NCBI GenBank assembly: GCA_018829965.1
Contig: JAHJTG010000008.1
Coordinates: 9,314-73,313 of the forward strand
DNA: 64,000 nt
Origin: Patescibacteria group bacterium
Lineage (GTDB): Bacteria; Patescibacteriota; Minisyncoccia; Minisyncoccales; Staskawiczbacteraceae
Direction: 5' to 3'
Shown here: positions 1-64,000 of the stretch, piece by piece
Layout of the letters: the number at the start of each line of letters is the position of its first letter
Position numbering within the stretch: the first letter of the stretch is position 1
The notes under the pieces: model-generated
What the model saw: only the letters and a program-made list of their open reading frames with translations
Databases searched by the model: none
What the model was told of the DNA's origin: nothing
Made by a program: the position numbers and the translations under genes

Positions 1-206
1 TCAAAAAGCTATTTCTTGAAGCTAATAAAGCTAGAAATGATTATATTTTAGGAGATCCACTACAAAAACAGATTATTGCAAATAATCTACTTTGGAACCT
101 TGGATTTCAAGGTCAAAAAGTACTCAATTTAAGACTAAAAATGCCATACGAACGTATGGCACAAGAACCAAAACCGACTGAATTATGCGAAATGTTGCGG
201 GGCTAG
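1..206 (+). CDS. 3' end of an unidentified CDS (partial, runs off the window start)
   Basis: Frame 3 is open from nt 3 to TAG at 204-206 (...KMPYERMAQEPKPTELCEMLRG*). No motif recognised. The last ~10 nt overlap tRNA-Gln on the other strand. Confidence 0.3.
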   Translation, partial: KKLFLEANKARNDYILGDPLQKQIIANNLLWNLGFQGQKVLNLRLKMPYERMAQEPKPTELCEMLRG

Positions 207-265
207 GATTCGAACCTAAATATGCTGCGCCAAAGGCAGCTGTCCTACCATTAGACGACCCCGCA
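195..265 (-). tRNA. tRNA-Gln (anticodon UUG)
   Basis: Reverse complement folds as a cloverleaf: acceptor UGCGGGG/CCCCGCA (U1-A72), U8, anticodon stem GCUGC/GCAGC with loop CUUUGGC, T arm UUAGG-UUCGAAU-CCUAG. No encoded CCA. Confidence 0.85.
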
Positions 266-278
266 ATAATTTAAAACT

Positions 279-1382
279 CTACTCCCCTTTTATTGTTATA
301 TCCACGACCGCTAACTCTATCGGCAGTTGCTGGATTGAACTGTATTTCATCTTATTTTCTGCTCCAAGAAAGGATTCTACCATAACTTGTAAATCTTTTT
401 CTGTTAATTTCGCCACCTGCTCTTTCATTTTAACAAGCTCTTCTTGGCTTAAACCTGATGTCTCCGGCTTTAAAAAGTCAGGGTTTATCTTTAATAATAG
501 AGATTGCCTTAGATAATAAGTCAGGGTTTTGACGAATTCCTGTAAATCTGCTCCGCTGTCTACCATTGAATTGATAAATAGCACTGCTTCTTTTGTATTT
601 TTTGAAATAAGAAAATCTACGAATTTTGAAATATGTCCTATTTCAATAATTCCCAACAAGTTTTCCACACCCTCTGAAGTTATTGCCGCTGTTTTGCCGG
701 AAAAACTTAAACATTCGTCCATCAAACTTTCGGCATCTCTAAAAGACCCGCGAGCATTCAAAGCAATCAAAGATAAAGCCGCTTTATCAAACTTTATTCC
801 TTCTTTTTGTGAAATATATTCTAATTTCTGAATAATTTCGGGAACTTGCAGGCGTTTAAAATCAAATCTTTGGCAACGAGAAATAATTGTTGGTATCATT
901 TTGTGAATTTCAGTAGTAGCTAAAACAAAAACTGCGTGAGCTGGCGGCTCTTCTAATGTTTTTAACAGAGCGTTAGCGGCATCTTTGCTTAATTGATGGC
1001 ATTCGTCAATTATAAAGACCTTGTATTTTGATTTTACCGGAGCAAATTTTATTCCATCCCTTAATTCACGGATGTCATCTATCCCTCTATGAGAAGCCGC
1101 ATCTATTTCTATTAAATCCATTGAATTGCCATTTGTAATTTCCAAGCAAGACGAACATTTATCACAAGGCTCAAATTGCTCGGGTCTTCTATTTTCACAA
1201 TTAATCGCTTTTGCAAAAACTCTGGCGAAAGTTGTTTTACCGGAACCGCGAGGCCCGGTAAATAAATAGGCGTGCGAAATTGAATTTGCAGAAATCGCAT
1301 TAGTTAAAGTTTGGGCAACGTGTACTTGCCCAATAATTTCTTTAAATATCTGGGGTCTGTATTTCCGATATAGGACTGTCAT
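279..1382 (-). CDS. dnaX: DNA polymerase III subunit gamma/tau (short form)
   Basis: YRPQ.F..IIGQ, Walker A GPRGSGKTT, Zn module CxxCxxC, IIDECHQL, sensor ISRCQRF. Confidence 0.95.
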   Translation of the reverse strand: MTVLYRKYRPQIFKEIIGQVHVAQTLTNAISANSISHAYLFTGPRGSGKTTFARVFAKAINCENRRPEQFEPCDKCSSCLEITNGNSMDLIEIDAASHRGIDDIRELRDGIKFAPVKSKYKVFIIDECHQLSKDAANALLKTLEEPPAHAVFVLATTEIHKMIPTIISRCQRFDFKRLQVPEIIQKLEYISQKEGIKFDKAALSLIALNARGSFRDAESLMDECLSFSGKTAAITSEGVENLLGIIEIGHISKFVDFLISKNTKEAVLFINSMVDSGADLQEFVKTLTYYLRQSLLLKINPDFLKPETSGLSQEELVKMKEQVAKLTEKDLQVMVESFLGAENKMKYSSIQQLPIELAVVDITIKGE

Positions 1383-1386
1383 ATTT

Positions 1387-1422
1387 TTTAGGGTATAGGG
1401 TTTAGGGTTTAGGGTATAGATT
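1387..1422. repeat. Heptamer-type repeat (GGGTTTA/GGGTATA units), family C
   Basis: tagggtatagggtttagggtttagggtatag in the dnaX-gtrA spacer. Related to the CCTAAAT arrays elsewhere in the window. Confidence 0.6.
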
Positions 1423-2082
1423 TGAGTCCGTTGGCTCTGTGTCTAATATTGGAACCTCTTTTTTAAATACAATAAATTTATAGCTTAAGAAATTCCAAAC
1501 AACAGCAACAATTGCGGCTAAGATTACGCTTACTTTGATCCAGATATCTTCAGATATTCCGAATTGCGGACCGACAATTTTTGAAAAATATAAAAAAGCA
1601 CCAACATTAAATAAAAGCCCGATAAAAGTAACTATTATAAATTTTAGAAACTTCTCTTTAATTCCTTTTGAGCTCGTTTCTTCAAAAACCCAGTATTTAT
1701 TCCCTACGAACTTAAAGCAAACCGCAGTTAAATATGAAACTGCTTTAAAGGTTCCGCTAACCAAAACAATTCCTGCACCTGCACCTACTAGCCAAGCTAA
1801 AAGCTCAAAAATCTCAAGGTCTATCAATGTTGCTAAAATCCCGATTAATAAATATCTTACTAATTGTAAAACAAATTTATATTTTTTAGCTATTAAATCA
1901 GCGGCCCACAGTAGAATAATCGCTAAAACCGGCATTAAGAACAACAACACCCATTTTATAACAGAATACGGATCGTATTCTTTCACAAGATCAGCTAGAA
2001 TTAAAGCCGAAGCTTCCCCGCAGATAATTGTTAGTATAATATCTACTAATTTCATATATATTTTGTTAAGCTTATCACACAT
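1402..2082 (-). CDS. GtrA-like membrane protein
   Basis: Four or more TM helices; the GNKYWVF and WNF..YKF.VF motifs are typical of the GtrA family. Confidence 0.7.
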   Translation of the reverse strand: MCDKLNKIYMKLVDIILTIICGEASALILADLVKEYDPYSVIKWVLLFLMPVLAIILLWAADLIAKKYKFVLQLVRYLLIGILATLIDLEIFELLAWLVGAGAGIVLVSGTFKAVSYLTAVCFKFVGNKYWVFEETSSKGIKEKFLKFIIVTFIGLLFNVGAFLYFSKIVGPQFGISEDIWIKVSVILAAIVAVVWNFLSYKFIVFKKEVPILDTEPTDSNLYPKP

Positions 2083-2175
2083 AATTTCTTTTGGAAAGAT
2101 TTCTTTATTCTTTATTCTTTCTTTATTCTCTTTTATCTAATTTATGTTAAAATATGTTAATAATTAAATACTCGT

Positions 2176-2793
2176 ATGTTTTCACAGTTAAAATCATTTT
2201 TAGAAAGAATTGACTACCACAGAGATCGATTGCTTTTTCCATTCATCAGAAAGTTTTGGCCTCGATATATCTGGCCGAATCATATAACAATTCTAAGGAT
2301 TATTATATCTGTAGTAATTGTTTTCTTGTTGATATTCGGCTTCCGAGATAGATTATGGCTGCTTTCACTCTTTATCATAGGCGCTCTATTAGATATGGTA
2401 GACGGTTCTGTTGCGAGAGCATTAAAAAGAGAAACTAAAATCGGGGCATTGTTAGACTCAATGGCTGACAGAATGTTGCTTTTACCAATTGGCGTTTTTA
2501 TTTTATTTAAAAATTATGTCTGGTTACTTCTATTTCTAATGATACCGGAAATTATTACAGGAATAATGATTCTATATTGCAGAACTAAGAATAAAATTAT
2601 TACAGCCACTATTTTTGGGAAAACAAAAATGGTTATTGAGTGTGTAGCTTTATCTGTAATAATTCTTTTTGATTTTCCGGATACTCCTTCCAGTTTTCCA
2701 ATAATATTGCTTTATTTTGCCGTTGCATTCGCTTTTCTGAATGTAGTTTTGAATATTAAAGTTCTAAAAAGTAAAGATGCTCAATTTTTATAA
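2176..2793 (+). CDS. CDP-alcohol phosphatidyltransferase family protein
   Basis: D-G-x2-A-R-x8-G-x3-D-x3-D signature ([27 protein letters not shown]); polytopic membrane protein. Confidence 0.85.
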
Positions 2794-4207
2794 CACTCTT
2801 ATAAGGAAAAAACAGGAGTTCAAACCCCTAAAAGACAAGGGGGTCGGAATATACTCTTGCGGACCGACGGTATATTGGTATCAACATATCGGAAATTTAA
2901 GGTCTTATATTTTTAGCGACATTCTGAAAAGAGTTTTGGAATATGACGGATATAAAACAAAGCATGTAATGAATATTACTGATGTCGGACATCTAACCTC
3001 TGATGCTGATTCAGGCGAAGATAAAATGGAAAAAGCAGCAACAAAAGAAGGAAAAAGTGCAAAAGAGATTTCCAATTATTACTGGAAAATATTCCGCGAT
3101 GATTTTAAGAAACTGAATATTATTGAGCCAGATATCTGGTGCAAAGCAACAGAACATATAAAGGAACAGGTTGATTTAATAGAAAAACTTGAAGAAAAAG
3201 GATTTACCTATAAAACAGCTGACGGAATATATTTTGATACTTCAAAGTTTAAAAACTATGGCCAATTAGCTAAAAAAAACATCGAGGGGATAGAGTCTGG
3301 AAAAAGAGTGAAAATGCGAGATAAAAAGAATCCAACTGATTTTGCCTTATGGAAGTTTTCTGAAAAGCCAGGGATAAGGCAACAAGAATGGAAAAGTCCA
3401 TGGGGAGTAGGATTCCCAGGTTGGCATATTGAATGCTCGGCAATGTCAATGAAATACTTGGGCGAAACCTTTGATATTCACACTGGCGGAGAAGACCATA
3501 TCTCAATACACCATACAAATGAAATCGCTCAATCAGAAGCTAGCACTGGCAAGAAGTTCGTTAACTTCTGGCTACATGGCGCTTTTCTAACCTTTAAAGG
3601 AGAAAAAGTAAGCAAAAGCAAAGGCGGTCTCTATACTATTTCAGGGCTTGAGGAAAAAGGGTTCAATCCCCTCGCCTATCGCTATCTATGTTTAACCGCG
3701 CATTACAGAAGTCCTTTAGGTTTTAACTTAGACAGTTTAAAGAGCGCGGAAAACGCTTACGATAGGTTAAAAAATATCGTTCAAGAGATTAAGAATGACA
3801 AAAAGATTCACCCCGTTAGAAGTCCGATGCGCTTACGCATCGGCAGCCGCCTTTGGCGACTTACTTCTAACGGGGTAAACGAAAAATATTTAAATGATTT
3901 TAAGAACGCAATCAATGACGATTTAGATATGCCAAAAGCAATAGCTATTTTATGGAATCTAATAAGAGATAAAAATGCTGTAGGAAAATTAGGAACAATT
4001 AAAGAAATGGATAAAGTTTTAGGTTTGGATTTGCTGAAAAAAGAAAAAAAAGAAATACCGGCAGCAATTAAGAAACTAGCGATAGAAAGGGAAAAAGCAA
4101 GAAAAAACAAAGATTGGCAGAAAGCTGACGAGTTGAGAAAACAAATTGAAAAATCAGGTTATTTAATAGAAGATACTGAAAACGGACCAAAATTAAGAAG
4201 AAAATAG
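2777..4207 (+). CDS. cysS: Cysteinyl-tRNA synthetase (carries an in-frame palindromic insert at 3810-3876)
   Basis: CGPTVY, HIGN (HIGH), WHIECS, KVSKS (KMSKS), C-terminal DALR-like helix bundle. Confidence 0.95.
3810..3876. repeat. Palindromic insert (family F, CCCCGTTAGAA termini) inside cysS
   Basis: accccgttagaagt...acttctaacggggt inverted termini enclose the hairpin ccgatgcgcttacgcatcgg. Translated as [23 protein letters not shown]. Confidence 0.8.
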
Positions 4208-4230
4208 AAATTAATAATTCACACTTTTTA

Positions 4231-4265
4231 CCCTTGCCGTCTATTGGCAAGGGTTTTTGTTTTTG
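4231..4265 (+). terminator. Rho-independent terminator after cysS
   Basis: cccttgcc-gtctat-tggcaaggg hairpin followed by tttttgttttt. Confidence 0.7.
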
Positions 4266-4288
4266 ATATAGTTGGTTATAGATATATT

Positions 4289-5650
4289 ATGGCAAAGCAA
4301 GAACTCCAAGAAAAACTTCCTCCCCAAAACATTGAAGCAGAACAAAGCCTGTTAGGCTGTTTGATGTTAGATAAAGACGCCATTATCAAAGTGTCTGATT
4401 TTACCAACGCAGACGACTTCTATAAAGACACTCATAAAGAAATATATCAAGCAATGCTAGAGCTCTACCGAAGAATGGAGCCGATCGACCTTTTATCTGT
4501 AACCAGCCGGCTCCGCGAGAAGGAAGGTTTGGAAAAAATTGGCGGGTCAAGTTATTTAACCTCTTTAATTAACGCTGTTCCAACGGCTACTCATGTTTTA
4601 AATTATGCAAAAATAGTCCGAGCAAAAAAGATTTTAAGAGATTTAATCGGAGCATCAGATGAAATAGGTTTAGCAGCTTTTGATGAAGCAGAGGATGTTG
4701 ATGTTTTATTGGATAAAGCGGAAAAAACAATATTTGGCATCGGGCAAAAATCATTAACACAAAATTTTATTGCGATAAAAGATATACTACCAGATACTTT
4801 TAATAGACTAGACGAACTTTCAAAACATAAAGGCGCTTTAAGGGGACTTCCAACCGGATTCCGCGATTTAGATAATAAGCTATCGGGCTTACAAAAATCA
4901 GACCTGATTATTTTAGCTGCCAGACCAGCTATGGGTAAAACTTCTTTAGCTTTAGATATTGCAAGACAGATAGCAACTAATCAGAAAGTTCCTGTCGGTA
5001 TATTCAGCTTAGAAATGTCTAAAGACCAGCTCGTAGACAGAGTGTTATCCGCCCAATCCGGCGTTGATTCTTGGAAATTAAGGTCGGGTAATCTTTCAGC
5101 TGATGGTCCCGATAATGATTTCACTCTGCTCCAAGAAGCAATGGGTCATTTATCAGAAGCTCCAATATATATTGACGATGCTGGTATGGTGAATATACTG
5201 CAAATGAGAGCAATGGCAAGACGCTTGCAGGCAGAAAAGGGTTTAGGATTACTAATTGTTGATTATCTCCAATTAATGGATTCGACTATTAGAAACTTTT
5301 CAGCCGTTCAGCAAGTAACTGAAATCTCAAAAGCATTGAAAGCTTTAGCGAAAGAATTAAATATTCCCGTCCTAGCAATATCCCAATTATCTAGAGCAGT
5401 TGAAGGTAGAACTCCGTCGATTCCAAGATTATCTGACCTTCGCGAAAGCGGAAGTTTAGAGCAAGATAGCGATGTAGTTTTATTTATTTATCGGGAAGAC
5501 AAATATATGGAAAATCCGGAAAAAAGAAATGTTGCCAAAATCATAATTGCAAAACACAGAAATGGCCCAGTCGGCGAAATTGAGCTATACTTTGACGAAA
5601 ACAGAACAACCTTTAGAAGTTTAGAAAAGGACGAATATGCTACATCATAA
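4289..5650 (+). CDS. dnaB: Replicative DNA helicase
   Basis: PPQNIEAEQSLLGCLML N-terminus, Walker A ARPAMGKTS, IVDYLQL, SQLSR, HRNGP. ATG at 4289 is preferred over the TTG at 4244, which lies in the terminator hairpin. Confidence 0.95.
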   Translation: MAKQELQEKLPPQNIEAEQSLLGCLMLDKDAIIKVSDFTNADDFYKDTHKEIYQAMLELYRRMEPIDLLSVTSRLREKEGLEKIGGSSYLTSLINAVPTATHVLNYAKIVRAKKILRDLIGASDEIGLAAFDEAEDVDVLLDKAEKTIFGIGQKSLTQNFIAIKDILPDTFNRLDELSKHKGALRGLPTGFRDLDNKLSGLQKSDLIILAARPAMGKTSLALDIARQIATNQKVPVGIFSLEMSKDQLVDRVLSAQSGVDSWKLRSGNLSADGPDNDFTLLQEAMGHLSEAPIYIDDAGMVNILQMRAMARRLQAEKGLGLLIVDYLQLMDSTIRNFSAVQQVTEISKALKALAKELNIPVLAISQLSRAVEGRTPSIPRLSDLRESGSLEQDSDVVLFIYREDKYMENPEKRNVAKIIIAKHRNGPVGEIELYFDENRTTFRSLEKDEYATS

Positions 5651-5697
5651 AATCCTAAATCCTAATTTCTAAATCCTAAATAAATCCAAAATCCAAA
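5651..5697. repeat. Heptamer array (AATCCTA/AATCCAA units), family C
   Basis: aatcctaaatcctaatttctaaatcctaaataaatccaaaatccaa directly 5' of the recR ATG. Confidence 0.7.
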
Positions 5698-6338
5698 TGG
5701 CTAATGATCAAAGCCCGATTATTCAAAAACTAATTGATTTATTCTCTAAATTCCCCACAGTTGGACAAAGAACCGCTAGCCGGTTTGTTTTTTATTTAAT
5801 AAAACAACCTCAAGAAAAGATTGAGGAATTAATCACTTCTATCCAAAACTTAAAAAGCAAGATCAAATGTTGTTCTTTTTGTTTTAATCCCTTTGAAGCA
5901 AACGACGATGATGATTTATGCGGAATATGCAACGATATGAGACGAGACAGAACATTGCTTTGTATTATTGAAAAAGAAAATGATTTGATTTCTATCGAAA
6001 GAACAAAAAAATATAAAGGCCTTTATTTCATCCTCGGCGGTACCGTAGCTACTTTAAAAAAAGACGATATTGAAAAATTAAGAATTAAAGAATTAGAGGA
6101 GCGATTAAGAAGCCCTCAAAGTTTTGGAATAATCACCTTGCTCAAAGAAATTATTATTGCCACTAATCCTACTCCGGAAGGTAAATCAACCGCAATTTTA
6201 GTTAAAAGGACAATTAAAGAAATCCTAAAAGACGACTCTATCAAAATTACTCATTTGGGTTTGGGATTGCCAGTAGGCGGTGAGCTTGAATACGCCGACG
6301 AAGAAACTCTAGAGAATGCTCTTGGGGGAAGGAAATAA
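5697..6338 (+). CDS. recR: Recombination protein RecR
   Basis: ~200 aa; C4 zinc finger CSFC...CGIC; Toprim-like C-terminal half. Confidence 0.9.
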   Translation: MANDQSPIIQKLIDLFSKFPTVGQRTASRFVFYLIKQPQEKIEELITSIQNLKSKIKCCSFCFNPFEANDDDDLCGICNDMRRDRTLLCIIEKENDLISIERTKKYKGLYFILGGTVATLKKDDIEKLRIKELEERLRSPQSFGIITLLKEIIIATNPTPEGKSTAILVKRTIKEILKDDSIKITHLGLGLPVGGELEYADEETLENALGGRK

Positions 6339-6408
6339 CAATTTAGTGTTAAATAAAAAAAATCCCGCGAAACTTCCTCGGAATTTTTTATCTGTTTGCA
6401 CAAATTGA

Positions 6409-7233
6409 CTATTTTGAACAAGGCGAGCTTTTATCGCAAATATACGCTCTTTCAAACCTTAAATCAATATAATCTAACGCTCCCCTACTTTCTTGCGGAA
6501 TTTCTTTCTCTAAAAGTAATTTTAACTTCGTAATTTGTAAATCCATATTAGAAGATACATTAAAATATACATTCCATCCTTCGCCTGTTAAAATATTCAT
6601 TCTTTCATCAGATGCTATATTTGCTTCTTTTATGTCTACGTTAAAATTATCTTTCAAGGTTTTTTTGATTTTAATAATAGAATCGACAATATCTTTTTTA
6701 GCTGCTTCTTTCCCCAACACAATTTCTTTCTTTTCGCTTTGTCTTATAACAATAAAATCAGCGACTGTATCTGCAGTTTCTTCAAATGCTACGCCGGTTT
6801 CATCAAGAAAGAAACACTTTTCGCTTGCCTCCGAATCGCAAAAAACAACTGATGGTACACGTTCTTTAATATTAATAACTAAGGTATTAATTAATCTTCT
6901 CTGAACTTTTACCAAACCGACATTAGGAAAGTTATCTATAATTGAATTGCTAATTGCATTCGGACTTATTAAAAATATGCTTTGCGAATTAAAAAACAAT
7001 ATTGGTCTTTTTATCTTTTCTGAAACCAATGCTTCAATATCGCTTGTCGCCGCTTTTTCGTTGCCAGAGATAACAATGTTTTTAATCTGGAAATAATCAA
7101 AAAAGAAAACGAGATAAAAAATCTCTGCTAAAAGAATTGCGATTAAAACTATCCGCCAAAAAAGCGGCTTTTTCAATAAACTTTTTTTTGCCTTTATTTT
7201 ATGCGGCCTTCTTTTTATTCTTCTTTTTGTCAT
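6409..7233 (-). CDS. ftsQ: Cell division protein FtsQ/DivIB-like
   Basis: Basic N-terminus, single TM helix, then a POTRA-like F.I..I.ISGN block. Confidence 0.6.
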   Translation of the reverse strand: MTKRRIKRRPHKIKAKKSLLKKPLFWRIVLIAILLAEIFYLVFFFDYFQIKNIVISGNEKAATSDIEALVSEKIKRPILFFNSQSIFLISPNAISNSIIDNFPNVGLVKVQRRLINTLVINIKERVPSVVFCDSEASEKCFFLDETGVAFEETADTVADFIVIRQSEKKEIVLGKEAAKKDIVDSIIKIKKTLKDNFNVDIKEANIASDERMNILTGEGWNVYFNVSSNMDLQITKLKLLLEKEIPQESRGALDYIDLRFERAYICDKSSPCSK

Positions 7234-7386
7234 CCCAGTATATCAACATCCAGAGCCAAACAAGATATAATTACGTTTTCGGCTTGAATGGTGTTCAATA
7301 TTTAATAAATTGATATTCAGTAATACTAACTCTCGTAGTGAGTTTGGCATTTTATTACCGAAAACACTGGATGTTGTATTACTGGG
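7234..7386. mobile_element. Internally deleted derivative of the GIY-YIG cassette seen at 59.6 kb
   Basis: Both ends (cccagtatatcaacatccagagccaaac... and ...cactggatgttgtattactgggcat) match the ends of the 59636-59950 element. The ~95-nt interior is non-coding. Confidence 0.65.
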
Positions 7387-7388
7387 CA

Positions 7389-8501
7389 TCAGAGCCCTCT
7401 TTTGGCTTTTCTTAATTTTTCAAACAAACAAGTGAGCCAGTATTTTTTTGAAATAATATAGTCCTGCGTTTTAATAAGCTCCCGGCGATAACCGCCGAAT
7501 CCCATTTTGAATAAAGTTAAACCATCCCACGGGTGTTTTTTGTTTAAAATTTTAAATTTAGAATTTCGGATTTGTTTAGGATTTAGGATTTCGGATTTAG
7601 GATTTACATTTTTTGTGTCGACGAAAAATGGCGATATTCCCCAAAAATTATATATTTCGCATCCCATCTTCTTTGCTTCTTTTATCGCCTCCCAGTGCAA
7701 AAGATAATTGACTGGTATTTTTGAATATTTAGTTAAAGAACCGCTATGATGATAAAAAGCAATGTTTTGCCAAAAAACAAAAATAGCAACAGAGATAATC
7801 TCTCCTTTATACTTCCCGAAGAAAATCTGAATCTGGTTATCCTTATTAAACGCTGAAAATTGATTTTTTAAGTATTTGATTGGAAAAACCACGAATTTAT
7901 GGCGTTTTGCTGTTTCTAAATAAACTGGAATAAACTTATCTAAGTCATCTATATTATTGCTTTTTACAATCTGAATATCTGGATTCTTTTGCGCTTGACG
8001 GATTAAATAACGGGTTGTTTTTCGCATTCCAGCGAGAAGTTCTTCTTCGGTGATGCTAATATCTAATTCCCACGTTACTTCAGCATGCATATGAATCGGC
8101 GCTTGTCTGAAACCCAAGTCTTTAAATATTTTGATATTATTCTCATCTCTTTCCCAAAAAGGAGCAATTCTAATAAAGCTCGCTTTTTCTTCTTGCGCTA
8201 TTTCTTTAAGTTTAGTTAGTAAAATTTCTAATACCTTATTTTTGGAAATTGGAAATTGGAAATTGGAAATTATATTTGGTCCATGAGGAACAAATAAAAA
8301 CGTTCCTCGCCTCGCAGATACCTTAGCGACTAAAGCCACGCCGACTAAATTTTCGTCATCATAAACACCGAATCTCCAAATTTTGCTTTTTTGCAATATC
8401 TGAAACTCTCCCCAATCCCACGATTGGAGGAATGTCTTTTCTTTAATGCCTACAAAGAAATCCTCCCAAATCTTTTTTTCCTTAATTTCTTTTATTTCCA
8501 T
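7389..8501 (-). CDS. FemAB-family peptidoglycan bridge-formation (aminoacyl-tRNA-dependent) transferase
   Basis: Size and overall pattern of Fem/MurM-like proteins (..SWDWGEF.., ..TRY.IRQA.., ..YHHSGS..). Contains two heptamer arrays. Confidence 0.7.
   Translation of the reverse strand: MEIKEIKEKKIWEDFFVGIKEKTFLQSWDWGEFQILQKSKIWRFGVYDDENLVGVALVAKVSARRGTFLFVPHGPNIISNFQFPISKNKVLEILLTKLKEIAQEEKASFIRIAPFWERDENNIKIFKDLGFRQAPIHMHAEVTWELDISITEEELLAGMRKTTRYLIRQAQKNPDIQIVKSNNIDDLDKFIPVYLETAKRHKFVVFPIKYLKNQFSAFNKDNQIQIFFGKYKGEIISVAIFVFWQNIAFYHHSGSLTKYSKIPVNYLLHWEAIKEAKKMGCEIYNFWGISPFFVDTKNVNPKSEILNPKQIRNSKFKILNKKHPWDGLTLFKMGFGGYRRELIKTQDYIISKKYWLTCLFEKLRKAKRGL
7548..7617. repeat. Heptamer array (TTAGGAT/TTCGGAT units), family C, inside the FemAB-like CDS
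   Basis: tttagaatttcggatttgtttaggatttaggatttcggatttaggattt; translated as NPKSEILNPKQIRNSKFKILN. Confidence 0.75.
8244..8271. repeat. (GGAAATT)x4 perfect tandem heptamer inside the FemAB-like CDS
   Basis: ggaaattggaaattggaaattggaaatt. Confidence 0.9.
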
Positions 8502-9802
8502 TGTTCTAAAAACTTAACTATTTTCTCTGCGTCTTTTTTAGAGATATTAATATGTGTTGGCAAATTAAGCGTTGTTTTTGAAAGTTTTTCAGCAGTTGGA
8601 CAAGAGCCCATTTTATAACCAATGCTTTCTAAATTTGTGTCGTAAGGGATAATTGGAGAAACATACCAATCCCCCACTATTATATTTTTCTTATGCCACG
8701 CCTCATAAATTATCTCGTGGGCCTTCGGATGTTTTATCGTGAAGCGCAAAAACCCGTGCTTTATATTTCTCGCGTCTAAGCTTTCCGGCGATAAATCTTC
8801 AGATATCTCAAAAGAAGTATCTTTTAATGAATTGTAATAAAACCTGCTTAATTCTTTGCGGTGGCTATAAAACCTGTCTATTTTCTTAAACTGATTTAAC
8901 GCCAGAATAGCTAAAGCATTCGGGTATCTTTTTGGGAAATACGAAGGCTTCTTTCCTATCTTCTCTTTCCAATGAACTGCTTTTGATAATATGCCGAACC
9001 ATTGTGATAAAACTAAAAATATTTTCCCTAAGTCTAAAACATTATAAAGAGGCAGTATTACCCAATTCATTAAAACCGGGTGCAATAATTGCTGAAAAAC
9101 CCAGTAATTATTGGGACGTCCGACGTCCCAATAAACTTTTCTTATTTTTGCGGCCAATTCGTCATCATCGGTGACTACGACACCGCCATAGACTGAAGAA
9201 ATATTCTTATCCCGTGAAAAACTAAAGAAAGAAGCTTTACCAAAAGTACCTACTTTCTTCCCATTGACTTCCGCTCCTAAGGCGTGAGCGCAATCCTCGA
9301 TTAAGATTAGGTTGTAGCGCTTTGCAAGGGCTATAATTCCGTCCATATTAGCTGGCAGGCCGAATGTATGCTGAATCATTAAAACCCTGCTATTTGAGCT
9401 TATTTTACGCTCTAAATCCCCTATATCTATATTAAAAGTGTCTTTATCGCAATCCACATAAACTGGCTTTAATCCTGCTTGCCTCGCCGAAGCTCGCAAG
9501 CGAAGGCGGGACCATAAAATAGGGTCTACAGCAGCAACGCAGGTGAAGGCTTGCAACAAAACCTCGCTCCCCGGCTTCAAGCCAAGCGATCTTAGGATTG
9601 CCATTAACCCCGATCTCCCGCTATTAAAGGAAATGGCGTGTTTTACGCTGAGATAGTTTTTAAACCTTTCTTCTAATTCTAAAACTGCCTTGCCTTGTTC
9701 CCATTTCCAAGGTTGGAAAATTAATTTCAAAGCCAGCAAGACATCATCTTTTTCCGTATTCGGCGATAATGATATTGAAATCGGCTTAAGGTATTGACAC
9801 AT
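8492..9802 (-). CDS. DegT/DnrJ/EryC1/StrS-family PLP-dependent aminotransferase
   Basis: Fold-type I sugar aminotransferase pattern; FSFSRDKNIS PLP-lysine block. GC-rich in-frame insert at 9474-9512. Confidence 0.8.
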   Translation of the reverse strand: MCQYLKPISISLSPNTEKDDVLLALKLIFQPWKWEQGKAVLELEERFKNYLSVKHAISFNSGRSGLMAILRSLGLKPGSEVLLQAFTCVAAVDPILWSRLRLRASARQAGLKPVYVDCDKDTFNIDIGDLERKISSNSRVLMIQHTFGLPANMDGIIALAKRYNLILIEDCAHALGAEVNGKKVGTFGKASFFSFSRDKNISSVYGGVVVTDDDELAAKIRKVYWDVGRPNNYWVFQQLLHPVLMNWVILPLYNVLDLGKIFLVLSQWFGILSKAVHWKEKIGKKPSYFPKRYPNALAILALNQFKKIDRFYSHRKELSRFYYNSLKDTSFEISEDLSPESLDARNIKHGFLRFTIKHPKAHEIIYEAWHKKNIIVGDWYVSPIIPYDTNLESIGYKMGSCPTAEKLSKTTLNLPTHINISKKDAEKIVKFLEQWK

Positions 9803-9949
9803 AGTTATGGATATAGTATAATATGAATATAGGATGAGATAGGAAATTTATTGATTTCGTCCTTTGAAAAATAAATTGTGATTCGCGAATATGTGTTTGC
9901 GGATGTGAAAAGATATAAATGAAACTGGAAAATTTTAAGGAGATGAAAA

Positions 9950-10306
9950 ATGAAATCTAGAATATTACTTATTGTTGTTGTACTAATAATTACCACATTA
10001 TTGATATATCATTTACTATATGCCGTCAGAATTGAAGGAGAGTTAATCGCTAAAGGAGAACCGATTGGTATTAGGTTTCGCGTATTTACGAATCCTAATA
10101 AAGGTGTTTGTTTTGAGGTTGACCGCTGGTATGAAAAAAGAAGTATACAGTTTTATGACTTTGGTTTTAATGGAACACTAGATTTAGTAATTTACTGGAT
10201 CAGCGGAAAAGAATATATCCTATATCCGAATTCCATTGATTCTGATTGGAATAATTGGGAAGAAAAGTATCTAAAAATCAGAAAACAAGCTACCGAAGGG
10301 AATTAA
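9950..10306 (+). CDS. Hypothetical membrane-anchored protein
   Basis: N-terminal TM helix. One of only two genes here with an AGGAG-like sequence upstream. Confidence 0.5.
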   Translation: MKSRILLIVVVLIITTLLIYHLLYAVRIEGELIAKGEPIGIRFRVFTNPNKGVCFEVDRWYEKRSIQFYDFGFNGTLDLVIYWISGKEYILYPNSIDSDWNNWEEKYLKIRKQATEGN

Positions 10307-10409
10307 TCTCTCCCTTTAACTCCTCATTTTCCCACCAAAAATCATATCTATGTCTTCACAGGACAAAAGGAGCATCACGATCCAAACGGATTTGGTTGCT
10401 CCTCTTTTT

Positions 10410-12044
10410 TTATTTCAATAAATCAATTATCTCTTTCGGCAATCTACCTTCTAAAAGAACTGCGTCTCCTGCTTGTGTAAACTCTTTAATTTTAGCTACA
10501 ATTTCTTGCGGTCTTTCAATAAGATGTGCTCGCGGAGACTTCATTTCCACATAATACTCTTTTGTAGTAATGATTGCCAAGTCGCAAACTTCAGATATTT
10601 TCTTACCTATTTTCTGATGAACTTCTTTTGCTTTATCCCCTAGTTCAATCAAACAAGGCATTACAATAATTTTCCTTGCCCTTCCGAAGCCCGTAGGCGA
10701 AGGAGGGTTGCCAGAATAGAGTTTTAAATATTCTAAATCAGCGACTACTCCATCAGGATTTGAAGAATAGGTTGAATTAATAACAAACACTCCGTCTTTA
10801 TTCTTCGCAACTTTGAACGATGAGTTCTTTTCAGTAATTCTTTCTGAAGCTTTCTCAATTTCTTTTAAACTCATCCCTAATTCTTTTGAAACTAATATAG
10901 CGCCTAATAAGTTTAAAACATTATGCCTGCCTAGAACATCTACCTTAAAATCAATATCATCAATCGAAAAAGAAGCGAAATTCTTCCTAATATCAATATT
11001 TTTTACTTGTCCATCCGAAGTTTTAACGAAGGAGGATAGTTTTTCGTCTAACCTATAAGCAATCTTTTTAACATCTGCTTTCCTATACAACTCCATGCAA
11101 TACTCATTCTCGCCATTAACAACAAGCAATCCGTCTATTGGCAAAGATTGCAGTAATTCCCAACCGCCTTCGGCAGACAATAAATTATCAATTGAGCCGA
11201 AAAGCGACAAATGCTGAGCGTTAACACCTGTCACAATACCAATCTCTGGTTTAACGAAATCACAAATTCTTTTAATAGTTCCCTTATCGTAAGCCCCCAT
11301 TTCTACAATAAATATTTCATGCTCTGGCTTCAACTCATTCAAAATACATAATGGTATGCCTAGTTCAGTGTTTTGGTGTTCCTTGGTGCTTAAAACTTTA
11401 AACTTTGAAGATAAAATAGCTGTTAAATACTCTTTAGTTGAAGTCTTACCATAACTTCCTGTAATAGCGATTATAGTCAGGTTTTTAAAATTCTTTAGCT
11501 TTTCTTTTGCTTTTTTTTGAAGAGATAAGCGATAGTGATCGGCTATTGGTTGAAATATTAGAACAACAATAGATACGACAACGGGTAATAGAATATCTAA
11601 AGCTAGCACAATAAGAGTGAACCAAAATATATCTTTAGTTATCGTCCAAACTAAAAGAGGAAACGTAATAAAAACTAAAAGACTAATTAAAATTAAAAAC
11701 CCTGTTTTCTTAGTTAACTTTGGATGTTTTGTTTTTCCTGAGAAAATCTTTCTGAAATATAACAGGGACTCTAGAAAATATATTAAAAATAATAAAGGGG
11801 GAAGAATTAATAGATAATTACCTTGAAAAAATAAAGCGCATATAGACGCAATAATAAACAAAAATGTTTTAAAAATCTGAAGTGGTTGACGGATTAATGT
11901 TTTACCGTTTTCTGTTTTAAAGTGAGCCAAAAAACGGCCAATATGATATTGCTTCAATTGCCATAAATAAACCCAGAAAAGAATATATTTTATAGACCTT
12001 ACGAACCAAAAAGATAATAAAAATGGAACAAACGAAAAAAACAT
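10410..12044 (-). CDS. Mur ligase family protein (MurF-like) fused to an N-terminal polytopic membrane domain
   Basis: ~190-aa N-terminus with ~5-6 TM helices, then ITGSYGKTSTKE P-loop, central and C-terminal Mur ligase domains (..DAVLLEG..). Confidence 0.75.
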   Translation of the reverse strand: MFFSFVPFLLSFWFVRSIKYILFWVYLWQLKQYHIGRFLAHFKTENGKTLIRQPLQIFKTFLFIIASICALFFQGNYLLILPPLLFLIYFLESLLYFRKIFSGKTKHPKLTKKTGFLILISLLVFITFPLLVWTITKDIFWFTLIVLALDILLPVVVSIVVLIFQPIADHYRLSLQKKAKEKLKNFKNLTIIAITGSYGKTSTKEYLTAILSSKFKVLSTKEHQNTELGIPLCILNELKPEHEIFIVEMGAYDKGTIKRICDFVKPEIGIVTGVNAQHLSLFGSIDNLLSAEGGWELLQSLPIDGLLVVNGENEYCMELYRKADVKKIAYRLDEKLSSFVKTSDGQVKNIDIRKNFASFSIDDIDFKVDVLGRHNVLNLLGAILVSKELGMSLKEIEKASERITEKNSSFKVAKNKDGVFVINSTYSSNPDGVVADLEYLKLYSGNPPSPTGFGRARKIIVMPCLIELGDKAKEVHQKIGKKISEVCDLAIITTKEYYVEMKSPRAHLIERPQEIVAKIKEFTQAGDAVLLEGRLPKEIIDLLK

Positions 12045-12048
12045 ACTT

Positions 12049-12801
12049 TTAAATCTCTTTTAAAACTTCTTGTGATAAAAACTCAGGCGTTCTCCAATTT
12101 AAATCATGTCCCGCCCCGGGGATAATCACAAGTTTTGAATTTTCTATTTTTTTATTTATAAAATAAGCATCTTCTAATAAAGTCGTGCTATCTTTATCTC
12201 CCCAAACAATAACTGTTGGAACTTTTATAAATGATAAATGCTGTGACAAATCTTCAGAAATCACCCTCAAAAAGGCTTCTTTCATCACTCCATTTGTTTG
12301 CAAATAATCGCTTTTCCCAACGACAAATTTGTAAAACGCCCTTCTAATAATATCGTATGACGGAAAAAAAGAGAAAATTTTAAAAATCTTTGAAATTCTC
12401 GCTAAAAATCGTTTTTTTATAGTTTTTCTTCTAATACAGGCGGCAGCAACCAAAAATAGCTTTTTGATTTTTTGAGGATGTTTTATCGCAAACTTTGAAG
12501 CTAAGGCTCCTCCGAAAGAATGCCCTAACAAATAAAAATCTTTTGTAAGTTCTGGTATGTTTATAACAAACTGTTCTATAAAATCACAATAATTATTTAA
12601 ATTCCAAGCAGTTGACGGTAACTCTGACCCTCCAAAACCGGGCAAATCAGGAATTATTACCTTAATATTGCCTGCCGCAATAAGCTTCGTAATCTTATCC
12701 CATCTCTCGGCACAAGAACCCCAGCCATGTAAAATTAAAAGAGGTTCACCCTCTCCCATGACTATATAATTTATTTTAAGACCGTTTATAATTATCTCCA
12801 C
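12049..12801 (-). CDS. Alpha/beta hydrolase
   Basis: HGWG oxyanion region, nucleophile elbow GHSFGG, C-terminal GAGHD. Confidence 0.8.
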   Translation of the reverse strand: MEIIINGLKINYIVMGEGEPLLILHGWGSCAERWDKITKLIAAGNIKVIIPDLPGFGGSELPSTAWNLNNYCDFIEQFVINIPELTKDFYLLGHSFGGALASKFAIKHPQKIKKLFLVAAACIRRKTIKKRFLARISKIFKIFSFFPSYDIIRRAFYKFVVGKSDYLQTNGVMKEAFLRVISEDLSQHLSFIKVPTVIVWGDKDSTTLLEDAYFINKKIENSKLVIIPGAGHDLNWRTPEFLSQEVLKEI

Positions 12802-12806
12802 TGCTT

Positions 12807-14057
12807 TTAAATCCTATTTTTAATTACTTTAAATCCGCAATGTTTTTGCAAAACCTTTGGCACTTTTACACTGCCATCTTTTTGTTGGAATTGTTCTAAA
12901 ATTGCAGGTATTAAACGACTGGTGGCAAGCCCTGAGGCATTTAAGGTATGCACAAACTCATTTTTATTAGCCTTTCTATTTCTAAATTTAATATTCCCTC
13001 GTCTAGCTTGATAATCTAAGGCATTGGAAGAACTGCTGACTTCTTTATAAATAGCCATGCTTGGAATCCATACCTCAATATCAATAGTTTTTGCCATGGC
13101 TGCCGAAGCATCTTGCGCAGCCAGCAATACAGACTGAAAATGCAAACCAAGCCCTTTGACTAATTTTTCTGCGTTGCCTGTCAATTCTTCAAACGCCTCC
13201 CACGATTTATCGGGTTTAGTAAATTGGAACATTTCAATTTTATTAAATTGATGTCCCCTTATCATACCTCTCTCTTCTTTTCTGTAACTTCCTGCTTCAC
13301 GCCTGAAGCAAGTAGAATAAGCAAAATATTTTAATGGCAAATCGTTTTCGTCTAAAACCTCATCTCTATGATAATTACCAATCATCATCTCGCTGGTTGC
13401 GTTCAAACAAAACTTATCTTGAGTCCAATACAGGTCGTCTCTAAATTTCGGGAGATGCCCCGATGTATAGGCGGATTTTTCAGTTAAAAGAAATGGCGGT
13501 ATCAAAAACGTATATTTATTCTTTCTATGGAAATCTATAAAATAATTTAAAAGCGCCCATTCTAAAATCGCGCCTTCGCCTTTATATATCCAAAAACCAT
13601 TTCCTGACATTTTGGCACCTCTCTCATAATCAATAAGATTTAAATCCTCAGCCAATTGAACGTGATCTTTCGGAGTGAACTTAAATTCTGGCTTTTTCCC
13701 AAAGGTTTTAATTACTTTATTATTTTCTTTCCCCCCAGCCACAACATCATCAGCCACAATATTCGGTAAAGAAGATAATTTATCTTTCAATTCTTCTTCA
13801 ACATTTCCAATCTGGTCGTCTAAACTTTTTATCCTATCCCCCACTTCTTTCATTTCCTTAATTATCTCTGGCGTTGGTTTCTGTTTTGATTGTTTGTTTT
13901 TTTCCGCTTTCAATACTTCTACCTCGGTTAAAAGACTTTTCCTTTTATCATCTATAGAGATAATTTCATCTAAATTAAAATCACCCTCATTTAATCTTTT
14001 AAGAAGAGACTTTTTAATTTCTTCTTTATTCTCCCGGATTTTATTAATATCTAACAT
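12807..14057 (-). CDS. serS: Seryl-tRNA synthetase
   Basis: N-terminal coiled-coil arm; class II motifs (FRREAGS..., GHQF.K.E, SGLATSR). Confidence 0.95.
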   Translation of the reverse strand: MLDINKIRENKEEIKKSLLKRLNEGDFNLDEIISIDDKRKSLLTEVEVLKAEKNKQSKQKPTPEIIKEMKEVGDRIKSLDDQIGNVEEELKDKLSSLPNIVADDVVAGGKENNKVIKTFGKKPEFKFTPKDHVQLAEDLNLIDYERGAKMSGNGFWIYKGEGAILEWALLNYFIDFHRKNKYTFLIPPFLLTEKSAYTSGHLPKFRDDLYWTQDKFCLNATSEMMIGNYHRDEVLDENDLPLKYFAYSTCFRREAGSYRKEERGMIRGHQFNKIEMFQFTKPDKSWEAFEELTGNAEKLVKGLGLHFQSVLLAAQDASAAMAKTIDIEVWIPSMAIYKEVSSSSNALDYQARRGNIKFRNRKANKNEFVHTLNASGLATSRLIPAILEQFQQKDGSVKVPKVLQKHCGFKVIKNRI

Positions 14058-14060
14058 AAA

Positions 14061-14462
14061 TTATTTATTTAATTTAGACGAATGATATATTTTTGGTTTA
14101 TATGCTTTTAATCTAACAATTTTAACTTTTAAATTTAATTTCCTAAGCCTTCCTTCTAAATCATCAGTAAATGAATTTTGGTCATAACCTAAACCAATAA
14201 TATTAGGATTTATTTTACTAATAATTTCATAGGGGTCAGATAAGCCGCCCAAAACAGCCTCCCCCACTATTCCCTGATTTCTGACATTTGATAATCTCTC
14301 TTGTTCGTTTTTTAAAGGATAACGGCCTTTTAATTTTTTAATATTCTCGTCTCTACCAACGACCACTATTAAATAATCTCCGTATTTTTTGGCTTGCTTA
14401 AATAAATTTAAATGACCTTCGTGAATTCCATCAAAAGTCCCGAAAACTATTACTTTTTTCAT
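14061..14462 (-). CDS. Cytidylyltransferase-fold nucleotidyltransferase (FAD synthetase/RibL-like)
   Basis: GTFDGIHEGH (HxGH) N-terminal motif; ~130 aa. Confidence 0.65.
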   Translation of the reverse strand: MKKVIVFGTFDGIHEGHLNLFKQAKKYGDYLIVVVGRDENIKKLKGRYPLKNEQERLSNVRNQGIVGEAVLGGLSDPYEIISKINPNIIGLGYDQNSFTDDLEGRLRKLNLKVKIVRLKAYKPKIYHSSKLNK

Positions 14463-14470
14463 TTAATATT

Positions 14471-14935
14471 TTATTTTTCTTGATAAAGTTTTTCGTAGTC
14501 TTTTTCCTCTCCATCTCCATTATAATCAGTACATTTACTGGGGTTAAATCTACCTTCTTTATTTTCTAATAGAACCGCTAAAACAGACGGGGAAATATCG
14601 GCTTTCAGAAGCTTATCACACGGCCATTCATCTTCAGTTGCCGCTACTTCTTTCCATTTACCTTCTTCTTTTTTTAAAATTACCCACGCTCCACCGGGAC
14701 CATTTTCCTCGCCTATTGTTGTTAGCGCAAAATTTTCAACAATATTATATACATCGATAGACATCCCTTTTTCGTAAAGAGGGAGTATATCTTTATTAAT
14801 TTCTTGATATTCTGATTTTGACTGTTCTATATTTCCATTGCCAGAATTACTTTTTTGGAAATAATAAACTAGAATGCCAACAATTAATATGACCGTTATT
14901 AATAAAAATATAATTATGATTCTTTTTTTGTCCAT
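14471..14935 (-). CDS. Hypothetical membrane-anchored protein
   Basis: N-terminal TM helix; no recognisable domain. Confidence 0.5.
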   Translation of the reverse strand: MDKKRIIIIFLLITVILIVGILVYYFQKSNSGNGNIEQSKSEYQEINKDILPLYEKGMSIDVYNIVENFALTTIGEENGPGGAWVILKKEEGKWKEVAATEDEWPCDKLLKADISPSVLAVLLENKEGRFNPSKCTDYNGDGEEKDYEKLYQEK

Positions 14936-14945
14936 TTCTAAAATA

Positions 14946-16403
14946 TTATTTCTTTCTCATCGTCGGGAATAATATTATCTCGCGTACTGCATGAGAATTT
15001 GTTAAAAGTAGAACTAATCTATCTATCCCCATCCCCCAACCAGCCGCAGGTGGCATTCCGTATCCCAATGCTTCTATAAAATCTTCGTCCATTCTTTGAG
15101 CTTCATCAAACCCAGCTTTAAATATTTTTTCTTGCTCTAAAAATCTTTGCTTCTGTAAAATTGGATCATTTAATTCTGAAAATGCTTTTACAATTTCCAT
15201 ACCAGCCACAATCAACTGGAAACTTCCTGATTTTTTAGGATTATCATCGAGGGGTTTTGCTAACGGAAAGGCTTCTACGGGATAATGAATCACAAAAACA
15301 GGACCTTGAAGTTTTTGGCGACAAATCTTTTTAAAAATTTCGTCAGCAATTTCAGCTTTTCCGCCGATCGCCTTTATACCAAGTTTTTTTGCCTCCTTTT
15401 TTAAAGCAACAAGATTTATTTCTTCATAATTAATTCCTGAATATTTCTTTAAAACATCGGTATATTCAATGCGGGGATACGGTGGTCTAAAATTTATACT
15501 GCTGTTCTCATATTCTAAATCAAGCTTCCCGAAAATATTTTTTATTACAGTTTCAAGTAATTCCTCTGTTAATTTCATTAATTGCTTATAGTCAGAATAA
15601 GCCCAATAAAATTCCATTATTGTAAAATCAGGGTTATGCGATTTATCCATTCCTTCGTTTCTAAAACATTTTCCGATTTCGTAGACTTTTTCAAAACCGC
15701 CAGCCAAAAGACGCTTTAAATATAATTCTGGAGAAATTCTTAGGTACAAATCCAAATCTAAGGCGTTAAGGTGGGTCTTAAATGGTTTAGCTGTCGCTCC
15801 ACCATAAATTGGTTGCAAGATAGGGGTTTCCACTTCTAAAAAATCTTTACTATCCAAAAACGCCCTTATCTCTTTAATGATTTTGGTTCTTGCCTCAAAT
15901 TTATTTTTTATTTCGGGATTAAAAATTAAATCCAAATAACGCTTACGAAAACGATCTTCAACATCTTGCAAGCCATGCCATTTTTCTGGAAGTGGCAAAA
16001 TCGATTTTGCCAACATCTTAAAGTCTTGCGCCTCAATAGTTCTCTCTCCCCTTTTTGTAGTGAATAAAACCCCTCTCACGCTAATAATATCTCCAATATC
16101 AAAGTTATCCAGGAAGAAATTATATCCTTTTTCGCCTAATTTATCTTCTCTAAAATGAGCTTGAATTTTCCCCGTACCGTCTTCAATATCAAGAAACAAC
16201 ATCTTGCCATGCTCTCTTAAAGATTTAATCCTACCGACTAAAATAACTTCTTCTTGCTTGTTTGAAATATTAGAAAAATCCTCAATTGCTTTTGAAATAG
16301 TATGAGTTCTTTTAACTTCTGTCGGATACGCAGAAAAACCAGCTTTTTTAATAGCTTCTAATTTCTTAATCCTATTTTTTTGTATTTCTTTTAAAGTTTT
16401 CAT
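14946..16403 (-). CDS. lysS: Lysyl-tRNA synthetase, class II
   Basis: OB-fold anticodon-binding N-domain; class II motifs (FRNEG, ...GMGIDRL). Confidence 0.95.
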   Translation of the reverse strand: MKTLKEIQKNRIKKLEAIKKAGFSAYPTEVKRTHTISKAIEDFSNISNKQEEVILVGRIKSLREHGKMLFLDIEDGTGKIQAHFREDKLGEKGYNFFLDNFDIGDIISVRGVLFTTKRGERTIEAQDFKMLAKSILPLPEKWHGLQDVEDRFRKRYLDLIFNPEIKNKFEARTKIIKEIRAFLDSKDFLEVETPILQPIYGGATAKPFKTHLNALDLDLYLRISPELYLKRLLAGGFEKVYEIGKCFRNEGMDKSHNPDFTIMEFYWAYSDYKQLMKLTEELLETVIKNIFGKLDLEYENSSINFRPPYPRIEYTDVLKKYSGINYEEINLVALKKEAKKLGIKAIGGKAEIADEIFKKICRQKLQGPVFVIHYPVEAFPLAKPLDDNPKKSGSFQLIVAGMEIVKAFSELNDPILQKQRFLEQEKIFKAGFDEAQRMDEDFIEALGYGMPPAAGWGMGIDRLVLLLTNSHAVREIILFPTMRKK

Positions 16404-16410
16404 CTTGTAA

Positions 16411-16830
16411 TTAATTACAAGTATATACGCTTCCGCTCCCTATTTGGGTACAGTACGAAGAAGAAATTTCTATCTCCACATCCTTGCTATCAATACACCA
16501 ACTGTTACTTGATCTATTTAGCGCTGCGCAAGCAACCCAATCGCCCGACCTACTGCTACAATTATACACTCCGCTTTTCGCAATTGGCAAAACCGCTGTT
16601 TTAATTCTTTGAAAATCATCACTAAGACATACATCAGTATAAGAACTATTAATATTATGATATATCTCACCCGCCAGCTTTAAAGAGCTTACATTAATCT
16701 TTATTGTATTATCTTTTGCCTTATCCTTGATGACTTTACCGGCGCTAACTAAAACGATGCTACTTAAAACAACGATGATAGTGAGAACTATCAATAATTC
16801 AATTAGACTAAAGCCTTTTGTTTTCTGCAT
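16411..16830 (-). CDS. Type IV pilin-like protein
   Basis: Prepilin cleavage/methylation motif KG|FSLIELLIVLTII. Confidence 0.8.
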   Translation of the reverse strand: MQKTKGFSLIELLIVLTIIVVLSSIVLVSAGKVIKDKAKDNTIKINVSSLKLAGEIYHNINSSYTDVCLSDDFQRIKTAVLPIAKSGVYNCSSRSGDWVACAALNRSSNSWCIDSKDVEIEISSSYCTQIGSGSVYTCN

Positions 16831-16899
16831 TTTCTATTCTGTTTATAGAATGTAATTCATTTATTCTATATTATTTTTACAACTCGGTCAAAAAAATAT

Positions 16900-18822
16900 T
16901 TATCTCCTAAAATACCAATCCAAAACATCTCTCGCCACCATTAAAGCTGGCACATGCAATCCCTCTACATCTTCAACCATAACGACTAAAACAATTTGAG
17001 GGTCATCATATGGAGCAAAAACACTAGCCCAAATTTCATAATAATTATCTCTGCCTGTTTGGGCAGTACCAGTTTTAGACGCTGATGTCACCGACAAAGA
17101 TTGTAAAACCCGTCCTGTTCCATCAATTGCGCCTTGTCGCATACCCTCCCGAACAACTTTAAGATTTTCCGGGTCAATAAAATTTTCTCTTATAATTTTT
17201 GGCTCTATTTCTTGAACTACTTTCATCGAACCTGTCGAAGTATCAACAATTTTTTTGACAATTTCTGGTTGATAAAGAATCCCTCCATTAGCAATAGAAG
17301 CAAAGGCAGTGGCTACCTGCAACGGAGTTGCAATAAGATCTCCTTGGCCGATTGATAAATGATAAGTATCTCCATCCCACCAATTTTCTTTCTTTGTTTG
17401 TTTTTTCCAATCTGGCGAAGGAACAAATCCTTGCGCTTCTCCCTGCAAATCAATCTGATTTTTATTCCCCCAGCCAAAAAGTTCAAGATATTTCTTTATT
17501 CTAGTAGGCCCCAATCCTTCCTGATCTTTATACCCACCACCAATAGTATAAAAATAAATATTACTGGATTGAGATATTGCCTTTCTCATATCATAATAGC
17601 CCGGTTGTTCCAAACCGCTATAACGATAAACAATATTGGGGTCATACTGATTTTTAACCTCTATATAGCCGGGATCATAAATTTCTTTATCCGGAGAAAT
17701 TATTTTTTCCTGAAGAGCGGCGGAAGCAATAAATGGTTTAATTGTAGACCCTACGGGATATTGGCCAGAAATTACTCTATTAAAAAACGGCTTTGCTGAA
17801 TCATTTTGGAGTTTTTGCAAATCGCTGACTGTTATTCCGCTGCTTAGGATATTATTGTCAAAAGAAGGCAAAGAAACCAACGCTAATATTCCGCCTGTTT
17901 TCGGGTCAATGGCCACTGCCGCTGCCTTTCTAAGGTTAGTCATTTTAAGCCTGCTCTCCAATACTTCTGTAAGTTTTTTCTGCAATTCCGCGTCTATATA
18001 CAAAACCAAACTCTTGCCAGATTCTGGTAAGGAAACAATTTTTTCTCCTTTTTTATTTCCCGAAACATTTTTTTCTATTTCAATTTTACCGGGGTTACCT
18101 CTTAATACTTCCTCATAAAATTTCTCAACACCAGTTTTACCTATATAGTCGCTAACCGAATAACCTTGATAAGAGGTCAGTTCTTCTTTGTTAACTTTGC
18201 CCATAAACCCAATGGAATGACTAAAAAAAGAACCGTCTGCATATTCTCTCAATGTATTTTTATCTATTTCGAATCCAGGAAAATCTTTAATTTTTGCTTC
18301 CAATATTAATAATGTTTGGTGAGGTATATTTTCAGCAACTAAAACTTGTGATTCTTTTTCTTTCTCAATTTCTTTTTTCAAAACTTCAGGGTCCTTGCCA
18401 ATAATTTTAGCCATTTCCTCAATTTCTTTTGTAATGTCTTTTGATAAAACAGCTAAATCTCTTTTATCGCACACTAAATCAAAGGCAGAATTATTAAAAA
18501 CTAATTGTTTTAAATTACTATCATAAATTACTCCCCTCTCGCCCCTAACATATTGGATTCGAACTCTATTACCCTCGCTTAAACCTGCTAATTCTTTGCC
18601 GTGGACAACCTGTAAATAAAAAGTTTTCCCAAAAAAGGAAAGTATAATAAGGATAAAAACTCCAAAAATTATATAAGTTAATTTTTCCCGGATAGGAATT
18701 TCGAGCCTTTTTTGGGTGATACCTAAATCTATTTCTTTTTCTTTTGCAAGGTTATCCAAAAAAACTTCGTGCTGTTCAATGTTCCATTCAGAATTTTTAA
18801 CTCTATATTTATTAAAATTCAT
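16900..18822 (-). CDS. mrdA: Penicillin-binding protein 2 (transpeptidase)
   Basis: N-terminal TM helix, dimerisation domain, STIKP (SxxK), SSN, KTGTA. Lies next to mreD and mreC. Confidence 0.9.
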   Translation of the reverse strand: MNFNKYRVKNSEWNIEQHEVFLDNLAKEKEIDLGITQKRLEIPIREKLTYIIFGVFILIILSFFGKTFYLQVVHGKELAGLSEGNRVRIQYVRGERGVIYDSNLKQLVFNNSAFDLVCDKRDLAVLSKDITKEIEEMAKIIGKDPEVLKKEIEKEKESQVLVAENIPHQTLLILEAKIKDFPGFEIDKNTLREYADGSFFSHSIGFMGKVNKEELTSYQGYSVSDYIGKTGVEKFYEEVLRGNPGKIEIEKNVSGNKKGEKIVSLPESGKSLVLYIDAELQKKLTEVLESRLKMTNLRKAAAVAIDPKTGGILALVSLPSFDNNILSSGITVSDLQKLQNDSAKPFFNRVISGQYPVGSTIKPFIASAALQEKIISPDKEIYDPGYIEVKNQYDPNIVYRYSGLEQPGYYDMRKAISQSSNIYFYTIGGGYKDQEGLGPTRIKKYLELFGWGNKNQIDLQGEAQGFVPSPDWKKQTKKENWWDGDTYHLSIGQGDLIATPLQVATAFASIANGGILYQPEIVKKIVDTSTGSMKVVQEIEPKIIRENFIDPENLKVVREGMRQGAIDGTGRVLQSLSVTSASKTGTAQTGRDNYYEIWASVFAPYDDPQIVLVVMVEDVEGLHVPALMVARDVLDWYFRR

Positions 18823-19322
18823 TTTTTAACAATAAGAATTCTTTTAAATATATAAAAGAATACTAATCCGATTATCAAGTTATATATAATTCTTACTAAA
18901 AATGCACAAACGCCGAAATAAATTGGAAAAGAATGATTTAAAAATATAGAAGACAAACCAAAGAAAAGTTCATAAAAAAGCATGGTGAAAATTAAAACAA
19001 TAATAAAATATAGAAATAAATATTTGGAAGGAATATCTTTTAAATGGCAAAGAATTTCTTTTATTAAAAAATAAATGATAATTAGGGATAAAGTTGATAT
19101 TCCAATAAATGACCCCGAAAAAATATCTAAAAAAAATCCGCCAATAACAGCTGAGACAAGACCATAATAAGTTTGTGTTTTTTCAAAAAATATAAAAAGG
19201 CAAACTAAAATTAAAACTAAGTTCGGAATAACCCCAAATATGCTGAAATGAACCAAAAAACTATTCTGGATTAAAGAAATAAAATAAAAAAAGACGATTA
19301 ATATTAAAGGCTTGTAGAACAT
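18819..19322 (-). CDS. mreD: Rod shape-determining protein MreD
   Basis: ~165-aa polytopic membrane protein between mreC and PBP2. Confidence 0.7.
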   Translation of the reverse strand: MFYKPLILIVFFYFISLIQNSFLVHFSIFGVIPNLVLILVCLFIFFEKTQTYYGLVSAVIGGFFLDIFSGSFIGISTLSLIIIYFLIKEILCHLKDIPSKYLFLYFIIVLIFTMLFYELFFGLSSIFLNHSFPIYFGVCAFLVRIIYNLIIGLVFFYIFKRILIVKK

Positions 19323-19325
19323 TAG

Positions 19326-20129
19326 CTAATTTTTGAAATTAGTTATAACAAATAGGATATCAGTGTTTTTAATATCAAAAAATGGCTCTACAATTGCTGT
19401 TTGAAAAGTTTTTGTATCTTCTTTAATAATCTTTAAAGCCTTACCGACTAAAAGGTTTTTCGGAAAACTTCCCGCCAAAGAAGAGGTTATTAACACATCG
19501 CCCTCTTTTAAATCAGCATCGCGAATAATAAGGTCTAAACGAAGATTTAAATTTCCATTACCTTTAATAATCCCCAAAGTTTCATTTTGAGTTTTAACAT
19601 CAAATACGAATATTTTATCGCTGATTAAAGTGATCCTTGAGAAGTTTTTATAAACATCAGAAATATTGCCAAACAAAACCTTTTGCTGATTAATTACAGG
19701 CATATCTTTTGAAATTCCGTCTTCAGAACCCTTATTAATTAAGATAGAATCTTTTGAAGCATCTTTGCTGATAACTTCAGCTGTAATAAATTTAAAATCT
19801 TTTTGCAAATCAGTATCTAAAGCTTCTCTTAGCGTTTGATTCTCTAACTTTAACTCTTCCAATAAAAAAAGCTCTGACAATAATTGCTGATTTTTAATAT
19901 TTAATTCAGCACTCTCTGTTTTTAACTTGCCGATCATTAAAAATGGCGTAAAAAAATTAGATGATTTTTGACCTATTTGCCAAAAGATTTTTTGAAAAGG
20001 GCTTGAAATTGAATAAAAAACATTTTTTATTCCTTGGCTGAAAAAATTTAAAATAAGAAAGAATAAAAGAGCGATAAAAACCGCTATTAGAATTTTAGGA
20101 TATTTTTTCTTCTTGTAACTTATCATCAT
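19326..20129 (-). CDS. mreC: Rod shape-determining protein MreC
   Basis: N-terminal TM helix, coiled coil, beta-rich C-terminus; synteny with mreD and mrdA. Confidence 0.8.
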   Translation of the reverse strand: MMISYKKKKYPKILIAVFIALLFFLILNFFSQGIKNVFYSISSPFQKIFWQIGQKSSNFFTPFLMIGKLKTESAELNIKNQQLLSELFLLEELKLENQTLREALDTDLQKDFKFITAEVISKDASKDSILINKGSEDGISKDMPVINQQKVLFGNISDVYKNFSRITLISDKIFVFDVKTQNETLGIIKGNGNLNLRLDLIIRDADLKEGDVLITSSLAGSFPKNLLVGKALKIIKEDTKTFQTAIVEPFFDIKNTDILFVITNFKN

Positions 20130-20194
20130 AAACTAAGTTTTCGTTTAATTATTTTACCCTGTTAGAGGTTTTATGTAAACAAAAAGAGCGCTAT

Positions 20195-20305
20195 TGTGGC
20201 AACTACCTACTTTCGCGACAAAATCACTATCATCGGCCTTAGAGTATTTCACTTCCGAGTTCGGAATGGGATCGGGTGGGACAACTCTAGTATAGTCGCC
20301 ACAGC
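20195..20305 (-). rRNA. rrf: 5S rRNA
   Basis: Reverse complement reads gcuguggcgacuauacuagaguugucccacccgaucccauuccgaacucggaagugaaauacucuaaggccgaugauagu..., the canonical 5S core. Confidence 0.9.
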
Positions 20306-20697
20306 AACGCTCTTTTTTAAACCCAGTTAAATAATTTTGCTTTTTCAAAATTAATGCAAAGCATTATTTAACGAGGTAAAGAATCAAAATAAAATAATGA
20401 ATAGCTAAAATCTGTATCTATCCTTATTCTTCCGCCTAAACTTTCTTGCGAAAATCTTGGCGGAGAAGCAAAGAATTTAACAATGATTTATTAGTACTTC
20501 TCGGCTGAATGGGTTGCCCCACTTACACCTGAAGCCTATCAACCTTGTCATCTTCAAGGAATCTAGGAGTTCTAATCTTGAGGTGGGTTTCGCGCTTAGA
20601 TGCTTTCAGCGCTTATCCCTTCCTAACTTAGCTACCCAGCAATGCTCCTGGCGGAACAACTGGTACACCAGAGGTTAGTCCAACCCGGTCCTCTCGT

Positions 20698-21461
20698 CAC
20701 ATAATCTTCTATCACTAGAAGTGTAGACTATATCTTCATCCCGCCTAGCGGGAGTCGGCGTATTATGATGGGTTTAAAGCCACCATCCTTCCTTAAAATA
20801 ATGATTTTAAGAAAAAGTCGTTACGGGGTCATATCTAAAATTTTTAATAATTCTTGCTTTGTTTTCTTTTTCTTGGCTATATAGTTATCCGATTGAATGG
20901 CTATAATATAATTTACTATCTTTTTTAATTCGTTTTTTGTTAAACAATTTTTCCTTTTCTTAGAAAAAAGACAAACAGCTTTATATAGTGCTTTCGCCTG
21001 CTTTTGTTTAAAACGAATAAAAGGTATTAAATCTTTTAGGATATTTTCTATTTGCTTGAATCCATTTATTCTTAATTCACTCATTCCGTCGTTTCTTTGA
21101 GAAAAATATCCTATACCAAGTTTTTTCTTTATCCAATGGAGTGGTTTTTCGTGACGACTATCTTGATAAAAACAGATAGTAGCCATTAAGCGCCAATTTG
21201 TTTTACCATCTTTGCGCTTCTTAATTTGAAGCATTAAGCTTCCGTCTCCATCGAGAAAACCTGCGATATAAGCTAAATTTATTTTAGATTGACTTCCCAC
21301 GGTATTATCTTAATAATTATAATTTCTGGTCCTCAAGTAAATTGTACCATAATTAATGGACCGATTGCAATTATGGTTATCAACGAACCAGATATATTAA
21401 GGTTTCACCGTTATTAGCCGAATTGTCATCGTGGATTACTCCACGAAGTAGCAAATTTCTT
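20698..21461 (-). mobile_element. Group I intron in the 23S sarcin-ricin loop
   Basis: Exons rejoin as CCCUAGU|ACGAGAGGACCGG. The intron follows U and ends in G. It contains AAUACCGUGGGAAG, CCCCGUAA.., and GAUAUAGUCU (S element). Confidence 0.85.
20821..21300 (-). CDS. LAGLIDADG homing endonuclease, single-motif (I-CreI-like, presumably homodimeric); GTG start
   Basis: LAYIAGFLDGDGSL near the N-terminus; 159 aa; lies wholly inside the intron. Confidence 0.9.
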   Translation of the reverse strand: MGSQSKINLAYIAGFLDGDGSLMLQIKKRKDGKTNWRLMATICFYQDSRHEKPLHWIKKKLGIGYFSQRNDGMSELRINGFKQIENILKDLIPFIRFKQKQAKALYKAVCLFSKKRKNCLTKNELKKIVNYIIAIQSDNYIAKKKKTKQELLKILDMTP

Positions 21462-21523
21462 ACTAGGGTCAGAGCCTCTCAAAACTCTACGATCGCGGTA
21501 GATAAGGACCAACCTGTCTCACG

Positions 21524-22214
21524 CATATTTGTCATTTATTACTAAATGTATGGACTATACCACTACCCAAATTAATTGGGTAATCGACGTTTTAGCCGCC
21601 GTTAGGCGACTCCGACCGATTAAGGTCAAGTCTCTACGGGGTCGATGTATACACCTTTCGATTCTTTGAATAATTTAATTCACGAAAAGTATCAATTAAT
21701 TTAGCAAGTTTATTAAAATCTTTCTGGCATTTAACTTTACTTTTTTGAACAATAATTTTTTTCAGGAGATTTATTTGAGCTTTCTTCATTAATACATACG
21801 GGCCAACGAGTCCGATAAATTTATTTATCCCCTCTTGGGTCCCAATAATATATTCGAGAATTCCATCTTTTCTAACCCTTAAATATCCTAAATTAATTAA
21901 AGCACAAACTTTAGCAAAATTATTTTGGTTTTTCTGTGATTGGAATAACACAATGTAATTTACAACTTGGAAACCATACTTATAAGTTTTGTTTGGTTTT
22001 AGTTGCGCATATACACTACCATCCCCATCAAGAAATCCAGCCAAATATGATCTTTGTGTTTGCGAAATTAATTTTTTCATACACGACTTCCCTCGGTATT
22101 ATCCTATCATACGACAGATTATAATGAAAGGACTTCACCGATATGAGTCGATTTATTCACTGTAATATTACTATTACAGGCCGCCTAGCTTGTTAACAGA
22201 TCAAGCTTTAGTCG
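21524..22214 (-). mobile_element. Group I intron in 23S domain V (after ~U2593, the I-CreI-type site)
   Basis: Exons rejoin as GGGUUCAAACCGU|CGUGAGACAGGUUGG. Core elements AAUACCGAGGGAAG, CCCCGUAGAGACUUGAC, GGUAUAGUCC. Confidence 0.85.
21634..22080 (-). CDS. LAGLIDADG homing endonuclease, I-CreI family
   Basis: SYLAGFLDGDGSVYAQLKPNKTYKYGFQV aligns by eye with I-CreI YLAGFVDGDGSIIAQIKPNQSYKFKHQL; 148 aa. Confidence 0.9.
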   Translation of the reverse strand: MKKLISQTQRSYLAGFLDGDGSVYAQLKPNKTYKYGFQVVNYIVLFQSQKNQNNFAKVCALINLGYLRVRKDGILEYIIGTQEGINKFIGLVGPYVLMKKAQINLLKKIIVQKSKVKCQKDFNKLAKLIDTFRELNYSKNRKVYTSTP

Positions 22215-22307
22215 ACGGTTTGAACCCAGCTCACGTAACACTTTAATTGGCGAACAGCCAAACCCTTGGGAGCGGCTTCACCCCCAGGATGTGTTGAGCC
22301 GACATCG

Positions 22308-22592
22308 CTGTCGGTAATTTTTCTCTCCTTACAGAGAGGTTCGGACTATATCTTCACCCTTTCTCAATAAGAAAGGGGCTGGCGTGTTAGCTCTCCAATT
22401 TTTTGGAGAACTCCGACTATTAAAAGTCAAGTCTCTACAGGGTTATAACCCAATCTTTTTAAGAATTGAGTTAAACTTCCCACGGTATTATCGTTTAGTT
22501 TTACTAATTTTACCATATGAACTAAGTACGATTCCACCGTTATAAGCCAGATTTTTGGTATAGCATTACTGCTATAGCACCCCGATTTGTTA
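22308..22592 (-). mobile_element. ORF-less group I intron in 23S domain V (after ~U2500) with a homing-endonuclease-gene relic
   Basis: Exons rejoin as GUUCGGCACCU|CGAUGUCGGCUC. Keeps AAUACCGUGGGAAG, CCUGUAGAGACUUGAC, GAUAUAGUCC. Only an 18-codon remnant (MGSLTQFLKRLGYNPVET*) lies between them. Confidence 0.8.
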
Positions 22593-23209
22593 AGGTGCCG
22601 AACAGAGCCGTCGCTATGGACGCTCGGGCTCTACCAGCCTGTTATCCCCGGAGTAGCTTTTGGTTGATGATCTTTCGCGGTTCTAATAACCACGATCGGT
22701 TCACTAAGTTCTGGTTTCCCAACTGCGCGACATATCCGTCTTGCAGTAAAGCCGGCATTTGGCTTTGCCCTATCGCTCCGATTTCCATCCGGAGCTAGCC
22801 GACCTTATAAACGCCTCCATTACCTTTTAGGAGGCAAGTGCCCCACTTAAACTGCCCATTAAACACTGTCTCCGCCTAAGGCGGATTAGAATCAGGGTTT
22901 TTAAAGGATGGTGTTTCATCGGCGACTCCACCCTGTCCGAAAACAAGGTTTCAAAGTCTCCCATCTACGCTACGCATTAAAAACCAAAACTCAATATCTA
23001 ACTACAGTAAAGCTTCCGGGGTCTTTCCGTCTAGCCGCGATTAACCGGCATCTTCACCGGTATTGCATTTTCACCGGGCTCCTCGTTGAGACAGTTCTCT
23101 AGTCGTTAAGCCATTCATGCGGGCCGGAACTTACCCGGCAAGGGATTACGCTACCTTTGGACGGTTATAGTTACCGCCGACGTTCACTGGTGCTTCAATC
23201 AATGAGCCC

Positions 23210-23320
23210 CACTCCGCTCCTTACTTCGTAAGAGCTTCGAAGGGGCAGGTATTCTTTTTTTCAGAATACTTGTCCTGCGTAGCTTTTTTTACGAAACAAA
23301 AAGCGAAGTAGGACCCTCAA
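23210..23320 (-). repeat. 23S hairpin insertion 1 (domain IV, ~E. coli 1860 region)
   Basis: ~110 extra nt relative to E. coli, with nested hairpins (caggtattc-ttttttt-cagaatacttg). Confidence 0.6.
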
Positions 23321-23427
23321 CTTTAACATTCCAGCACTGGTCAGGCTTCACCCCCTATACATCCTCTTACGAGTTAGCAGAGAGCTGTGTTTTTGATAAA
23401 CAGTCGCTAGAGATACGTTAGCTGCGT

Positions 23428-23572
23428 CCCACCGCACCTCGCTATGCTCGGTACTACCGCGGATTAACACGGATTTTAACTGATTAACACGGATAAAATA
23501 TCCGTATGAATCCAGTCGTATCCGCATGTATCCGTGGTACCAAACGCAGTGAGGTACGGTAGGAAGGCCATA
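23428..23572 (-). repeat. 23S hairpin insertion 2 (variable helix ~E. coli 1730)
   Basis: Outer arms cctcgctatgctcgg / ccaaacgcagtgagg enclose CGGAT-rich modules (family I, also at 38245-38300). Confidence 0.7.
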
Positions 23573-24712
23573 TTGCGAACTTACGGCCGCTTTTTTGCCG
23601 AGTTCCTTAACGAGGAATCACCCGTTCATCTTGGCACACTTACGCCGACCCACCTGTGTCGGTTTACGGTACGGTTCCCATTTTTTTAACCCTACGAGCT
23701 TTTCTAGACAACGCGCTCATCCGAATCGCCAGTGCCGAAGCACCAACTTTTCTCATTCCTTAGATTACTCCTAAGAACAAGAACATAAATCCAATAATTT
23801 GCTCGGACTACTGTGTTGTGTCACTCTTCAGAAAAAAATGGAAGGGACGGAATATTAACCGTCTAACCATTAGGTACGCCTTTCGGCTTCCCCTTAGGAC
23901 CGCCTAACCCTTGGCTGATTGCCATTGCCAAGGAACCCTTGGGTTTTCGATGTCCCGGTATTTCACCGAGATTGCGGTTACTCATGCCAACATTCTCTCT
24001 TCTTAACGCTCCACCAGACCTCACAGTCTAGCTTCGCAGCGATAAGAATGCTCTCCTACCACGCATAAAAACCTGAGTTTCTATGCATCCATATCTTCGG
24101 TATTAAGCTTTAGTCCCGATGAATCTTCGGCGCACTTTGCCTATATAGGACAGTGAGTTGTTACACACTCTTTAAAAGATAGCTACCTCTAAGCTAACTT
24201 CCTGCCTGTAAAGGGCAAAATACTTCCTTAATCTACACTTAGCTTAATTTTGGGACCTTAGATGATGATCTGGACTGTTCTCCTTACGACCATGGAGCTT
24301 AGCCCCCACAGTCTAACTGCCTTTTTGACGATGCTGGTATTCGGAGTTTAATTAGAATATCTGAGCGAAGCCCAAGAAATTCTATTTAGTGCTCTACCCC
24401 CAGCACCTAAACAAAAGACGCTAGCCCTAAAGCTATGTCGGAGAGAACCAGCTATTACCAAGCTCGATTAGCTTATCACTTCTTACCACAGGTCATCCCA
24501 GAGTATTGCACGGCTCAAGGGTTCGGACCTCCCCCGCTCTTTCGAGAGGGTTCATCCTGCCCATGGCAAGCTCGCCTGGCTTCGGGTCTCAACCACTCAG
24601 CTTAATTGTTTGCGCTATTAACGCTCGCTTTCGCTATGCCTCCACCCCGTAAGGGTTTAGACTAGCTGAGTAACTGAACTCGTTGGCTCGTTCTGCAAAA
24701 AGCACGCCATCA

Positions 24713-24898
24713 CCAGCCACATCTCGCTGCGCTCGATGTGTCTGGAAACCCTAAATCCTAAATCCGAAATCCTAAACAATAACTAAAATCCAAAATCAAA
24801 AACTTATTTTAAATTTGAAATTTAGAATTTGGAATTTGTTTAGAGTTTCGTGTTTAGTGCTTAGAATTTCCGCATCGAACAAAGTGAGATGCGGCCAG
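24713..24898 (-). repeat. 23S hairpin insertion 3 (helix 25 region, ~E. coli 540)
   Basis: Outer arms catctcgctgcgctcgatg / catcgaacaaagtgagatg enclose inverted heptamer arrays of family C. Confidence 0.7.
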
Positions 24899-25286
24899 CT
24901 CTGACTCGTTGTAAGCAAATGGTTTCAGGTTCTATTTCATCGGGGTCGCCCCCCTACTTTTCACCTTTCCCTCACGGTACTGGTTCACTATCGGTAATAT
25001 TGAGTATTTAGCCTTGGCCGTATAGTTCGGCCTGATTCCTGCCAGGTTATCATTCCCGACAGTACTTAAGTAAAATAGCAAGGAGCGTAAAGTCGTTTTC
25101 GTCTACAGGACTATTACCTTCTATGGTCACCCTTTCCAGGGTTATTTGACTAACGAAAAATTTATTCTTGCAGAGCAAAAATAAATTTACACTTTACCAA
25201 AATGTTCTCCCTCGGATAGAATCCAGCACTCTTTAACGTTTCAAAAAGTACTGGATGCTCCCGACGCTAAATCCTTGCAACCCCAA

Positions 25287-25425
25287 TCGCTCGCGCCTCG
25301 CTATGCTCGTCGCTTCGCTCTCCTACCAATTACGAATTTTTTCGAATTACGAATATTCGTAATTAGTTTAAATTGGTAATTCGTAGGAAGAGTAAGTGCC
25401 GAACGCAGTAAGGCACGAACGAATG
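25287..25425 (-). repeat. 23S hairpin insertion 4 (domain I, ~E. coli 270 region)
   Basis: Outer arms gcctcgctatgctcg / cgaacgcagtaaggc enclose ACGAAT modules of family B. Confidence 0.7.
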
Positions 25426-25471
25426 GTTTGGGCTCTTCCCTTTTCGCTCGCCACTACTAAGGGAATAACTG

Positions 25472-25747
25472 GTCCTACATCTCACAAATTCCGCTAAATT
25501 TAGAAACGAAATAATGCGCTAAATTCAAGACGCGATGACGAAACGCATAAGTGAAACGATGCGTTGAGGAAGAGCCTCGCAGAAGTTAGCCATTATTTCG
25601 CTTCCCTTTCGGGCGGGCGAATTCTGGACATATTCTTTGTTGCTCGTCGCTCACGTATCGCGTTGCTTATACGCTGTCGCTCCTCGCGTCGCGAATCTGT
25701 CGCAGAATTCGCTTCGCTAAATTAGTGCAATTTGTGAGATGCAGGAC
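25472..25747 (-). repeat. 23S insertion 5: 276-nt element with 19-bp terminal inverted repeats (domain I, ~E. coli 215)
   Basis: gtcctacatctcacaaatt ... aatttgtgagatgcaggac (18/19 complementary), with an internal gcgaattctg/cagaattcgc hairpin. No ORF and no group I core. Confidence 0.75.
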
Positions 25748-26333
25748 ATTTGTTCTCTTTTCCTCTGGGTACTGTGATGTTTCGCTTCCCCAGGTCTACC
25801 CCTAACCTTGCGGTCAGGTAATCCCGTTCTGCGGGATTGGGTTGCCCCATTCAGAAACCTCCGGATCAAAGGTTGCTAGCCACCTCCCCGAAGCTTATCG
25901 CAGGCACGCCACGTCTTTCATCGCCTCAATATTCCAAGGCATCCACCATTTGCCTATAAAATTATTTTCTTTGCGTAAGTTTATTCAACAATATAAATAC
26001 TGCTGAATGAATAGATACAGATTTTAGATATCTATTACTATTATATTTTTAGATGATTCTTTACTCTGTTAAAAAAAGACCCCTGTCTAAAGTTTAACAG
26101 AGTGGCCTAATTATATCTTTTTAAAAAAAGCAAGATTATAATTAGGGTTGTATTTTCAAAGTTCTTGATAAATATACTATTCTTAAAAAATTAAAAACCG
26201 CCTAGTTAAAGCGGTCCATCAGACATATACCCGCCTGCATCGCCTGTGGCGAAAGCCACTGCGGGCAGGCAAAAACTCGGAGTTTAACCGCTTCTTTTTC
26301 TAAAAATGGTTTTAATATTTATCATGTAAGGTT

Positions 26334-26362
26334 ATATTATTCTATAAATAAAAACGTGTCAA
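26334..26362 (-). promoter_or_regulatory. Candidate sigma70-type promoter for the 23S-5S unit
   Basis: Minus strand reads TTGACA-17 nt-TAATAT, ~360 nt upstream of the 23S 5' end and upstream of the processing stem. Confidence 0.45.
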
Positions 26363-26499
26363 GCCTTTCACCCTTTAAAAGAAGGTGTAGGGCACAGACC
26401 ATTGTCCTCCTGACGCGAAACTGGATCAATAATTTATGATATTATATACAAAATCTGTCACACAATATTGGGAGACCCGACCTCCCAATTAAATTAATT

Positions 26500-26533
26500 G
26501 AAAACAAAGCCCGGTCGCCTTAGGCGACCGGGC
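26500..26533 (-). terminator. Rho-independent terminator after the 26560-27240 gene
   Basis: gcccggtcgcc-taa-ggcgaccgggc hairpin followed (minus strand) by uuuguuuu. Confidence 0.7.
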
Positions 26534-26559
26534 TAATGTTTTCAATACTGAAAATTTAT

Positions 26560-27240
26560 CTATTTAATCTTTCTCTTTAAGTTCTCAATTGCTTGAGCTG
26601 CAGCATCTTTTCCACCTAAACCGAAAGCCAACATAACCGAACCGGCAATAGCGGCAACAATACCATAAACTATACCCTTGTATAGAATCTGGACTAAATC
26701 TGATTTTGGTAATAATTGATCTAAGATCATGAATATTAAGAAAATCCAAATTGTCCATCTTACGATAGAGGCTGCTAAATGAGCGTAACCGATTTTCATT
26801 TTCTCAACTGTTGCTCTTACTAACTTTTCTACGATATCAGCAATAACTACACCGACTACAAAAATTAAAACAGCGATAATGATGTTTGGGATATAGTTTA
26901 AGATATCCCTTAGAAGTTCTCCAAATTTAGTTAAATTTAGAATATCAACTGTTAATAATAATGTGACGATTACAAATATCCATTTAACGATAGCTCCAAT
27001 AAAAGCAGACGGATCCACTTTTATATCAGCTTTCTCAATGGCTTTCTGCCAACCTTCTTTTTCAAAAAGACGGTTGAATTTTAGTCCCTTCAAAAGTTCG
27101 GTTATAAATCTGCCGATTCCGACAGAGATGATATAGCCGATAACGAAGACAATTATTGCTATTATAAGTTGAGGAAGAAACGAAACCAATTCTTTAAGAA
27201 ATGGTTGTATAATTGTTACGTACCATTCTGGTGTTACCAT
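26560..27240 (-). CDS. Polytopic membrane protein (repeated TM-helix type, possibly mechanosensitive-channel-associated)
   Basis: ~6 TM helices with internal repeats; no catalytic motif. Confidence 0.5.
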   Translation of the reverse strand: MVTPEWYVTIIQPFLKELVSFLPQLIIAIIVFVIGYIISVGIGRFITELLKGLKFNRLFEKEGWQKAIEKADIKVDPSAFIGAIVKWIFVIVTLLLTVDILNLTKFGELLRDILNYIPNIIIAVLIFVVGVVIADIVEKLVRATVEKMKIGYAHLAASIVRWTIWIFLIFMILDQLLPKSDLVQILYKGIVYGIVAAIAGSVMLAFGLGGKDAAAQAIENLKRKIK

Positions 27241-27411
27241 ATTTATTTTAGGTTTAATTATCGATTTATTAATAAATAATTCGACCTTTATAAATTAGGC
27301 TTCTTGTCTGCCTGCGGTAGATCTCCCAAAGGGAGACAACCAGCCTAATCGTTAAACATTATTTTATTATGTGCTTATCTGCCTAAGAATCAACCCCTTA
27401 TGTGGATAATT

Positions 27412-28500
27412 CTATCCATGCTTTATCTCAATCACATCTCCGTCTTGAATGATATATTCCTTTCCTTCTGTTCTTATTAATCCCCTCTCTCTTGCCTTAG
27501 AAAAACCGCCGGCTTCAATCAAATCTTTCCAATTAATAACCTCGGCTTTAACAAACGTCTTTTCAAAATCGCTATGGATTACTCCTCCTGCTTGCGGAGC
27601 CATCTCCCCTCTTTTTATTGTCCAAGCACGCGTCTCATCTGTCCCAGTTGTCAAAAAAGTAATTAGACTTAACAGCTCGTAAGATTTTTTAACTAAAATA
27701 TCTGTTTCTGACTCTGGAGGAAATCCCAAAGAGATTCTTTCTTCTTTTAAGAAACCTGCTGTTTCAAATTCTGAAGCGATGTCTACTATTAAATACGGCC
27801 AACTTGTCTCGCCAGAATTGGCTGGGTTATTCTTTTTAAAAACCTCTAAAGTATTTTGATCCACCTCCTCATCTTTTCCGTTTAAAAGATACAGCCTTGG
27901 TTTTAATGTTAATAATTGAAAACTATCCAAAATTTTCTTCTCTTCATCTGTAAAGCTTTGCTCAACTAATATTTTTTCTTCAGTTAAAAATTCTTTTGCT
28001 TTTTTTAATACTTCCATTTCCTTAATCGCCTCCTTCCTATTAGCCCTTACATCACCCTCCAAGCCATGTATTCTTTTCGTAATAGTATCTAAATCTTTTA
28101 AAATTAATTCTACGTCTAAGATCCCTTTATCTCTTAATGGACTTATTGATTCTTGCGTGTTAATAATATCGGAATTAGAAAAAGCGCGAAGGATATATAT
28201 GATTGCATCTGTTTCACGAATATTTGCTAAAAACTTGTTTCCCAAGCCTTCGCCTTCGCTCGCCCCTTTTACCAAGCCGGCGATATCAACAAACTCAATG
28301 GTTGTATAAATCTTCTTTGCAGAACTAGTTAATTCAGCTAATTTATCAACTCTTTCGTCTGGAACCAAAACAACCCCTACATTAGGGTCAATTGTACAAA
28401 AAGGATAATTAGCAATATCCACTTCCTTTTTGGTTAATGTTTTAAATAGAGTGGACTTACCTACATTCGGTAATCCTACAATGCCTATACTAAGTGCCAT
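27412..28500 (-). CDS. ychF: Ribosome-binding ATPase YchF
   Basis: G1 GLPNVGKST, NYPFCTIDPN, DIAGLV.GAS.G.GLGN.FL, C-terminal TGS-like domain. Confidence 0.95.
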   Translation of the reverse strand: MALSIGIVGLPNVGKSTLFKTLTKKEVDIANYPFCTIDPNVGVVLVPDERVDKLAELTSSAKKIYTTIEFVDIAGLVKGASEGEGLGNKFLANIRETDAIIYILRAFSNSDIINTQESISPLRDKGILDVELILKDLDTITKRIHGLEGDVRANRKEAIKEMEVLKKAKEFLTEEKILVEQSFTDEEKKILDSFQLLTLKPRLYLLNGKDEEVDQNTLEVFKKNNPANSGETSWPYLIVDIASEFETAGFLKEERISLGFPPESETDILVKKSYELLSLITFLTTGTDETRAWTIKRGEMAPQAGGVIHSDFEKTFVKAEVINWKDLIEAGGFSKARERGLIRTEGKEYIIQDGDVIEIKHG

Positions 28501-28529
28501 TTATAAATTTTTAAAATTATTTTTTTATA

Positions 28530-28883
28530 TTAAAACCTATAAATATTGCCCTCCGATGGAGTTTCAATATTAGTATTTGCTAAAACTTTTTTTATTCTCT
28601 CTGCTTCATTTTCAATTATTTCCCCGTCGTATTCTCCACTATGACTATGCGCTCCACTATTTTCATATGAAGCAAACTTCTGATCTAAATGAAGATTGAA
28701 GATAAACTCGTTATGGTCCTCATCTTTTTTTATAAACACATGGAATCTCGGGTAACCATATCCCCTGCTTAAATCCTTAACAAGGCTTTCTTCGCCGTTC
28801 TCGCTTTTTCTGCCAATCTTATATCCAATCTTCTTCGCCATATTTACAATAGTTTCGTTAGTGTTTTTAACTATAAATTTCAT
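28530..28883 (-). CDS. Hypothetical protein (117 aa; start moved to Met66 of the tracked ORF)
   Basis: The ORF-track N-terminus reads through tRNA-Ala and repeat DNA. MKFIVKN... begins 8 nt downstream of the tRNA. Confidence 0.5.
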   Translation of the reverse strand: MKFIVKNTNETIVNMAKKIGYKIGRKSENGEESLVKDLSRGYGYPRFHVFIKKDEDHNEFIFNLHLDQKFASYENSGAHSHSGEYDGEIIENEAERIKKVLANTNIETPSEGNIYRF

Positions 28884-28891
28884 ATTATTTA

Positions 28892-28962
28892 TGGACCCTG
28901 CGAGAATCGAACTCGCATCTCCTCGTTGCAAACGAGGTGTGCTACCACTATACCAAGGGCCC
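28892..28962 (-). tRNA. tRNA-Ala (anticodon UGC)
   Basis: Acceptor GGGCCCU/AGGGUCC with the G3:U70 identity pair; anticodon stem CCUCG/CGAGG with loop UUUGCAA; T arm GCGAG-UUCGAUU-CUCGC. Confidence 0.85.
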
Positions 28963-28965
28963 ACC

Positions 28966-29060
28966 AAAGCTATCGAGAATCTTCGATTTCTTTCAGAAAT
29001 CGGGACAAATGTCCCGATGGCTGTTGCCATCGCGGATGCTCGATTTTGCTCGGCAAAATC
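28966..29060. repeat. Family A module cluster (GTCCCGAT / TCGAGnATCnTCGA words)
   Basis: atcgagaatcttcgat, tttctttcagaaatcgggac, gtcccgatggctgttgccatcg, cgattttgctcggcaaaatcg: concatenated small hairpins. Confidence 0.75.
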
Positions 29061-29092
29061 GGCAAGGTGTTCTACCACTAAACTAAAGCCCC
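29061..29092 (-). pseudogene. Orphan tRNA 5' half (acceptor strand, U8, D arm, start of anticodon stem)
   Basis: GGGGCUU-UA-GUUU-AGUGGUA-GAAC-A-CCUUG then runs straight into family A repeats. No matching 3' half (CAAGG... AAGCCCC) before tRNA-Ala. Confidence 0.5.
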
Positions 29093-29093
29093 C

Positions 29094-29423
29094 CTAATTT
29101 ATCCCCCAGAATTTTATTATTTGGACATCATCTAACCCCCAAATTCTCATTAGAATAAAATCCTTGAAATCGCTTATAATTATACCCATACTCAAAAAAA
29201 TCAAAACGTATCCAACATATTTTCTGCTTTTTTTAAAAAACAAATAAGATAAACTGATAAATAACAATAACAACCCAAATATCCAATGATGCGGAATCCA
29301 TATTATCTGCCCCCCAATGATATGCCCTATTCTCCCGATAGCATATCCCATAAACACTGCGAAGGTATATATAAAATATTTTATAGACATTATTGCTCTT
29401 AATAATATCTTACCTTTTTCCAA
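29094..29423 (-). CDS. Small membrane protein
   Basis: Three predicted TM helices; 109 aa. Confidence 0.5.
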   Translation of the reverse strand: MEKGKILLRAIMSIKYFIYTFAVFMGYAIGRIGHIIGGQIIWIPHHWIFGLLLLFISLSYLFFKKSRKYVGYVLIFLSMGIIISDFKDFILMRIWGLDDVQIIKFWGIN

Positions 29424-29483
29424 TAGTTTTTCAAGCCAGCAGGCGCAGGATTGCCAAGCACTAATCTACGGATAGTGCTCGGC

Positions 29484-29512
29484 TAAAACAAAAAACCGCA
29501 TTTCACGGTTTT
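29484..29512 (-). terminator. Rho-independent terminator downstream of the 16S gene
   Basis: aaccg-ugaaau-gcgguu hairpin followed by uuuuuguuuu on the minus strand. Confidence 0.6.
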
Positions 29513-29698
29513 TTGTTTTAGTTTCTTAAAGCTGTTTCGAATATCCGATTTTGACGATTTCGTACAGTAGCAAGCTGTATGAAACATTACTTCGGTAAAC
29601 GTTTTAACTTGAAATCCAAATTTAAGACTTCAAATTAAGTCGACAAAAAAATATAAAAAAATTGATCCACGACCAGGTTCCCCTAGCCGTGCCTTGTT

Positions 29699-30477
29699 CA
29701 TGCTATTCCCCTATATCGCTATAAGGCATGGACTATATCATCATCCTTTCACAAAATATTTTTGACTTTACTGGATGGTAAGAATTTACAATTTTAGCAA
29801 ATCTCTCGTGATGTTTAGTAGAAACAAATATTCTCCAATAATCAGGGTCAACTTTTTTACTCGGATTATGGATTTTTCCAGTTTCTATCTTTAAACTTTT
29901 GAGAAGTAACTTTAATTGCTTGATTTTGCTTAAATCCTTTTGGACTAACTGAATATAAAATCTGTCTTTTGTATGAGGAACGCCACCTTCGGCGTCAAAA
30001 AATCCTTTTACATAAAACAATTTTTCATAATAGTTATCCAAATTTATAGGATTAAATTTGAAATCTAAGTCTTTACAAAGTGTCTCTAAAACATACATAT
30101 TTCTATCCTTTCCCTCTTTGTAAATCCATGATTTGCAATTAATTTTACCTAGCAAAATTTGTAAATTTTCCAACCACTGCTTATTTTTCTGGGAGAATCT
30201 AATTCTCTTTCCTTTGTTTAAAGAGGCATCATGAATCGCTCCATTTAAATAAGCTATAATCTCATATTTTGTGGTAGGAGTTCGGCGTGTAGTCTCTGAG
30301 GGGTCAATTCTAATTTTATTAGAACGACTTCCCTGCTGATTGTCTGCACTAGAAACATTTTCACTCATATTATCTTATTATAATATGAGTAGTCCTAGAT
30401 TCACAGATGTTCCAGCATACAGCCAACTTTTTCTCTAAGGGTTACCCCTATGAGGTCGCAACATGCAGATTGCACTG
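29699..30477 (-). mobile_element. Group I intron in 16S after U1498 (decoding centre, inside the 1492R primer site)
   Basis: Exons rejoin as GGGGCUAAGUCGU|AACAAGGCACGG. ACAAUCAGCAGGGAAG and CCCCUCAGAGACUAC lie 5' of most of the ORF; GAUAUAGUCC lies 3' of it. Confidence 0.85.
29733..30368 (-). CDS. LAGLIDADG homing endonuclease (double-motif)
   Basis: IIAYLNGAIHDAS and VKGFFDAEGGV motifs. The tracked N-terminus reads through intron core elements, so the true start is uncertain. Confidence 0.8.
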   Translation of the reverse strand: MSENVSSADNQQGSRSNKIRIDPSETTRRTPTTKYEIIAYLNGAIHDASLNKGKRIRFSQKNKQWLENLQILLGKINCKSWIYKEGKDRNMYVLETLCKDLDFKFNPINLDNYYEKLFYVKGFFDAEGGVPHTKDRFYIQLVQKDLSKIKQLKLLLKSLKIETGKIHNPSKKVDPDYWRIFVSTKHHERFAKIVNSYHPVKSKIFCERMMI

Positions 30478-30893
30478 ACGACTTAGCCCCTCTTATTAAG
30501 CCCAGCGTAGGATCCCGTAAACGGGACACTTCGGCTGTTCCTAACTCGCTTGGCTTGACGGGCGGTGAGTACAAGACTCAGGAACATATTCATCGCCGCA
30601 TAGCTGATCGGCGATTACTAGCGATTCCAACTTCATGAGGGCGGGTTTCAGCCCTCAATCCGAACTAAGACCGATTTTGGTGGGATTTGCTTCACCTTGC
30701 GGTTTTGCGTCCCATTGTCTCGGCCATTGTACCACGTGTGCGGCCCAAGTCATCAAAGGGCCATGCTGATTTGGCGTCATCCTCGCCTTCCTCCCAGTTG
30801 TCCCGGGCAGTCCCCTATGACATATAAAACATAGGGCAAGGGTTGCGCTCGTTACCCGAATTAACGGTACGTCTCAAGACACGAGCTGACGAC

Positions 30894-31713
30894 CATATTG
30901 ATCTATAATTTCTTATAGTATGGACTATACCATCTTCCATCCGCCTGAGGCGGATTAGGAGACCAGCGTTTAATGATAGGTTATATCATTAAGTTTTCTC
31001 GCCTTTAGAGAAAACTAAGTCTCTACGGGGTATAAAAACTAATTTTTGTAATTTTATCGAATAATTATAAATTTTTTCTAAAAATTCTCTTGCCTGGTAT
31101 CGCGAGATATAAAGGCAAAATGTCTTTGCTGTTTTGTAGTAATAAATTTTTGTATTACTAATTCCTATCCTTAAAAGAAGACTTTTATCAATTTCTGCTT
31201 CATTTTTATTTCCATATACTATCCTGCAATCATTTCTAAAGTTCTTATCGATTGAACCGTCTCCATCAAACCTTCCTGCAAAATATGCATTAATTAAATT
31301 ATCTTTTTCTAATTTAATTAAATTATTTCGTGCCTCTCTAAATTCTCTCAGGAATGGACGGCTATTAACAAAAATATGATTTCTATTAAATTTTATCCTA
31401 TCTTCAGAAAAAAACTTCAATAGAAAATCTTTAAACTTGGCTATCAAAGCAGGGTCTACATTACTTAGACCAATCGAACTTGACCACCAATAACTATCTG
31501 CACACCAAAGTCCTAAGATATAAGAATCTTCTTCTCTAGAGAAAAAATTACAAAAATTAGTTTTTATACTTCCCACGGTATTGCCATTAATTATTATATT
31601 TTAACATAATAATTAGAAGGTTTCACCGTTATGAGCTGGTTTTTTACCGTATTAAAATAAATTAGTACGGGGCATTTCACTAAAAATTACTTTTTAGTGG
31701 GTCGTTATAACAC
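30894..31713 (-). mobile_element. Group I intron in 16S helix 34 (after ~U1060)
   Basis: Exons rejoin as GGUGCUGCAUGGUU|GUCGUCAGCUCGUG. Core elements AAUACCGUGGGAAG, CCCCGUAGAGACUUAG, GGUAUAGUCC. Confidence 0.85.
30989..31576 (-). CDS. LAGLIDADG homing endonuclease (double-motif); GTG start
   Basis: YILGLWCADSYWW and AYFAGRFDGDGSI motifs; 195 aa. Confidence 0.85.
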   Translation of the reverse strand: MGSIKTNFCNFFSREEDSYILGLWCADSYWWSSSIGLSNVDPALIAKFKDFLLKFFSEDRIKFNRNHIFVNSRPFLREFREARNNLIKLEKDNLINAYFAGRFDGDGSIDKNFRNDCRIVYGNKNEAEIDKSLLLRIGISNTKIYYYKTAKTFCLYISRYQAREFLEKIYNYSIKLQKLVFIPRRDLVFSKGEKT

Positions 31714-31981
31714 AACCATGCAGCACCTGTTCTGCTGCCTTGTGGGGGGCCATCCTTTCAGACGGCTTTCAACAGAATTTCTAGACTTGGTAAGGTTCTT
31801 CGTTTGTTGTCGAATTAAGCCACATGGTCCACCGCTTGTGTGAGTCCCCGTCTATTTCTTTGAGTTTTAGCCTTGCGGCCGTACTTCCCAGGCGGATCAC
31901 TTAACGCATTAGCTTCGCCACTGACAGGGTCGACACTGCCAATAGCCAGTGATCATCGTTTACAGCGTGGACTACAAGGGT

Positions 31982-32961
31982 CATCTTGTAGTTTTTTCTT
32001 ATTTCTTCGATTACTCGAAGGATCGGACTATATCATTTTCTGAAGTTTTTCCATTTGTTTTTCTTTTCAGTAATATATTTTTCTACTACTGCTTTAGAAA
32101 AACCTGTCAATTCACTAACTTCAGAAATCCAGCGTTGTTGTAAATCATGGTCTTTGTAAATAATCAAGACCTTCGGTAGCATTTCTGCCACTTTTATATG
32201 CGGCATTATAATCCGCAAAAACTTCTTTAACTCTTCGCTTGAGCGAATCCATAAACGATAATATATTCTTTCTTCATTCATCCATTTTCTAGTTATTTTA
32301 CCAATATGAACATTTATGTCCCATACTTTTTTTAAGTAATTAGACAATAATTTTTGCTCTTCATAAGAAAAACAATCTGTACAAAATACTCCCTTCCTTC
32401 CATTACCTATTATAGATCCATCATCAAGCCACCATATCGCTAAAGATAAAGGAGTTATTGCATTAAGCCACTTACGGCTAATTTTAAATACTCCTTTTTT
32501 ATGAGTTAAATCATATAACTCTGTTAATTCTGGTATTGCTACGCTTTGATATCGCAATTTTTGACCGCCAAATCCATCTTTTATTTCTGATTTCCAAAAA
32601 TAGTTTTCCCCGGAAATTTCCTTTAATTCATTTACTTTCCAGAAAAAATATTCCTTTTGCTTGATAGAATGACGGAAAGAAAAACGAGCATTTTTATAAT
32701 TATCGTTAATCTTCAGCGATCCATCGCCTAGCAAAGAACCAAGAATAATATCTTTGCAATTTTTAGACAAAAATGAATTTTTCATTTTCTATCTTTTTGA
32801 CTTACATAGTCTCTACGGGGTCGCTATCTTAAAAAGACGCGACTTCCCTCGGGATTATCCATCCGACTAAAATGGGTTTCCCCGATACAGCTAGATGCTC
32901 ACCATATTGTCACCAATATGGAGGACACCATTTAGTCTGTTAATTTCACAGACAAGGATTT
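31982..32961 (-). mobile_element. Group I intron in the 16S 790 loop (after U793, inside the 806R primer site)
   Basis: Exons rejoin as GGAUUAGAU|ACCCUUGUAGUCCACGC. AAUCCCGAGGGAAG and CCCCGUAGAGACUAUG precede the ORF; GAUAUAGUCC follows it. Confidence 0.85.
32033..32785 (-). CDS. LAGLIDADG homing endonuclease (double-motif, with C-terminal helical extension)
   Basis: IILGSLLGDGSL and LAIWWLDDGSI motifs; 250 aa. Confidence 0.9.
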   Translation of the reverse strand: MKNSFLSKNCKDIILGSLLGDGSLKINDNYKNARFSFRHSIKQKEYFFWKVNELKEISGENYFWKSEIKDGFGGQKLRYQSVAIPELTELYDLTHKKGVFKISRKWLNAITPLSLAIWWLDDGSIIGNGRKGVFCTDCFSYEEQKLLSNYLKKVWDINVHIGKITRKWMNEERIYYRLWIRSSEELKKFLRIIMPHIKVAEMLPKVLIIYKDHDLQQRWISEVSELTGFSKAVVEKYITEKKNKWKNFRK

Positions 32962-33239
32962 ATCTAATCCTTTTTGATCCCCACGCTTTCATTCCTCAGT
33001 GTCAGAATCGTCCCAGCTAACTGCCTTCGCTTTTGGTGTTCCCGACGATATCAACGGATTTCACCCCTACACCGTCGGTTCCGTTAGCCTCTAACGTCCT
33101 CTAGTCAAATAGTATCTTTAGCAATTCAAAGGTTAAGCCGATGAGTTTTAACTAAAGACTTATTTAACCACCTACGAATCCTTTATGCCCAGTAAATCCG
33201 GGTAACGCTCGGGGGTTCTGTATTACCGCTCCTGCTGGC

Positions 33240-34072
33240 CGAATAACGAAAAATTATTCGTTTTGGACTATATCATCACCTCGCTTCAGCGAGGGTTCGG
33301 CGTCTGATGATGGGTTCAAATACCACCATCTCATCCACTTAAGGATTCAGTCTCTGAGGGGTTAAAGCACAATAAGGTAATCTTTTTGAAAAACACGAAA
33401 TAATATTCGGAGAGATCAAATTTAAAAATTTATCTCTTCCTTTTGCCCCGATATATATTTCAGGATATCTTTTGCCTCTGCAAAGAGGCGTATGAATATT
33501 GGATTCTATTCCGAAGTTTTTCTTTAAAACCTCAACCAATAATTTATTCTCTTCGACGCTAAATGCATTTGTGCAAAAAGAAAAATTATAATGGTCTTTC
33601 GGTCTGAAATCTAAACTTCCATCGTCCATATACCATACAGCTAAACTTAATGGAGAAATTAATAACTCCTGAATGTTTTTTGGAACAATTTTCTTTCCAT
33701 TTTTATAAAATATTTCTTTGTATCTAGAGATATCTTCTAAAAATTTCGTTTGAAAATACCATTGCTTATTATCTTTCCTCTGTTTTGGCGAACTTTTGCA
33801 TAAATTTTCAAAGCAAGAATATAACCAGAATACATATTCTTTATGTGCTTCTGATTGTTTTATTCTCAAGCATTTTCCATCTATCCAAGCATCGCCCAAA
33901 AGAGTGCCGATAATAATTTCGTGTTGTTTCTTTGTCATTACCTAATTATACTCAACTTCCCTGCTGATTGTCACATTAAAATTATCAACTTTGTGATAAA
34001 GGAGCATTAATGTGCTTTCCAGCATATAAGCCGAATTTTGATTCTGCGCCCGCCAACCTTCATGGGTTGGCC
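33240..34072 (-). mobile_element. Group I intron in the 16S 530 loop (after U516, inside the 515F primer site)
   Basis: Exons rejoin as CCUAAUUCUGU|GCCAGCAGGAGCGGUAAUAC. Core elements ACAAUCAGCAGGGAAG, CCCCUCAGAGACUGAAUCC, GAUAUAGUCC. Confidence 0.85.
33339..33938 (-). CDS. LAGLIDADG homing endonuclease (double-motif)
   Basis: IIIGTLLGDAWI and LAVWYMDDGSL motifs; 199 aa. Confidence 0.9.
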   Translation of the reverse strand: MTKKQHEIIIGTLLGDAWIDGKCLRIKQSEAHKEYVFWLYSCFENLCKSSPKQRKDNKQWYFQTKFLEDISRYKEIFYKNGKKIVPKNIQELLISPLSLAVWYMDDGSLDFRPKDHYNFSFCTNAFSVEENKLLVEVLKKNFGIESNIHTPLCRGKRYPEIYIGAKGRDKFLNLISPNIISCFSKRLPYCALTPQRLNP

Positions 34073-34371
34073 ACAGAATTAGGACCCCCTTATTCCTTCG
34101 GTACTGTCAGTCGCCAAAGGCGACTTCCTCCCGAAGAAAAGAACTTTACACTCCGAAGAGTTTCTTCATTCACGTAACGTCGCTCCATCAGGCTTTCGCC
34201 CATTGTGGAAGATTCTCGACTGCAGCCTCCCGTAGGAGTATGGCCCGTGTCGCAGTGCCATTGTTGGGGAACACGCTCTCACGCCCCCTACCCGTCATAG
34301 TCTTGGTAGGCCGTTACCCTGCCAACTAACTGATAGGCCGCAGGCCCATCTCAAAGTGGATTGCTCCTTTA

Positions 34372-34498
34372 CTCCTCCTTCGCTCTTCATTCCATTCAGA
34401 GCTACGACGGACGAGCCTTGCTTTACGCTTGCAAAGTATAAATACCTTGCGGCTTTGTCCATCTGAAGCTTTTTATGAAATAAAAAGCGAAAGAGGAG
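34372..34498 (-). repeat. 16S hairpin insertion (~E. coli 190-220 region)
   Basis: ~125 extra nt bounded by ctcctccttcgc / gcgaaagaggag inverted arms; no ORF. Confidence 0.65.
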
Positions 34499-34952
34499 AC
34501 TATCGGAAATTAGCCAATCTTTCGACTGGTTATGTCCGTCTTTGAGGTTGGTACCTACGTGTTACTAACCCGTTCGCCACTGACCCTTGCGGGTCCGTTT
34601 GACTTGCATGCCTTATCCACGTTACCAGCGTTCACCCTGAGCTAGAATCAAACTCTCAAAAAATTGAAGTTTGATTTAAAAGAAAATAAATTCTCTTTTG
34701 AATCTAGTTACAATGTGATAGCTTTATTCGAAACAACTTTAAAAAACTAATTATTTATCCAGTTTAAATAGGTTATTTTAAACTGGGGTGCATTATTAAT
34801 TTATCAATGTACGGGGTATTTGTTTTGAAAAACAAATCCCGAAGATATCCATCTTTACTTAAAGATAAATATCTTCGGGGTTCATTCAACCATTTTAAAT
34901 TTTAATTCTCCATCAATTTATATTTTTTATTTATTTTTTATATGCAATTACT

Positions 34953-34980
34953 ATTTTAGTGTTTTAAATCCCTTTGTCAA
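34953..34980 (-). promoter_or_regulatory. Candidate sigma70-type promoter for the 16S unit
   Basis: Minus strand reads TTGACA-16 nt-TAAAAT, ~300 nt upstream of the 16S 5' end. Confidence 0.45.
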
Positions 34981-35009
34981 TAGCTTTCTCAATAATTTTT
35001 CGTAAAAAA

Positions 35010-35081
35010 AGCCGGTGAGGTGGATCGAACACCTGGCCTACTGTTTACAAAACAGTTGCTCTACCGCTGAGCTACACCGGC
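35010..35081 (-). tRNA. tRNA-Thr (anticodon UGU)
   Basis: GCCGGUG-UA-GCUC-AGCGGUA-GAGC-A-ACUGU-UUUGUAA-ACAGU-AGGCC-AGGUG-UUCGAUC-CACCU-CACCGGC-U. Confidence 0.9.
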
Positions 35082-35413
35082 GTAATTGGTGGAGTTGTTG
35101 GTGAATTATTCTCTTCTTTTTTAACTTCCTCCTGCTTCTTCACAATCTTTTTTCTCGTTTTCTGTAAATGATTATCAATAAACTTTTCTATCTTCAAAAT
35201 AAACACTCTTGTTTTTGAAAGAGTCTTTAAGAATATTAACTTATCAAAACTAATACTTTTAACTTTCTTTTTAAATAAGCCTACAATGTTTTCTCTTTGA
35301 ACGCCTTCGTGAACTTCCGGCATCTGAATTAAAACCGGAATCTTCTTCCACAAAATAATCCCTATCCCAATTAAACTTAAGAATAAAATTATTGATGCTA
35401 TTAATACTGCCAT
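35072..35413 (-). CDS. Hypothetical membrane-anchored protein
   Basis: N-terminal TM helix, Lys/Glu-rich body. The last 3 codons overlap the tRNA-Thr 5' end. Confidence 0.45.
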   Translation of the reverse strand: MAVLIASIILFLSLIGIGIILWKKIPVLIQMPEVHEGVQRENIVGLFKKKVKSISFDKLIFLKTLSKTRVFILKIEKFIDNHLQKTRKKIVKKQEEVKKEENNSPTTPPITPV

Positions 35414-35415
35414 AT

Positions 35416-36000
35416 TTATATCTCGTACCTAGTAAATTTCTTTACTTCTATGTTTTCTCCAATTTTAGCAATGGCCTCTTCAATTAGATTTTTAATGGTT
35501 TTTGAGTCATCTTTTATCCATAGTTGAGACAATAAAGAAACTCCTTCTTTATATTTCTTTAGCTTCCCTTCAATTATTTGATCGACTATCTTTTGAGGTT
35601 TGCCAGAATCTTTTACCTGTTCTTGGTAAATTTTCTTTTCTCCGTCTATAAACTCCTCAGGGATATCTTCCTCTTTTACAAAAAAGGGCTTCATAGCTGC
35701 AATTTGCAAAGCTATCTCATGAGCTAGTTTCTTAAACTCTTCTGAGTTAGCAACAAAATCGGATTCACACCTAATATCTAATAAAACTCCTGTTTTTGAA
35801 TTTAAATGGATATATCCTTCAATCAATCCGCTCTTTACTTCTCTTGTAACCTTTTTATTAGCAACCGTCTTCCCCCATATTCTTAAGAGCTCTTTTGCTT
35901 TTTCAACATCACCCTTTGCTTCTGTTAAGGCTTTCTTGCATTCTGTTGGAGAAACTCCAGTTTCTTCCCTAAGTTGTTTAATTTCTTCTATAGTAGTCAT
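35416..36000 (-). CDS. tsf: Elongation factor Ts (short form)
   Basis: UBA-like N-terminus IKQLREETG....CKKAL.EA.GD.EKA...LR. Confidence 0.9.
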   Translation of the reverse strand: MTTIEEIKQLREETGVSPTECKKALTEAKGDVEKAKELLRIWGKTVANKKVTREVKSGLIEGYIHLNSKTGVLLDIRCESDFVANSEEFKKLAHEIALQIAAMKPFFVKEEDIPEEFIDGEKKIYQEQVKDSGKPQKIVDQIIEGKLKKYKEGVSLLSQLWIKDDSKTIKNLIEEAIAKIGENIEVKKFTRYEI

Positions 36001-36006
36001 AGAATT

Positions 36007-36726
36007 TTATTCTTTTACTCTCTTATTCTCAACTTCTTCTTTAGCTTTTAACACAACCTCTTTAATCTTCTCTAAAATATATTTTGCAGAACTTATAGAG
36101 TCATCGTTGGCTGGAATAGGATAGTCAGCTAAAGAAGGATCAATATTAGTATCGCAAACTGCAATAATCTTAATCCCCTTTCTTTTTGCTTCTCTGGCAG
36201 CCAAGCCATCTTTATTCATATCTAATACTAAAACTGCTTCAGGCAATTTTTGCATATCTTTTACTCCTTCAAACTTTATGCGAAGAGATTCAATCTCTTT
36301 TTCAATTTTCATTTTTTCCTTCTTAGTATATTTTTCTAACCCCCCGACTTCTTTCTGCTTTAATAAGTCCTTAAAATGAGTAACTCTTTTTAAAATTGTT
36401 TCAAAATTAGTAAAGGCACCACCCAACCATCTTTCATTTACATAAGGCAATCCGCAAATTTCAGCGTTTTCTTTTATTAACGCTTTTATTGGAACCTTTG
36501 TTCCGACAAGAAGCATATTCTTACCTTCAGAGATAAGAGCTTCAATAAACTTTAGTGCTTCATCAAACTCTTCTACAGTTTTCTCAAGATCAATAGTATG
36601 AACTGAGTTTTTTATACCTGAAACATACTGTTTCATCTTTGGATGAAGTTTAGAAACACGGTGCCCGAATTGGACATTCGCCTTTTCCATATCTTGGATA
36701 TTTAAACTAAACAAGTTTTTTACCAT
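36007..36726 (-). CDS. rpsB: 30S ribosomal protein S2
   Basis: GHRVSKLHPKM, ...NERWLGG..TN, ...D.N..AV.EA.K.GIP; adjacent to tsf. Confidence 0.95.
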   Translation of the reverse strand: MVKNLFSLNIQDMEKANVQFGHRVSKLHPKMKQYVSGIKNSVHTIDLEKTVEEFDEALKFIEALISEGKNMLLVGTKVPIKALIKENAEICGLPYVNERWLGGAFTNFETILKRVTHFKDLLKQKEVGGLEKYTKKEKMKIEKEIESLRIKFEGVKDMQKLPEAVLVLDMNKDGLAAREAKRKGIKIIAVCDTNIDPSLADYPIPANDDSISSAKYILEKIKEVVLKAKEEVENKRVKE

Positions 36727-36737
36727 ATTTTAATTGA

Positions 36738-36843
36738 ACGCGATACTAATCTACGAATAACATACCAATTATACGAATAACTTATAGTGAGTTTATTGAA
36801 CCATTTGTATTATTGGTATGCGAATTAGTATCATTGGTATCGC
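36738..36843. repeat. 106-nt structured repeat (copy 1 of 2) filling the rpmE-rpsB spacer
   Basis: ~80% identical to 51380-51486. Imperfect long inverted arms gcgatactaatctacgaataacataccaat / attggtatgcgaattagtatcattggtatcgc. Confidence 0.85.
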
Positions 36844-37056
36844 TTATTTTTTCTTTTTCTTAGCCATTCTGTCTTTAAACTTCTGCACCTGACCTAAGGT
36901 ATCAATAACCTTTTCCTTGCCGGTATAGAAAGGATGACAGTTAGCACAAATTTCTGTCTCAATAAACTCTTTAGTTGAGCCAATATTAAAAGAAGCGCCA
37001 CAGGCACAAGTGGCTTTTGTTTTCGGATAATAAATAGGATGTATATTTTTCTTCAT
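36844..37056 (-). CDS. rpmE: 50S ribosomal protein L31
   Basis: [10 protein letters not shown]...C.CG...CHPFYTGK; start moved to Met71 of the tracked ORF. The upstream part is repeat DNA. Confidence 0.9.
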
Positions 37057-37067
37057 ATTTGTATATT

Positions 37068-37235
37068 TTGTCCCGATTTTCGGTCTGCCGAAAATCGAGA
37101 ATCCTCGATTTATTTTTAATTTAAAAAATAAACCGGGAGATGAATGTCTTTCTTCATGTTTCCTACGAATTACGAATATTTTCGAATTACGAATTCGTAA
37201 CATTACATAAAATTCGTAAATTTGAATTATGTTTA
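37068..37235. repeat. Family A plus family B modules in the rpmE-prfA divergent spacer
   Basis: gtcccgattttcggtctgccgaaaatcgagaatcctcgat, then cctacgaattacgaatattttcgaattacgaattcgtaa. Confidence 0.75.
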
Positions 37236-37290
37236 TTATATTACCAAACCCTCTTCTTAAAATCAATAGGTTATGATATAAAGATAAAAT

Positions 37291-38133
37291 ATGAACGAAG
37301 AAATTATAAAAAGCGGGGGGCTAGGAAAAAGTCCCACTTCGCCTGATGGCTTCGCGGGACAACAATCACAGCAAGCTGTAATTGTTGAAATCCGGGCAGG
37401 AACTGGCGGAGACGAAGCTAGCTTATTTGCTAGGGATTTGTTTCGTATGTACTCAAGATTCAGCCAAAATCAAGGATGGAGCCAGAAGATTTTAGATTCT
37501 AGTTTAAACGATTTAGGCGGGTATAAAGAAATCATTTTTGAGTTATCAGGTCCCAATGTCTATGAAAGTATGAAATATGAAGGTGGAGTACATCGCGTCC
37601 AAAGAATTCCCAAAACAGAAAAGCAAGGCAGGGTTCATACATCAACAACAACCGTAGCGGTTTTAAAAAAGCCAAAGAAAACAGAAATTAATATCAGCCC
37701 AAGCGATTTAAAAATTACTACTTACAAAGCTTCTGGTCCTGGAGGACAATATGTTAACAAAACAGAGTCAGCTATAAGAATCGTTCATATTCCAACAGGA
37801 CTTGTGGTTACTTCTCAATCTGAAAGGAACCAACTCCAAAATAAAGAAAGCGCTATGACTATTTTAGCAGCAAGATTACTGGAAAAAAAACAAAAAGAAG
37901 AACAATTGCAGATTACAGGAGCGCGACGCGAACAAATCGGTTGGGCAAAAAGAGCTGAGAAGATGAGAACATATAACTTCCCTCAAGATAGGATAACAGA
38001 CCATAGAATAAATAAGTCTTGGCATAATTTAGAAAATATATTAAATGGAAATTTAGAACCGATCATAAAAGCATTTAAAAAGACAAATCCTGGTCCCGAT
38101 GCCGCAAACGGCGGCATCGAGGATCCTCGATAA
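37291..38133 (+). CDS. prfA: Peptide chain release factor 1 lacking most of domain 1
   Basis: RAGTGGDEA, tripeptide PKT (PxT) in [37 protein letters not shown]. Only ~34 aa precede RAGTGG, against ~105 in E. coli RF1. Confidence 0.85.
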
Positions 38134-38300
38134 CTCCGATTGCGTCGTGAGTCCACGACTTTGTCGGGACTTCGTTATCGGGACACGATATAGAAAGTAT
38201 AATGGACGGCAAAATGGAAGGAATCGTCAAGGCGTTCAAAAAAGCGGAAACCGCAGATTAATACGGATTTATAGCGGATTTATAGCGGATTTACACAGAT
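38093..38300. repeat. Family A modules, then CGGAT tandem units (family I), spanning the prfA 3' end
   Basis: ggtcccgatgccgcaaacggcggcatcgaggatcctcgat...gtcgggac...atcgggac; cggatttatagcggatttatagcggattt. Confidence 0.75.
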
Positions 38301-38303
38301 ATT

Positions 38304-38333
38304 AAAAAACCAGAGGTAACCTCGGGTTTTTTA
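38304..38333. terminator. Bidirectional terminator between the convergent prfA and the 38350-39783 gene
   Basis: aaaaaa-ccagagg-uaa-ccucggg-uuuuuu. Confidence 0.65.
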
Positions 38334-38349
38334 ATTACAAAATAACTAT

Positions 38350-39783
38350 TTAATTCTCCAAAGCTGCGATATCATCTGTATAACCAGTAGCAATTGCCAA
38401 TACTGATCTCCCGTAAAACTCTTCTGACTTTCTCCAATATGACCCAGAAAAATACATCATAACTGCTTTAAATTCTTTTGATTTAACATTAGCGCCATTA
38501 TCCTTTAAAAGAATAGCTGCTGCTAAAAACGCGTCTCTTATATCCCAAGGATCTGCAGTTTTGCCGGTTATCGCTTCTACTTTTTTATCGTAACCATATT
38601 TTGACCAAGTTGATGGGATAAACTGAGCTGGACCCATTGCACCGCCATACCCGCCGACACTGGCTATTGGGCAAGATACAGGAGTCTCAAACGGATCTCT
38701 TTCCAAGCCCTTACTTTTGTTCAACTTATCAATAATATTTAGGAAATAAGGGATTGAAGTCATACTCATTACGTGAGAAACACTTTTCCCAGTCTTAATA
38801 AACACTCCACTGCCATTCTTTGTATCTTTTAAATAACATTGTCCTACTTGTTTACCAATATTTGATTCTTGAGTTAATACAGCCAATATTAAAGCGACCC
38901 TAACGCCAGTTATACTTGAAGCATATTTTGCAATTTCGTATGCTTCACCAAAAGTCGGAGCCTTTGAGACACCGAGCAAATCAAAAATTCTCGCCCTAAT
39001 TGTAGCTGATTTTTTCTGCGCTTCTTGTTTTTCTTTAAGTTGTTTTTGGTATTCTGCCTCCGTTAATTTCAAAAGGCCCTCTTGCTGTTTTTTACTAGAT
39101 TCTGATTCTTGCTTTTGAAGAGACTGTACCTTTATCGCCCTTTCTGTTTGCGATTTTTCATCATCCATTTTAACTTCTTGTCCTTCAAGATACAACTTCA
39201 AATCTTGTGTGTTTTTCAAAAGGTCTCTAAGTTTCGTATTTAATCCCTCAAGATATACTAGATTATTAAAAAAAGCAGAAAGATTCCCCTCAATTAAAAT
39301 TTCTATGGATGACTTTTGGTCTTCTTCGTTTATTGTTCTTAAGACATTTGAAATTTGATATTTTGATTCTTCTATTTGCAATATAATTTTACCAATAGAA
39401 GATTTAGTTTCTTTTATTTGTAATGTTAAATCTTTAATAATAATATTTCCCTGTTTAATCTCATATCCTAATCCTTGGACTTTCTTTTTTAATGTGGTGA
39501 TTTGGCTCTGAAGTGTTTTCTTCTCTTTTTCGGTTTTTGTTATATCTTGAGCGATTCTATCTGATTCTTCTTCATAAAAAGTAGCGCATTTCTCAAGCAA
39601 TATACGACAATCTGACCCCGTCATACCGCCACAATTGAAATCGTTCTCGGCAATTTGAAGACAAGTTTGTTCTAAATTTTCTTCAGCTAAAACCGTGCCT
39701 ACCGGTAAGTAAACAAATGTCGATAAAATTAAAATCGAAATAAGTGTAAATAATACAATTAATTTTGAGAGAAAATAATTCAT
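38350..39783 (-). CDS. Secreted coiled-coil protein with C-terminal lytic transglycosylase (MltB/SLT-like) domain
   Basis: Signal/TM N-terminus, ~230 aa of heptad-rich sequence, then LTQESN (catalytic Glu) and GAMGPAQFIPSTW. Confidence 0.7.
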   Translation of the reverse strand: MNYFLSKLIVLFTLISILILSTFVYLPVGTVLAEENLEQTCLQIAENDFNCGGMTGSDCRILLEKCATFYEEESDRIAQDITKTEKEKKTLQSQITTLKKKVQGLGYEIKQGNIIIKDLTLQIKETKSSIGKIILQIEESKYQISNVLRTINEEDQKSSIEILIEGNLSAFFNNLVYLEGLNTKLRDLLKNTQDLKLYLEGQEVKMDDEKSQTERAIKVQSLQKQESESSKKQQEGLLKLTEAEYQKQLKEKQEAQKKSATIRARIFDLLGVSKAPTFGEAYEIAKYASSITGVRVALILAVLTQESNIGKQVGQCYLKDTKNGSGVFIKTGKSVSHVMSMTSIPYFLNIIDKLNKSKGLERDPFETPVSCPIASVGGYGGAMGPAQFIPSTWSKYGYDKKVEAITGKTADPWDIRDAFLAAAILLKDNGANVKSKEFKAVMMYFSGSYWRKSEEFYGRSVLAIATGYTDDIAALEN

Positions 39784-39814
39784 TTTAAATATAACAAAAG
39801 TGAAAAGTTAAAGG

Positions 39815-40194
39815 TTGTACTATCTATTATCTCTTTTTTTTTGTAAAAAAACCAGCCCTATGTCGCCTCCTCCTCCGCATAAAGCTACGGAGGACAAAGT
39901 AAGGCGATTGGGCTGGCACAAGAATTTCTATTTTGTAGCTTTCTTTTGTTCTACTGGCTTTGCCTCGCCGGTTTGTCCCGCCGAAGCCTTGGCAGAGGCG
40001 GAAGCTTTAGCGGAGGCGGGTTTCTCTTCATCAATCTCTTCTTCTTTAATTTTTCCCAGTAGTAGGTCGCCTGAAGCGACCACTACGGGACTAACCCCGT
40101 ACCAGAATAAGCACGGCACGGGACTCTGTCCAGTAGAATAATTTTGGCTTATTTATAAAAAGATTTTTCGGAGAAAAATACTGCCAAAATTATT
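39815..40194. repeat. Repeat-saturated 380-nt spacer downstream of rplY
   Basis: Nested hairpins ccagccc...gggctgg; GC-rich gccgaagccttggcagaggcggaagctttagcggaggcggg; an 18-bp perfect inverted repeat cagtagaataattttggc/gccaaaattattctactg. Confidence 0.7.
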
Positions 40195-40884
40195 CTACTG
40201 GGCTTTTCTTTCTGTTGGCTTAATTTCCGGTTCTTTATCGTCCACCACCTCTTCCTCTTTTTTCTCCTTTACTACCTTTTCTACATCTTCCACTTTTTCT
40301 TCAATCGGTTCTTCTAATTCCTCTTCAATCTTAGTTTGAGGAATAACCTTAGCAACAATTTCATCTAATCCTTTCAAAACCTTAACATCAGAAGAAAATT
40401 TTAAATCTTTAACAAAAATTTCATCTTCAAAAGTATTTAAAACACTAATATCAATCTTAACATCGTGAGGTAGGTTTTGAGGAAGAGCTTTCACTTTAAT
40501 TTCCTGAATTTCTTTAACTAGTGTCCCTCCTAAGTCTTTAACGGCAAGAGAAATACCTTCAAAAATTATAGGAATTGCAACTTCTACTTCTTGTTTCATT
40601 GAAGCTTGATAAAAATCAATATGTATAAATTTATCAGTGACATAGTCATGTTGAATTTCGTGAATTAAAACTGGCCTTTCTTTACTATCCCCTTCTATCT
40701 TTAAAGAAACCAAAGAACTTTCTCCAGTTTGAGAAAATATTTTTCTAAATTCTTCGTAATCTACTTCTATTGAAACACTTTTAACACCAGGGCCATAAAC
40801 TACTGCTGGAATTTTTCCTTGTTTCTTAATAGATTTAGTTTTCTTGCCAATCTCTTTTCTAATTTTTGCGTTTAAAGTAAGCAT
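40195..40884 (-). CDS. rplY: 50S ribosomal protein L25 (Ctc form)
   Basis: R...GK...K.....G.IPAV.YG N-terminus, two-domain length, acidic C-terminal tail. Confidence 0.9.
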   Translation of the reverse strand: MLTLNAKIRKEIGKKTKSIKKQGKIPAVVYGPGVKSVSIEVDYEEFRKIFSQTGESSLVSLKIEGDSKERPVLIHEIQHDYVTDKFIHIDFYQASMKQEVEVAIPIIFEGISLAVKDLGGTLVKEIQEIKVKALPQNLPHDVKIDISVLNTFEDEIFVKDLKFSSDVKVLKGLDEIVAKVIPQTKIEEELEEPIEEKVEDVEKVVKEKKEEEVVDDKEPEIKPTERKAQ

Positions 40885-40892
40885 AAAAAATG

Positions 40893-40950
40893 AAAATTCT
40901 AAATTCTAAGCACTAAATCCTAAATAAATTCAAAATTCAAATATTTAAAT
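40893..40950. repeat. Heptamer array, family C
   Basis: aaattctaaattctaagcactaaatcctaaataaattcaaaattcaaat; shares tttagtgcttagaattt with the 23S insertion at 24.86 kb. Confidence 0.7.
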
Positions 40951-40973
40951 TATTGTGGCATTGCCACATAATC

Positions 40974-41063
40974 ATTTCGCTCGGTTGAAATGAAAATTTC
41001 GGTTGTCAAAAATAAAAGTAAATTTTTATTTTCTCCTTTCTCAATTTTCATTTTTCCTCACTC
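40974..41063 (+). repeat. Family E element (AAAGTAAATTT core), copy in + orientation
   Basis: ~85% identical to the reverse complement of 43321-43408. Confidence 0.85.
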
Positions 41064-41080
41064 ATGATTATAAACACTTT

Positions 41081-41141
41081 TGGATTTTGGGTTTTGAAAT
41101 TTGGGCTTATTTAGAGTTTAGAATTTGGGATTTGGGATTTA
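41081..41141. repeat. Heptamer array, family C (supplies the ferredoxin C-terminus)
   Basis: tggattttgggttttgaaatttgggcttatttagagtttagaatttgggatttgggattt. Confidence 0.7.
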
Positions 41142-41356
41142 ATAATGTGGATACATTGGACGGGACAACTATCAACTGCGGCTGTCGCGCACTCAATTTT
41201 ATCTGTTTCTAATTCTTCATTACCTGTTTTAGGGTCTCTTTTCCCGTTCTTTAAAGATGCCTTCCCATCGTCAATAACTTCAAAGTATTTTGGGCAAAGA
41301 GCGACGCAGGAACCGCATCCTATACATTTTTCTCTTTCAATAATAATTTTGCTCAT
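41111..41356 (-). CDS. 4Fe-4S ferredoxin
   Basis: CIGCGSCVALCP plus a distal C...CP motif; 81 aa. The last ~8 residues are encoded by the heptamer array. Confidence 0.8.
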   Translation of the reverse strand: MSKIIIEREKCIGCGSCVALCPKYFEVIDDGKASLKNGKRDPKTGNEELETDKIECATAAVDSCPVQCIHIIKSQIPNSKL

Positions 41357-41375
41357 ATAATGTATAAAAAAATAA

Positions 41376-42239
41376 TTATACCTTATTTTTACTATTAAAC
41401 AACCTTATCTTATCCTCAACCACCCCTTTCACTGCTTTTACTGTTTCGGGCAAATATTTATATGGTGTAATCTCTTTAGGGTTTTCTTTTAAAAATTTCT
41501 TTAAAGTATCTGTATAAATTAGCCTTAATTCTGTATTAATATTAATTTTAACTATTCCTAATTTTATTGCTTTTTTAATATCTTTTTTCGGAGTCCCTGA
41601 CCCACCATGTAAAACCAGAAAGCTATCCTTTATATTTTTTTTAATATCTTTTAATTTTTCGAAATTCAAATTTGGATTACTCTCTGTACTTACACCGTGA
41701 AAACTACCGATACTTACGGCCAAACAATCAACCCCTGTTTCTTTTATATACTCTACGGCTTCTTTTAGATTGGTCAAATTTTTTTCTTCAATTTCAAATT
41801 TTCCCTCATAAACCTTGGATACATCAGTTCCTATTATCCCAATTTCACCCTCAACTAAAACTCCAAATTTTTTTGCATATTTTACAACCTCTTTTGTAGT
41901 TGAAATATTTTCTTTAAGAGAAAGCTTTGAGCCATCAAAGTGCACCATATCATAACCTAATTCAATTGCTTTCTTTATATAATCAAAAGATTTACCATGA
42001 TCTAGATTTAAAAAAATTGGCAAGCCAGTTTCCATCTGATAAGCCTTTTTCAAAGCCACTGCCTGCTTTAACCCTAAAAACCTACTTTCTCCCTCAGAAG
42101 TCCCCAAAATTATTGGGGAGTGCATTTCTTTTGCCGCCTCAATTATTCCTTCAAGTTGAGGTAGTTCAGAAAAATTAAATTGGCCTATCGCCCATTTCTC
42201 CCTTTTTGCTTTTTTAAAATAATATTCTAGGCTCTTCAT
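41376..42239 (-). CDS. fba: Class II fructose-bisphosphate aldolase
   Basis: NLDHG, FDGS, LVLHGGSG, INTE blocks. Confidence 0.9.
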   Translation of the reverse strand: MKSLEYYFKKAKREKWAIGQFNFSELPQLEGIIEAAKEMHSPIILGTSEGESRFLGLKQAVALKKAYQMETGLPIFLNLDHGKSFDYIKKAIELGYDMVHFDGSKLSLKENISTTKEVVKYAKKFGVLVEGEIGIIGTDVSKVYEGKFEIEEKNLTNLKEAVEYIKETGVDCLAVSIGSFHGVSTESNPNLNFEKLKDIKKNIKDSFLVLHGGSGTPKKDIKKAIKLGIVKININTELRLIYTDTLKKFLKENPKEITPYKYLPETVKAVKGVVEDKIRLFNSKNKV

Positions 42240-42315
42240 ATCCTACGAATTACGCTGGACCCCGCAGGGGACTCCCCGAAGGGTTGCTTAAATCGAATTA
42301 CGAATTTCTAATACT
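42240..42315. repeat. Family B (ACGAAT) module with a GC-rich hairpin
   Basis: tcctacgaattacgctggaccccgcaggggactccccgaagggttgcttaaatcgaattacgaatttc. Confidence 0.7.
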
Positions 42316-42318
42316 GAT

Positions 42319-43293
42319 TTATATTTTGGATTTTGTAATCTTCACCTTACCGAATTTCTCATTTTTTTTCAAGAGTCCAGTCTTCGCACCGATTTTTTTA
42401 AGACAAGAAACATTGTTGGCCATACCTAATTGCTCAGCATATTCTATATCGCCTTTTGATTTTATAAACCCGGAAACAAATCCAGAATTGCCAGCATCGC
42501 CAGCGCCGGTCCTGTCAAGCACTTTTATTTTCGGCACCTCGGCATAATAGATATATTTCCCATCAGAAGCCACTCCCCTTTTACTATTTCCCATCATAAC
42601 AATCCCCGGGCAAAACTCATCTAATTTCTTAAATATTTCTTTTTCTTTTTGATAAGGGACTTTTGTCAAAAAAGACGCTTCTTCCTGATTTAAAAACAAT
42701 ATGTCCACTTTTTTGAGTATTTTCTCCAATCTTTTAATCGGTAGATTAAGTTGACAATTGCCTGGATTCAAAGCCACCTTAATCTTATTCTTATATGCAA
42801 AATCAATTATCTCTCCGAATTTACTGCATAATGAACCTGAAAGCGGAGCAATATAAAACCATTTTGCCTGAAGTTTTTTCCAGGAAATATCTTGTTTTTT
42901 TAATTCTCCCGATGCTCCGCGGTAAACAAATGCCGTCCTCTCTCCTTTAGAGTCGATAAAGATTATAGAGTGATTTGTCGGTTTTTCTTTCTTAATAATA
43001 AAATTAGTATCGACGCCGAACCCGTCAAGTTCTTCAATTATCTCCTTGCCTGCTAAATCATCTCCAACAGCTCCACAATAAGCAACCTTAAACCCTTGGT
43101 TTGCAAAAGTTGCCGCAGTGTTTGTCCCGCCTCCTCCAGAAGAAAAAAATATTTCCTCAATATCAATTTTAGAACCAAGATTAAAACAAACTCCTTTTCC
43201 GGTAACAAAACCCTTCCCACTCGCTGTTTTTAATTTATCTGTCTTTAAAAATATATCTTTCGCAGCGGAACCAAACGTTATGATATCGTACAT
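42319..43293 (-). CDS. PfkB-family carbohydrate kinase
   Basis: GGGGTN, ...DRTGAGDA... signature. Start moved to MYDIITFGSA; the tracked N-terminus is family E repeat DNA. Confidence 0.85.
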   Translation of the reverse strand: MYDIITFGSAAKDIFLKTDKLKTASGKGFVTGKGVCFNLGSKIDIEEIFFSSGGGGTNTAATFANQGFKVAYCGAVGDDLAGKEIIEELDGFGVDTNFIIKKEKPTNHSIIFIDSKGERTAFVYRGASGELKKQDISWKKLQAKWFYIAPLSGSLCSKFGEIIDFAYKNKIKVALNPGNCQLNLPIKRLEKILKKVDILFLNQEEASFLTKVPYQKEKEIFKKLDEFCPGIVMMGNSKRGVASDGKYIYYAEVPKIKVLDRTGAGDAGNSGFVSGFIKSKGDIEYAEQLGMANNVSCLKKIGAKTGLLKKNEKFGKVKITKSKI

Positions 43294-43320
43294 AATATGA
43301 AAATTTTTAATAATTGGCAG

Positions 43321-43408
43321 CGAGTAAGGAATGAAAACTGAGGGAGGAAAAAATAAAAATTTACTTTCATTTTTGACAACCGAAATTTTCATTCCGAGCG
43401 AGCGAACC
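43321..43408 (-). repeat. Family E element, copy in - orientation
   Basis: Reverse complement ttcgctcgctcggaatgaaaatttcggttgtcaaaaatgaaagtaaatttttatttttt... matches 40974-41063. Confidence 0.85.
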
Positions 43409-43438
43409 AATTATATAGATTATTTATAATCTCTATTT

Positions 43439-43639
43439 TTAATTAATTTCAAATTTTTCAACTAAATTCTCTTGTTTTTTGGAATATTCAACAGGATTAA
43501 TTTCTTTTCCATTTATAAAACTTTCGTCTTCAAGTCCCACAGCAACCCAACGCCATTGCTTTTTTCCGTTGATAATACATTTTATCGCCTGCAAATGTGT
43601 ACCAGTAGAAAAAATTGTCATATTTTTAATTTTTGACAT
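43439..43639 (-). CDS. Small hypothetical protein downstream of the R-M pair
   Basis: 66 aa, no HTH recognisable; 13 nt from the methyltransferase stop. Confidence 0.4.
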   Translation of the reverse strand: MSKIKNMTIFSTGTHLQAIKCIINGKKQWRWVAVGLEDESFINGKEINPVEYSKKQENLVEKFEIN

Positions 43640-43652
43640 ATTTTTATAATTA

Positions 43653-44555
43653 TCAATTGAATAATGTATTTTGTTCTTGCAAAAATTTTTTTATTCTTTG
43701 CCCAGATAAATCACAATATTTTCTATCTATATCATAACCGACATACTTTCTATTAGTTTTTAGAGCAGCGATACAGGTTGTCCCAGCTCCAACGAAAGGA
43801 TCCAACACGACATCTCCTTCAAAAGTATAAAGTTGAATTACGCGATAAGGTAAATCAACTGGAAATGGTGCGGGGTGTCCAATTTTTCTTGCCCTTTCAG
43901 CTGAAAATCTCCAAATACTTTTTGTAAATTCCAAAAATTCTTCCTTACTTATAGTGCTCTTTTTTTTCTGTAAATTAGAACGACTAAATGTATCCTTGCA
44001 GAAAACAAGAATATATTCATGGACATCCCGCAACACAGGATTGTTTGCTTTTAAATAAGACCCCCAAGCAGTGGACGGACTTGCGCTGTTTCCTTTATCC
44101 CAAAGAATTTCGCCACGCATCAAGAAACCCAATGCATTCATATCTTCAACAATATAAGAGTGAAGTGGCAAATATGGTTTTCTGCCCAAATTAGCAACAT
44201 TTATGCATACCCTACCGCCAGGAACTAAAACTCGGTGCGTCTCTTTAAATACTCTTTTTAATAATTCTCTATATTCTTTGAGAGATAAATTTTTATCGTA
44301 TTCTTTCCCAACATTATACGGAGGGGAAGTAACCATCAGATGGACACTATTATCTGGAAGTTCTGTCATCGCCTCACTACTTTTACAAAAAATTTTGTTT
44401 ATATTTTGAGGAAGAATTTGATTTTCAATATAATCAACATCTTTTCCGTTATTCAACCCCTCATATAATCGACCTGCATAAAATACAGCAGAATCGTGAT
44501 TTATTTTTGCAGGAGCGCCGAATGAACTTGTTTTAGAGCCGTTAGTAATTTTCAT
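43653..44555 (-). CDS. Type II DNA methyltransferase, beta-class (N4-cytosine or N6-adenine)
   Basis: TSPPYN (motif IV) is N-terminal to DPFVGAGTT (motif I), the circular permutation of beta-class amino-methyltransferases. Confidence 0.85.
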   Translation of the reverse strand: MKITNGSKTSSFGAPAKINHDSAVFYAGRLYEGLNNGKDVDYIENQILPQNINKIFCKSSEAMTELPDNSVHLMVTSPPYNVGKEYDKNLSLKEYRELLKRVFKETHRVLVPGGRVCINVANLGRKPYLPLHSYIVEDMNALGFLMRGEILWDKGNSASPSTAWGSYLKANNPVLRDVHEYILVFCKDTFSRSNLQKKKSTISKEEFLEFTKSIWRFSAERARKIGHPAPFPVDLPYRVIQLYTFEGDVVLDPFVGAGTTCIAALKTNRKYVGYDIDRKYCDLSGQRIKKFLQEQNTLFN

Positions 44556-44577
44556 TTATATTTATATTTTAATTTTA

Positions 44578-45207
44578 TTATTCCTTCCAATAATCAACCC
44601 ATTTTTTATATGGATCATAATCTAATTTGGTCTTTTGCCATGTTATTTTAATAAAATTTGTTCCTTCAGAATCAACTATTTTTGATAACGCCTCTTTTGT
44701 AATTTCAACCCCTCTTGGGTTTGTACCGGGTTTAGGAAGTTTGATATATTTTTTACGACCCATTTCTCCAAATATCTTTTTCTGAATTTCTAATGGAATA
44801 TAATAAAATCCACCGACAGAACCCCAATTTATTTGAATCAATAAAATATCACAATTAGGATAATAATTCTCGCGAAACTCTTTCGCTTTTTGAGCGTCTA
44901 CTGTCCAAACTAATTTAACACCGCTAAATCCCTTACCTGTAATTGTTTTTATAGAAATTGGTTCACCAAATAATTCAACATCAATTTCTGCTTTAGTAAT
45001 TGGGATATCTGTTTTCACATTTTCCTCTCCAAATCTATGAATTAACAGGGCGACTAGCATTCTTTCTCGAAGAGAACCTACTTCCATTCCAACCTTACCA
45101 GCTCTTGAGCTTTCTATTTCGGCAATTTGAAATAAATATGGTAAACGTTTTTTAATTTTATCTATGAGCTCTTGGTCCTCAAATATTTTTACTAAATGAT
45201 TTATCAT
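44578..45207 (-). CDS. Putative type II restriction endonuclease
   Basis: 209-aa ORF immediately upstream of and co-oriented with the methyltransferase. E..E/K-rich core. Family not identifiable by eye. Confidence 0.55.
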   Translation of the reverse strand: MINHLVKIFEDQELIDKIKKRLPYLFQIAEIESSRAGKVGMEVGSLRERMLVALLIHRFGEENVKTDIPITKAEIDVELFGEPISIKTITGKGFSGVKLVWTVDAQKAKEFRENYYPNCDILLIQINWGSVGGFYYIPLEIQKKIFGEMGRKKYIKLPKPGTNPRGVEITKEALSKIVDSEGTNFIKITWQKTKLDYDPYKKWVDYWKE

Positions 45208-45228
45208 TTTTAATTTTTTAATTTTAAG

Positions 45229-45461
45229 CTGTCGAGCGAGGCGACGAGTTTGAAAGTAAATTTCGCAGGCTCAATTCCTAAACTGTCGAGCGAGGCAATA
45301 ATGTATACGGGAGCACTTCGAATAGTTAAGCAAGGTAGTAGTTATAAAAGTGCCTCTCGCAGGCGATTTTGCATGGTCCACCGCCAAAGCGGGGGAAAAT
45401 CGCCGAGAGTGGAGATGACCAAACCTCGCAGGGGTTTGGATTATCGCCACTTTTATGGCTA
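45229..45461. repeat. Family E composite element (GTTTGAAAGTAAATTTCGCAGGC) with nested hairpins
   Basis: Shares tgtcgagcga, g(t)ttSaaagtaaatttcgcaggc and cgcaggcNNtt...aaNNgccgaga hairpins with 53780-53971. Confidence 0.8.
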
Positions 45462-47900
45462 CTACCGAGCGCCCTTCTCTTTCTCCGCAACAATCAAATG
45501 GGTTTTTAAAACTACATTTGGGCTTAAAGACATTGACTCAATACCCTCTTCTATTAAAAATTCAACAAATTCAGGATAATTAGACGGCGCCTCGCCACAT
45601 ATCCCGATATATTTCCCTTTTTCCTTACATACTCTGATTGCTTCTGAAATCATTTCTAAAACTGATTCGTTTCTTTCATCGCCGATGTAAGCAATTCCTC
45701 CATTGTCCCTGTCTAATCCCAAAGTCAATTGAGTCAAATCATTGCTACCGATTGAAAAACCATCAAATATTTCCAAGAACTTATCTGCCATAATAACATT
45801 AGACGGGATTTCGCACATGACAAAAATCTTAAGATTTTTGTCATCCCGCGAAGCTCCATCTTGCGGAGCGGAGTGGGATTCTCTTTTTAATCCCGTTTTC
45901 TCTATCAATTCTACCACTTTTTTGCCTTCTTCAACGGTTCTGCAGAAAGGAACCATTACATTTACATTTTTTAAACCAAACACATCCCTTACCCTTTTTA
46001 TTGCCACGCATTCCATTAAAAATGCCGGCTGGTATTTTTCTGAAATATACCTGCAGGCTCCCCGAAATCCGAGCATTGGATTTGCCTCCCCCTCTTCATA
46101 AAGAGAACCTCCTATTAAATTTTTGTACTCATTAGTTTTAAAATCAGAAAACCTTACAATAATTTCTTTTGGATAAACTGCGGCAGCTATTTGAGCAATA
46201 CCCTCTGCTAATTCTTTAACAAAGAATTCTTTTTTGTTTTTATGCTCAATTGTAATTTCTTGGATTTTCTTCTTTAATTTTGCGTCTTTTATTTTTTCAA
46301 AATTATAAAGAGCCATCGGATGAACCTTAATTTTTTCAGCAATTATAAACTCTTCTCTTGCTAATCCGATTCCCTCATTTGGCAAAAACGACGCTTTAAA
46401 AGCTGTTTGAGGGTCACCGATGTTCATCATTATTTTAGTTTTAATCTTCGGGATGCTGGATAAATTTGTTTTCTTAACCTCAAAAGGAACGTTTCCTGAA
46501 AATACTCTTCCTTTCATACCTTGCGTACAATCAACTGTCACAATTTGTCCAGTCTTCAGAATTTTTGTAGCTGTTCTACTACCAACAATCGCAGGAACTC
46601 CCAACTCCCTGCTAACTATTGCCGCATGACAAGTTTTTCCACCCTCATCTGTTATAATTGCTGAAGCAATTCTCATTACAGGAACCCAATCAGGGTCTGT
46701 CATTTTAGTTACTAAAACATTGCCGGGTTTGAACTGACTAATTTTTGAAGCGTCTTTAATTATTTGAACCTTGCCAACTCCTATTTTTTCACCAATTGCT
46801 ATACCTGATAAAATTGGCGGTTTATCGGTTTTTATTTGATACTCTTCTAAAACTCTCTCACCTTTAGGCATATGAACGGTTTCCGGCCTTGATTGAACGA
46901 TATATAGCTGGCCAGTTTTACCATCTTTTGCCCATTCAATATCTTGAGGCATCCATTTTTTAAATTTTGCAGAATAATGGTCCTCTATAATCACCGCCCA
47001 TTTAGCTAAAGTTAAAATTTCCTCATCATTTAAAGAAAATTTTAATTGCTCTGATGGCTTAACTTTGATTTCTTTTAATCCTCCTTTCTGCGAATAAATA
47101 TCTTTTATTGTTTTCCTTCCTAAATTCTTTACAATTATAGGATTGAATCCTTTTTTCAGCGTAGGCTTGAAAACATAAAATTCGTCTGGGGTAATTCTCC
47201 CTTTAACAATTAATTCTCCAATTCCCCATATTGAGTTTATAAGAACGATATTGGGGAATCCTGTTTCAGTATCTAACGTAAACATTATCCCAGAAGAAGC
47301 TAAGTCAGATCTTATCATCTTTAAAACCCCGACCGATAAACCGAACTCTAATTGATTTATCTTTTTCTCATCCCTATAGGCAATCGCCCTGTCGGTAAAA
47401 GTTGAAACAATGCTTTTTCTTACTGCATCCAACAATTCTTCGTTTCCTCTTACATTAAGATATGTTTCAAATTGACCGGCAAACGAAGCATTAGGCATAT
47501 CTTCGGCAACGCCAGACGTTCTGACAGCAATATCCGGATCTGGACCGAACTTTTCAGCTAATTTTGCATAAGCCCCGAGAACCTCTGCCTTCAAATTATC
47601 TGGGAATACACCTTTTAAAATAGCCTCTCTGGATAATCTGCCAACCTCCTGAATACTTTCTATTTTTTGAGGATTCAAATTTTTAAATATTCCTTCAAGA
47701 ACCTTGTTTAACCCGTTCGCCTTCAGAAAGTTCCAATAGAAATTAGTTGTCAAAGCAAACCCTTCGGGCAAGTTCACGCCTTTTGGAACGAGATTAACAT
47801 ACATTTCCCCCAATGAAGCATTCTTGCCTCCGACTAATGGAACATCTTCAATTCCAATTTCTGATAACCATAAAATATTTTTTTGTGATTTTTCTACCAT
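45462..47900 (-). CDS. ppsA: Phosphoenolpyruvate synthase (pyruvate, water dikinase)
   Basis: ATP-grasp N-domain, phosphohistidine GGKTCHAAIVSRELG, PEP-utilising C-domain SIGSNDLTQ. Confidence 0.95.
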   Translation of the reverse strand: MVEKSQKNILWLSEIGIEDVPLVGGKNASLGEMYVNLVPKGVNLPEGFALTTNFYWNFLKANGLNKVLEGIFKNLNPQKIESIQEVGRLSREAILKGVFPDNLKAEVLGAYAKLAEKFGPDPDIAVRTSGVAEDMPNASFAGQFETYLNVRGNEELLDAVRKSIVSTFTDRAIAYRDEKKINQLEFGLSVGVLKMIRSDLASSGIMFTLDTETGFPNIVLINSIWGIGELIVKGRITPDEFYVFKPTLKKGFNPIIVKNLGRKTIKDIYSQKGGLKEIKVKPSEQLKFSLNDEEILTLAKWAVIIEDHYSAKFKKWMPQDIEWAKDGKTGQLYIVQSRPETVHMPKGERVLEEYQIKTDKPPILSGIAIGEKIGVGKVQIIKDASKISQFKPGNVLVTKMTDPDWVPVMRIASAIITDEGGKTCHAAIVSRELGVPAIVGSRTATKILKTGQIVTVDCTQGMKGRVFSGNVPFEVKKTNLSSIPKIKTKIMMNIGDPQTAFKASFLPNEGIGLAREEFIIAEKIKVHPMALYNFEKIKDAKLKKKIQEITIEHKNKKEFFVKELAEGIAQIAAAVYPKEIIVRFSDFKTNEYKNLIGGSLYEEGEANPMLGFRGACRYISEKYQPAFLMECVAIKRVRDVFGLKNVNVMVPFCRTVEEGKKVVELIEKTGLKRESHSAPQDGASRDDKNLKIFVMCEIPSNVIMADKFLEIFDGFSIGSNDLTQLTLGLDRDNGGIAYIGDERNESVLEMISEAIRVCKEKGKYIGICGEAPSNYPEFVEFLIEEGIESMSLSPNVVLKTHLIVAEKEKGAR

Positions 47901-47902
47901 AA

Positions 47903-49258
47903 TTAATAACGAGTTAACGCCCGAAGGGCGATGATTCCTCTTTTTAATTCTCCGTAGTTAGGAATATTATTATCTTCCAAAAATTTAATCGCTTCAGAAG
48001 ACATTTTTCCGCCTAAAAAGAAGCAAACGATTGGCTTTTTCGGAAAAAGCCGCTTAGCTTCTACAATTATTTTAGCATTTTCCAAAGGGTCTGTCATAAT
48101 CTGCGGTGTTTGTATAATTATCAATCCTCTAATGTTTTTCTGGCTTAAAACCGCCTCAATAGCAACTTTGTAGCGCGCCGGTGAAGCATCTCCGACAATA
48201 TCAATTGGATTAGATTTAGACCAGAGAGAAGGCATCTCCGCAGAACCAGAAATTCTAGAGATGGTATCCTTTGAAAGTTCGGCTAAATTAATTCCCTGGC
48301 TTTTGCAATAATCTGCGGCTAAGACTCCGCATCCTCCCCCATTTGTAATTATTGCTACGGAGTTTTCGCACTTCGACTCTAAAGCTAAAATCTTTGAAAC
48401 ATCTAAAAGCTCTTCCAGGGAATCAGTTTCTATAACCCCTGACTGTTTAAAAGCAGATTTATAGACTTGGTAATCCCCGGCCATTGTTCCGGTGTGACTT
48501 TTAATAGCTCTCTGCCCTTCGTAATTCTTCCCAGCCTTTATGACAATTATTGGCTTTTTAGACACAATTCTCTTTGCTATTTCCATAAACTTTCTGCCGT
48601 CTTTCAGCCCTTCCAGATATAACGCTATGACTTTGGTTTCTACGTCTTCAGCAAACGATTTCAAGAAATCAGTTAGAGTAACGCCAGCTTCATTGCCGTA
48701 AGAAACCATGGAGGAAATTCCGTAATTCTCTTCTGCCGCCTTATCCGCTAAAATATCAAGGATTGCTCCTGATTGGGAAATGAGGGCGACATTTCCCTTA
48801 GGCGGAGTTGCTGGAGCAAAAGAAGCATTAAGATTGTTTTTCGTATTAATAATTCCCAGGCAATTGGGCCCGACAAGAGCTATTCCCGCCCTGCACGTCA
48901 TTTCCGCTAATTCATTCTGGATTTTTTCTCCTTTGCTTCCAATCTCGCTGAAACCGGCTGAAATAACTATTATGCCTCCTACCTTTTTTTTACAGCAATC
49001 TTCAACCACTTTAAGAACAATGGAAGCAGGAACCGCGACAATTGCCAAATCAACCACTTCGGGAATATCTGTAATTATAGGGAAAGTTTTTCTGCCGAAA
49101 ATTTCATTCTGATTCGGATTAACTAAAAAAACTTTCCTTTCTCCTTCTCCTAAAAGCATATTTTTAACAAGACCTGCACCGACAGATCCGATTCTGTCCG
49201 TCGCCCCTATAATCGCCGCTGTCCGCGGATTAAAAATTCTTCCTAATTTATTTACCAT
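47903..49258 (-). CDS. ADP-forming acetyl-CoA synthetase, CoA-binding/ligase (alpha-like) subunit
   Basis: Rossmann CoA-binding N-terminus AIIGATDR.GSVG; succinyl-CoA-ligase-like fold with GHTG-type SHTGTMAG. Confidence 0.8.
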   Translation of the reverse strand: MVNKLGRIFNPRTAAIIGATDRIGSVGAGLVKNMLLGEGERKVFLVNPNQNEIFGRKTFPIITDIPEVVDLAIVAVPASIVLKVVEDCCKKKVGGIIVISAGFSEIGSKGEKIQNELAEMTCRAGIALVGPNCLGIINTKNNLNASFAPATPPKGNVALISQSGAILDILADKAAEENYGISSMVSYGNEAGVTLTDFLKSFAEDVETKVIALYLEGLKDGRKFMEIAKRIVSKKPIIVIKAGKNYEGQRAIKSHTGTMAGDYQVYKSAFKQSGVIETDSLEELLDVSKILALESKCENSVAIITNGGGCGVLAADYCKSQGINLAELSKDTISRISGSAEMPSLWSKSNPIDIVGDASPARYKVAIEAVLSQKNIRGLIIIQTPQIMTDPLENAKIIVEAKRLFPKKPIVCFFLGGKMSSEAIKFLEDNNIPNYGELKRGIIALRALTRY

Positions 49259-49874
49259 AAGATAATATTTTAAAATCAACTGCTAGCACCTTCTTCTCGT
49301 TGGCTATAACAGGATTCAGGTCTATTTCTTCTATTTCCTTCTCTTTTATTAAAAGATTTGAAACGCTGACAACAATAGAAACTAATGATTTAAAATTTAT
49401 CGGCTTTTCTCCCCGAGAACCAGCTAAATAATCATATCCCTGCAATTCTTTCAACATCAATCTGGCTTCGACTGCTGATACCGGAGCAACTCTTAACGAA
49501 AAATCTTTGATTATCTCTGTGAATATTCCGCCAAGACCCACTAAAACAACAGGGCCGAATTGAGAATCCCTTTTTGCGCCGATTATAATTTCTTTTCCAA
49601 AAATTGTTTCTTGTACAAGAACACCTTTTGCTTTTTTCATTAATTTTTTAAAAGAAGACTTCAATTCTTTTTCATTGTTTATCCCTCCAATCACTCCTTT
49701 TATATCCGTCCTATGAAGAATATCTTTCCCATAAGCTTTTAAAAACACTGGGTAGCCTATTTTTTCAGCCGCAATCAAAGCTTCTTTCTCCGAAACAACA
49801 AAAAAAGTTCGGCAAATTGGAATTTTGTATTTAAAAAGAATTTTTTCAGCGGATTGAAAATTAATTAATCCCAT
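49248..49874 (-). CDS. ADP-forming acetyl-CoA synthetase, ATP-grasp (beta-like) subunit
   Basis: ATP-grasp_5-like pattern (GYPV.LK......HK.D.GGV); adjacent to the CoA-binding subunit. Confidence 0.75.
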   Translation of the reverse strand: MGLINFQSAEKILFKYKIPICRTFFVVSEKEALIAAEKIGYPVFLKAYGKDILHRTDIKGVIGGINNEKELKSSFKKLMKKAKGVLVQETIFGKEIIIGAKRDSQFGPVVLVGLGGIFTEIIKDFSLRVAPVSAVEARLMLKELQGYDYLAGSRGEKPINFKSLVSIVVSVSNLLIKEKEIEEIDLNPVIANEKKVLAVDFKILSYGK

Positions 49875-49877
49875 AAT

Positions 49878-50288
49878 TTAACTTGCTTTTGATAAATAAA
49901 ACATATAATATATCGCTAAACCTACTACATACAGAAACCAATAACCAATAGCTGTATTATAAATAATCTTCTTTTCATTTTTTGATATGGTTTTTAAGAC
50001 AGACTTCTTCCCCTTCTTCTGTTTTTTGGCAAAAAAACTAATAAGCCTTAAAAATAAATATATTAAAATCGGGAAAACAGTAAATCCTAAAATTAGATAA
50101 AATACAAAAAATAGGATATTAAAAAAACTCTGAACTTGAACGTGAGTTTCGCTATCAATTATCAAGAATGTATCGTAAAAGGTAAAAAGAAGCCAGAAAA
50201 AAGATAGGGTAATCACAACCGCCACAAAACTTGCCGAACAATACCCCACTAACTTAGGTATCTTTTTTAATTTTCTCGCTGTTGCCAT
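49878..50288 (-). CDS. Hypothetical membrane protein
   Basis: Four predicted TM helices. Confidence 0.45.
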   Translation of the reverse strand: MATARKLKKIPKLVGYCSASFVAVVITLSFFWLLFTFYDTFLIIDSETHVQVQSFFNILFFVFYLILGFTVFPILIYLFLRLISFFAKKQKKGKKSVLKTISKNEKKIIYNTAIGYWFLYVVGLAIYYMFYLSKAS

Positions 50289-50329
50289 AATTATTTCTTT
50301 ATTATACCCCGTAGAATAAATTTAACAAA

Positions 50330-50362
50330 CTAAAAAGGCCCACACATGCAGGCCTTTTTTTA
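50330..50362. terminator. Terminator after gap
   Basis: aaaaaggcc-cacacaugc-aggccuuuuuuu; reads as a hairpin plus U-run on both strands. Confidence 0.65.
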
Positions 50363-50371
50363 TTTACAAAC

Positions 50372-51376
50372 TTATATCTTCTTCCCCACAAACTCCGCAA
50401 ACTCAGCTATTCTACAGGCGTAAGCAAACTCGTTATCATACCAACCAACCACTTTAATCATATTCTCCTTTACCATCGTAAGAGACTTATCGACAATTGC
50501 CGATAAAGGATTGCCAATGTAATCAGAAGAAACTAGTTGTTCTTTTTCTATGCCTAATATCCCTTTCATCTGCTTCTGGCTGGCTTTTTCAAATTCTTTA
50601 TTCACCTCTTCAATGCTTGCTGATTTTTCAACCTCAACAATCAAATCTAAAACCGAAACAGTCGCTGTAGGAACTCTCATTGCAATCCCATCTAATTTTC
50701 CTTTTAATTCAGGGATTACTTTGCCCAACGCTTTTGCCGCACCAGTAGAAGTCGGAATTATATTTAAAGCGGCTGCTCTTGCCCTTCTTAAATCCTTATG
50801 GGGCAAATCTAAAATCTTCTGATCATTAGTATAACTATGGACAGTGGTCATAAATCCTTTCACAATTTTAAAATTATCGTTTAAAATTTTTGCTATCGGC
50901 GCTATGCAGTTTGTCGTGCAAGAACCCATATCTATAATCTTGTCTTTTCCAGGATTAAATTTTTGTTCGTTAACCCCTAAAACATAGCTTGGGATTTCAA
51001 CATCTTTTGCCGGAGCTGAGATAATAACTTGTTTGGCTCCTACTTTTATGTGTTTCTCCGCTCCTTTCAAGTCGGTAAATAATCCAGTGCATTCTAAAAC
51101 TATATCTATCCCCAATTTACCCCATGGCAAATTCTCAGGGTCTTTTTCAGCGAAAACTTTTATCTCTTTCCCGCCTACTATCAAACTATTTTCCGTAAAA
51201 GAAACTTCTTTGTCGTAATTACGATAAATAGAATCGTGCTTTAAAAGATGGGCTAAGGTTTTTGTGTCGGTTAAGTCATTAATCGCAACAACATCCAAAT
51301 CTGGATGATTTTTTAAAATCCTCCGTAAAACAGGCCTTCCTATTCTACCAAAACCATTTATTGCTACTTTTATCAT
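50372..51376 (-). CDS. gap: Glyceraldehyde-3-phosphate dehydrogenase
   Basis: INGFGRIGR, SCTTNC active site, WYDNE. Confidence 0.97.
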   Translation of the reverse strand: MIKVAINGFGRIGRPVLRRILKNHPDLDVVAINDLTDTKTLAHLLKHDSIYRNYDKEVSFTENSLIVGGKEIKVFAEKDPENLPWGKLGIDIVLECTGLFTDLKGAEKHIKVGAKQVIISAPAKDVEIPSYVLGVNEQKFNPGKDKIIDMGSCTTNCIAPIAKILNDNFKIVKGFMTTVHSYTNDQKILDLPHKDLRRARAAALNIIPTSTGAAKALGKVIPELKGKLDGIAMRVPTATVSVLDLIVEVEKSASIEEVNKEFEKASQKQMKGILGIEKEQLVSSDYIGNPLSAIVDKSLTMVKENMIKVVGWYDNEFAYACRIAEFAEFVGKKI

Positions 51377-51379
51377 GAT

Positions 51380-51486
51380 AACGCGATACTAATCTACGAA
51401 TAACATACCAATTATACGAATAATTTATGGTGAACTTATCGAAACATTAGTATCATTGGTATGCGAATTAGTATTATTGGTATCGC
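51380..51486. repeat. 106-nt structured repeat (copy 2 of 2) filling the grx-gap spacer
   Basis: Matches 36738-36843; ends 3 nt from the gap ATG. Confidence 0.85.
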
Positions 51487-51490
51487 TTTT

Positions 51491-51730
51491 TTACTCTATT
51501 ATTTTTAATAACTCATTAATTCTTTTTTTATCAAACCCAACTATAAATTCTCCATTAATATCTATAACAGGCACTGACATTTGTTCGGACTTTTCAATCA
51601 TCTCATTTAGAGCCTGTTCGTCCAAGCTTACATCAATATATTCAAAAGAAATATTATGGCTTTTTAAATATTCTTTTAATGTAACGCAATAGACGCAGCT
51701 TGGAGTGGAAAAAATTCTTACCTTTGGCAT
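51491..51730 (-). CDS. Glutaredoxin/NrdH-like thioredoxin-fold protein
   Basis: 79 aa; CVYC redox motif near the N-terminus; ..VP...I.G..I.G. Confidence 0.75.
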   Translation of the reverse strand: MPKVRIFSTPSCVYCVTLKEYLKSHNISFEYIDVSLDEQALNEMIEKSEQMSVPVIDINGEFIVGFDKKRINELLKIIE

Positions 51731-51869
51731 ACCTTGTTAGAAGTCCTTGAAGAAAAAATTTAATTATAAATTTTTTCTTTGGCTAATAAATAAATTATTT
51801 AGTAAAAAGACATTTCGCTCCATTAAGATTGTCTGTTTTAATGCGCCAGACTTCTAGCGTGGCATATAT

Positions 51870-52940
51870 TTACTCTCCGCAACTGGCATCGCTGTTTGAT
51901 GTTGAATCAGAAACATAGGCTGTAGAAAAACCAGATGTGGCTGATTCTTTAGATAATTCCTTTGAGCAGTAATCTGCTTGGTTATTAGATGCGCAACAAA
52001 TTATTGATTTTAATGCATCCTCTGTCCTGCCACCAAAAGAAAATTCGTCTATTTTATCGTTTCCTAAAATTAATGTCGGCGAACCAGCTACCTCATACTG
52101 CGCCGAAAGGTCAAAATCTGTTTTAGCGTATTCTAACCCGCGAGAAGCATCTTTTACACAAGTATCAAGATTGGTTTTATCAACTCCTACTGAAGCTAAA
52201 CAAGAATCTGATTTTCCTTCTGCAATATAGCAAGAAATATAATTCCAATATTTAGTACTTTGTTCCTCTCTTAAGCAAATCTGTCTTAAATTTTCTTGCG
52301 CTTCTTCGTCCCCATGCATAGATTCTATTTTGCCATTAGTAATAGACCCGATATATCTTACTTTTATATTCTCCTTTGTAACTGACTCATCTTTTACTAA
52401 TTTTGCAATGATTCTCTGCATTTGGAGACCATATGGACATTGACTCACAACAAAAGCATCTAAAAAAGGCTTATCTGCTTTTTTAATTGACTCGCAAGAT
52501 GTTATTTGGCTACCAGCATCTGCAGTCTCCGCCAGTTTTTCGTCTAAATTAATAGGGACGCCCTGCATTTCTGGAAATGCATACTTCCCATCTTTAGTAA
52601 GATAAATTATTTCATCTTGACTTTCAGTTTGACCTGTCATAGTTAATTTAAATACAACCTTATACAAGGTGCTAAATTCGGCAGCTTCTTTTAACTCGGC
52701 CTTACCAGCATCTTTTAGATAATTTTCGTTAATAAAACTTACAACTTTCTGGCCTGCCTCGTTAGCTGAAATAGTTTTTTCAAAATTTTTCTCAAAATAA
52801 AGCTTGTAAACTAATAAACCTGCGAGCGCTAAAATAATAATAATGATAATAACTACTATTCTGATAATATTTTTCTTGGTAGATTGCCAAGTGTCTTGAA
52901 AAGCCCTTTTTATTACATTCTTTATATTCTCTATATTCAT
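51870..52940 (-). CDS. Membrane-anchored Cys-rich protein with DsbA/thioredoxin-like domain (tentative)
   Basis: N-terminal TM helix; FVVSQCPYG where DsbA-like proteins have CxxC; many paired Cys. Confidence 0.35.
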   Translation of the reverse strand: MNIENIKNVIKRAFQDTWQSTKKNIIRIVVIIIIIILALAGLLVYKLYFEKNFEKTISANEAGQKVVSFINENYLKDAGKAELKEAAEFSTLYKVVFKLTMTGQTESQDEIIYLTKDGKYAFPEMQGVPINLDEKLAETADAGSQITSCESIKKADKPFLDAFVVSQCPYGLQMQRIIAKLVKDESVTKENIKVRYIGSITNGKIESMHGDEEAQENLRQICLREEQSTKYWNYISCYIAEGKSDSCLASVGVDKTNLDTCVKDASRGLEYAKTDFDLSAQYEVAGSPTLILGNDKIDEFSFGGRTEDALKSIICCASNNQADYCSKELSKESATSGFSTAYVSDSTSNSDASCGE

Positions 52941-53042
52941 AATTTTTTACTTGTCCGCCTAAGTTTTAAGATTAAAATTTTGGCGGATTATTATTTAATT
53001 ATAATATTAATATCTTACCACAAAAAAATAAACTGCAACAAC

Positions 53043-53738
53043 TCACCCTGTTGAATCCCAATCAACCTTTTTATTTTGCAGTTTTAATTTTTCATCAAAA
53101 TCATATTTGATCAACCCGGCATAAGGAATTTCCAAATCAATAATTTTATCATCAGCTATCTTCTCAATATATTTTACTATTGCTCTCAAGGCATTATGGC
53201 TAGCTACGATTAAAACGTTGCTACCTTTTTTTAAATCTTTCTCTATATATTTTTTATAAAATGGAATTGCTCTTTTAAAAACATCTTTCAAACTTTCTCC
53301 TCCTGGCGGAGCTATAGCATAACTTCTTCTCCAAAGATGCACTTTCTCTTCTCCATATTTTTTTATTGTTTCTTCTTTATCCATACCCTGTAATTTTCCG
53401 TAATATCTTTCGTTTAAATTATTTGAAATGTAGACAGGGACATCATTATCGCTGATATCAATGAAATGACCCCGTCTTTTCTCTTTGCTCTTATCAAGAT
53501 GTAAAAATATCGGATATTTTTTGTTGCCAAACTCAAACATTCTAGTTATTGTGTCTTGGTTTCTAAAAAGCGACGAACAATAAATTTTACCTATCTTAAA
53601 TTTATTTACTGTTTTATCCGCCAAAGATTTGGCGTCATTAATTTCATTTTCATCAAGAGGAACATCCATCCAACCACTAAATCTGCTTTCTTCATTCCAT
53701 TGCGATTTTATATGTCTTAGTAAAAATAGTTTTGGCAT
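53043..53738 (-). CDS. gpmA: Histidine-phosphatase-family phosphoglycerate mutase
   Basis: LLRH..S.WN N-terminal catalytic-His motif, later ..SHNA(L)RA. Lies in the glycolytic block. Confidence 0.75.
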   Translation of the reverse strand: MPKLFLLRHIKSQWNEESRFSGWMDVPLDENEINDAKSLADKTVNKFKIGKIYCSSLFRNQDTITRMFEFGNKKYPIFLHLDKSKEKRRGHFIDISDNDVPVYISNNLNERYYGKLQGMDKEETIKKYGEEKVHLWRRSYAIAPPGGESLKDVFKRAIPFYKKYIEKDLKKGSNVLIVASHNALRAIVKYIEKIADDKIIDLEIPYAGLIKYDFDEKLKLQNKKVDWDSTG

Positions 53739-53779
53739 AAATTTATTTTGTAGTAAGTAATAGATAAAAAATGCTATTA

Positions 53780-53971
53780 AAGTGAGGCAACAAGTTCAAA
53801 AGTAAATTTCGCAGGCAATTTAACATGGTGTCGCCTTAGGCGACTAAATTGCCGAGAATTTAGATAGCAAAACCTCGTCCCGATTTCTGAAAGAAATCGA
53901 GGATGCTCGATTGTTATACAATCGGCACTGGGAATTTTGACTATCGGTATTTTTAAACTTATTGTCGAGCG
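53780..53971. repeat. Family E plus family A composite element in the eno-gpmA spacer
   Basis: gttcaaaagtaaatttcgcaggcaattt...aaattgccgaga; cgtcccgatttctgaaagaaatcgaggatgctcgattgttatacaatcg; ends in tgtcgagcg. Confidence 0.8.
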
Positions 53972-55345
53972 TTAATGCCGAGCGATATCTTCTTCAATCT
54001 CCAACAACCTGTTATATTTTACCATTCTTTCCGGAGTTATAGGAGCTCCAGCTTTAATAAATTCTGCCCCTATTCCAACCGCCAAATCTGCGATAAAATC
54101 ATCCGTTGTTTCTCCCGACCTATGGGCAACGAGGATTTTCCAATCAGCTGCTCTTGCTAATTTCACCGCTTCTAAGGTTTCCGTAACCGTGCCTATTTGG
54201 TTTGGTTTTAGGATAAGACCATTGCAAGCTAACTTTGCCTGTGCTTCTTTAATTCTTTTGATATTAGTAGTCAAAAGGTCGTCGCCGAATATAATTATTT
54301 TATCAGATAATTCTTTAGTAATTTCTTCAAATCCCTGCCAATCATCTTCTGCAAATGCATCTTCAATAAAAATAATTGGAAATTTATCAATTAAATCTTT
54401 GTAGAAACCTAGTAATTCGCTCCTATTTAATTCTTGATTTTCAATCTTATATCTCCCATCTTGGTAAAATTGAGATACTGCGGCATCTAAGCCGATCTTA
54501 GTATCAGGATGCTTTTCTATGGCGCTTTTTATTAGATAGAGCGCTTGCTCTGTTTTTGAAACTTGGGGAGCAAAACCTTTCTCATCCCCTATTTTTAAAT
54601 TATTTTTACCAAAGTTCTTAATTAATATTTCTTTTAAACTTTGGAATATCTCGCTGCCAACTCTAAAATTATCTCTAAAATTTTGCTTTTGAGGGATTAC
54701 CATAAACTCCTGTATGTCTAAACTACCATCCGTCCCGACTTTGTCGAGTCCCGACTTTGTCGAGGATCCTCGATTTAATCGGGAGATCCTCAACGGCTCT
54801 ACCATCGGGACATGCGCTCCTCCTTCAATAATATTAAAACAGGGTTTAGGCAGATTTAGCGGGTTTCTTAAACCCGCTAGCTGAGCTATATATTTATAAA
54901 GAGGCAGATTTTGGTCAGTAGCTAACGCCCTACATGCTGCCACAGAAACCGGCAAAATCGCGTTTACTCCCAGCCGTGATTTATTTTCCGTTCCATCAAG
55001 TTTTATTAAAAAGTCATCAACCTCTCTTTGATTAGAAAATTCTTTATCTTTTAGGGCTGGAGCGACAATTTTCTTAATATTACTTATCGCTTTCTTCACC
55101 CCTTTCCCGTCTTCATCTCTTAATTCTAGGGCTTCGTATTTTCCTTTTGATTTCCCTGAAGGAACTGATGCTAAAAAATTGCCGTTATTTGTCCCGACTC
55201 TGTTGAGTCCCGACTTTGTCGAGGATCCTCGATGAAATCGGGAGATCCTCGATGGTTTTACCATCGGGATTTCTAATTCAACTTCAATAGTCGGATTCCC
55301 ACGCGAGTCCAAAATCTCTCTTGGTATTATATTTCTAATCTTCAT
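53972..55345 (-). CDS. eno: Enolase with two in-frame copies of a family A repeat
   Basis: EILDSRGNPT, SVPSGKSKG, LDGTENKS, DIQEFM, IEDAFAEDDW, GDDL..TN, LKPNQIGT.TE, SHRSGET. Confidence 0.95.
   Translation of the reverse strand: MKIRNIIPREILDSRGNPTIEVELEIPMVKPSRISRFHRGSSTKSGLNRVGTNNGNFLASVPSGKSKGKYEALELRDEDGKGVKKAISNIKKIVAPALKDKEFSNQREVDDFLIKLDGTENKSRLGVNAILPVSVAACRALATDQNLPLYKYIAQLAGLRNPLNLPKPCFNIIEGGAHVPMVEPLRISRLNRGSSTKSGLDKVGTDGSLDIQEFMVIPQKQNFRDNFRVGSEIFQSLKEILIKNFGKNNLKIGDEKGFAPQVSKTEQALYLIKSAIEKHPDTKIGLDAAVSQFYQDGRYKIENQELNRSELLGFYKDLIDKFPIIFIEDAFAEDDWQGFEEITKELSDKIIIFGDDLLTTNIKRIKEAQAKLACNGLILKPNQIGTVTETLEAVKLARAADWKILVAHRSGETTDDFIADLAVGIGAEFIKAGAPITPERMVKYNRLLEIEEDIARH
54732..54811. 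repeat. Family A element inside eno (copy encoding ...VPMVEPLRISRLNRGSSTKSGLDKVGT...)
   Basis: gtcccgactttgtcgagtcccgactttgtcgaggatcctcgatttaatcgggagatcctcaacggctctaccatcgggac. Confidence 0.9.
55191..55269. repeat. Family A element inside eno (copy encoding ...PMVKPSRISRFHRGSSTKSGLNRVGT...)
   Basis: gtcccgactctgttgagtcccgactttgtcgaggatcctcgatgaaatcgggagatcctcgatggttttaccatcggga; ~90% identical to 54732-54811, same orientation. Confidence 0.9.
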
Positions 55346-55382
55346 TTTAATTTTTAATTAGATAAAACACTTATTAGTTTTT

Positions 55383-55455
55383 TAATCAGAGCACTTAAAT
55401 GAGCTTAAGTGCTCGACCGAGCACTAATTTATGAGATTAGTGCTCTGGTTTTTTA
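55383..55455. repeat. Family G double-hairpin element (CCAGAGCACTAA)
   Basis: cagagcacttaaatgagcttaagtgctcgaccgagcactaatttatgagattagtgctctgg; a related copy is at 61523-61585. Confidence 0.8.
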
Positions 55456-55489
55456 CTTTTATATTTTTAACCTTCATTATATTTTAAAA

Positions 55490-56341
55490 TTACTTCTCGG
55501 CTAATAATCCTTTCTTTTTCGCTCCTTCAACATAGTGTTGTTGAATTTGAGCTAAGGTCAGAGATTTGCCATAAATACGGATTTCGTCTAAATTCCCTTT
55601 AAAAAAATACGCTGTTACCATTCCTCCTCTACCGATTCTTAATGGATAATTGTTAGGAGTAATCGGAGTAGAATAATTAGCGCTGCTTACTTCCGCACCA
55701 TTGATATAATATCTGACTTGATTGGAAGTTTTGTTTCTGTTGTAAGTAACGGTAACATGATACCAACGATTATCTGAAATTACTTCTCCGCTATTTCCTG
55801 CCAATTTGCCATTTAAATTAAGAAATATATATTTTCCATAATTGACTAAAGCATACTGATAACTCCACCAATTTGCGCCGCTTTTTGCCAAGACATAACG
55901 AGTGCCTGTGGAGGGCTGCTTGTATATCCAAGCTTCAATAGTAATTTCATCGCCCGAGATATTTAGACTAGGACTACTCCCACATATTGCGGCATTACTT
56001 GAGCCATTAAAATTAAGCGCTACGCCTAAATTATCAGATGCGGTGTTATCGAGATAAGTCGGTCCCGCACCAGACCAATCACAATTATTACCATTCCCTG
56101 AGCTGTCATAAAGATTATTCTCAAAACTCCATTCTCCTACCAACTCATCTCCTATACCGTTTTTTATATTTTGACTGAATTGTAAACCAGCGGCAATTCT
56201 CGCTTTTTCTCTGACACCGCCTACACCAGCTACAACGATAGAAACAAGAATGCCAAAAATAACCATCGCTGCAGCGAGTTCAACTAAAGTAAACCCCGTT
56301 AGAAGTTTGTTTTTCTCTTTTTTTATTTCTTTATTTCCCAT
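55490..56341 (-). CDS. Pilin-like protein with LamG/concanavalin-type lectin domain
   Basis: Prepilin motif G|FTLVELAAAMVIFGIL; the C-terminal ..LDEIRIY.. is typical of LamG jelly-roll domains. Confidence 0.75.
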   Translation of the reverse strand: MGNKEIKKEKNKLLTGFTLVELAAAMVIFGILVSIVVAGVGGVREKARIAAGLQFSQNIKNGIGDELVGEWSFENNLYDSSGNGNNCDWSGAGPTYLDNTASDNLGVALNFNGSSNAAICGSSPSLNISGDEITIEAWIYKQPSTGTRYVLAKSGANWWSYQYALVNYGKYIFLNLNGKLAGNSGEVISDNRWYHVTVTYNRNKTSNQVRYYINGAEVSSANYSTPITPNNYPLRIGRGGMVTAYFFKGNLDEIRIYGKSLTLAQIQQHYVEGAKKKGLLAEK

Positions 56342-56464
56342 AAATAATTAATGGTTTAGATACCCGCAAAGCACGTAAAGATTTTTGAATTCAAAAATCT
56401 TTACCAAAAACTTCTAACGGGGTAAACCCCCCCTCTTTTTGATGAAATAAAAGTTTTTTCTCTT

Positions 56465-57400
56465 TTATATTTTTTGCTTATGAACATATTCGTAGGCGGC
56501 CAAGGCAGCTTTACACCCTTCTCCTGCCGCTGTAACTATTTGTTTGTATTTCCCGACATTTACGTCGCCGACCGCAAATAAACCCGATGTTTTTGTTTGA
56601 AAAGTTTCAAATTCCACTTTAATTTCATCCCTTTCGTTAAAATCAACAAGCCCCTTTGCCAATGCTGTTGCTGGTTGAGAGCCAATTTCAACGAAAACTC
56701 CCTGAATATCTAAGGTTTTTATTTTTTTAGTAGCTAAATCTTCATAAACCAAAGCATTCACTATCTTATCCCCTTTTATTTCTTTTACTTCGGCATTGGT
56801 AATTATTTCAATTTTTCCAAATTTTTTTGCTTCTTCTTGGTTTTCTGCGTCTGCCATTGCCTTTAATCCGCATTCTAAAATATAAATATTATCTGCGTAG
56901 TTTACCATAAAAATCGCTGCCTCAAATCCAGCATTTCCTCCGCCAATAACTACTATGTCTTTGTTTTTAAAAACTGGGCCGTCGCAAGTAACACAATAAC
57001 TTAGGCCACGACCAATAAACTCTTTTTCTCCGGGAACTTCCAACGGTCTTGGGTCGGCGCCTGTTGCGATAATCACAGATTTGGCATAAATTTTCTCTTT
57101 TTCAGTCGTGATAACAATAAAATTTTCTTTATCTTTTTCTATTTTTCCTACTTCAGCAAACTTTTTCTCAATAAACTCTTGAACATCCAAATGGTCTACA
57201 AACTTTTTTATTAACTTTTGTCCTCCAATTTTACCAAACCCGGGATAATTACAAACTTCGGTGGCTTTTTTCCCCATCTGACCACCATATTCTTTAGTAA
57301 TAAGCAAGGTTTTCATCCTTTGGCGAGTAACGTAGATACCCGCTGTAATACCAGCGGGACCACCTCCTATTATAATAATATCATAAATGTTTTCTTTCAT
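56465..57400 (-). CDS. trxB: Thioredoxin reductase
   Basis: YDIIIIGGGPAG, redox CVTCDG, second GGGNAGFEAA dinucleotide fold, GDV. Start set at MKENIYD. Confidence 0.9.
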   Translation of the reverse strand: MKENIYDIIIIGGGPAGITAGIYVTRQRMKTLLITKEYGGQMGKKATEVCNYPGFGKIGGQKLIKKFVDHLDVQEFIEKKFAEVGKIEKDKENFIVITTEKEKIYAKSVIIATGADPRPLEVPGEKEFIGRGLSYCVTCDGPVFKNKDIVVIGGGNAGFEAAIFMVNYADNIYILECGLKAMADAENQEEAKKFGKIEIITNAEVKEIKGDKIVNALVYEDLATKKIKTLDIQGVFVEIGSQPATALAKGLVDFNERDEIKVEFETFQTKTSGLFAVGDVNVGKYKQIVTAAGEGCKAALAAYEYVHKQKI

Positions 57401-57415
57401 ATGAAACAGCATAAA

Positions 57416-57481
57416 CCCCCACACCAAACAAGTACAAATTTATTTTTTGTGCGGAGCACAGTGCTTGTTATGGTGTGGGGG
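57416..57481. repeat. 66-nt palindromic element between trxB and a duplicated trxB-like 5' fragment
   Basis: cccccacaccaaacaagtac ... gtgcttgttatggtgtggggg (18/20 complementary arms). Confidence 0.8.
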
Positions 57482-57537
57482 TAAATAGCTGCAGTGATAC
57501 CTCCTGCTCCACCACCGATAATTATTAAATCGTACAT
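57481..57537 (-). pseudogene. Orphan 19-codon FAD-Rossmann N-terminus (MYDLIIIGGGAGGITAAIY)
   Basis: ATG at 57537; the reading frame runs into the palindromic element and stops at the trxB start region. Confidence 0.6.
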
Positions 57538-57601
57538 TATTAATTAATTAATAGTAATTCTATTATTTTACTAAATTTTCAATCATTACGCAAAATTATC
57601 T

Positions 57602-57671
57602 CCTGCCCGCAATGTTTCGCCCGCCAGAAACGCTGTATTTACTGCGGGCTGGCATAGCGATGCAGGCGGGC
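57602..57671. repeat. Family D GC-rich element (CCCGCCAG...GCGGGCTGG)
   Basis: cctgcccgcaatgtttcgcccgccagaaacgctgtatttactgcgggctggcatagcgatgcaggcgggc; homologous to the ftsZ-internal copy at 61793-61865. Confidence 0.8.
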
Positions 57672-57790
57672 TGAAAGGCAAAAATCGCTTAGAGGCGATT
57701 TTTATCTTAAGCCATTAGACCTGTTGCTTAATAATTTTCGCAACGAAAATTATTAAGCAACAGATCTATTATACTAACTGTATTATTTCT

Positions 57791-58021
57791 TTAGAATTCA
57801 TGCCAATCAATCTCAAAAACCTTGTTCCGCGAAGAAGCGCCGGAGATAAGTAAGATATCCGACCAGCCAATATTAAAATACTCTGTAATGACTTTCATAA
57901 CTGCCATATTCGCCTTGCCATTTTCAGGCGGTTCTTTTACCCATATTATGAAATGAGCGTCGTCAACCTTTTCTATTTTCTCTTGCTTCGCCTTAGGTTT
58001 TACCTTAACGAAGATTTTCAT
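57791..58021 (-). CDS. DUF167 (YggU-like) protein
   Basis: 76 aa; ...P.NGKAN..... pattern of the UPF0235 family. Confidence 0.65.
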   Translation of the reverse strand: MKIFVKVKPKAKQEKIEKVDDAHFIIWVKEPPENGKANMAVMKVITEYFNIGWSDILLISGASSRNKVFEIDWHEF

Positions 58022-58121
58022 AATTATAAACGAGGAAGGAATATGAAAATTTATTTTTATATTCCGACCGAGAGATTAATTATATAAATTGCTTCAGCAA
58101 TTTCTATAAATATAATACTGA

Positions 58122-58808
58122 TTAGTCTAAAATACTTTTTGGTCTTAATTTTTTTATAATCTTTTTTATAGCTTTGCTTATTAAAGAAAAAATTAGGATA
58201 ATTATTATTAATAACGCCACCAACACCATTGCACCGATTAATACAAATGGAGTTTTAAAAAACTCTATGATTGGAGTTTTAAAAAAGTATATTTTTAATT
58301 GCGGTAAAACCCAATAAACTTTCAAAATTTCTTCTGGCGTGAATTTTTCCTCTTTTCCGATAGCCAAAACATATTTCCCTTGATTATCATTCCCAGAGAT
58401 AACAATCTTATAACTCCCCGCTTCTACCTGTTTTTCAAACTCAGGTCCTTTGAAATAAAAATCTCTGCCGAAATCTTCCCAATATTCTTGCCACTTTATT
58501 GCCACGCCATCAACAAAAACGACTAATTCTTCTTTCCCGTCCTTTATTTGAAATATATTTGCAGAATATCTTCCATCTGGGTTAGAAGATTCTGGCACTA
58601 ATAGATTGATATATAGATTAAAGCTGGCATCTGAGTTAATTAAATACTCTGCAGGTTTTCCTTGTAACTCGGCATAAAACGCCTGCGACACTTCTGGAGT
58701 TTGAATAATAACACTCTCCCCATTTACGATTCTTGGCAAATGAGCAGAAGCACTACTTGCCACTCCTAGAAATATGACTATAGATAAAATTAAAACTATT
58801 TTTTTCAT
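58122..58808 (-). CDS. Hypothetical secreted protein with C-terminal membrane anchor
   Basis: Signal peptide ...ASSASA|H, C-terminal TM helix plus basic tail. Confidence 0.5.
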   Translation of the reverse strand: MKKIVLILSIVIFLGVASSASAHLPRIVNGESVIIQTPEVSQAFYAELQGKPAEYLINSDASFNLYINLLVPESSNPDGRYSANIFQIKDGKEELVVFVDGVAIKWQEYWEDFGRDFYFKGPEFEKQVEAGSYKIVISGNDNQGKYVLAIGKEEKFTPEEILKVYWVLPQLKIYFFKTPIIEFFKTPFVLIGAMVLVALLIIIILIFSLISKAIKKIIKKLRPKSILD

Positions 58809-58812
58809 TATT

Positions 58813-59055
58813 TTATTCTTGTTTTTCTTTTGGTTGCTCTTGCGTCTGCTCTTTCGGCTCTTCTTTGTTAATTGGCTCTTCTTTATTTTGTTTTTTGGAA
58901 AAATATAATATTAGATCGATGAGTCCAACAAGTATCATAACAGCTGCGATAATACGAATAAAAATCGCAAGAAAAGCTATCAACCATAGGACTATCCATA
59001 AGATAAGCCCTGTTGGCAATAGAAATTCCCATTTTATATATTTTTTGTAATCCAT
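58813..59055 (-). CDS. Small membrane protein
   Basis: Two TM helices; Glu/Lys/Pro-rich tail. Confidence 0.45.
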   Translation of the reverse strand: MDYKKYIKWEFLLPTGLILWIVLWLIAFLAIFIRIIAAVMILVGLIDLILYFSKKQNKEEPINKEEPKEQTQEQPKEKQE

Positions 59056-59067
59056 ATTTTTTATTAA

Positions 59068-59634
59068 TTATTTATTATTCTTAAACATCGGACCGTGGCC
59101 TGGAATTATCCAATCGGCTATCTCTAAAATCTTTTTACGGCTCTCTTCTAATCTTTGTGGATCATCAGCATAAGAATCTTTTTCAGGAAGATTTTCTTTC
59201 CAGAAAACATCTCCGCAAATAGCAACCAAGCCTTTATTTGTTTTTACTAATAAGCTTAAAGATGTTTTGTCGTGCCCCGGAGTTTCAATAATTCTGATGT
59301 TTTCTGTGAATTGTTCTTCCCTATCCTCAATTGTGTTTTTATCCCAAATCCCAAAATACTCTAAAGTTTTAGCCTTCGGAAACATTCCGATATTTCTGTA
59401 ATGGTCTAGATGAGAATGAGTTATAAAAACAAAGTTTACATCATTAACCGTCAAACCTTCTTTTTTCAGCTCTTTAATTAATATTTTTTGGTCTTCTAAA
59501 ATTCCTGGGTCCACAACCATTACAATATCTTTATCGCGCACTAAACTAATTGTAGCACAAGTTTTTTCTTCGCCATTATTATTAATTGAATCTGCAGTTG
59601 TATAACCTTCAGCTAAAATTTTAACTTCTGCCAT
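59068..59634 (-). CDS. MBL-fold metallo-hydrolase
   Basis: THSHLDH metal motif. Start set at MAEVKI, because upstream codons lie in the GIY-YIG element terminus. Confidence 0.8.
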   Translation of the reverse strand: MAEVKILAEGYTTADSINNNGEEKTCATISLVRDKDIVMVVDPGILEDQKILIKELKKEGLTVNDVNFVFITHSHLDHYRNIGMFPKAKTLEYFGIWDKNTIEDREEQFTENIRIIETPGHDKTSLSLLVKTNKGLVAICGDVFWKENLPEKDSYADDPQRLEESRKKILEIADWIIPGHGPMFKNNK

Positions 59635-59644
59635 ACCCAATATA

Positions 59645-59950
59645 TCAACTTCCAGAGCCAAACGTTGTTTTATGACGCTTGTATTCTTGAAGTCTTAAAC
59701 CTAAAAATCTCCGACCTTGAGTAGTTTTTAAATAATTTTCTCTACGTTTGGCATCTTCCATATTCTTACATCCTTCAAAATAAATAAGTTGAATGGGTAA
59801 TTTTATCTTTGTAGAAAAAGATAATCATTTATTATGTTCTTCTAATCTTCTCCTAAGGTTGTTGGTATATCCGATATATCTATCACCATCTTTTTGACTT
59901 TCCAAAACATAGATATAGAAGAACGTACTGGAAGTTGTATTACTGGGCAT
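59645..59950 (-). pseudogene. GIY-YIG nuclease gene (URI/YhbQ-like, 101 codons) with an in-frame TGA at codon 42
   Basis: FFYIYVLES..DGDRYIGYTNNLRRRLEEHNK-TGA-LSFSTKIKLPIQLIYFEGCKNMEDAKRRENYLKT..GRR. The TGA (59825-59827) sits where the family has Gly (HN.G). Confidence 0.75.
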
Positions 59951-60518
59951 ATTATTTTGACTTTTTACCGCTTACATTACTGTGTTCTAGCCGAGTTGCG
60001 TTGCCCCAAAACCGATTTACTGTTTTCGGTTTAGGAGCTTTCCGGTTCTTTTTATTTTTTTGATTTAATTTTGAAAAATTATTTTTCATATATTTATTAT
60101 TACTTCATTGTACACTCAAGAACACCTGTTGCAAGAGAACACAATTAAAAACACAACCTACTTAAATAGATAGTGGATAACTTTATATTGACCGTCTTTC
60201 TATAATTATCTATAATTAAAGCGTAACAAAGACTCTTCTTTGTTATCCGCAACAAATAGCTCTTTGAAATCGTACAATTATGATTTCTAAATAACACCTA
60301 CTCAATAATAAATTTATGTAACACACGCAGGGCAAATTCACTGCCTTATACTTGGACAATTTTGTCTATTAACATAAATAAAAAAAAGGCGTTGTGAATC
60401 ACACCGAATCACTAAACCACAAAAACAACCCGCAATAAAAATCTTCTAAAAAGTACCAACAAAAAAATCTCCTAAAAAAACCAAAGCCCTAATAACGTAA
60501 ATGTTATATTGAAATCAT

Positions 60519-60557
60519 AAAAAAAATAAAGCCTCTGGAAAACCTCCGAGGCTTTTT
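60519..60557. terminator. Terminator after galU (bidirectional hairpin)
   Basis: aaaaaaaauaaa-gccucugg-aaaacc-uccgaggc-uuuuu. Confidence 0.7.
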
Positions 60558-60631
60558 CATTTACCTAAAATTAAAAAGGCGGCCATGCCACCCATTTTAA
60601 CAAAAAGTTAAAAAATGATTAATAAAAATAA

Positions 60632-61510
60632 TTATTTAATATCTTTTAAATATTTTCTTAAATCCGGACCAAACCGATTATCTTTCATCGCAAAATATAA
60701 AAATGATTTTAGCCATTTTAATTTATCACCGCATTCCAACCATTTGCCTTTAAATTCATACCCATAAATTACTTTTCCGTCCATTAACATTTTTTCAAAA
60801 ACTTCAGCTAAAATTATTTCTCCTTTTTTTGATGGCCTTGCTTTCTTTAAATACGCGAACACTTCCGGAGTTAAAATATATTTTCCGACAATTACCAAAT
60901 CAGAAGGAGCTTCTCCTAAAGCCGGCTTCTCAATAATCTTTTTTACCTTATAAAGACGGCTAGCAATTTTCTCTACGCCTGCTACTCCATAGGCAGGCAG
61001 TTTTTCGTTCGGCAATCTATTCAAAGCTATTACTGGGGCGTTGCAAGTTCTATAAATATCTATTAATTGGGAAATAGCCGGAGTTTCTCCATCTACAATA
61101 TCGTCCGAGAATAAAACAGCTACGGGCTCGTTGTTAATAAGTTTTTCTGCCTGTAAGATTGCGTGGCCATCGCCCATTGGCTTTCTCTGTATAACAAAAT
61201 GAATCGTAAGATCATTTAAGATTGATTCAAATTCTTTTAATTCCTTTAAGAGTTCCTCTTTTTTCTTTTTTGTTAAAATCTTTTCTAATTCTTTAGCTGG
61301 CTTGAAATAATTCAGTATCATCTTCTGAGTAGGACTGATAACAAAAATCAATTCAGTGATGCCTGATTTTTTTGCTTCTTCTACAATATATTGAATTATT
61401 GGCTTATCAACTATAGGAAAAAATTCCTTTGGCAATATTTTAGAAAGAGGCAAAAACCTGGTACCTAGACCAGCAACAGGAATAATAGCTTTTTTAATTT
61501 CGTTAGACAT
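60632..61510 (-). CDS. galU: UTP-glucose-1-phosphate uridylyltransferase
   Basis: AIIPVAGLGTRFLP.SK..PKE, ...EKP motif (IIEKPALGEAPS). Confidence 0.9.
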   Translation of the reverse strand: MSNEIKKAIIPVAGLGTRFLPLSKILPKEFFPIVDKPIIQYIVEEAKKSGITELIFVISPTQKMILNYFKPAKELEKILTKKKKEELLKELKEFESILNDLTIHFVIQRKPMGDGHAILQAEKLINNEPVAVLFSDDIVDGETPAISQLIDIYRTCNAPVIALNRLPNEKLPAYGVAGVEKIASRLYKVKKIIEKPALGEAPSDLVIVGKYILTPEVFAYLKKARPSKKGEIILAEVFEKMLMDGKVIYGYEFKGKWLECGDKLKWLKSFLYFAMKDNRFGPDLRKYLKDIK

Positions 61511-61522
61511 ATTTTATGTTTT

Positions 61523-61585
61523 AAACCAGAACACATATTCTATGTGCTCGGTCGAGCACTAAATTTTATTTAGTGCTCTGGTTTC
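61523..61585. repeat. Family G double-hairpin element; supplies the ftsZ stop and last codons
   Basis: aaccagaacacatattctatgtgctcggtcgagcactaaattttatttagtgctctgg. Confidence 0.8.
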
Positions 61586-63117
61586 ATTCTTCTTAAAAAA
61601 GCTGGGATTTCCCATTCAGCTTCCTGATTTATTCTTTTATTCTCTTCCAACTCTTGAGCTGTTTTAACTTCTAAAGCGTTTCTTCTAATCATTCCTTTTT
61701 TATCTTCTGTCTTGTCAGTTGAAGACGAAACCACTATTGGGACTGATGTTTTTATAACTGGCGCGTGAAATGATTGTTTTTTTATTTTCTTCCCCGCCTG
61801 CAACTCTTTGCCCGCCAGCAACGCTTTGCGTAGCGATGCGGGCTGGCGTAGCAATGCGGGTAGGTTTTTTTCTATTTTCATTTTAATCTTTTTCTTAGGG
61901 ACTTTCTTCTTTTCTTCTTTTTTTACAATAATAGGTTTCTTTATCTCAACAGGCTCTGGCGTAGGAGCAAATGATGGACCAGTAATTAAAAGCGTTGTTT
62001 TAATTTTATTTTTTGATTTTGTATTTTTGGAAATGCCAAAAATTATTTTTGCTTTAGGGTTTAAAATAGATATGCTTTTGCTAATTTTTTCAACTTCTAT
62101 CATGCCAAGATTCTTTCCGCCCGAGATATTAAATAACATTTTTTCCGCTTTTATATTACTGTTATATAAAGGGTTATTAAGGATATTTTGTACTACTTCT
62201 TCTGCTCTATTTTTACCAGTAGCTTCAGCGCTGTTCAAAAATGCCATCATTCCCCTGCCTTTTAATATTGTTCTTACATCGGCAAAATCAATATTAATTA
62301 ACCCGGGGTTATAAATTAAATCAATTAAACTTTCTAAAGATTCTATAAGATTTTTATTCACTAATGAAAAAGCTTCTGTAATAGAAGTTTTCTCGCCGAT
62401 AATTTTAAAAATTCTTTCGTTAGGAATTACGATTAAAGCGTTCAAACATTCTCTTATATCCCGAACAGATTTTGAACTAATTTTTGATTTTTTCTTACCT
62501 TCAAAACGAAATGGCAAGGTAAAGATTCCCAAAGTAACATTACCCAATTTTTGGCTCAACTCGGCAAAAACAGGAGTAGCGCCAGAGCCCAGCCCTCCAC
62601 CCAAAGACGAAACAAGAATAATAATATCTTGACCCTCTAAGAGTTTTGTAATTTTTTCTTTTTCTTTTTCGGCTGCTTGGCGCGCTAATTCTGGATTCAT
62701 TCCAGTTCCCAAGCCGTGAGTTACATCTTTACCAAAATAAAAATATTTAATTCCAGGTTTTTTCCCTATTGCCCTTATATCAGTATCGGCAATTACAAAA
62801 CTGGCTTTTTCTAAAGACCTGCCGATTTCAGAAACAATTGACCCTCCACCACCACCAACTCCAATAACTCTTATTTTGGGCCTAAAAATTGCGTTAGCAG
62901 ATAAATCAAACTTTTGAGGTTTGTGAAAAACCATTTTTTGTTTATCCGTCCGTAACCCAGAGGCGAAGGAGGGTTTTTTTATCTTTACTGCCCTTCTCAC
63001 CTTCACCTTCTTTGCTTTTTTCACAATCTTAACTCTCTTTGCCCTTTTTGCCTTTTTAACTCTTCTTATCTTTTTAGCCCTTTTTATCTTTTTTATGTAA
63101 GTTTTCTTTTTTTTCAT
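61570..63117 (-). CDS. ftsZ: Cell division protein FtsZ with Lys-rich N-terminal extension and long repeat-containing C-terminal linker
   Basis: GVGGGGGS, GGLGSGATP (tubulin signature GGGTGSG variant), NERIF/LIN.DFADV blocks; ~80-aa KKAKR-rich N-terminus. Confidence 0.9.
   Translation of the reverse strand: MKKKKTYIKKIKRAKKIRRVKKAKRAKRVKIVKKAKKVKVRRAVKIKKPSFASGLRTDKQKMVFHKPQKFDLSANAIFRPKIRVIGVGGGGGSIVSEIGRSLEKASFVIADTDIRAIGKKPGIKYFYFGKDVTHGLGTGMNPELARQAAEKEKEKITKLLEGQDIIILVSSLGGGLGSGATPVFAELSQKLGNVTLGIFTLPFRFEGKKKSKISSKSVRDIRECLNALIVIPNERIFKIIGEKTSITEAFSLVNKNLIESLESLIDLIYNPGLINIDFADVRTILKGRGMMAFLNSAEATGKNRAEEVVQNILNNPLYNSNIKAEKMLFNISGGKNLGMIEVEKISKSISILNPKAKIIFGISKNTKSKNKIKTTLLITGPSFAPTPEPVEIKKPIIVKKEEKKKVPKKKIKMKIEKNLPALLRQPASLRKALLAGKELQAGKKIKKQSFHAPVIKTSVPIVVSSSTDKTEDKKGMIRRNALEVKTAQELEENKRINQEAEWEIPAFLRRMKPEH
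61793..61865. repeat. Family D GC-rich element inside the ftsZ linker
   Basis: cccgcctgcaactctttgcccgccagcaacgctttgcgtagcgatgcgggctggcgtagcaatgcgggtagg; translated as LPALLRQPASLRKALLAGKELQAGK. Confidence 0.85.
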
Positions 63118-63262
63118 TAAGTTTAGTTTACCCCGTTAGAAATTTTTATCAAGACCCTATCCTGCATATATTGATTTTTTCAGCTTTATGTTGTAAACAG
63201 AATACGATATATGGAATTGTGTTTCTTTAAAGAAATCGAAAAACTATTGAAAGGAGGGGAAA

Positions 63263-63862
63263 ATGTCCCAGTGGCTCTTTAAAAATTTCGCTAATTTTAT
63301 TACTGTTTTTGGGGTAATCACAACTATTTTATTTTTGATTGTGGGAATAAGCTATCCCAATATGCTCTGGCTACTTTTGATATTAGGAATCTTGACAAGC
63401 CTTTCTGATTTTTTTGATGGGAATATTGCTCGTCGGTTCAGCATAACATTGTTCGGAACTGCATTAGACAGGTTGAGAGATAAATTTTTTGTTTGCTCCG
63501 CCCTAGCTTTGCTCTTCTGGCAGTATTGGCCGACTGATAAAAGCATTATTATCACTATTTTTACTGAATTGCTTGTAATATTAGTAATCTCCTTTGAATT
63601 ACTTATAAACTCCACGTGGCTTTATGCATTGATAAAGAAACTTGACGCTACGACTAGTAAAGATGGCAAAATCAAAGTAACCTGCGAATTTTTTGCAATA
63701 GCAATTTGGCTGACTTCTCTTAATATCGATAAATATTGTATTGCCGATACTCTAAGTATCTCAATATTCTTTATTGATCTTTTGCTGATCGTCTCATTTT
63801 ACTTTCAAGTCAGAAGTTTCGGCTATTACTATTTAAAGTACAGTAGAAACAACAAGCAATAA
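63263..63862 (+). CDS. CDP-alcohol phosphatidyltransferase-like membrane protein
   Basis: DFFDGNIARRFSITLFGTALDRLRD signature; GGAGG 8 nt upstream of the ATG. Confidence 0.7.
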   Translation: MSQWLFKNFANFITVFGVITTILFLIVGISYPNMLWLLLILGILTSLSDFFDGNIARRFSITLFGTALDRLRDKFFVCSALALLFWQYWPTDKSIIITIFTELLVILVISFELLINSTWLYALIKKLDATTSKDGKIKVTCEFFAIAIWLTSLNIDKYCIADTLSISIFFIDLLLIVSFYFQVRSFGYYYLKYSRNNKQ

Positions 63863-63895
63863 AAACCGCGGAGGTTATCCCCGCGGTTTTGTTTT
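63861..63895. terminator. Bidirectional terminator between convergent genes
   Basis: aaaaa-ccgcgg-aggttatcc-ccgcgg-ttttgtttt. Confidence 0.75.
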
Positions 63896-63901
63896 GAAAA
63901 T

Positions 63902-64000
63902 CTATTTTTCTGCCCAATATACTTTAGCTTCCTCTTCCAATTTATCTAAACGAGTATAATAATCTGAGAACTCATTCAAATGAGCCAAAGCAATCTTGCC
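63902..64000 (-). CDS. 3' end of an unidentified CDS (partial, runs off the window end)
   Basis: 33 open codons ending ...EEEAKVYWAEK-TAG. Confidence 0.35.
   Translation of the reverse strand, partial: GKIALAHLNEFSDYYTRLDKLEEEAKVYWAEK

Follow-up and report, generated by a model that had tools for sequence, protein, structure and literature searches.

Does the only 16S rRNA gene in this stretch of DNA still encode an anti-Shine-Dalgarno (anti-SD) sequence and, if not, how are start codons found? SD:anti-SD pairing is the textbook mode of start selection. Lineages that have discarded the anti-SD show that this pairing is dispensable, and they provide natural test cases for SD-independent initiation. 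The window, i.e. the whole stretch analysed here (64 kb, in which all coordinates are positions), contains 49 scored open reading frames (ORFs) outside the rRNA genes and, according to an Rfam search, a single bacterial 16S rRNA gene. Overall, it is very probable that the anti-SD of this gene was lost by decay of its 3' tail and that starts are selected independently of SD sequences.

The 3' end of the 16S rRNA gene

The last of the insertions that split the gene (table 1) is a group I intron, for which matches to Rfam Intron_gpI were found at 30280-30472 (E=8.5e-9) and, for its 3' part, at 29709-29760. The ORF that it carries (29733-30368) belongs to Pfam LAGLIDADG_3, and intron-free relatives read uninterrupted AAGUCGUAACAAGG across the site. 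Downstream of this intron, the minus strand reads AACAAGGCACGGCUAGGGGAACCUGGUCGUGGAUCA in the final exon and then AUUUUUUUAUAUUUUUUUGUCGAC. Helix 45 consists of a 10-bp stem capped by a GGAA loop (CACGGCUAGG-GGAA-CCUGGUCGUG) and is followed by GGAUCA at 29668-29663. In a search restricted to this region, positions 1427-1533 of the Rfam bacterial SSU model align to 29760-29655 (E=3.6e-4). As the alignment ends there, the canonical 3' end is expected around 29655, and it is from this model that we infer the position of the mature 16S 3' end.

The bases directly following helix 45 and GGAUCA start with AUUUUUUUAUAUU, and CCUCC(U) is absent from the tail of approximately 13 nt. Furthermore, no CCTCC occurs on the minus strand from 30600 down to 28000, i.e. 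for at least 1.6 kb downstream of GGAUCA, and neither CTCC nor CCTC is found on that strand from 29700 to tRNA-Ala (28960/28963). A preliminary description of this DNA had claimed that CCUCC is missing at the 16S 3' end, that helix 45 is intact and that no CCUCC follows down to 29094. All three points hold: the first with an A/U tail after GGAUCA and a 3' end anchored by Rfam, the second with stem and loop read directly and aligned to the SSU model, the third as far as 28000. The anti-SD has truly been lost, as confirmed for the single 16S gene of the window.

Past the tail, the predicted leader-trailer stem extends over 17 bp, with 16 of 17 positions complementary plus one G-U pair, and duplexes of like kind are predicted in 12 related loci (-32 to -75 kcal/mol). 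These elements bear on the idea that an unrecognized further intron or insertion lies right after GGAUCA, and that its splicing restores CCUCC. The gene already harbours four insertions, and the last of these lies only 35 nt before GGAUCA; in addition, one relative (L030, see below) shows an unusual, non-A/U sequence past GGAUCA. Both facts speak for such an event. However, the processing helix starts 18 nt and the terminator-like hairpin approximately 145 nt past GGAUCA, no Rfam intron match was obtained downstream of 29655, and in the relatives, too, GUCGAC comes after an equally short tail. CCUCC is lacking over at least 1.6 kb of downstream sequence, and CUCC and CCUC do not occur before tRNA-Ala. 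On the strength of the missing CCUCC, the helix at 18 nt and the terminator-like hairpin, we rejected a hidden intron at this place as hardly credible and close to refuted.

The rRNA genes do not form one compact operon, since approximately 3.7 kb with other genes (25970-29655, minus strand) separates 16S from 23S. The 23S rRNA gene (20400-25969, minus strand) extends past its Rfam-reported end at 22161, model positions 2527-2632 aligning at 22101-22307. Its 3' part is intron-split as well, because group I intron fragments (22322-22400 and 20705-20817) and LAGLIDADG_1 ORFs (21634-22080 and 20821-21300) precede the 5S rRNA gene (20194-20303). Just upstream of tRNA-Ala, which is the usual place of tRNA-Ile(GAU), a sequence beginning with GGGGGGCUUUAGUUUAGUGGUAGAACACCUUGCCGAU (~28970-29085, minus strand) resembles the 5' half of a tRNA, with an acceptor, a D arm and GAU in the place of the anticodon. 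No tRNA is called here by ARAGORN or by Rfam; the sequence may represent a tRNA-Ile that is degenerate or interrupted.

Table 1. Features of the 16S rRNA gene, of its flanks and of selected start regions in the window, with the tail types of related loci.
Feature	Position	Strand	Basis or remark
16S rRNA gene	34663 to ~29655	(-)	~5.0 kb owing to four LAGLIDADG-ORF insertions
Rfam SSU_rRNA_bacteria matches	33974-34663, 31895-31964, 30456-31890, 29655-29760	(-)	
LAGLIDADG ORFs inside the 16S gene	33339-33938, 32033-32785, 30989-31576, 29733-30368	(-)	
Group I intron with LAGLIDADG ORF	29699-30477	(-)	between ...AAGUCGU (ends 30478) and AACAAGG... (from 29698)
Last 16S exon (AACAAGG, helix 45, GGAUCA)	29663-29698	(-)	direct sequence reading and Rfam SSU model
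A/U-only 18-nt tail AUUUUUUUAUAUUUUUUU in place of CCUCCUUA; no anti-SD	29645-29662	(-)	sequence
Conserved GUCGAC	29639-29644	(-)	predicted leader-trailer pre-rRNA helix begins here, 18 nt past GGAUCA
Predicted hairpin after GUCGAC	~29604-29638	(-)	fold and duplex predictions
Predicted processing stem, trailer half AUUCGAAACAGCUUUAA	29526-29542	(-)	pairs with leader 34742-34726
Predicted processing stem, leader half UUAAAGUUGUUUCGAAU	34726-34742	(-)	upstream of 16S 5' end
Terminator-like hairpin AAAACAAAAAACCG-UGAAAU-GCGGUUUUUUGUUUU, between 16S and 23S	29485-29519	(-)	~145 nt past GGAUCA; sequence and fold
109-aa ORF, between 16S and 23S	29094-29423		
tRNA-Ala, between 16S and 23S	28891-28963		
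YchF, between 16S and 23S	27412-28500		
MscS-like channel gene, between 16S and 23S	26560-27240		
rpsB, start without SD caauuaaaauAUG	36007-36726	(-)	TIGR01011, E=1.9e-71, residues 8-230 = profile positions 2-224
gap, start without SD cgcguuaucAUG	50372-51376	(-)	TIGR01534 and NF005641; full-length match fixes start codon
SD-like motif AAAGGAGG	63250-63257	(+)	5 nt before AUG of CDP-alcohol phosphatidyltransferase gene 63263-63862
SD-like motif AAGGAG	9937-9942	(+)	7 nt before AUG of 118-aa ORF 9950-10306
Tail CCUCCUUUCU			L001, L006, L017, L031, L032
Tail UCUCCUUUUU			L016, L040
Tail UUUCUUUUUU			about 25 loci
A/U-dominated tails			window, L005, L009-L011, L013 and others

Tails of the related loci

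Relatives were sought in public genomes and metagenomes with the pattern GGCTAGGGGAACCTGGTCNNGGATCA, which leaves the tail unconstrained, and 6 genome and 38 metagenome loci were retrieved. The sequence of helix 45 is identical in 40 of these 44 loci, and CCUCC is absent from 39 of the 44 independently assembled 16S ends; its absence from the window is therefore no assembly accident. Indeed, an assembly or sequencing artefact, or else a decaying 16S pseudogene, might be suspected in a heavily interrupted gene coming from a metagenome-assembled genome. Against this, the core 16S domains all score well in Rfam (379 + 355 + 45 bits), helix 45 and the predicted flanking processing stems are intact, and 39 contigs, assembled independently and drawn from many samples, show the same architecture, so that this explanation is refuted for practical purposes.

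Including that of the window, 26 distinct tails were distinguished, 22 of them without CCUCC. The tails form a graded series, from CCUCCUUUCU through UCUCCUUUUU and UUUCUUUUUU to A/U only (see table 1 for the loci). Over their first 13 nt, the 22 tails lacking an anti-SD (window included) are composed of 65% U, 24% A, 9% C and 2% G. GUCGAC or GUUGAC follows 16-20 nt past GGAUCA in 15 distinct variants, and this conserved spacing indicates that neither the length nor the place of the tail changes as its sequence decays. Judging from these sequences, the tail would have decayed stepwise and mostly by C-to-U changes, its length and its site before the processing helix being kept.

A neighbour-joining (NJ) tree was built on a 345-nt segment of the 16S (an earlier requirement for HSPs of at least 380 nt kept too few loci). 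The anti-SD-less sequences placed in this tree form one clade relative to the CCUCC-bearing L031, and the window stands on its own deep branch, approximately 80-83% identical to the others. One anti-SD-less clade with such deep branches implies that the loss is old and clade-wide. A comparison of 16S 3' termini across related genomes had been suggested as a check on the loss; with 39 of 44 ends devoid of CCUCC and a single clade in the tree, its outcome agrees with what was read in the window.

One GC-richer relative stands apart (L030; Ga0256829_1003637, 4026-4051, minus strand). It has the same helix 45, followed past GGAUCA by a quite different sequence (UAUCCAAAUGGAAUCGAUUUCUCGAAAGG...), and neither GUCGAC nor, within 70 nt after GGAUCA, CCUCC is present. 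This locus may have a tail of different architecture or may carry an insertion.

Start regions and the order of loss

Most of the 49 scored ORFs are matched by Pfam or NCBIfam. Their start codons were set by the longest-ORF rule, except in genes compared with profiles; the profile match begins at residue 1 in gap and is nearly N-terminal in rpsB, lysS and ppsA. At -20 to -4, AGGAG or GGAGG was detected in 2 of the 49 ORFs only, those starting at 9950 and 63263 on the plus strand, and SD-like 4-mers in three genes out of 49, versus 12% of control windows taken from coding regions. The mean duplex dG to the canonical anti-SD ACCUCCUUA is weaker upstream of the genes than in coding controls (-0.72 versus -2.48 kcal/mol), and a positional scan revealed no dip in anti-SD pairing energy near -10, where values lie between +0.2 and +0.7. 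There is no SD enrichment among the 49 genes of the window. These results are in agreement with the preliminary description, which had named the same two ORFs as the only ones with AGGAG/GGAGG, had proposed a genome-wide scan for motifs and free energy, and had quoted start contexts without SD for rpsB, tsf, eno, gap and ftsZ (all five are exact, and NCBIfam confirms the gene identities). With the anti-SD absent and no enrichment of SDs, initiation cannot rely on SD:anti-SD pairing here.

The prfB frameshift SD would be an independent test of the anti-SD; the sole release-factor gene in the window has no CTTTGA site. This gene (37291-38133, plus strand) encodes 280 aa, and its N-terminal domain is missing, as the PCRF match begins at profile position 96. 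Upstream of it, neither a reading frame nor a CTTTGA frameshift site was found. On the minus strand lies a restriction-modification pair (43653-45207), in which a ThaI-family restriction endonuclease (44578-45207, E=5e-96) adjoins an N4/N6 DNA methylase (43653-44555).

Two of the SD-less genes share a repeat of approximately 95 nt, approximately 90% identical, that is located directly upstream of rpsB (36727-36830, minus strand) and of gap (51377-51480, minus strand). It contains a perfect TATAAT, the inverted repeat CATACCAAT/ATTGGTATG and an identical 17-mer, CGTAGATTAGTATCGCG, for which 0.08 chance matches are expected; a partial copy or short related motif is found at 29457-29470 (minus strand), after the 16S terminator. 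The repeat probably serves highly expressed genes as a common promoter or operator.

The composition of the 49 genes at -20 to -1 is 47% A, 33% T, 11% G and 9.5% C. Thus, G is depleted upstream (about 10-11%, versus 21% in coding regions), and A reaches 47% upstream versus 34.5% in coding regions. A re-tuned anti-SD could be behind such figures, the U-rich tail pairing with A-rich leaders as an A:U counterpart of SD:anti-SD. This idea draws on the kept length of the tail and its 65% U across the clade, on the A content of the upstream regions and on a pairing that is slightly stronger for upstream regions than for the antisense strand. It is contradicted by the pairing energy of the window's own tail, which is the same for real and shuffled upstream sequences (-1.76 versus -1.81 kcal/mol; the observed mean is attained in 119 of 200 shuffles) and tiny at all positions (best ~-0.8 kcal/mol), and by the lack of conservation of the tail sequence among relatives. 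Likewise, among 128 taxa Amin et al. (PMC6107228) detected no case in which a variant anti-SD is matched by a variant SD, and they dismissed 'AAAA' motifs. Since both overall and by position the energies equal those of shuffled sequences, A:U pairing between tail and leaders was rejected, and we regard re-tuning as very unlikely.

Predicted folding energy over 40 nt reaches its weakest values, -1.6 to -2.3 kcal/mol, between the start codon and +20, versus approximately -4.8 kcal/mol in gene bodies (Mann-Whitney p=2e-6). Such A-rich starts, predicted to be little structured, fit SD-independent initiation. Moreover, 17 of 41 gaps between same-strand genes are of 12 nt or less, overlaps included. 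Translation of many genes must hence begin within polycistronic transcripts, possibly through coupling, and these genes cannot be initiated in a purely leaderless fashion. In some genes, a TATAAT-like box lies near the AUG.

Two genes of the window nevertheless display perfect, well-spaced SDs (table 1), which are not obviously needed when the anti-SD is gone and which count against our main explanation. One of them, ORF 9950-10306, has no Pfam match. The motif of the other, AAAGGAGG, recurs in the syntenic ortholog L047 (positions 2480-2500; protein 72% identical); as the entire intergenic region is approximately 80% identical between the window and L047, estimated by eye, selection on the motif cannot be inferred from its presence there. 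Isolated SD motifs of similar kind were seen in other loci without an anti-SD (L013, L039 and L041), and pooled anti-SD-less loci exhibit a slight excess of core SDs (6 of 137 ORFs, versus 2.1 expected from shuffles). On the contig of a more distant homolog (L048), three of four neighbouring genes have SDs, which implies that some related organisms do use them.

These motifs would find a reader if another 16S gene, one whose anti-SD is canonical, existed elsewhere in the genome, ribosomes being mixed and the SD-bearing genes using that copy. The two perfect SDs, one of which is conserved in an ortholog, and the 6 core SDs observed versus 2.1 expected would fit such a copy. However, the conservation of AAAGGAGG is not special in an intergenic region that is similar throughout, the excess of SDs is small, and the window has one 16S gene only. 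CPR genomes usually possess one rRNA operon, which further counts against a second copy, and we consider it highly improbable. It is also very unlikely that the kept SDs are read by something other than the 16S tail (such as a protein or a specialized ribosome), or that the U-rich tail newly selects A-rich leaders; if either were true, it would constitute a translation-initiation signal not described before.

[quoted passage not shown] Together with the C-to-U tail series, this points to a disuse of SDs that came first and relaxed selection on the anti-SD. SD disuse thus probably preceded anti-SD decay, tentatively so, with only 23 ORFs and few anti-SD-keeping relatives. The preliminary description had held that initiation is SD-independent because the anti-SD was lost: both the SD-independence and the loss are supported, whereas the causal order is probably the reverse, CCUCC-keepers being SD-poor already.

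We propose that, after SDs had fallen into disuse, an anti-SD no longer needed would have undergone neutral, AT-biased decay. The CCUCC core of the 3' tail would have changed, mostly from C to U, to A/U only, at the usual length of 16-20 nt to the processing helix. The 30S subunits would then find start codons without pairing between mRNA and rRNA. The route that we infer, and the most likely one, would be through A-rich, weakly structured start regions, with probable help from translational coupling in tight operons and from short leaders.

Comparison with known systems

The LysRS encoded in the window is 100% identical to a protein of 'Patescibacteria group bacterium' (NCBI), and its best match with a named lineage is to Candidatus Nealsonbacteria (68%), placed by NCBI in the Parcubacteria group. 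This one protein, with the source names, suggests an affiliation to CPR/Parcubacteria. In this group, Tsurumaki et al. 2022 (RNA 28:1041, PMC9297842) detected the CCTCCT motif in only 48% of Parcubacteria; the lineages without the motif overlap the uL1-lacking group, and SD helices are not expected there. The window resembles this Parcubacteria subgroup, being of CPR type, without CCUCCU, and with homing-endonuclease insertions in its rRNA genes. The rplK/rplA (L11/L1) region was not found in the 64-kb window, which is only part of the genome. Accordingly, the preliminary description had correctly observed a known trait, already published for about half of Parcubacteria. The novelty that it implied does not stand, since anti-SD loss is on record for the Parcubacteria subgroup (PMC9297842) and the lack of both anti-SD and SD is a recognized category besides (PMC6107228; PMC10783764; bioRxiv 10.1101/755876). 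The passages of Tsurumaki et al. on the detection rate and the uL1 overlap do not cover SD use, a decay series, tail length or the processing-stem context. What is added here is modest: the stepwise C-to-U decay at fixed length, the SD-poverty of CCUCC-keepers, and the A-rich, weakly structured starts. In practice, gene starts and 16S 3' ends of such genomes will be placed wrongly by gene callers and 16S annotators that expect SDs or CCUCC.

As for the wider category, Amin et al. 2018 (PMC6107228) listed 128 taxa without an anti-SD, generally SD-less too and clustered by lineage, Nikolaeva et al. (bioRxiv 10.1101/755876) linked anti-SD loss to genome reduction, and a 2024 survey (PMC10783764) assigned SD-scarce organisms without CCUCC to its category iv. 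Known members are some Flavobacteriia (Chryseobacterium, Elizabethkingia, Riemerella and Blattabacterium), Mycoplasma, Carsonella and Hodgkinia (Lim 2012; PMC6107228; PMC10783764). They have in common with the window an intact helix 45, a 13-nt tail without CCUCC and no SD enrichment, and their loss of the anti-SD is lineage-clustered and goes with small genomes. The present case differs from them in belonging to another phylum, with an independent loss, and in forming a deep clade, with approximately 80% 16S identity among its members. By its helix 45, its tail, the lack of SD enrichment among the 49 genes and its relatives, the organism of the window falls into this anti-SD-less and SD-less category.

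Mitochondrial mRNAs are mostly leaderless. In the mammalian mitochondrial 12S rRNA, helix 45 and the single-stranded site next to it are likewise kept, and no anti-SD comes after them (PMC10582724). Era, which binds GAUCACCUCC, is missing from most CPR (PMC10582724). In contrast to the mitochondrial case, many genes here are arranged in tight operons and hence cannot be leaderless.

Leaders in the Bacteroidia are A-rich. Bacteroidia also have SD-less genes and SD-independent initiation (Jha et al. 2021, PMC7797042), whereas their CCUCC is kept and hidden on the 30S platform. In the organism of the window it is gone, so that the two systems are similar in their working and not of the same kind.

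Follow-up and report, generated by a model that had tools for sequence, protein, structure and literature searches.

Two 26-residue segments interrupt the enolase encoded in a 64-kb stretch of DNA from a Patescibacteria group bacterium (the window), and both are probably copies of a small non-coding double-hairpin palindromic element, mobile or formerly mobile and so far undescribed, which inserts into DNA and, in the manner of the Rickettsia palindromic elements, would be translated as part of its host gene. The initial annotation had placed the inserts in a dispersed palindromic family found between genes and in frame within protein genes, as the Rickettsia elements are, and this assignment holds; new here are the apparent phylum-wide spread with extension into Bacteroidota, a 30-nt skeleton with covarying arms, the nesting of units within one another, and the recurrent use of the bond that follows the catalytic histidine.

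Two in-frame inserts in a patescibacterial enolase

The product of the host gene matches the NCBI record 'enolase [Patescibacteria group bacterium]' exactly and contains the Enolase_N and Enolase_C domains (Pfam PF03952 and PF00113). Its catalytic and metal-binding residues are all conserved, the invariant columns including S63, H178, E213, E255, D287, E328, D355, K380 and K431, and enolases in the PDB match it at E~1e-103 (phmmer). Members of the repeat family were located by running a covariance model (CM) of the half-unit over the 64-kb window at E<0.01; the gene, the two inserts and their constituent units are as follows.

53972-55345, minus strand: enolase gene, 457 aa, from the ORF list; host of both inserts
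54733-54810, minus strand: insert copy A at site 2, 78 nt, 26 residues, encoding VPMVEPLRISRLNRGSSTKSGLDKVG; fold z=-3.8
54785-54810, minus strand: left part of the outer 42-nt unit of copy A, TCCCGATGGTAGAGCCGTTGAGGATC, from the skeleton parse; CM match at 54787-54810 (E=2e-4)
54749-54784, minus strand: inner 36-nt unit of copy A, TCCCGATTAAATCGAGGATCCTCGACAAAGTCGGGA, nested at GGATC^C of the outer unit; CM matches at 54767-54784 (E=5e-6) and 54749-54766 (E=2e-4)
54733-54748, minus strand: right part of the outer unit of copy A, CTCGACAAAGTCGGGA, from the skeleton parse
55192-55269, minus strand: insert copy B at site 1, 78 nt, 26 residues, encoding IPMVKPSRISRFHRGSSTKSGLNRVG; fold z=-4.8; CM match at 55246-55269 (E=1e-11)
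55208-55243, minus strand: inner 36-nt unit of copy B, nested in an outer unit with parts at 55244-55269 and 55192-55207; CM matches at 55226-55243 and 55208-55225

Copy A lies between the catalytic His178 (GGAH) and ADGSLDIQEFM, with the insertion point CATG^CG, and taking it out restores GGAHADGSLDIQEFM. Copy B sits in a beta-hairpin turn, between EVELE and TNNGNF and ten residues ahead of the SGxSxG loop, with the insertion point GAAA^CA; its removal restores EVELETNNGNF. The two copies agree at 70 of 78 positions (90%; 8 differences), in the same orientation and the same codon phase, and have an exact 26-mer in common (0 expected from 100 shuffles); they make up repeat family D4, and the gene outside them is non-repetitive. 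Two repeat stretches of about 90% identity in one orientation had indeed been noted initially at 54732-54811 and 55191-55269, a location that is right to within a nucleotide or so of the exact elements, and the claim that both are read in the enolase frame without stops is likewise confirmed, their in silico translations in that frame being (I)PMVKPSRISRFHRGSSTKSGLNRVG and (V)PMVEPLRISRLNRGSSTKSGLDKVG. The description of each as an ~80-nt palindromic repeat stands as regards the palindromic family; each is, however, a nested composite of two units rather than one simple palindrome. A weak CM match at 54113-54135, considered as a third copy in the gene, is the conserved HRSGET motif and a chance resemblance.

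That E. coli enolase has no residues at these points is also correct: phmmer alignments to solved enolases, E. coli 1e9i included, break exactly at both inserts, and against human gamma-enolase query residues 25-52 stand opposite chain residues 25-26 and query residues 180-207 opposite 160-161. Removing both inserts in silico leaves a 405-aa enolase that is collinear with P0005 with one gap column. In an AlphaFold (AF2) model of the whole protein, the core is confident (mean pLDDT 90, pTM 0.89) and both inserts are unstructured and of low confidence (pLDDT <50-60); of the proposal that they form surface loops, the model agrees with the flexible loop but does not prove surface exposure. One might expect harm from an insert placed right behind the catalytic His, in an active-site loop that is mobile; the inserts are probably translated, and the enzyme probably retains its activity. 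Peptides spanning the predicted insert junctions would include ISRFHR, GSSTK, SGLNR and VGTNNGNFLASVPSGK, and one would fall within ...SGLNRVGTNNGNFLASVPSGK.

The double-hairpin family and its distribution

Members of the family follow the pattern TCCCGAY..RTCGAGGATCCTCGAY..RTCGGGA, with the skeleton words in order and two self-complementary arms. The full skeleton, (G)TCC-CGAY-(arm)-RTCG-A-GGA/TCC-T-CGAY-(arm)-RTCG-GGA(C), describes two adjacent bulged hairpins, comprises 30 conserved nucleotides and reads the same as its reverse complement, so that the two hairpins can form from a single strand in either polarity. In each hairpin a 3-bp foot and a CGAY/RTCG stem are conserved, with one bulged base between them, and the self-complementary arm beyond the stem varies freely; the two single-base bulges are the only conserved unpaired bases of the element. 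Units range from 36 to 100 nt. The skeleton is free of stops in all six frames and is read as peptides rich in Gly, Ser, Arg, Pro and Asp (RGSS, IEDPR or SRILD). Both enolase inserts follow this pattern as an outer 42-nt and an inner 36-nt unit (half-unit CM E=1e-11 to 2e-4), and 18 metagenome loci show either this outer/inner layout or (L)n(R)n arrays.

Apart from the enolase inserts, CM matches in the 64 kb were confined to 28980-29064, 37071-37101, 38094-38123 and 53878-53927, and every copy in the window folds as the predicted pair of bulged hairpins (z -3.8 to -6.2). These four loci correspond to the following members.

53878-53927: canonical 50-nt member, TGC/GCA variant, 45 nt downstream of the enolase stop codon, folding into two bulged hairpins; z=-5.3, CM E=3e-10 and 9e-8
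38094-38183: 90-nt member with a nested partial unit in arm 2; z=-6.2, CM E=5e-8
37071-37138: 68-nt member with a degenerate 3' end, upstream of a release-factor gene; z=-4.3, CM E=7e-3
28972-29064: one complete unit (29012-29064, TGC/GCA variant) and a half unit (28972-29005); z=-5.6, CM E=1e-5 to 7e-4

The last of these lies in the 16S-23S spacer, with tRNA-Ala on one side and an orphan tRNA 5' half on the other; the 16S and 23S genes of the window themselves carry large insertions. The repeat words at the four loci had been described as lying in non-coding DNA: the CM bears out their membership of the family, but 38094-38133 is coding, since the first 40 nt of that member supply the last 13 residues and the stop codon of the release-factor gene 37291-38133.

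Beyond the window, a pattern scan with TCCCGATN{5,35}TCGAGRATSCTCGA matched at least 118 loci. Among the matches listed, 73 have Patescibacteria-type labels, 13 are from Bacteroidota, 17 are unclassified or carry low-GC 'Proteobacteria' labels, and about 15, in high-GC genomes, are probably due to chance; the loci listed are thus mostly in Patescibacteria MAGs and some in Bacteroidota. Judged by these matches, the family appears to be phylum-wide in Patescibacteria and to extend to Bacteroidota. Viral contigs yielded only 2 matches, so that the family is not carried by phages. Some family members were seen inside tRNA-like sequences.

Base pairing is maintained throughout the family. The pairs closing the arms are T-A (105), C-G (26), A-T (6) and T-G (7) against 9 mismatches, arm positions 1-5 are paired in 72-91% of cases with all four Watson-Crick pair types represented, and a central TCC or TGC is in every case matched by GGA or GCA, respectively, at the 3' end (15 of 15 copies with the G variant). 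In alignment A6, 97.8% of cells pair, compensatory changes are found in 5 of 10 pairs, and the covariation score was reached by none of 500 shuffles. The arms themselves are largely unique (157 of 194; median fold z -3.2), and copies within one genome differ in them completely, which copy-and-paste of a master copy does not explain; the creation of palindromic arms de novo could also mimic covariation without selection for structure.

No known family was recovered by similarity searches. At gathering and E-value thresholds, Rfam returned only tRNA, rRNA and noise for the window and 10 loci rich in canonical copies; the insert peptides, searched as a 54-aa concatenate against an index of 5.8 billion proteins, gave no candidate; and HMMER with two 30-aa insert segments, a profile too short to inform, found one unrelated tandem-repeat protein. 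The skeleton sequence was not found in a literature search, and RPE, MITE and REP terms occur in none of the CPR papers listed.

Insertion sites and competing explanations

The empty sites that were to be sought in relatives exist. P0050 is filled (cat G/TCCCGA...CCGGGA/C aaa, slashes marking the element ends), and P0106 and P0058, which are 92-93% identical to it, are empty in a protein-level comparison, reading GGAHAKNDLDVQEF with H-A-K-N at the site; P0003 is empty at site 2 ('cat aca gaa'), and P0002 and P0069 have canonical units at the same CATG^C bond. Extra residues occur at site 2 in 36 and at site 1 in 8 of 120 enolase relatives, and most insert-bearing enolases have nearest relatives without the insert. 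Other site-2 inserts are GC-rich hairpin elements of other families, and the bond after the catalytic His has been hit repeatedly, in different lineages. Among 129 elements, the flanking base at position -1 is G in 62% and the one at position +1 is C in 63%. The check for target-site duplications, also proposed initially, found none in these flanks, and filled/empty comparisons give back the host codons exactly, so that insertion is precise. The 8-nt word GATGGTAG is found once within arm 1 of copy A and once more, in direct orientation, a short way downstream of the copy; the spacing of 76 nt is not a multiple of 3, and the repeat was treated as chance.

The strongest competing explanation is that the double hairpin is a host-functional motif and not selfish DNA: a site that a conserved host protein binds or processes, with copies retained for this purpose and the intragenic ones active at the RNA or DNA level as well. 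It might serve as a terminator, an mRNA-stability element, a nucleoid- or cruciform-binding site, or a DNA-uptake or recombination signal. Conservation of the skeleton over Patescibacteria classes and Bacteroidota could point to such a function, as lineages far removed from one another share the 30 nt even though their arms diverge through compensatory changes; many copies lie just downstream of genes, 53878-53927 being an example, and the sense RNA of copy A has G-U wobble pairs at two changed positions of arm 1. Discrete and precise presence or absence at shallow divergence is, however, what insertion produces, and not the evolution of a motif by point mutation; the same goes for nesting in other copies and for occurrence, in all three reading frames, in a wide range of unrelated coding sequences; and since sense-strand G-U and A-C mismatches in the intragenic copies number 30 and 20, a bias towards the RNA strand is not clear. 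We consider a purely host-functional origin unlikely, while noting that a selfish element could at the same time have been co-opted for a function.

In-frame copies are not peculiar to enolase. About a fifth of elements (17 of 76) are spanned by ORFs, 15 of these 17 with a length that is a multiple of 3, and they are shorter than the others (median 54 versus 62 nt, p=0.009). Pfam-confirmed hosts are PolX, UvrA, SecA, LeuRS, PBP2, a class-I aaRS, GyrA, a Mur ligase, GalT and PrmC. All 10-11 elements with long open stretches on both sides are read through in frame, and among them no split gene is healed only by deleting the element.

These copies weigh against the idea that the inserts are absent from the mature protein, through intron-like removal from the mRNA or through ribosomal skipping of the kind seen in yeast mitochondrial bypass and T4 gene 60. 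CPR bacteria excise insertions from rRNA, and the insertions in the 16S and 23S genes of the window, the family members within tRNA-like sequences and the very stable hairpins that the inserts form within the mRNA all speak for it. Nonetheless, both enolase copies and the 15 of 17 intragenic copies keep to multiples of 3 and are stop-free, a constraint needed only if they are translated, and removal alone would mend no split gene. The element offers no conserved unpaired nucleotides for a ribozyme core, it has no Rfam match to a self-splicing intron or ribozyme, and 26 aa is far under intein size. The tRNA-embedded copies are in truncated or degenerate pseudo-tRNAs; an intron-like insertion in tRNA was rejected, as deleting 164 elements in silico restored one degenerate pseudo-tRNA and no sound tRNA. 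On this indirect evidence, removal or bypass seems quite improbable to us.

Ordinary loop evolution, by local duplication or slippage and with a merely compositional likeness to other loci, would suit the variable length of sites 1 and 2 in the enolase clade, but we give it very little credence: it is already contradicted by the pattern scan and the CM matches, with the same skeleton in intergenic DNA of the window and at more than 100 loci of other genomes, by 90% DNA identity between inserts in unrelated parts of the gene, by a GC content of 53-54% in the inserts against 36% in the rest of the gene, and by the other site-2 inserts being GC-rich hairpin elements in their own right. An assembly or binning artefact that joined repeat sequence into enolase, a natural concern for repeats in a metagenome-assembled genome, can practically be dismissed, because the identical 457-aa protein is on record from two contigs and from several sources, P0050 with its insert is found on 8 contigs, and the inserts lie exactly in frame where independent assemblies of relatives carry related elements.

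Under the preferred reading, a translated insertional double-hairpin element, each unit would insert as one discrete block at a precise point, leaving no target-site duplication and favouring (T)G^C(A)-like bonds, and units would also enter the centre (GGATC^C) of existing ones to give nested composites. The 78-nt enolase element is a composite of this kind, a 36-nt unit within a 42-nt unit, which would then have been copied in its entirety from one site to another 459 nt away in enolase. As the skeleton is stop-free in six frames, short copies with lengths divisible by 3 could survive in essential genes at permissive loops, where they would be translated; in enolase this would add two flexible loops of 26 residues, one at the N-terminal beta-hairpin turn and one right after the catalytic His, in loop L2. 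Mobility is the likely cause of the spread. Our guess at a mobilising enzyme is a nuclease or transposase that recognises hairpins or cruciforms and acts symmetrically, because element and target are both two-fold symmetric. In the ~1 Mb examined for a mobilising gene or autonomous parent, neither a transposase nor another mobilising gene was found, and lone half-unit pairs numbered only four, widely spaced, none of them with a gene or transposase-like ORF between its halves.

More tentatively, a single double-hairpin family may be active across Patescibacteria and into Bacteroidota. It would insert with two-fold symmetry and without duplication, both at (T)G^C(A) bonds and in the centre of its own units, and along with several sister families seen in the window it might be one of the main sources from which essential CPR proteins still acquire loop insertions, even in catalytic loops such as enolase L2.

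Significance and comparison with known systems

If this is true, tiny palindromic elements written into proteins would be reshaping the small, reduced genomes of CPR bacteria, and a sizeable part of CPR-specific protein length variation would be transposon-made. For annotation, the family would account for odd low-complexity loops and C-terminal tails in CPR proteins, and it flags tolerant sites such as the bond after the enolase catalytic His, which accommodates 14-27 extra residues. The skeleton could serve as a marker for CPR contigs and for population-level typing of presence and absence. With so compact and well defined a substrate (30-nt skeleton, symmetric target, no duplication), it would also become feasible to look for a new insertion enzyme specific for hairpins or cruciforms.

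REP/BIME elements are short imperfect palindromes, often in inverted pairs, that are mobilised by RAYT (Y1/HUH) enzymes without target-site duplication and are themselves insertion targets. The double-hairpin family likewise consists of short imperfect palindromes, often in inverted pairs, makes no target-site duplication, receives further insertions and conserves a hairpin rather than a whole sequence. REP/BIME are, however, extragenic by definition, whereas 17 of 76 double-hairpin elements are inside ORFs, and they carry a GTAG or CGTC tag that is seen in neither the skeleton nor the flank consensus of the present family (for REP classes, see PMC3733652). MITEs, which sometimes make in-frame fusions (PMC10969869), are also small, non-coding and dispersed, and the family has terminal inverted repeats (TCCCGAY / RTCGGGA) as they do. 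MITEs leave target-site duplications, which were not seen here; they also stem from an identifiable IS that shares their ends, and no such IS was seen in the ~1 Mb examined. Recently amplified MITEs also differ from a family whose arms differ completely within one genome.

Two organellar systems are similar in form. The GC clusters and 'byp' elements of yeast mitochondria are short, GC-rich, palindromic mobile inserts that interrupt protein genes in AT-rich genomes; byp elements disrupt the reading frame, and ribosomes skip them, whereas the enolase inserts keep the frame and are stop-free. The mitochondrial double-hairpin elements (DHE) of chytrid fungi and fission yeasts, found between genes and in rRNA genes and potentially mobile (PMC10085805), are, like the present family, GC-rich pairs of adjacent hairpins in an AT-rich genome (here 53-54% against 35% GC for the window) and conserved across species. 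Compared by description, DHE are organellar, few per genome and nearly identical among copies, while the bacterial family has variable arms, frequent in-frame insertions and nesting.

The closest likeness is to the Rickettsia palindromic elements, many copies of which lie in frame in unrelated housekeeping genes and are presumed to be translated, at positions that suit the protein fold (PMC10969869). Both are dispersed palindromic repeats of a reduced AT-rich genome, inserted in frame in unrelated protein genes. The Rickettsia elements are about 100-150 bp, limited to Rickettsia and possess a conserved peptide per family; the double-hairpin units, of 36-100 nt, are set apart by description, with only a 30-nt skeleton conserved, free arms, use of three frames, nesting, and occurrence in Patescibacteria and Bacteroidota. 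What had passed for a peculiarity of Rickettsia would have, in the double-hairpin family, a second, independent and much broader case, with no sequence relationship expected between the two.

Enolase and its two inserts

The genome of the window is CPR-type (Patescibacteria-type ultra-small bacteria) and of low GC content (35%), and an NCBI protein of 'Patescibacteria group bacterium' has exactly the sequence of its enolase. Comparison with relatives set the limits of two inserts in the gene:

53972-55345, minus strand, enolase ORF, 457 aa
54733-54810, minus strand, copy A at site 2, 78 nt
55192-55269, minus strand, copy B at site 1, 78 nt

The initial annotation had described a repeat pair at 54732-54811 and 55191-55269, read in the enolase frame in the same orientation; the minus-strand ORF confirmed location, frame and orientation, while the exact limits required correction. 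The copies are identical at 70 of 78 positions, with an exact 26-mer in common (none expected in shuffled sequence), and a repeat search groups them as family D4. Both are richer in GC than the remaining gene (53-54% versus 36%), interrupt a codon after its first base and encode the peptide ...PMV(E/K)P(L/S)RISR(LN/FH)RGSSTKSGL(DK/NR)VG. In-silico removal of both leaves a 1218-nt ORF of 405 aa with the junctions EVELE/TNNGNF and GGAH/ADGSLDIQEFM, and its alignment with a 406-aa relative (P0005) contains a single gap column. That known enolases lack these residues was borne out by phmmer, whose alignments to solved enolases break exactly at the inserts (query 25-52 opposite residues 25-26 and query 180-207 opposite residues 160-161 of human gamma-enolase). 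From what is established for enolases, site 2 immediately follows the catalytic His (yeast His159) in mobile loop L2, and site 1 occupies a beta-hairpin turn ~10 residues ahead of the SGxSxG loop (L1). Catalytic residues are conserved, and the AlphaFold model proposed in the annotation renders both inserts (residues 26-52 and 179-205) as unstructured segments, with pLDDT mostly <60, beside a confident core (mean pLDDT 90, pTM 0.89). An 8-nt direct repeat, GATGGTAG on the sense strand, lies at 54722-54729 and 54799-54806, that is, 2 nt downstream of the element and in arm 1 of copy A; it is probably due to chance, because the spacing of 76 nt is not a multiple of 3.

A nested double-hairpin family

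Relatives of the inserts within the window carry TCCCGAY, RTCGAGGATCCTCGAY and RTCGGGA in that fixed order, and the architecture common to the loci is (G)TCC-CGAY-[arm 1]-RTCG-A-GGA/TCC-T-CGAY-[arm 2]-RTCG-GGA(C). This skeleton equals its own reverse complement, and each of its halves forms a hairpin in which a 3-bp foot and one bulged base are followed by a CGAY/RTCG stem and then a variable arm. Arms of different copies are unrelated (157 of 194 unique) but self-complementary (median fold z -3.2); T-A, C-G or A-T closes ~90% of them, positions 1-5 are paired in 72-91% using all four Watson-Crick pair types, and the centre variant TGC is paired with the 3' variant GCA in 15 of 15 cases. Among 27 half-units (single hairpins) of equal length, 97.8% of cells were paired, double changes occurred in 5 of 10 pairs, and none of 500 shuffles reached the covariation score. 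Covariation in the family is strong; it is no proof of selection for structure if the arms arose in palindromic form, for instance through nested insertion or through snap-back synthesis. Every window copy is predicted to fold as a pair of bulged hairpins (z -3.8 to -6.2). A half-unit covariance model detected 13 significant half-units, all within seven known family loci including the enolase inserts, and had no match at E<0.01 elsewhere in the window; no Rfam family matches the element.

On the sense strand copy B reads TCCCGATGGTaaaACCATCGAGGATC / TCCCGATttcATCGAGGATCCTCGACaaaGTCGGGA / CTCAACagaGTCGGGA, a 36-nt minimal unit placed at GGATC^C, the centre of a 42-nt unit; the enolase inserts are therefore nested composites, and the relative P0002 has just an un-nested 42-nt unit at site 2. 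Scanning metagenomes for the nested junction recovered 18 loci with the enolase arrangement, of which L137 has its nested copy in frame with nearly the same peptide and L133 in frame but in another reading frame. Three more of these loci (L123, L124 and L132) hold arrays (left half)n(right half)n, namely (TCCCGAT..ATCGAGGATC)n (TCGAC..GTCGGGAC)n, which look like the pattern expected of repeated insertion into the element centre.

Other repeats were also observed in the window. The CysRS gene (ORF 2777-4207) contains at 3808-3876 a second family, a GC-rich three-way hairpin (TTCACCCCGTTAGAAGT-[hairpin]-[hairpin]-ACTTCTAACGGGGTAA) of 24 in-frame residues, whose skeleton resembles the enolase site-2 element of P0066 (L122). 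A third GC-rich family, D3 (~40 nt, ..CCGAAGCCCGTAGGCGAAGG..; 9473-9512, 10670-10709 and 62936-62975, and also 29416-29455), has in-frame copies in the genes for a DegT-type aminotransferase, for a Mur ligase and for FtsZ (in its N-terminal extension), and a further GC-rich palindromic repeat of CCCGCCAGC...GCTGGCGGG type (61793-61866 and 57599-57697) has one copy in frame in the FtsZ C-terminal linker and one intergenic. Two genes on the minus strand are immediately preceded by copies of a 121-nt direct repeat (36737-36857 and 51380-51500, 89% identical), which has no relation to the hairpin family and could be a leader or promoter common to both.

Insertion sites and reading frames

The annotation had proposed looking in related enolases for empty sites, which were found in the DNA of P0003 and in the proteins P0106 and P0058, and for target-site duplications, of which there were none: the filled/empty comparison is precise, with flanks free of repeats.

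Enolase insertion sites in the DNA of relatives
P0003, site 2: empty, 'cat aca gaa'
P0002, site 2: canonical unit at cat G^C
P0069, site 2: canonical unit at cat G^C
P0066, site 2: different three-way hairpin element; third site: canonical unit plus nested unit
P0050, site 2: cat G/TCCCGACCGCtttGCGGTCGAGGATCCTCGGTGGCgatGCCACCGGGA/C aaa

P0106 and P0058, 92-93% identical to P0050 as proteins, read GGAH-AKND without an insert, so that taking 48 nt out of P0050 restores His-Ala-Lys-Asn. In 36 of the 120 closest enolases, more than 6 residues separate the catalytic His from the Leu-Asp of LDIQEF, where the usual insert-free form has 5; 24 of these carry a longer insert of assignable type, and for almost all of the 24 the nearest neighbours are insert-free. 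Non-canonical site-2 inserts are likewise GC-rich hairpin elements, of other families. The flanks of 129 canonical elements contain no repeat and favour G at -1 (62%), C at +1 (63%), T/A at -2 and A/T at +2. Since the filled/empty pairs assign the G/C flanks to the host, we read this pattern as a preference for targets resembling (T)G^C(A); the His-Ala codons CAT GCN give such a target in a loop tolerating extra residues, which explains the hot spot at site 2. In these comparisons insertion is precise, duplication-free and recurrent at one bond of enolase. Elements also occupy one and the same loop of the Mur ligase C-terminal domain in three MAGs (L002, L049 and L127) in differing frames (RGSS, IEDPR, RESSTKSG), and this loop is a second recurrent hot spot, like enolase site 2.

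The element would act as an insertional unit recognised via its hairpin feet. Symmetry of both element and target, together with the missing duplication, suggests that a dimeric enzyme works on a cruciform or on a single strand of either polarity. No transposase-like gene was found between lone half-units (four widely spaced pairs, ~1 Mb examined).

In an unbiased scan, long ORFs spanned 17 of 76 canonical elements among the matches listed; there, 15 of the 17 had a length that is a multiple of three, and spanned elements were shorter (median 54 versus 62 nt, P=0.009). Pfam-confirmed hosts comprise PolX, UvrA, SecA, LeuRS, PBP2, class-I aaRS, GyrA, Mur ligase, GalT and PrmC, and all three frames of the central palindrome are in use (RGSS, IEDPR or SRILD). 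Where each side has 80 or more open codons, all 10-11 intragenic elements are read through in frame, and none of them splits a gene that only its deletion would heal. Translation predicts such read-through, whereas removal at the RNA level would impose no such constraint; intragenic copies are common and behave as if translated. The initial annotation also assigned copies of the same words elsewhere in the window to non-coding DNA: these are true relatives, but not all are non-coding, as the element at 38094-38183 supplies the last 13 residues and the stop codon of a release-factor gene. With 280 aa, the product of this gene (37291-38133) is short and matches the PCRF profile from position 96 onwards; a GC-rich segment lies near its N-terminus (37308-37365).

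Distribution, tRNA surroundings and known systems

Scanning one genome per species with the pattern TCCCGATN{5,35}TCGAGRATSCTCGA yielded at least 118 loci, grouped by record title; viral contigs were essentially devoid of the element.

Label groups among the matches listed
Patescibacteria lineages: 73 (Yanofsky-, Sung-, Magasanik-, Azam-, Adler-, Lipton-, Kerfeld-, Shapirobacteria, Paceibacterota), many labelled Saccharibacteria
Unclassified, or low-GC MAGs with Proteobacteria label: 17
High-GC genomes: about 15, apparently chance
Bacteroidota: 13 (Draconibacterium, Prolixibacteraceae, Bacteroidales)

The same skeleton in Bacteroidota MAGs (L010, L034, L036, L041, L054, L055, L060, L062, L076, L087, L096, L107 and L115) implies that it either spread horizontally or is very ancient; these copies are often joined to tRNA-like fragments.

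Where family members lie in tRNA-like sequence, the hosts are truncated or degenerate tRNA copies, and in-silico deletion of 164 elements restored no sound tRNA. In the window, an orphan tRNA 5' half (GGGGGCTTTAGTTTAGTGGTAGAACACCT..., 29062-29095, minus strand) occupies the position in the 16S-tRNA-23S spacer at which tRNA-Ile would be expected, directly followed by family elements (28972-29064) and then an intact tRNA-Ala. The order of tRNA 5' fragment, element in or after the D-loop and intact tRNA, the fragment often being a copy of the next tRNA, recurs at L076, L115, L117, L078, L091, L135 and L139, Bacteroidota included. The window rRNA genes contain large insertions, which are typical of CPR genomes: the 16S gene (30456-34663) extends over ~4.2 kb, its Rfam match being split into two parts by intervening ORFs, and the 23S gene (22161-25969) measures 3.8 kb against a 2.9-kb model.

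In behaviour the family matches Rickettsia palindromic elements (RPE; PMC10969869), and in shape the mitochondrial double-hairpin elements (PMC10085805). Unlike MITEs, it shows no target-site duplication, and no parent IS was found in the ~1 Mb examined; unlike REPs, it is not confined to extragenic locations and bears no GTAG or CGTC tag. The skeleton was not found in the literature searched, and the CPR literature searched does not mention RPE, MITE or REP. Given these likenesses and differences, we rate the family as a new form of an RPE-like phenomenon, whose new points are a distinct, structurally defined element, a range over whole phyla, self-nesting and a recurrent target bond beside a catalytic residue.

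Follow-up and report, generated by a model that had tools for sequence, protein, structure and literature searches.

A 312-bp mobile element with a single GIY-YIG nuclease gene in Patescibacteria, found in a copy probably inactivated by a nonsense mutation

Introduction

The closest known system to the element described here is the Ssn/NTS module, a GIY-YIG ssDNA nuclease with its associated repeats. Ssn enzymes cut ssDNA beside a hairpin, even one built from two half-site oligonucleotides, and Chenal et al. (2025, Nat Commun) themselves remark on the IS-like architecture of the module (PMC11893778). In both systems a protein of approximately 94–101 amino acids consists of nothing but the GIY-YIG domain, inverted repeats that form hairpins (NTS/SRM in the case of Ssn) stand on either side of its gene, and gene-less copies of the repeats lie elsewhere in the genome. 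The arms of the present family from Patescibacteria (CPR), however, pair mutually across the gene, neither arm being a hairpin alone, and target-site duplications, empty sites, nested insertions and start-codon sites are reported for the CPR family and not for Ssn. Comparison of the CPR family with an SRM-flanked Rhizobium homologue by hhalign gave a probability of 96.6% and 40% identity over 65 columns, a match, to the one SRM-flanked protein compared, that is about as strong as the one with UPF0213. The SRM motif (HGTCWYN0-2YYVSBRHN0-5WNVSBRGN0-2RNCYNB) was found nowhere in the analysed stretch of DNA and four times across related loci totalling 429 kb, whereas around the Rhizobium gene, used as a control for the script, it was found four times; the CPR arms are a different motif. 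A plasmid collection contained distant GIY-YIG matches only (35–38% identity), which served as the Ssn-type control.

Among solved structures, the best sequence and fold matches are to the UPF0213/YhbQ/YazA proteins (1zg2, E = 5e-7) and to Slx1 (4xm5 and 7cq2), a structure-selective nuclease acting on branched DNA. In contrast to the CPR gene, these are single-copy host genes with no terminal repeats or duplications, and identity is approximately 25–37%. A different likeness is to bacterial MITEs and palindromic elements (Neisseria Correia, Rickettsia palindromic, REP/BIME-RAYT and IS200/IS605), which are also short, have ends that pair, occur in many copies and are accompanied by gene-less derivatives that persist at the borders of genes or in frame with them; IS200/IS605 and REP-RAYT, in addition, tie a small nuclease to DNA hairpins. 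The protein here is, however, a GIY-YIG nuclease rather than a DDE or HUH/Y1 transposase and, unlike IS200/IS605, the CPR element has a target duplication and ends that pair with each other, with no subterminal hairpins. The smallest classical insertion sequences measure approximately 0.7 kb, and the present element, at 312 bp, is less than half that length.

GIY-YIG ORFs have also been described by Tsurumaki et al. (2024) in non-intron insertions of CPR rRNA genes (PMC11270868), that is, in the same bacterial group, but the paper describes no arms, duplications or start-codon insertion. The locus that we describe here is very probably a 312-bp mobile element with a single GIY-YIG gene, a member of a Patescibacteria family, in a copy that a nonsense mutation has killed.

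Results

The GIY-YIG gene and its premature stop codon

The nuclease gene lies on the minus strand at positions 59645–59950 of the window (the whole stretch of DNA that was analysed, 64 000 nucleotides of a Patescibacteria contig) and comprises 101 codons and a terminal TGA, broken at codon 42 by a premature TGA (59825–59827). Minus-strand translation of 59600–59962 gives MPSNTTSSTFFYIYVLESQKDGDRYIGYTNNLRRRLEEHNK*LSFSTKIKLPIQLIYFEGCKNMEDAKRRENYLKTTQGRRFLGLRLQEYKRHKTTFGSGS*, with 101 sense codons and a single internal TGA, just as a sequence-only reading of the window had claimed; the terminal TGA, at 59647–59645, falls inside the 3' arm of the element. With G at codon 42, the protein matches Pfam PF01541 (GIY-YIG) at 62.3 bits, against a cut-off of 22.6, over residues 11–80, and in a profile search of the protein against NCBIfam no family rose above its cut-off. 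It is a single domain of 101 amino acids, with no further domain, for which AlphaFold gives a model with a pLDDT of 81 (below 50 for residues 1–7), and a search of the PDB placed the predicted fold nearest to UPF0213 and Slx1, generic GIY-YIG neighbours being all that it returned. The catalytic motifs and the beta-beta-alpha-alpha-beta-alpha fold are those of the GIY-YIG family, the gene itself being interrupted at codon 42 in the window copy. No further Pfam or NCBIfam match was obtained for any ORF within the element, and no recognised transposase (DDE, HUH, Ser or Tyr) was found there, the GIY-YIG gene being the sole ORF.

The protein has more than 700 homologues. The family shows no variation at Y14, Y25, G27, R35, E38, E59 and E71, which cover the GIY, YIG, Arg and Glu motifs, and dN/dS among intact copies of the gene is approximately 0.12; both the conserved columns and this ratio support the view that intact family members probably encode a functional nuclease.

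The sequence-only reading had also placed the internal TGA at a conserved glycine and taken the host to use TGA as a stop, and both points hold. At least 90% of 25 homologues have Gly at codon 42, and the aligned DNA copies read GGN there in 63 cases out of 68, with TGA in none but the window copy; 7 of the 56 ORFs of at least 100 aa in the window end in TGA. Because the independent Logan assembly of run SRR6514730 is identical in sequence, TGA included, a sequencing or assembly error can be ruled out as its source. In the nearest homologues (75–85% identity over the full length, in Parcubacteria/Patescibacteria MAGs), codon 42 is GGT, GGC, GGA or GGG, and one copy (L004) reads GGA TTA TCT where the window copy has the TGA. 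The window copy is therefore a simple pseudogene with an ordinary GGA-to-TGA nonsense mutation: a single G-to-T change in the GGA of Gly42, in a host that reads TGA as a stop, has left the copy dead. Further, smaller signs of decay in the window copy are a mismatch between the arms, an internal start (Met/Val-9) that has been lost, and the replacements F49I, R50K and F53I. Nonsense codons are found elsewhere in sister copies (TAA in L042 and L057, TAG in L032 and TGA in L054) and, as all three kinds occur at unrelated positions, the pattern is one of random decay.

The sequence-only reading had left a choice between a single nonsense mutation and a cassette recently taken from a donor that uses table 25 (Gracilibacteria/Absconditabacteria, where UGA is read as Gly), with a sense TGA stranded in a code-11 host. 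The TGA does fall exactly on a conserved Gly, and table 25 leaves the ORF without interruption, but table 25 would also read past the terminal TGA within the conserved 3' arm (AGT TGA TAT ACT GGG), at which the ORF ends in 57 of the 68 copies. Since this is the stop of so many copies, the family is evidently built for a code in which TGA terminates translation. A code-25 family would have TGA as a sense codon at Gly and never as its stop, whereas the 101 codons of the window copy hold a single TGA that differs from the code-11 copy L004. The search for homologues led to code-11 Patescibacteria, the close relatives all carrying GGN, and Gracilibacteria/Absconditabacteria were absent among the best 80 loci of the 537 matches; nor did the other in-frame TGAs at Gly that had been envisaged turn up, reading TGA as sense joining no other split gene in the window and no other gene there having an in-frame TGA. 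On the strength of the TGA family stop, the GGN codons of code-11 relatives and the mixed nonsense codons of sister copies, we reject the code-25 origin as scarcely credible, and of the two explanations offered the nonsense mutation stands.

It is also very improbable that the TGA is recoded or read through (by selenocysteine insertion, programmed readthrough or a suppressor tRNA), the nuclease still being produced. The frame 3' of the TGA is intact and retains all of the family-invariant residues, and the mutation is found in two assemblies. A recent mutation would, however, likewise leave the downstream frame intact, none of the 67 other copies has TGA at codon 42, the window lacks any other in-frame TGA, and the three tRNAs in the window include none able to read UGA.

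Target sites and copies of the element

The element occupies positions 59636–59947 (312 bp) and is flanked on both sides by TATG, read on the minus strand. The 5' copy of this target-site duplication (59948–59951) contains the ATG (59950–59948) at which the host gene once started and the GIY-YIG ORF now starts, and the 3' copy (59632–59635) contains the working start of the host gene (ATG, 59634–59632). That gene (59068–59634, minus strand) encodes a metallo-beta-lactamase (MBL)-fold hydrolase of 188 aa (Pfam PF00753), with 78 orthologues that have no element and start MAEVKIL at the ATG corresponding to 59634–59632. When the element and one TATG are removed, the window aligns without gaps to three other loci (L120, L089 and L121), and at two of these empty sites (L120 and L089) TATG is single. 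Comparative sequence thus shows that insertion into the TATG at the start of the MBL-fold gene duplicated those 4 bp. The host gene as called begins with a TTG, 27 nt before the true ATG, and so encodes 197 aa, which is why an exact look-up of the 188-aa protein was unmatched and that of the 197-aa protein matched. Annotation pipelines label nuclease genes of this kind 'excinuclease ABC subunit C' or give the gene that follows a wrong start.

In GTDB species genomes there are 537 matches to the element family, of which 80 loci from many CPR lineages were retrieved, picked by protein similarity and so favouring intact copies; the terminal arms are present in nearly all of the copies retrieved. 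The flanking repeat is of 3–5 bp, being TATG in 41 of 63 full elements, ATG in nine and ATGA in four, with TGTG, TGGA, TGAA, TGC and TGCAA seen once each, and CTTG is also among the varying duplications. In 62 of the 63 full copies, an ORF that has the same orientation and is 60 aa or longer starts no more than 2 nt 3' of the element, and the host proteins encoded downstream are mutually unrelated (five non-trivial homologous pairs out of 2415). Identical or near-identical copies occur at different sites of the same MAG (L045/L048, L037/L040 and L059/L061), and at one locus (L025) copies lie in tandem. The terminal inverted repeats, a duplication that varies with the site, empty sites and copies at unrelated sites are together those of a transposable element. 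The idea of a cassette in the sequence-only reading was therefore right yet understated: the locus is a discrete mobile element, for which a duplicated target, empty counterparts and miniature forms are all documented.

The GIY-YIG fold is well known from homing endonucleases, and the gene is placed between host genes in the manner of the phage T4 seg genes. It is nevertheless highly improbable that this is a free-standing homing endonuclease gene, spreading by cutting of the empty allele and repair copying. The 101-aa protein is a catalytic domain only, with no DNA-binding domain, the insertion sites are in unrelated genes and have in common a target of approximately 4 bp rather than a long shared one, and the target is duplicated and gene-less derivatives have the same ends. 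The TIGR01453 profile scored 20.5 bits against a cut-off of 56.

Pairing of the terminal arms

The 5' arm of the element, CCCAGTA-ATA-CAACTTCCAG (59928–59947, minus strand), also encodes the disordered N-terminal peptide PSNTTSS, and the 3' arm, CTGGAAGTTG-ATA-TATTGGG (59636–59655, minus strand), holds the stop codon of the ORF. These are the imperfect inverted termini of approximately 20 bp that the sequence-only reading had seen; they match at 16 of 20 positions, extendable to 23 nt at 78%, and one G.T mismatch is peculiar to the window copy (TATTGGG compared with the consensus TACTGGG). The arms pair in two stretches, of 7 bp and then 10 bp, separated by a 3x3 ATA/ATA internal loop, making a 17-bp helix that is 97% paired across 68 copies from other genomes. 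Double changes are found at 13 of the 17 pairs, with 107 compensatory cells, and none of 500 shuffles reached the covariation observed; both arms, moreover, recur in the window at 7234–7257 and 7367–7386, where the number expected from shuffles is zero. Pairing of the arms lies far beyond chance. On viral contigs, 76 exact matches to a 16-mer of the 3' arm were found and are due to chance, since none had a partner 5' arm.

Covariation of the arms is, by itself, compatible with a DNA hairpin, an RNA helix or concerted evolution of the arms. G.T mismatches are just as common as A.C ones (10 vs 10, in a small sample of copies that are not phylogenetically independent), and this even count suggests pairing at the level of DNA rather than of RNA. 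The helix might instead be chiefly an RNA structure in the host mRNA, which would bring the host RBS to the duplicated ATG and have its covariation kept for host expression; it may also throttle translation of the nuclease, and such a role is compatible with mobility of the element. In the RNA fold of the whole element the arm helix is indeed part of the minimum-free-energy structure (z = -3.7), to which TATG/TATG may contribute two Watson–Crick and two G.U pairs; the dead window copy still precedes an intact host gene, and miniature elements in which the upstream frame stops a long way before the host ATG (see below) still occupy start codons. Hairpin-bridged Shine–Dalgarno/AUG pairs are known in phage T4 genes 25 and 38. 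However, G.U-type mismatches are no commoner than A.C-type ones, unlike in typical selected RNA helices, the arms are retained in reverse-oriented miniature elements nested in a gene, where there is no RBS to bridge, and a search of Rfam with the main and the miniature element, at the gathering score and at E <= 1, gave no match. We consider a chiefly RNA-level role unlikely, though it deserves real weight.

Miniature derivatives

A tblastn search of the window found no other GIY-YIG copy beyond a 10-residue N-terminal match, which exposed a gene-less, MITE-like (non-autonomous) miniature element of 153 nt at 7234–7386 (minus strand). Its arms, CCCAGTAATACAACATCCAG at the 5' end (7386–7367, minus strand) and CTGGATGTTGATATACTGGG at the 3' end (7253–7234, minus strand), are as in the main element and, compared with the copy at 59636–59947, a T-to-A change in the 5' arm is offset by an A-to-T change in the 3' arm. 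The miniature element sits between the stop codon of a FemAB-like ORF and an FtsQ/POTRA-like gene, whose ATG is at 7233, with ATG/GATG duplicated around it (7389–7387 and 7233–7231), and its DNA folds with -28 kcal/mol (z = -6.1). An open frame of 48 codons (MPSNTTSSVFGNK...ILFGSGC*; 7243–7389, minus strand) runs through it and stops at the TGA of the arm, 9 nt before the host ATG. The sequence-only reading, correct as to the termini of the cassette, had overlooked both this second set at 7234–7389 and the abutting host start codon. A hairpin of 74 nt with the variant arms CCCAGTAGAATAATTTTGGC / GCCAAAATTATTCTACTGGA (40129–40202, minus strand), which overlaps the stop codon of an L25/Ctc-like ORF and has no clear target duplication, is possibly a relative in the same superfamily; its arm type resembles that of divergent GIY-YIG copies (L069, L071 and L076).

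Miniature elements of 62–218 nt share arms and duplications with the full elements, and some lie nested within GIY-YIG genes, at a CAAG of which intact gene copies have one only. They also share quirks of the arms with the GIY-YIG copy resident in the same genome (CAACCCC in L012 and CCCCG...GAAGATG in L044). This last observation bears on the alternative that a transposase encoded at another locus moves the element, which would then be non-autonomous, with arms that are ordinary terminal inverted repeats; the GIY-YIG protein would be cargo, or an Ssn-like nuclease domesticated by the host for a task such as the control of ssDNA that enters during natural transformation. Inverted repeats with a duplication of 3–5 bp are the classical signature of a DDE transposon, GIY-YIG nucleases lack a known strand-transfer chemistry, and SsnA of Neisseria has a host-level role in transformation (PMC11893778). 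On the other hand, the gene and the arms occur together in all of the approximately 70 full copies, in many lineages, the arms enclosing no other ORF; protein-binding arms would be expected to be conserved rather than covarying; and the quirks of the miniature arms match those of the resident GIY-YIG copy. Mobilization by a transposase acting in trans seems to us improbable.

Discussion

As insertion at the start-codon TATG is accompanied by its duplication, the nuclease ORF is now under the translation signals and the ATG of the host gene, and the host ORF restarts at the duplicated ATG, 10 nt past the TGA stop of the nuclease inside the 3' arm. We infer that the nuclease recognizes the stem of the paired arms in single-stranded or cruciform DNA, as Ssn and Slx1 do with their substrates, and it may cut the base of this stem, leading to excision and insertion aided by host repair. 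The GIY-YIG enzymes known to us are hydrolytic nucleases, and we know of no strand-transfer activity among them, so that the role of 'transposase' is one that we can only infer here. The host gene might stay expressed through termination–reinitiation, through bridging of the RBS to the downstream ATG by the stem, or through both. The upstream frame stops 52–149 nt before the host ATG in four of five miniature elements, however, and approximately 190 nt before it in the main copy of the window, so that termination–reinitiation is not the general rescue and the case for translational coupling in that capacity is weakened.

Taken as a whole, the element may represent a new class of prokaryotic DNA transposon: the smallest known that carries a gene (312 bp), with a GIY-YIG nuclease akin to Ssn/Slx1, specific for hairpins or for structure, as its sole protein in place of a DDE, HUH or recombinase transposase, ends that pair mutually, a landing at start codons that borrows the translation signals of the host, and a ribosome returned to the host gene via the duplicated ATG. 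We put this forward tentatively, at slightly less than even confidence. If true, genome sequences would here show directly that GIY-YIG/hairpin modules of the Ssn-like kind are mobile elements, and we know of no Ssn-like GIY-YIG biology outside Neisseria.

For the host, the in-frame TGA at a glycine is a case of ordinary gene decay, with no evidence of code-25 ancestry. The element joins an Ssn-like GIY-YIG nuclease, covarying ends that pair intramolecularly and a start-codon insertion that may preserve host translation, and this compact selfish element is apparently undescribed, the literature having been searched without finding any account of it. CPR/Patescibacteria genomes are tiny and densely packed, with few recognized transposons, and despite this the element is present in hundreds of species-level genomes. 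If the nuclease alone mobilizes the hairpin, this would amount to a new transposition chemistry, and to a tiny, possibly programmable, tool directed at ssDNA or hairpins.

The in-frame TGA of the window copy

The sequence-only reading had described a GIY-YIG nuclease frame broken by one TGA at a conserved glycine, in a host that uses TGA as stop, and had offered two explanations, namely a single nonsense mutation or recent acquisition from a donor that reads UGA as Gly (code 25). Direct translation of the minus strand from 59950 to 59645 confirmed this frame and gave MPSNTTSSTFFYIYVLESQKDGDRYIGYTNNLRRRLEEHNK-stop-LSFSTKIKLPIQLIYFEGCKNMEDAKRRENYLKTTQGRRFLGLRLQEYKRHKTTFGSGS-stop, with the internal TGA at 59827-59825 (codon 42) and the terminal TGA at 59647-59645, both on the minus strand, and an independent Logan assembly of SRR6514730 has the same sequence over 3.1 kb, TGA included. 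With codon 42 set to Gly, the protein gave a Pfam GIY-YIG match of 62 bits. The best of its 704 database homologues (E ≤ 1e-5) are 75–85% identical from end to end (101–102 residues) and share even the unusual N-terminus MPSNTTSS and the C-terminus FGSGS; at least 90% of homologues have Gly at position 42, as had been proposed. The host does read TGA as stop: it ends seven of the 56 long ORFs in the window, and reading it as sense across the whole window joined no other gene fragments.

The two explanations were separated by comparing codon 42 across 68 copies aligned as DNA, other genomes included. The codon is GGT, GGC, GGA or GGG in 63 copies and TGA in the window copy only; one relative (L004) has GGA TTA TCT where the window has TGA TTA TCT. 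The family's own stop is a TGA inside the conserved 3′ terminal arm in 57 of the 68 copies, which cannot be reconciled with an origin under a code where UGA means Gly, and the code-25 donor was therefore rejected. Sister copies carry nonsense codons at unrelated positions (TAA in L042 and L057, TAG in L032 and TGA in L054). These three observations together indicate a plain nonsense mutation, as the first of the two explanations had it, and, as read from the alignment, the window TGA is a G-to-T change in a decaying copy. The same copy has one G·T mismatch between its arms, ACG at codon 9, which is an internal ATG or GTG in most copies, and conservative substitutions at nearly invariant positions; that its TGA is recoded or read through is unlikely.

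Covariation of the terminal arms

The inverted termini noted from the sequence hold up as arms of a stem: the 5′ arm (59947-59928, minus strand, CCCAGTAATACAACTTCCAG) is complementary to the 3′ arm (59655-59636, minus strand, CTGGAAGTTGATATATTGGG) in 16 of 20 positions. A scan that took one genome for each GTDB species returned 537 relatives of the protein family and, among the best 80 of these, the gene is bounded in nearly all loci by ATG/CCCAGTA-ATA-CAACTTCCAG ... CTGGAAGTTG-ATA-TACTGGG/(T)ATG. In the 68-sequence alignment the 17 proposed arm pairs are 97% paired, with both-sided changes in 13 of the 17 and 107 compensatory cells, values reached by none of 500 shuffles, and sliding the partner by one to three columns lowers the pairing to 20–45%. 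Examples are CCCAG/CTGGG against CCCCG/CGGGG and CCCGG/CCGGG, TTCCAG/CTGGAA against TTCCCG/CGGGAA and TTATAG/CTATAA, and ACACCCAG/CTGGGTGT. Of 1156 cells, 10 are G·T and 10 are A·C mismatches; this equally low frequency, small as the sample is, argues against a purely RNA-level constraint. The terminal stem appears in the minimum-free-energy folds of the gene-less 153-nt sibling as DNA (z = −6.1) and of the full element as RNA (z = −3.7).

The empty site and the downstream host gene

A metagenome scan with the metallo-β-lactamase-fold (MBL) protein encoded downstream of the element gave 80 orthologous loci of 65–74% identity, and 78 of the 80 orthologues begin ATG GCA GAA GT (MAEVKIL) behind an ordinary upstream region without the element. 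Gene callers begin the window gene at TTG 59661, inside the 3′ arm (59068-59661, 197 aa); the orthologues place the true start at ATG 59634 (188 aa). Removal of 59947-59636 and one TATG from the window leaves a junction that aligns without gaps to the loci L120, L089 and L121 (GTAAGCGGTAAAAAGTCAAAATAATATG/GCAGAAGTT in the window versus GTAAGCGGGAAGAGATCAAAATAATTATGGCAGAAGC in L089). Comparative sequence thus shows the cassette to be a discrete insertion whose ends pair and which has duplicated the host start codon. A 45-codon basic ORF (59952-60089, minus strand, MKNNFSKLNQKNKKNRKAPKPKTVNRFWGNATRLEHSNVSGKKSK) ends 1 nt before the element and, within the same gap-free alignment, is kept in sequence and position upstream of the MBL orthologues in L120, L089 and L121; it is therefore probably a real small gene, which before the insertion would have been translationally coupled to the MBL gene. 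Between this ORF and a UDP-glucose pyrophosphorylase-like gene lie about 540 nt (60090-60631) in which no ORF reaches 60 aa, an unusual feature in a genome this compact, and an Rfam search of this interval found nothing credible.

Gene-less derivatives and nested copies

A blastn search of the cassette against the window found both termini alone again, in the same orientation, at 7234-7261 and 7366-7389, where shuffles gave 0 expected matches. They bound a 153-nt element (7234-7386, minus strand) with the stop of a FemAB-like gene on one side and, on the other, the ATG of an FtsQ/POTRA-like gene, and its caacAtccag/ctggaTgttg differs from caacTtccag/ctggaAgttg of the full copy by a compensatory double change. 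Several kinds of copies further indicate that the element has moved. Gene-less derivatives of 62–218 nt with the same arms and duplications occur in L012, L044, L059, L065 and the window, and some share arm idiosyncrasies with the full copy of the same genome (CAACCCC in L012; CCCCG with GAAGATG in L044). Identical or near-identical copies occupy different sites of the same MAG (L045/L048, L037/L040 and L059/L061). Tandem elements share one TATG (L025 3003-3625; L068 about 2990-3300), suggesting that insertion also targets the start codon of the element. Three derivatives are nested in reverse inside GIY-YIG genes at the same CAAG, which is single in intact genes (L041 1965-2027, 62 nt; L064 1646-1720, 74 nt; L072 3235-3381, 146 nt); in L041 and L064 the insert and its duplication together have a length divisible by three and contain no stop, so the nuclease frame stays open.

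The window also holds a 74-nt hairpin (40129-40202, minus strand, arms CCCAGTAGAATAATTTTGGC/GCCAAAATTATTCTACTGGA), with more small hairpins at 40060-40128. Its arm type is that around divergent GIY-YIG copies (L069, L071 and L076), it overlaps the TAG stop of an L25/Ctc-like ORF (40195..40884), and no clear target duplication is visible at it. Upstream of one MBL orthologue (L144 1281-1395) lies a 114-nt perfect hairpin, CCCCGTAAGAAAGCGGAGGG ... CCCTCCGCTTTCTTACGGGG; it has CCCNGTA/TACNGGG ends like those of the element, but the rest of its arms differs, a hint that hairpins of this kind form a wider superfamily. The window (G+C 35%) contains a CPR-typical rRNA operon with large insertions (20194-34663, Rfam): insertions that carry ORFs divide the 16S gene into two matches (30456-31890 and 33974-34663), the 23S gene extends over 3.8 kb where the model measures 2.9 kb, and the 5S gene lies at 20194-20303. 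A window-wide arm search found no GIY-YIG arms in these inserts.

Distribution and insertion at start codons

The best 80 of the 537 relatives are of Parcubacteria type (Nealson-, Portnoy-, Doudna-, Yanofsky-, Azam-, Niyogi-, Kerfeld- and Magasanikbacteria) and also include Microgenomates (Roizman- and Levybacteria); some bear the labels Saccharibacteria, Gammaproteobacteria, Bathyarchaeia or Methylomirabilis. The relatives of the window are Patescibacteria. Direct repeats outside the arms vary with the site (TATG in 41, ATG in nine and ATGA in four cases; TGTG, TGGA, TGAA, TGC and TGCAA once each; CTTG for nested copies) and are target-site duplications. In 62 of 63 full-length copies a co-oriented ORF (60 aa or longer) starts no more than 2 nt past the element, and these ORFs are mutually unrelated (five non-trivial homologous pairs of 2415); from their sequences we take them to include a methyltransferase, a thymidylate kinase, a glycosyltransferase and a P-type ATPase. 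When the duplication is offset by one or two bases (ATGA, TGAA, TGGA, TGC), the arm's terminal G or A and the duplicated TG together restore an in-frame GTG or ATG for the host gene. The occupancy of start codons may reflect either targeting or the survival of harmless, expressed insertions.

The nuclease and comparison with Ssn

The nuclease is under strong purifying selection, as dN/dS is about 0.12 among intact copies (77 core codons, with dS near saturation), and the arms beside it are nearly invariant. Its AlphaFold model is a plain GIY-YIG domain (pLDDT 81) with residues 1–7, encoded by the 5′ arm, disordered; among solved structures UPF0213 BH0048 and the structure-selective nuclease Slx1 come nearest to it, and an NCBIfam search found no family for the protein. 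The closest described system is Ssn, comprising single-domain GIY-YIG enzymes that cut ssDNA beside a hairpin repeat, NTS/SRM, which flanks ssn genes and is also scattered in the genome; its authors liken the NTS-ssnA-NTS architecture to an insertion sequence and showed that two half-site oligonucleotides can provide the hairpin (PMC11893778). As a control we used a textbook SRM-ssn-SRM locus (L239, NZ_CP020952.1 585819-587213, Rhizobium sp. CIAT894 plasmid), in which a 94-aa GIY-YIG gene is bracketed by four inverted SRM copies, CGTCATCCCAGGGCTTGACCCTGGGATCCAC, beside an IS4 transposase. The element family is 40% identical to it over 65 columns (hhalign probability 96.6%); a motif scan found no SRM in the window and essentially none in 429 kb of related loci. 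We conclude that the element probably works like an Ssn/hairpin module, without assigning it to the Ssn family.

Proposed mechanism and significance

The arms would pair in single-stranded or cruciform DNA, the GIY-YIG protein would cut at the base of the stem, and host repair or replication would finish excision and insertion. The host upstream signals and ATG now precede the nuclease ORF, whose stop is the TGA in the 3′ arm, 9–10 nt before the duplicated ATG, and Shine–Dalgarno motifs are clear in some loci (aggagg in L015, gaggag in L014). Expression of the host gene might be kept by termination–reinitiation; alternatively, the stem might bring the ribosome-binding site beside the second ATG. 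In four of five gene-less derivatives the upstream frame stops 52–149 nt before the host ATG, and in the dead window copy it ends at codon 42, so coupling is not the whole story.

A full-text literature search found no description of the element; PMC12455944 lists a GIY-YIG protein among genes horizontally transferred from Patescibacteria. We rate the element as akin to Ssn-like GIY-YIG/hairpin modules and to MITE-like elements, and the probability that it represents a new class of transposon is considerable. What matters most is the element family brought to light by the dead copy and its 153-nt sibling.
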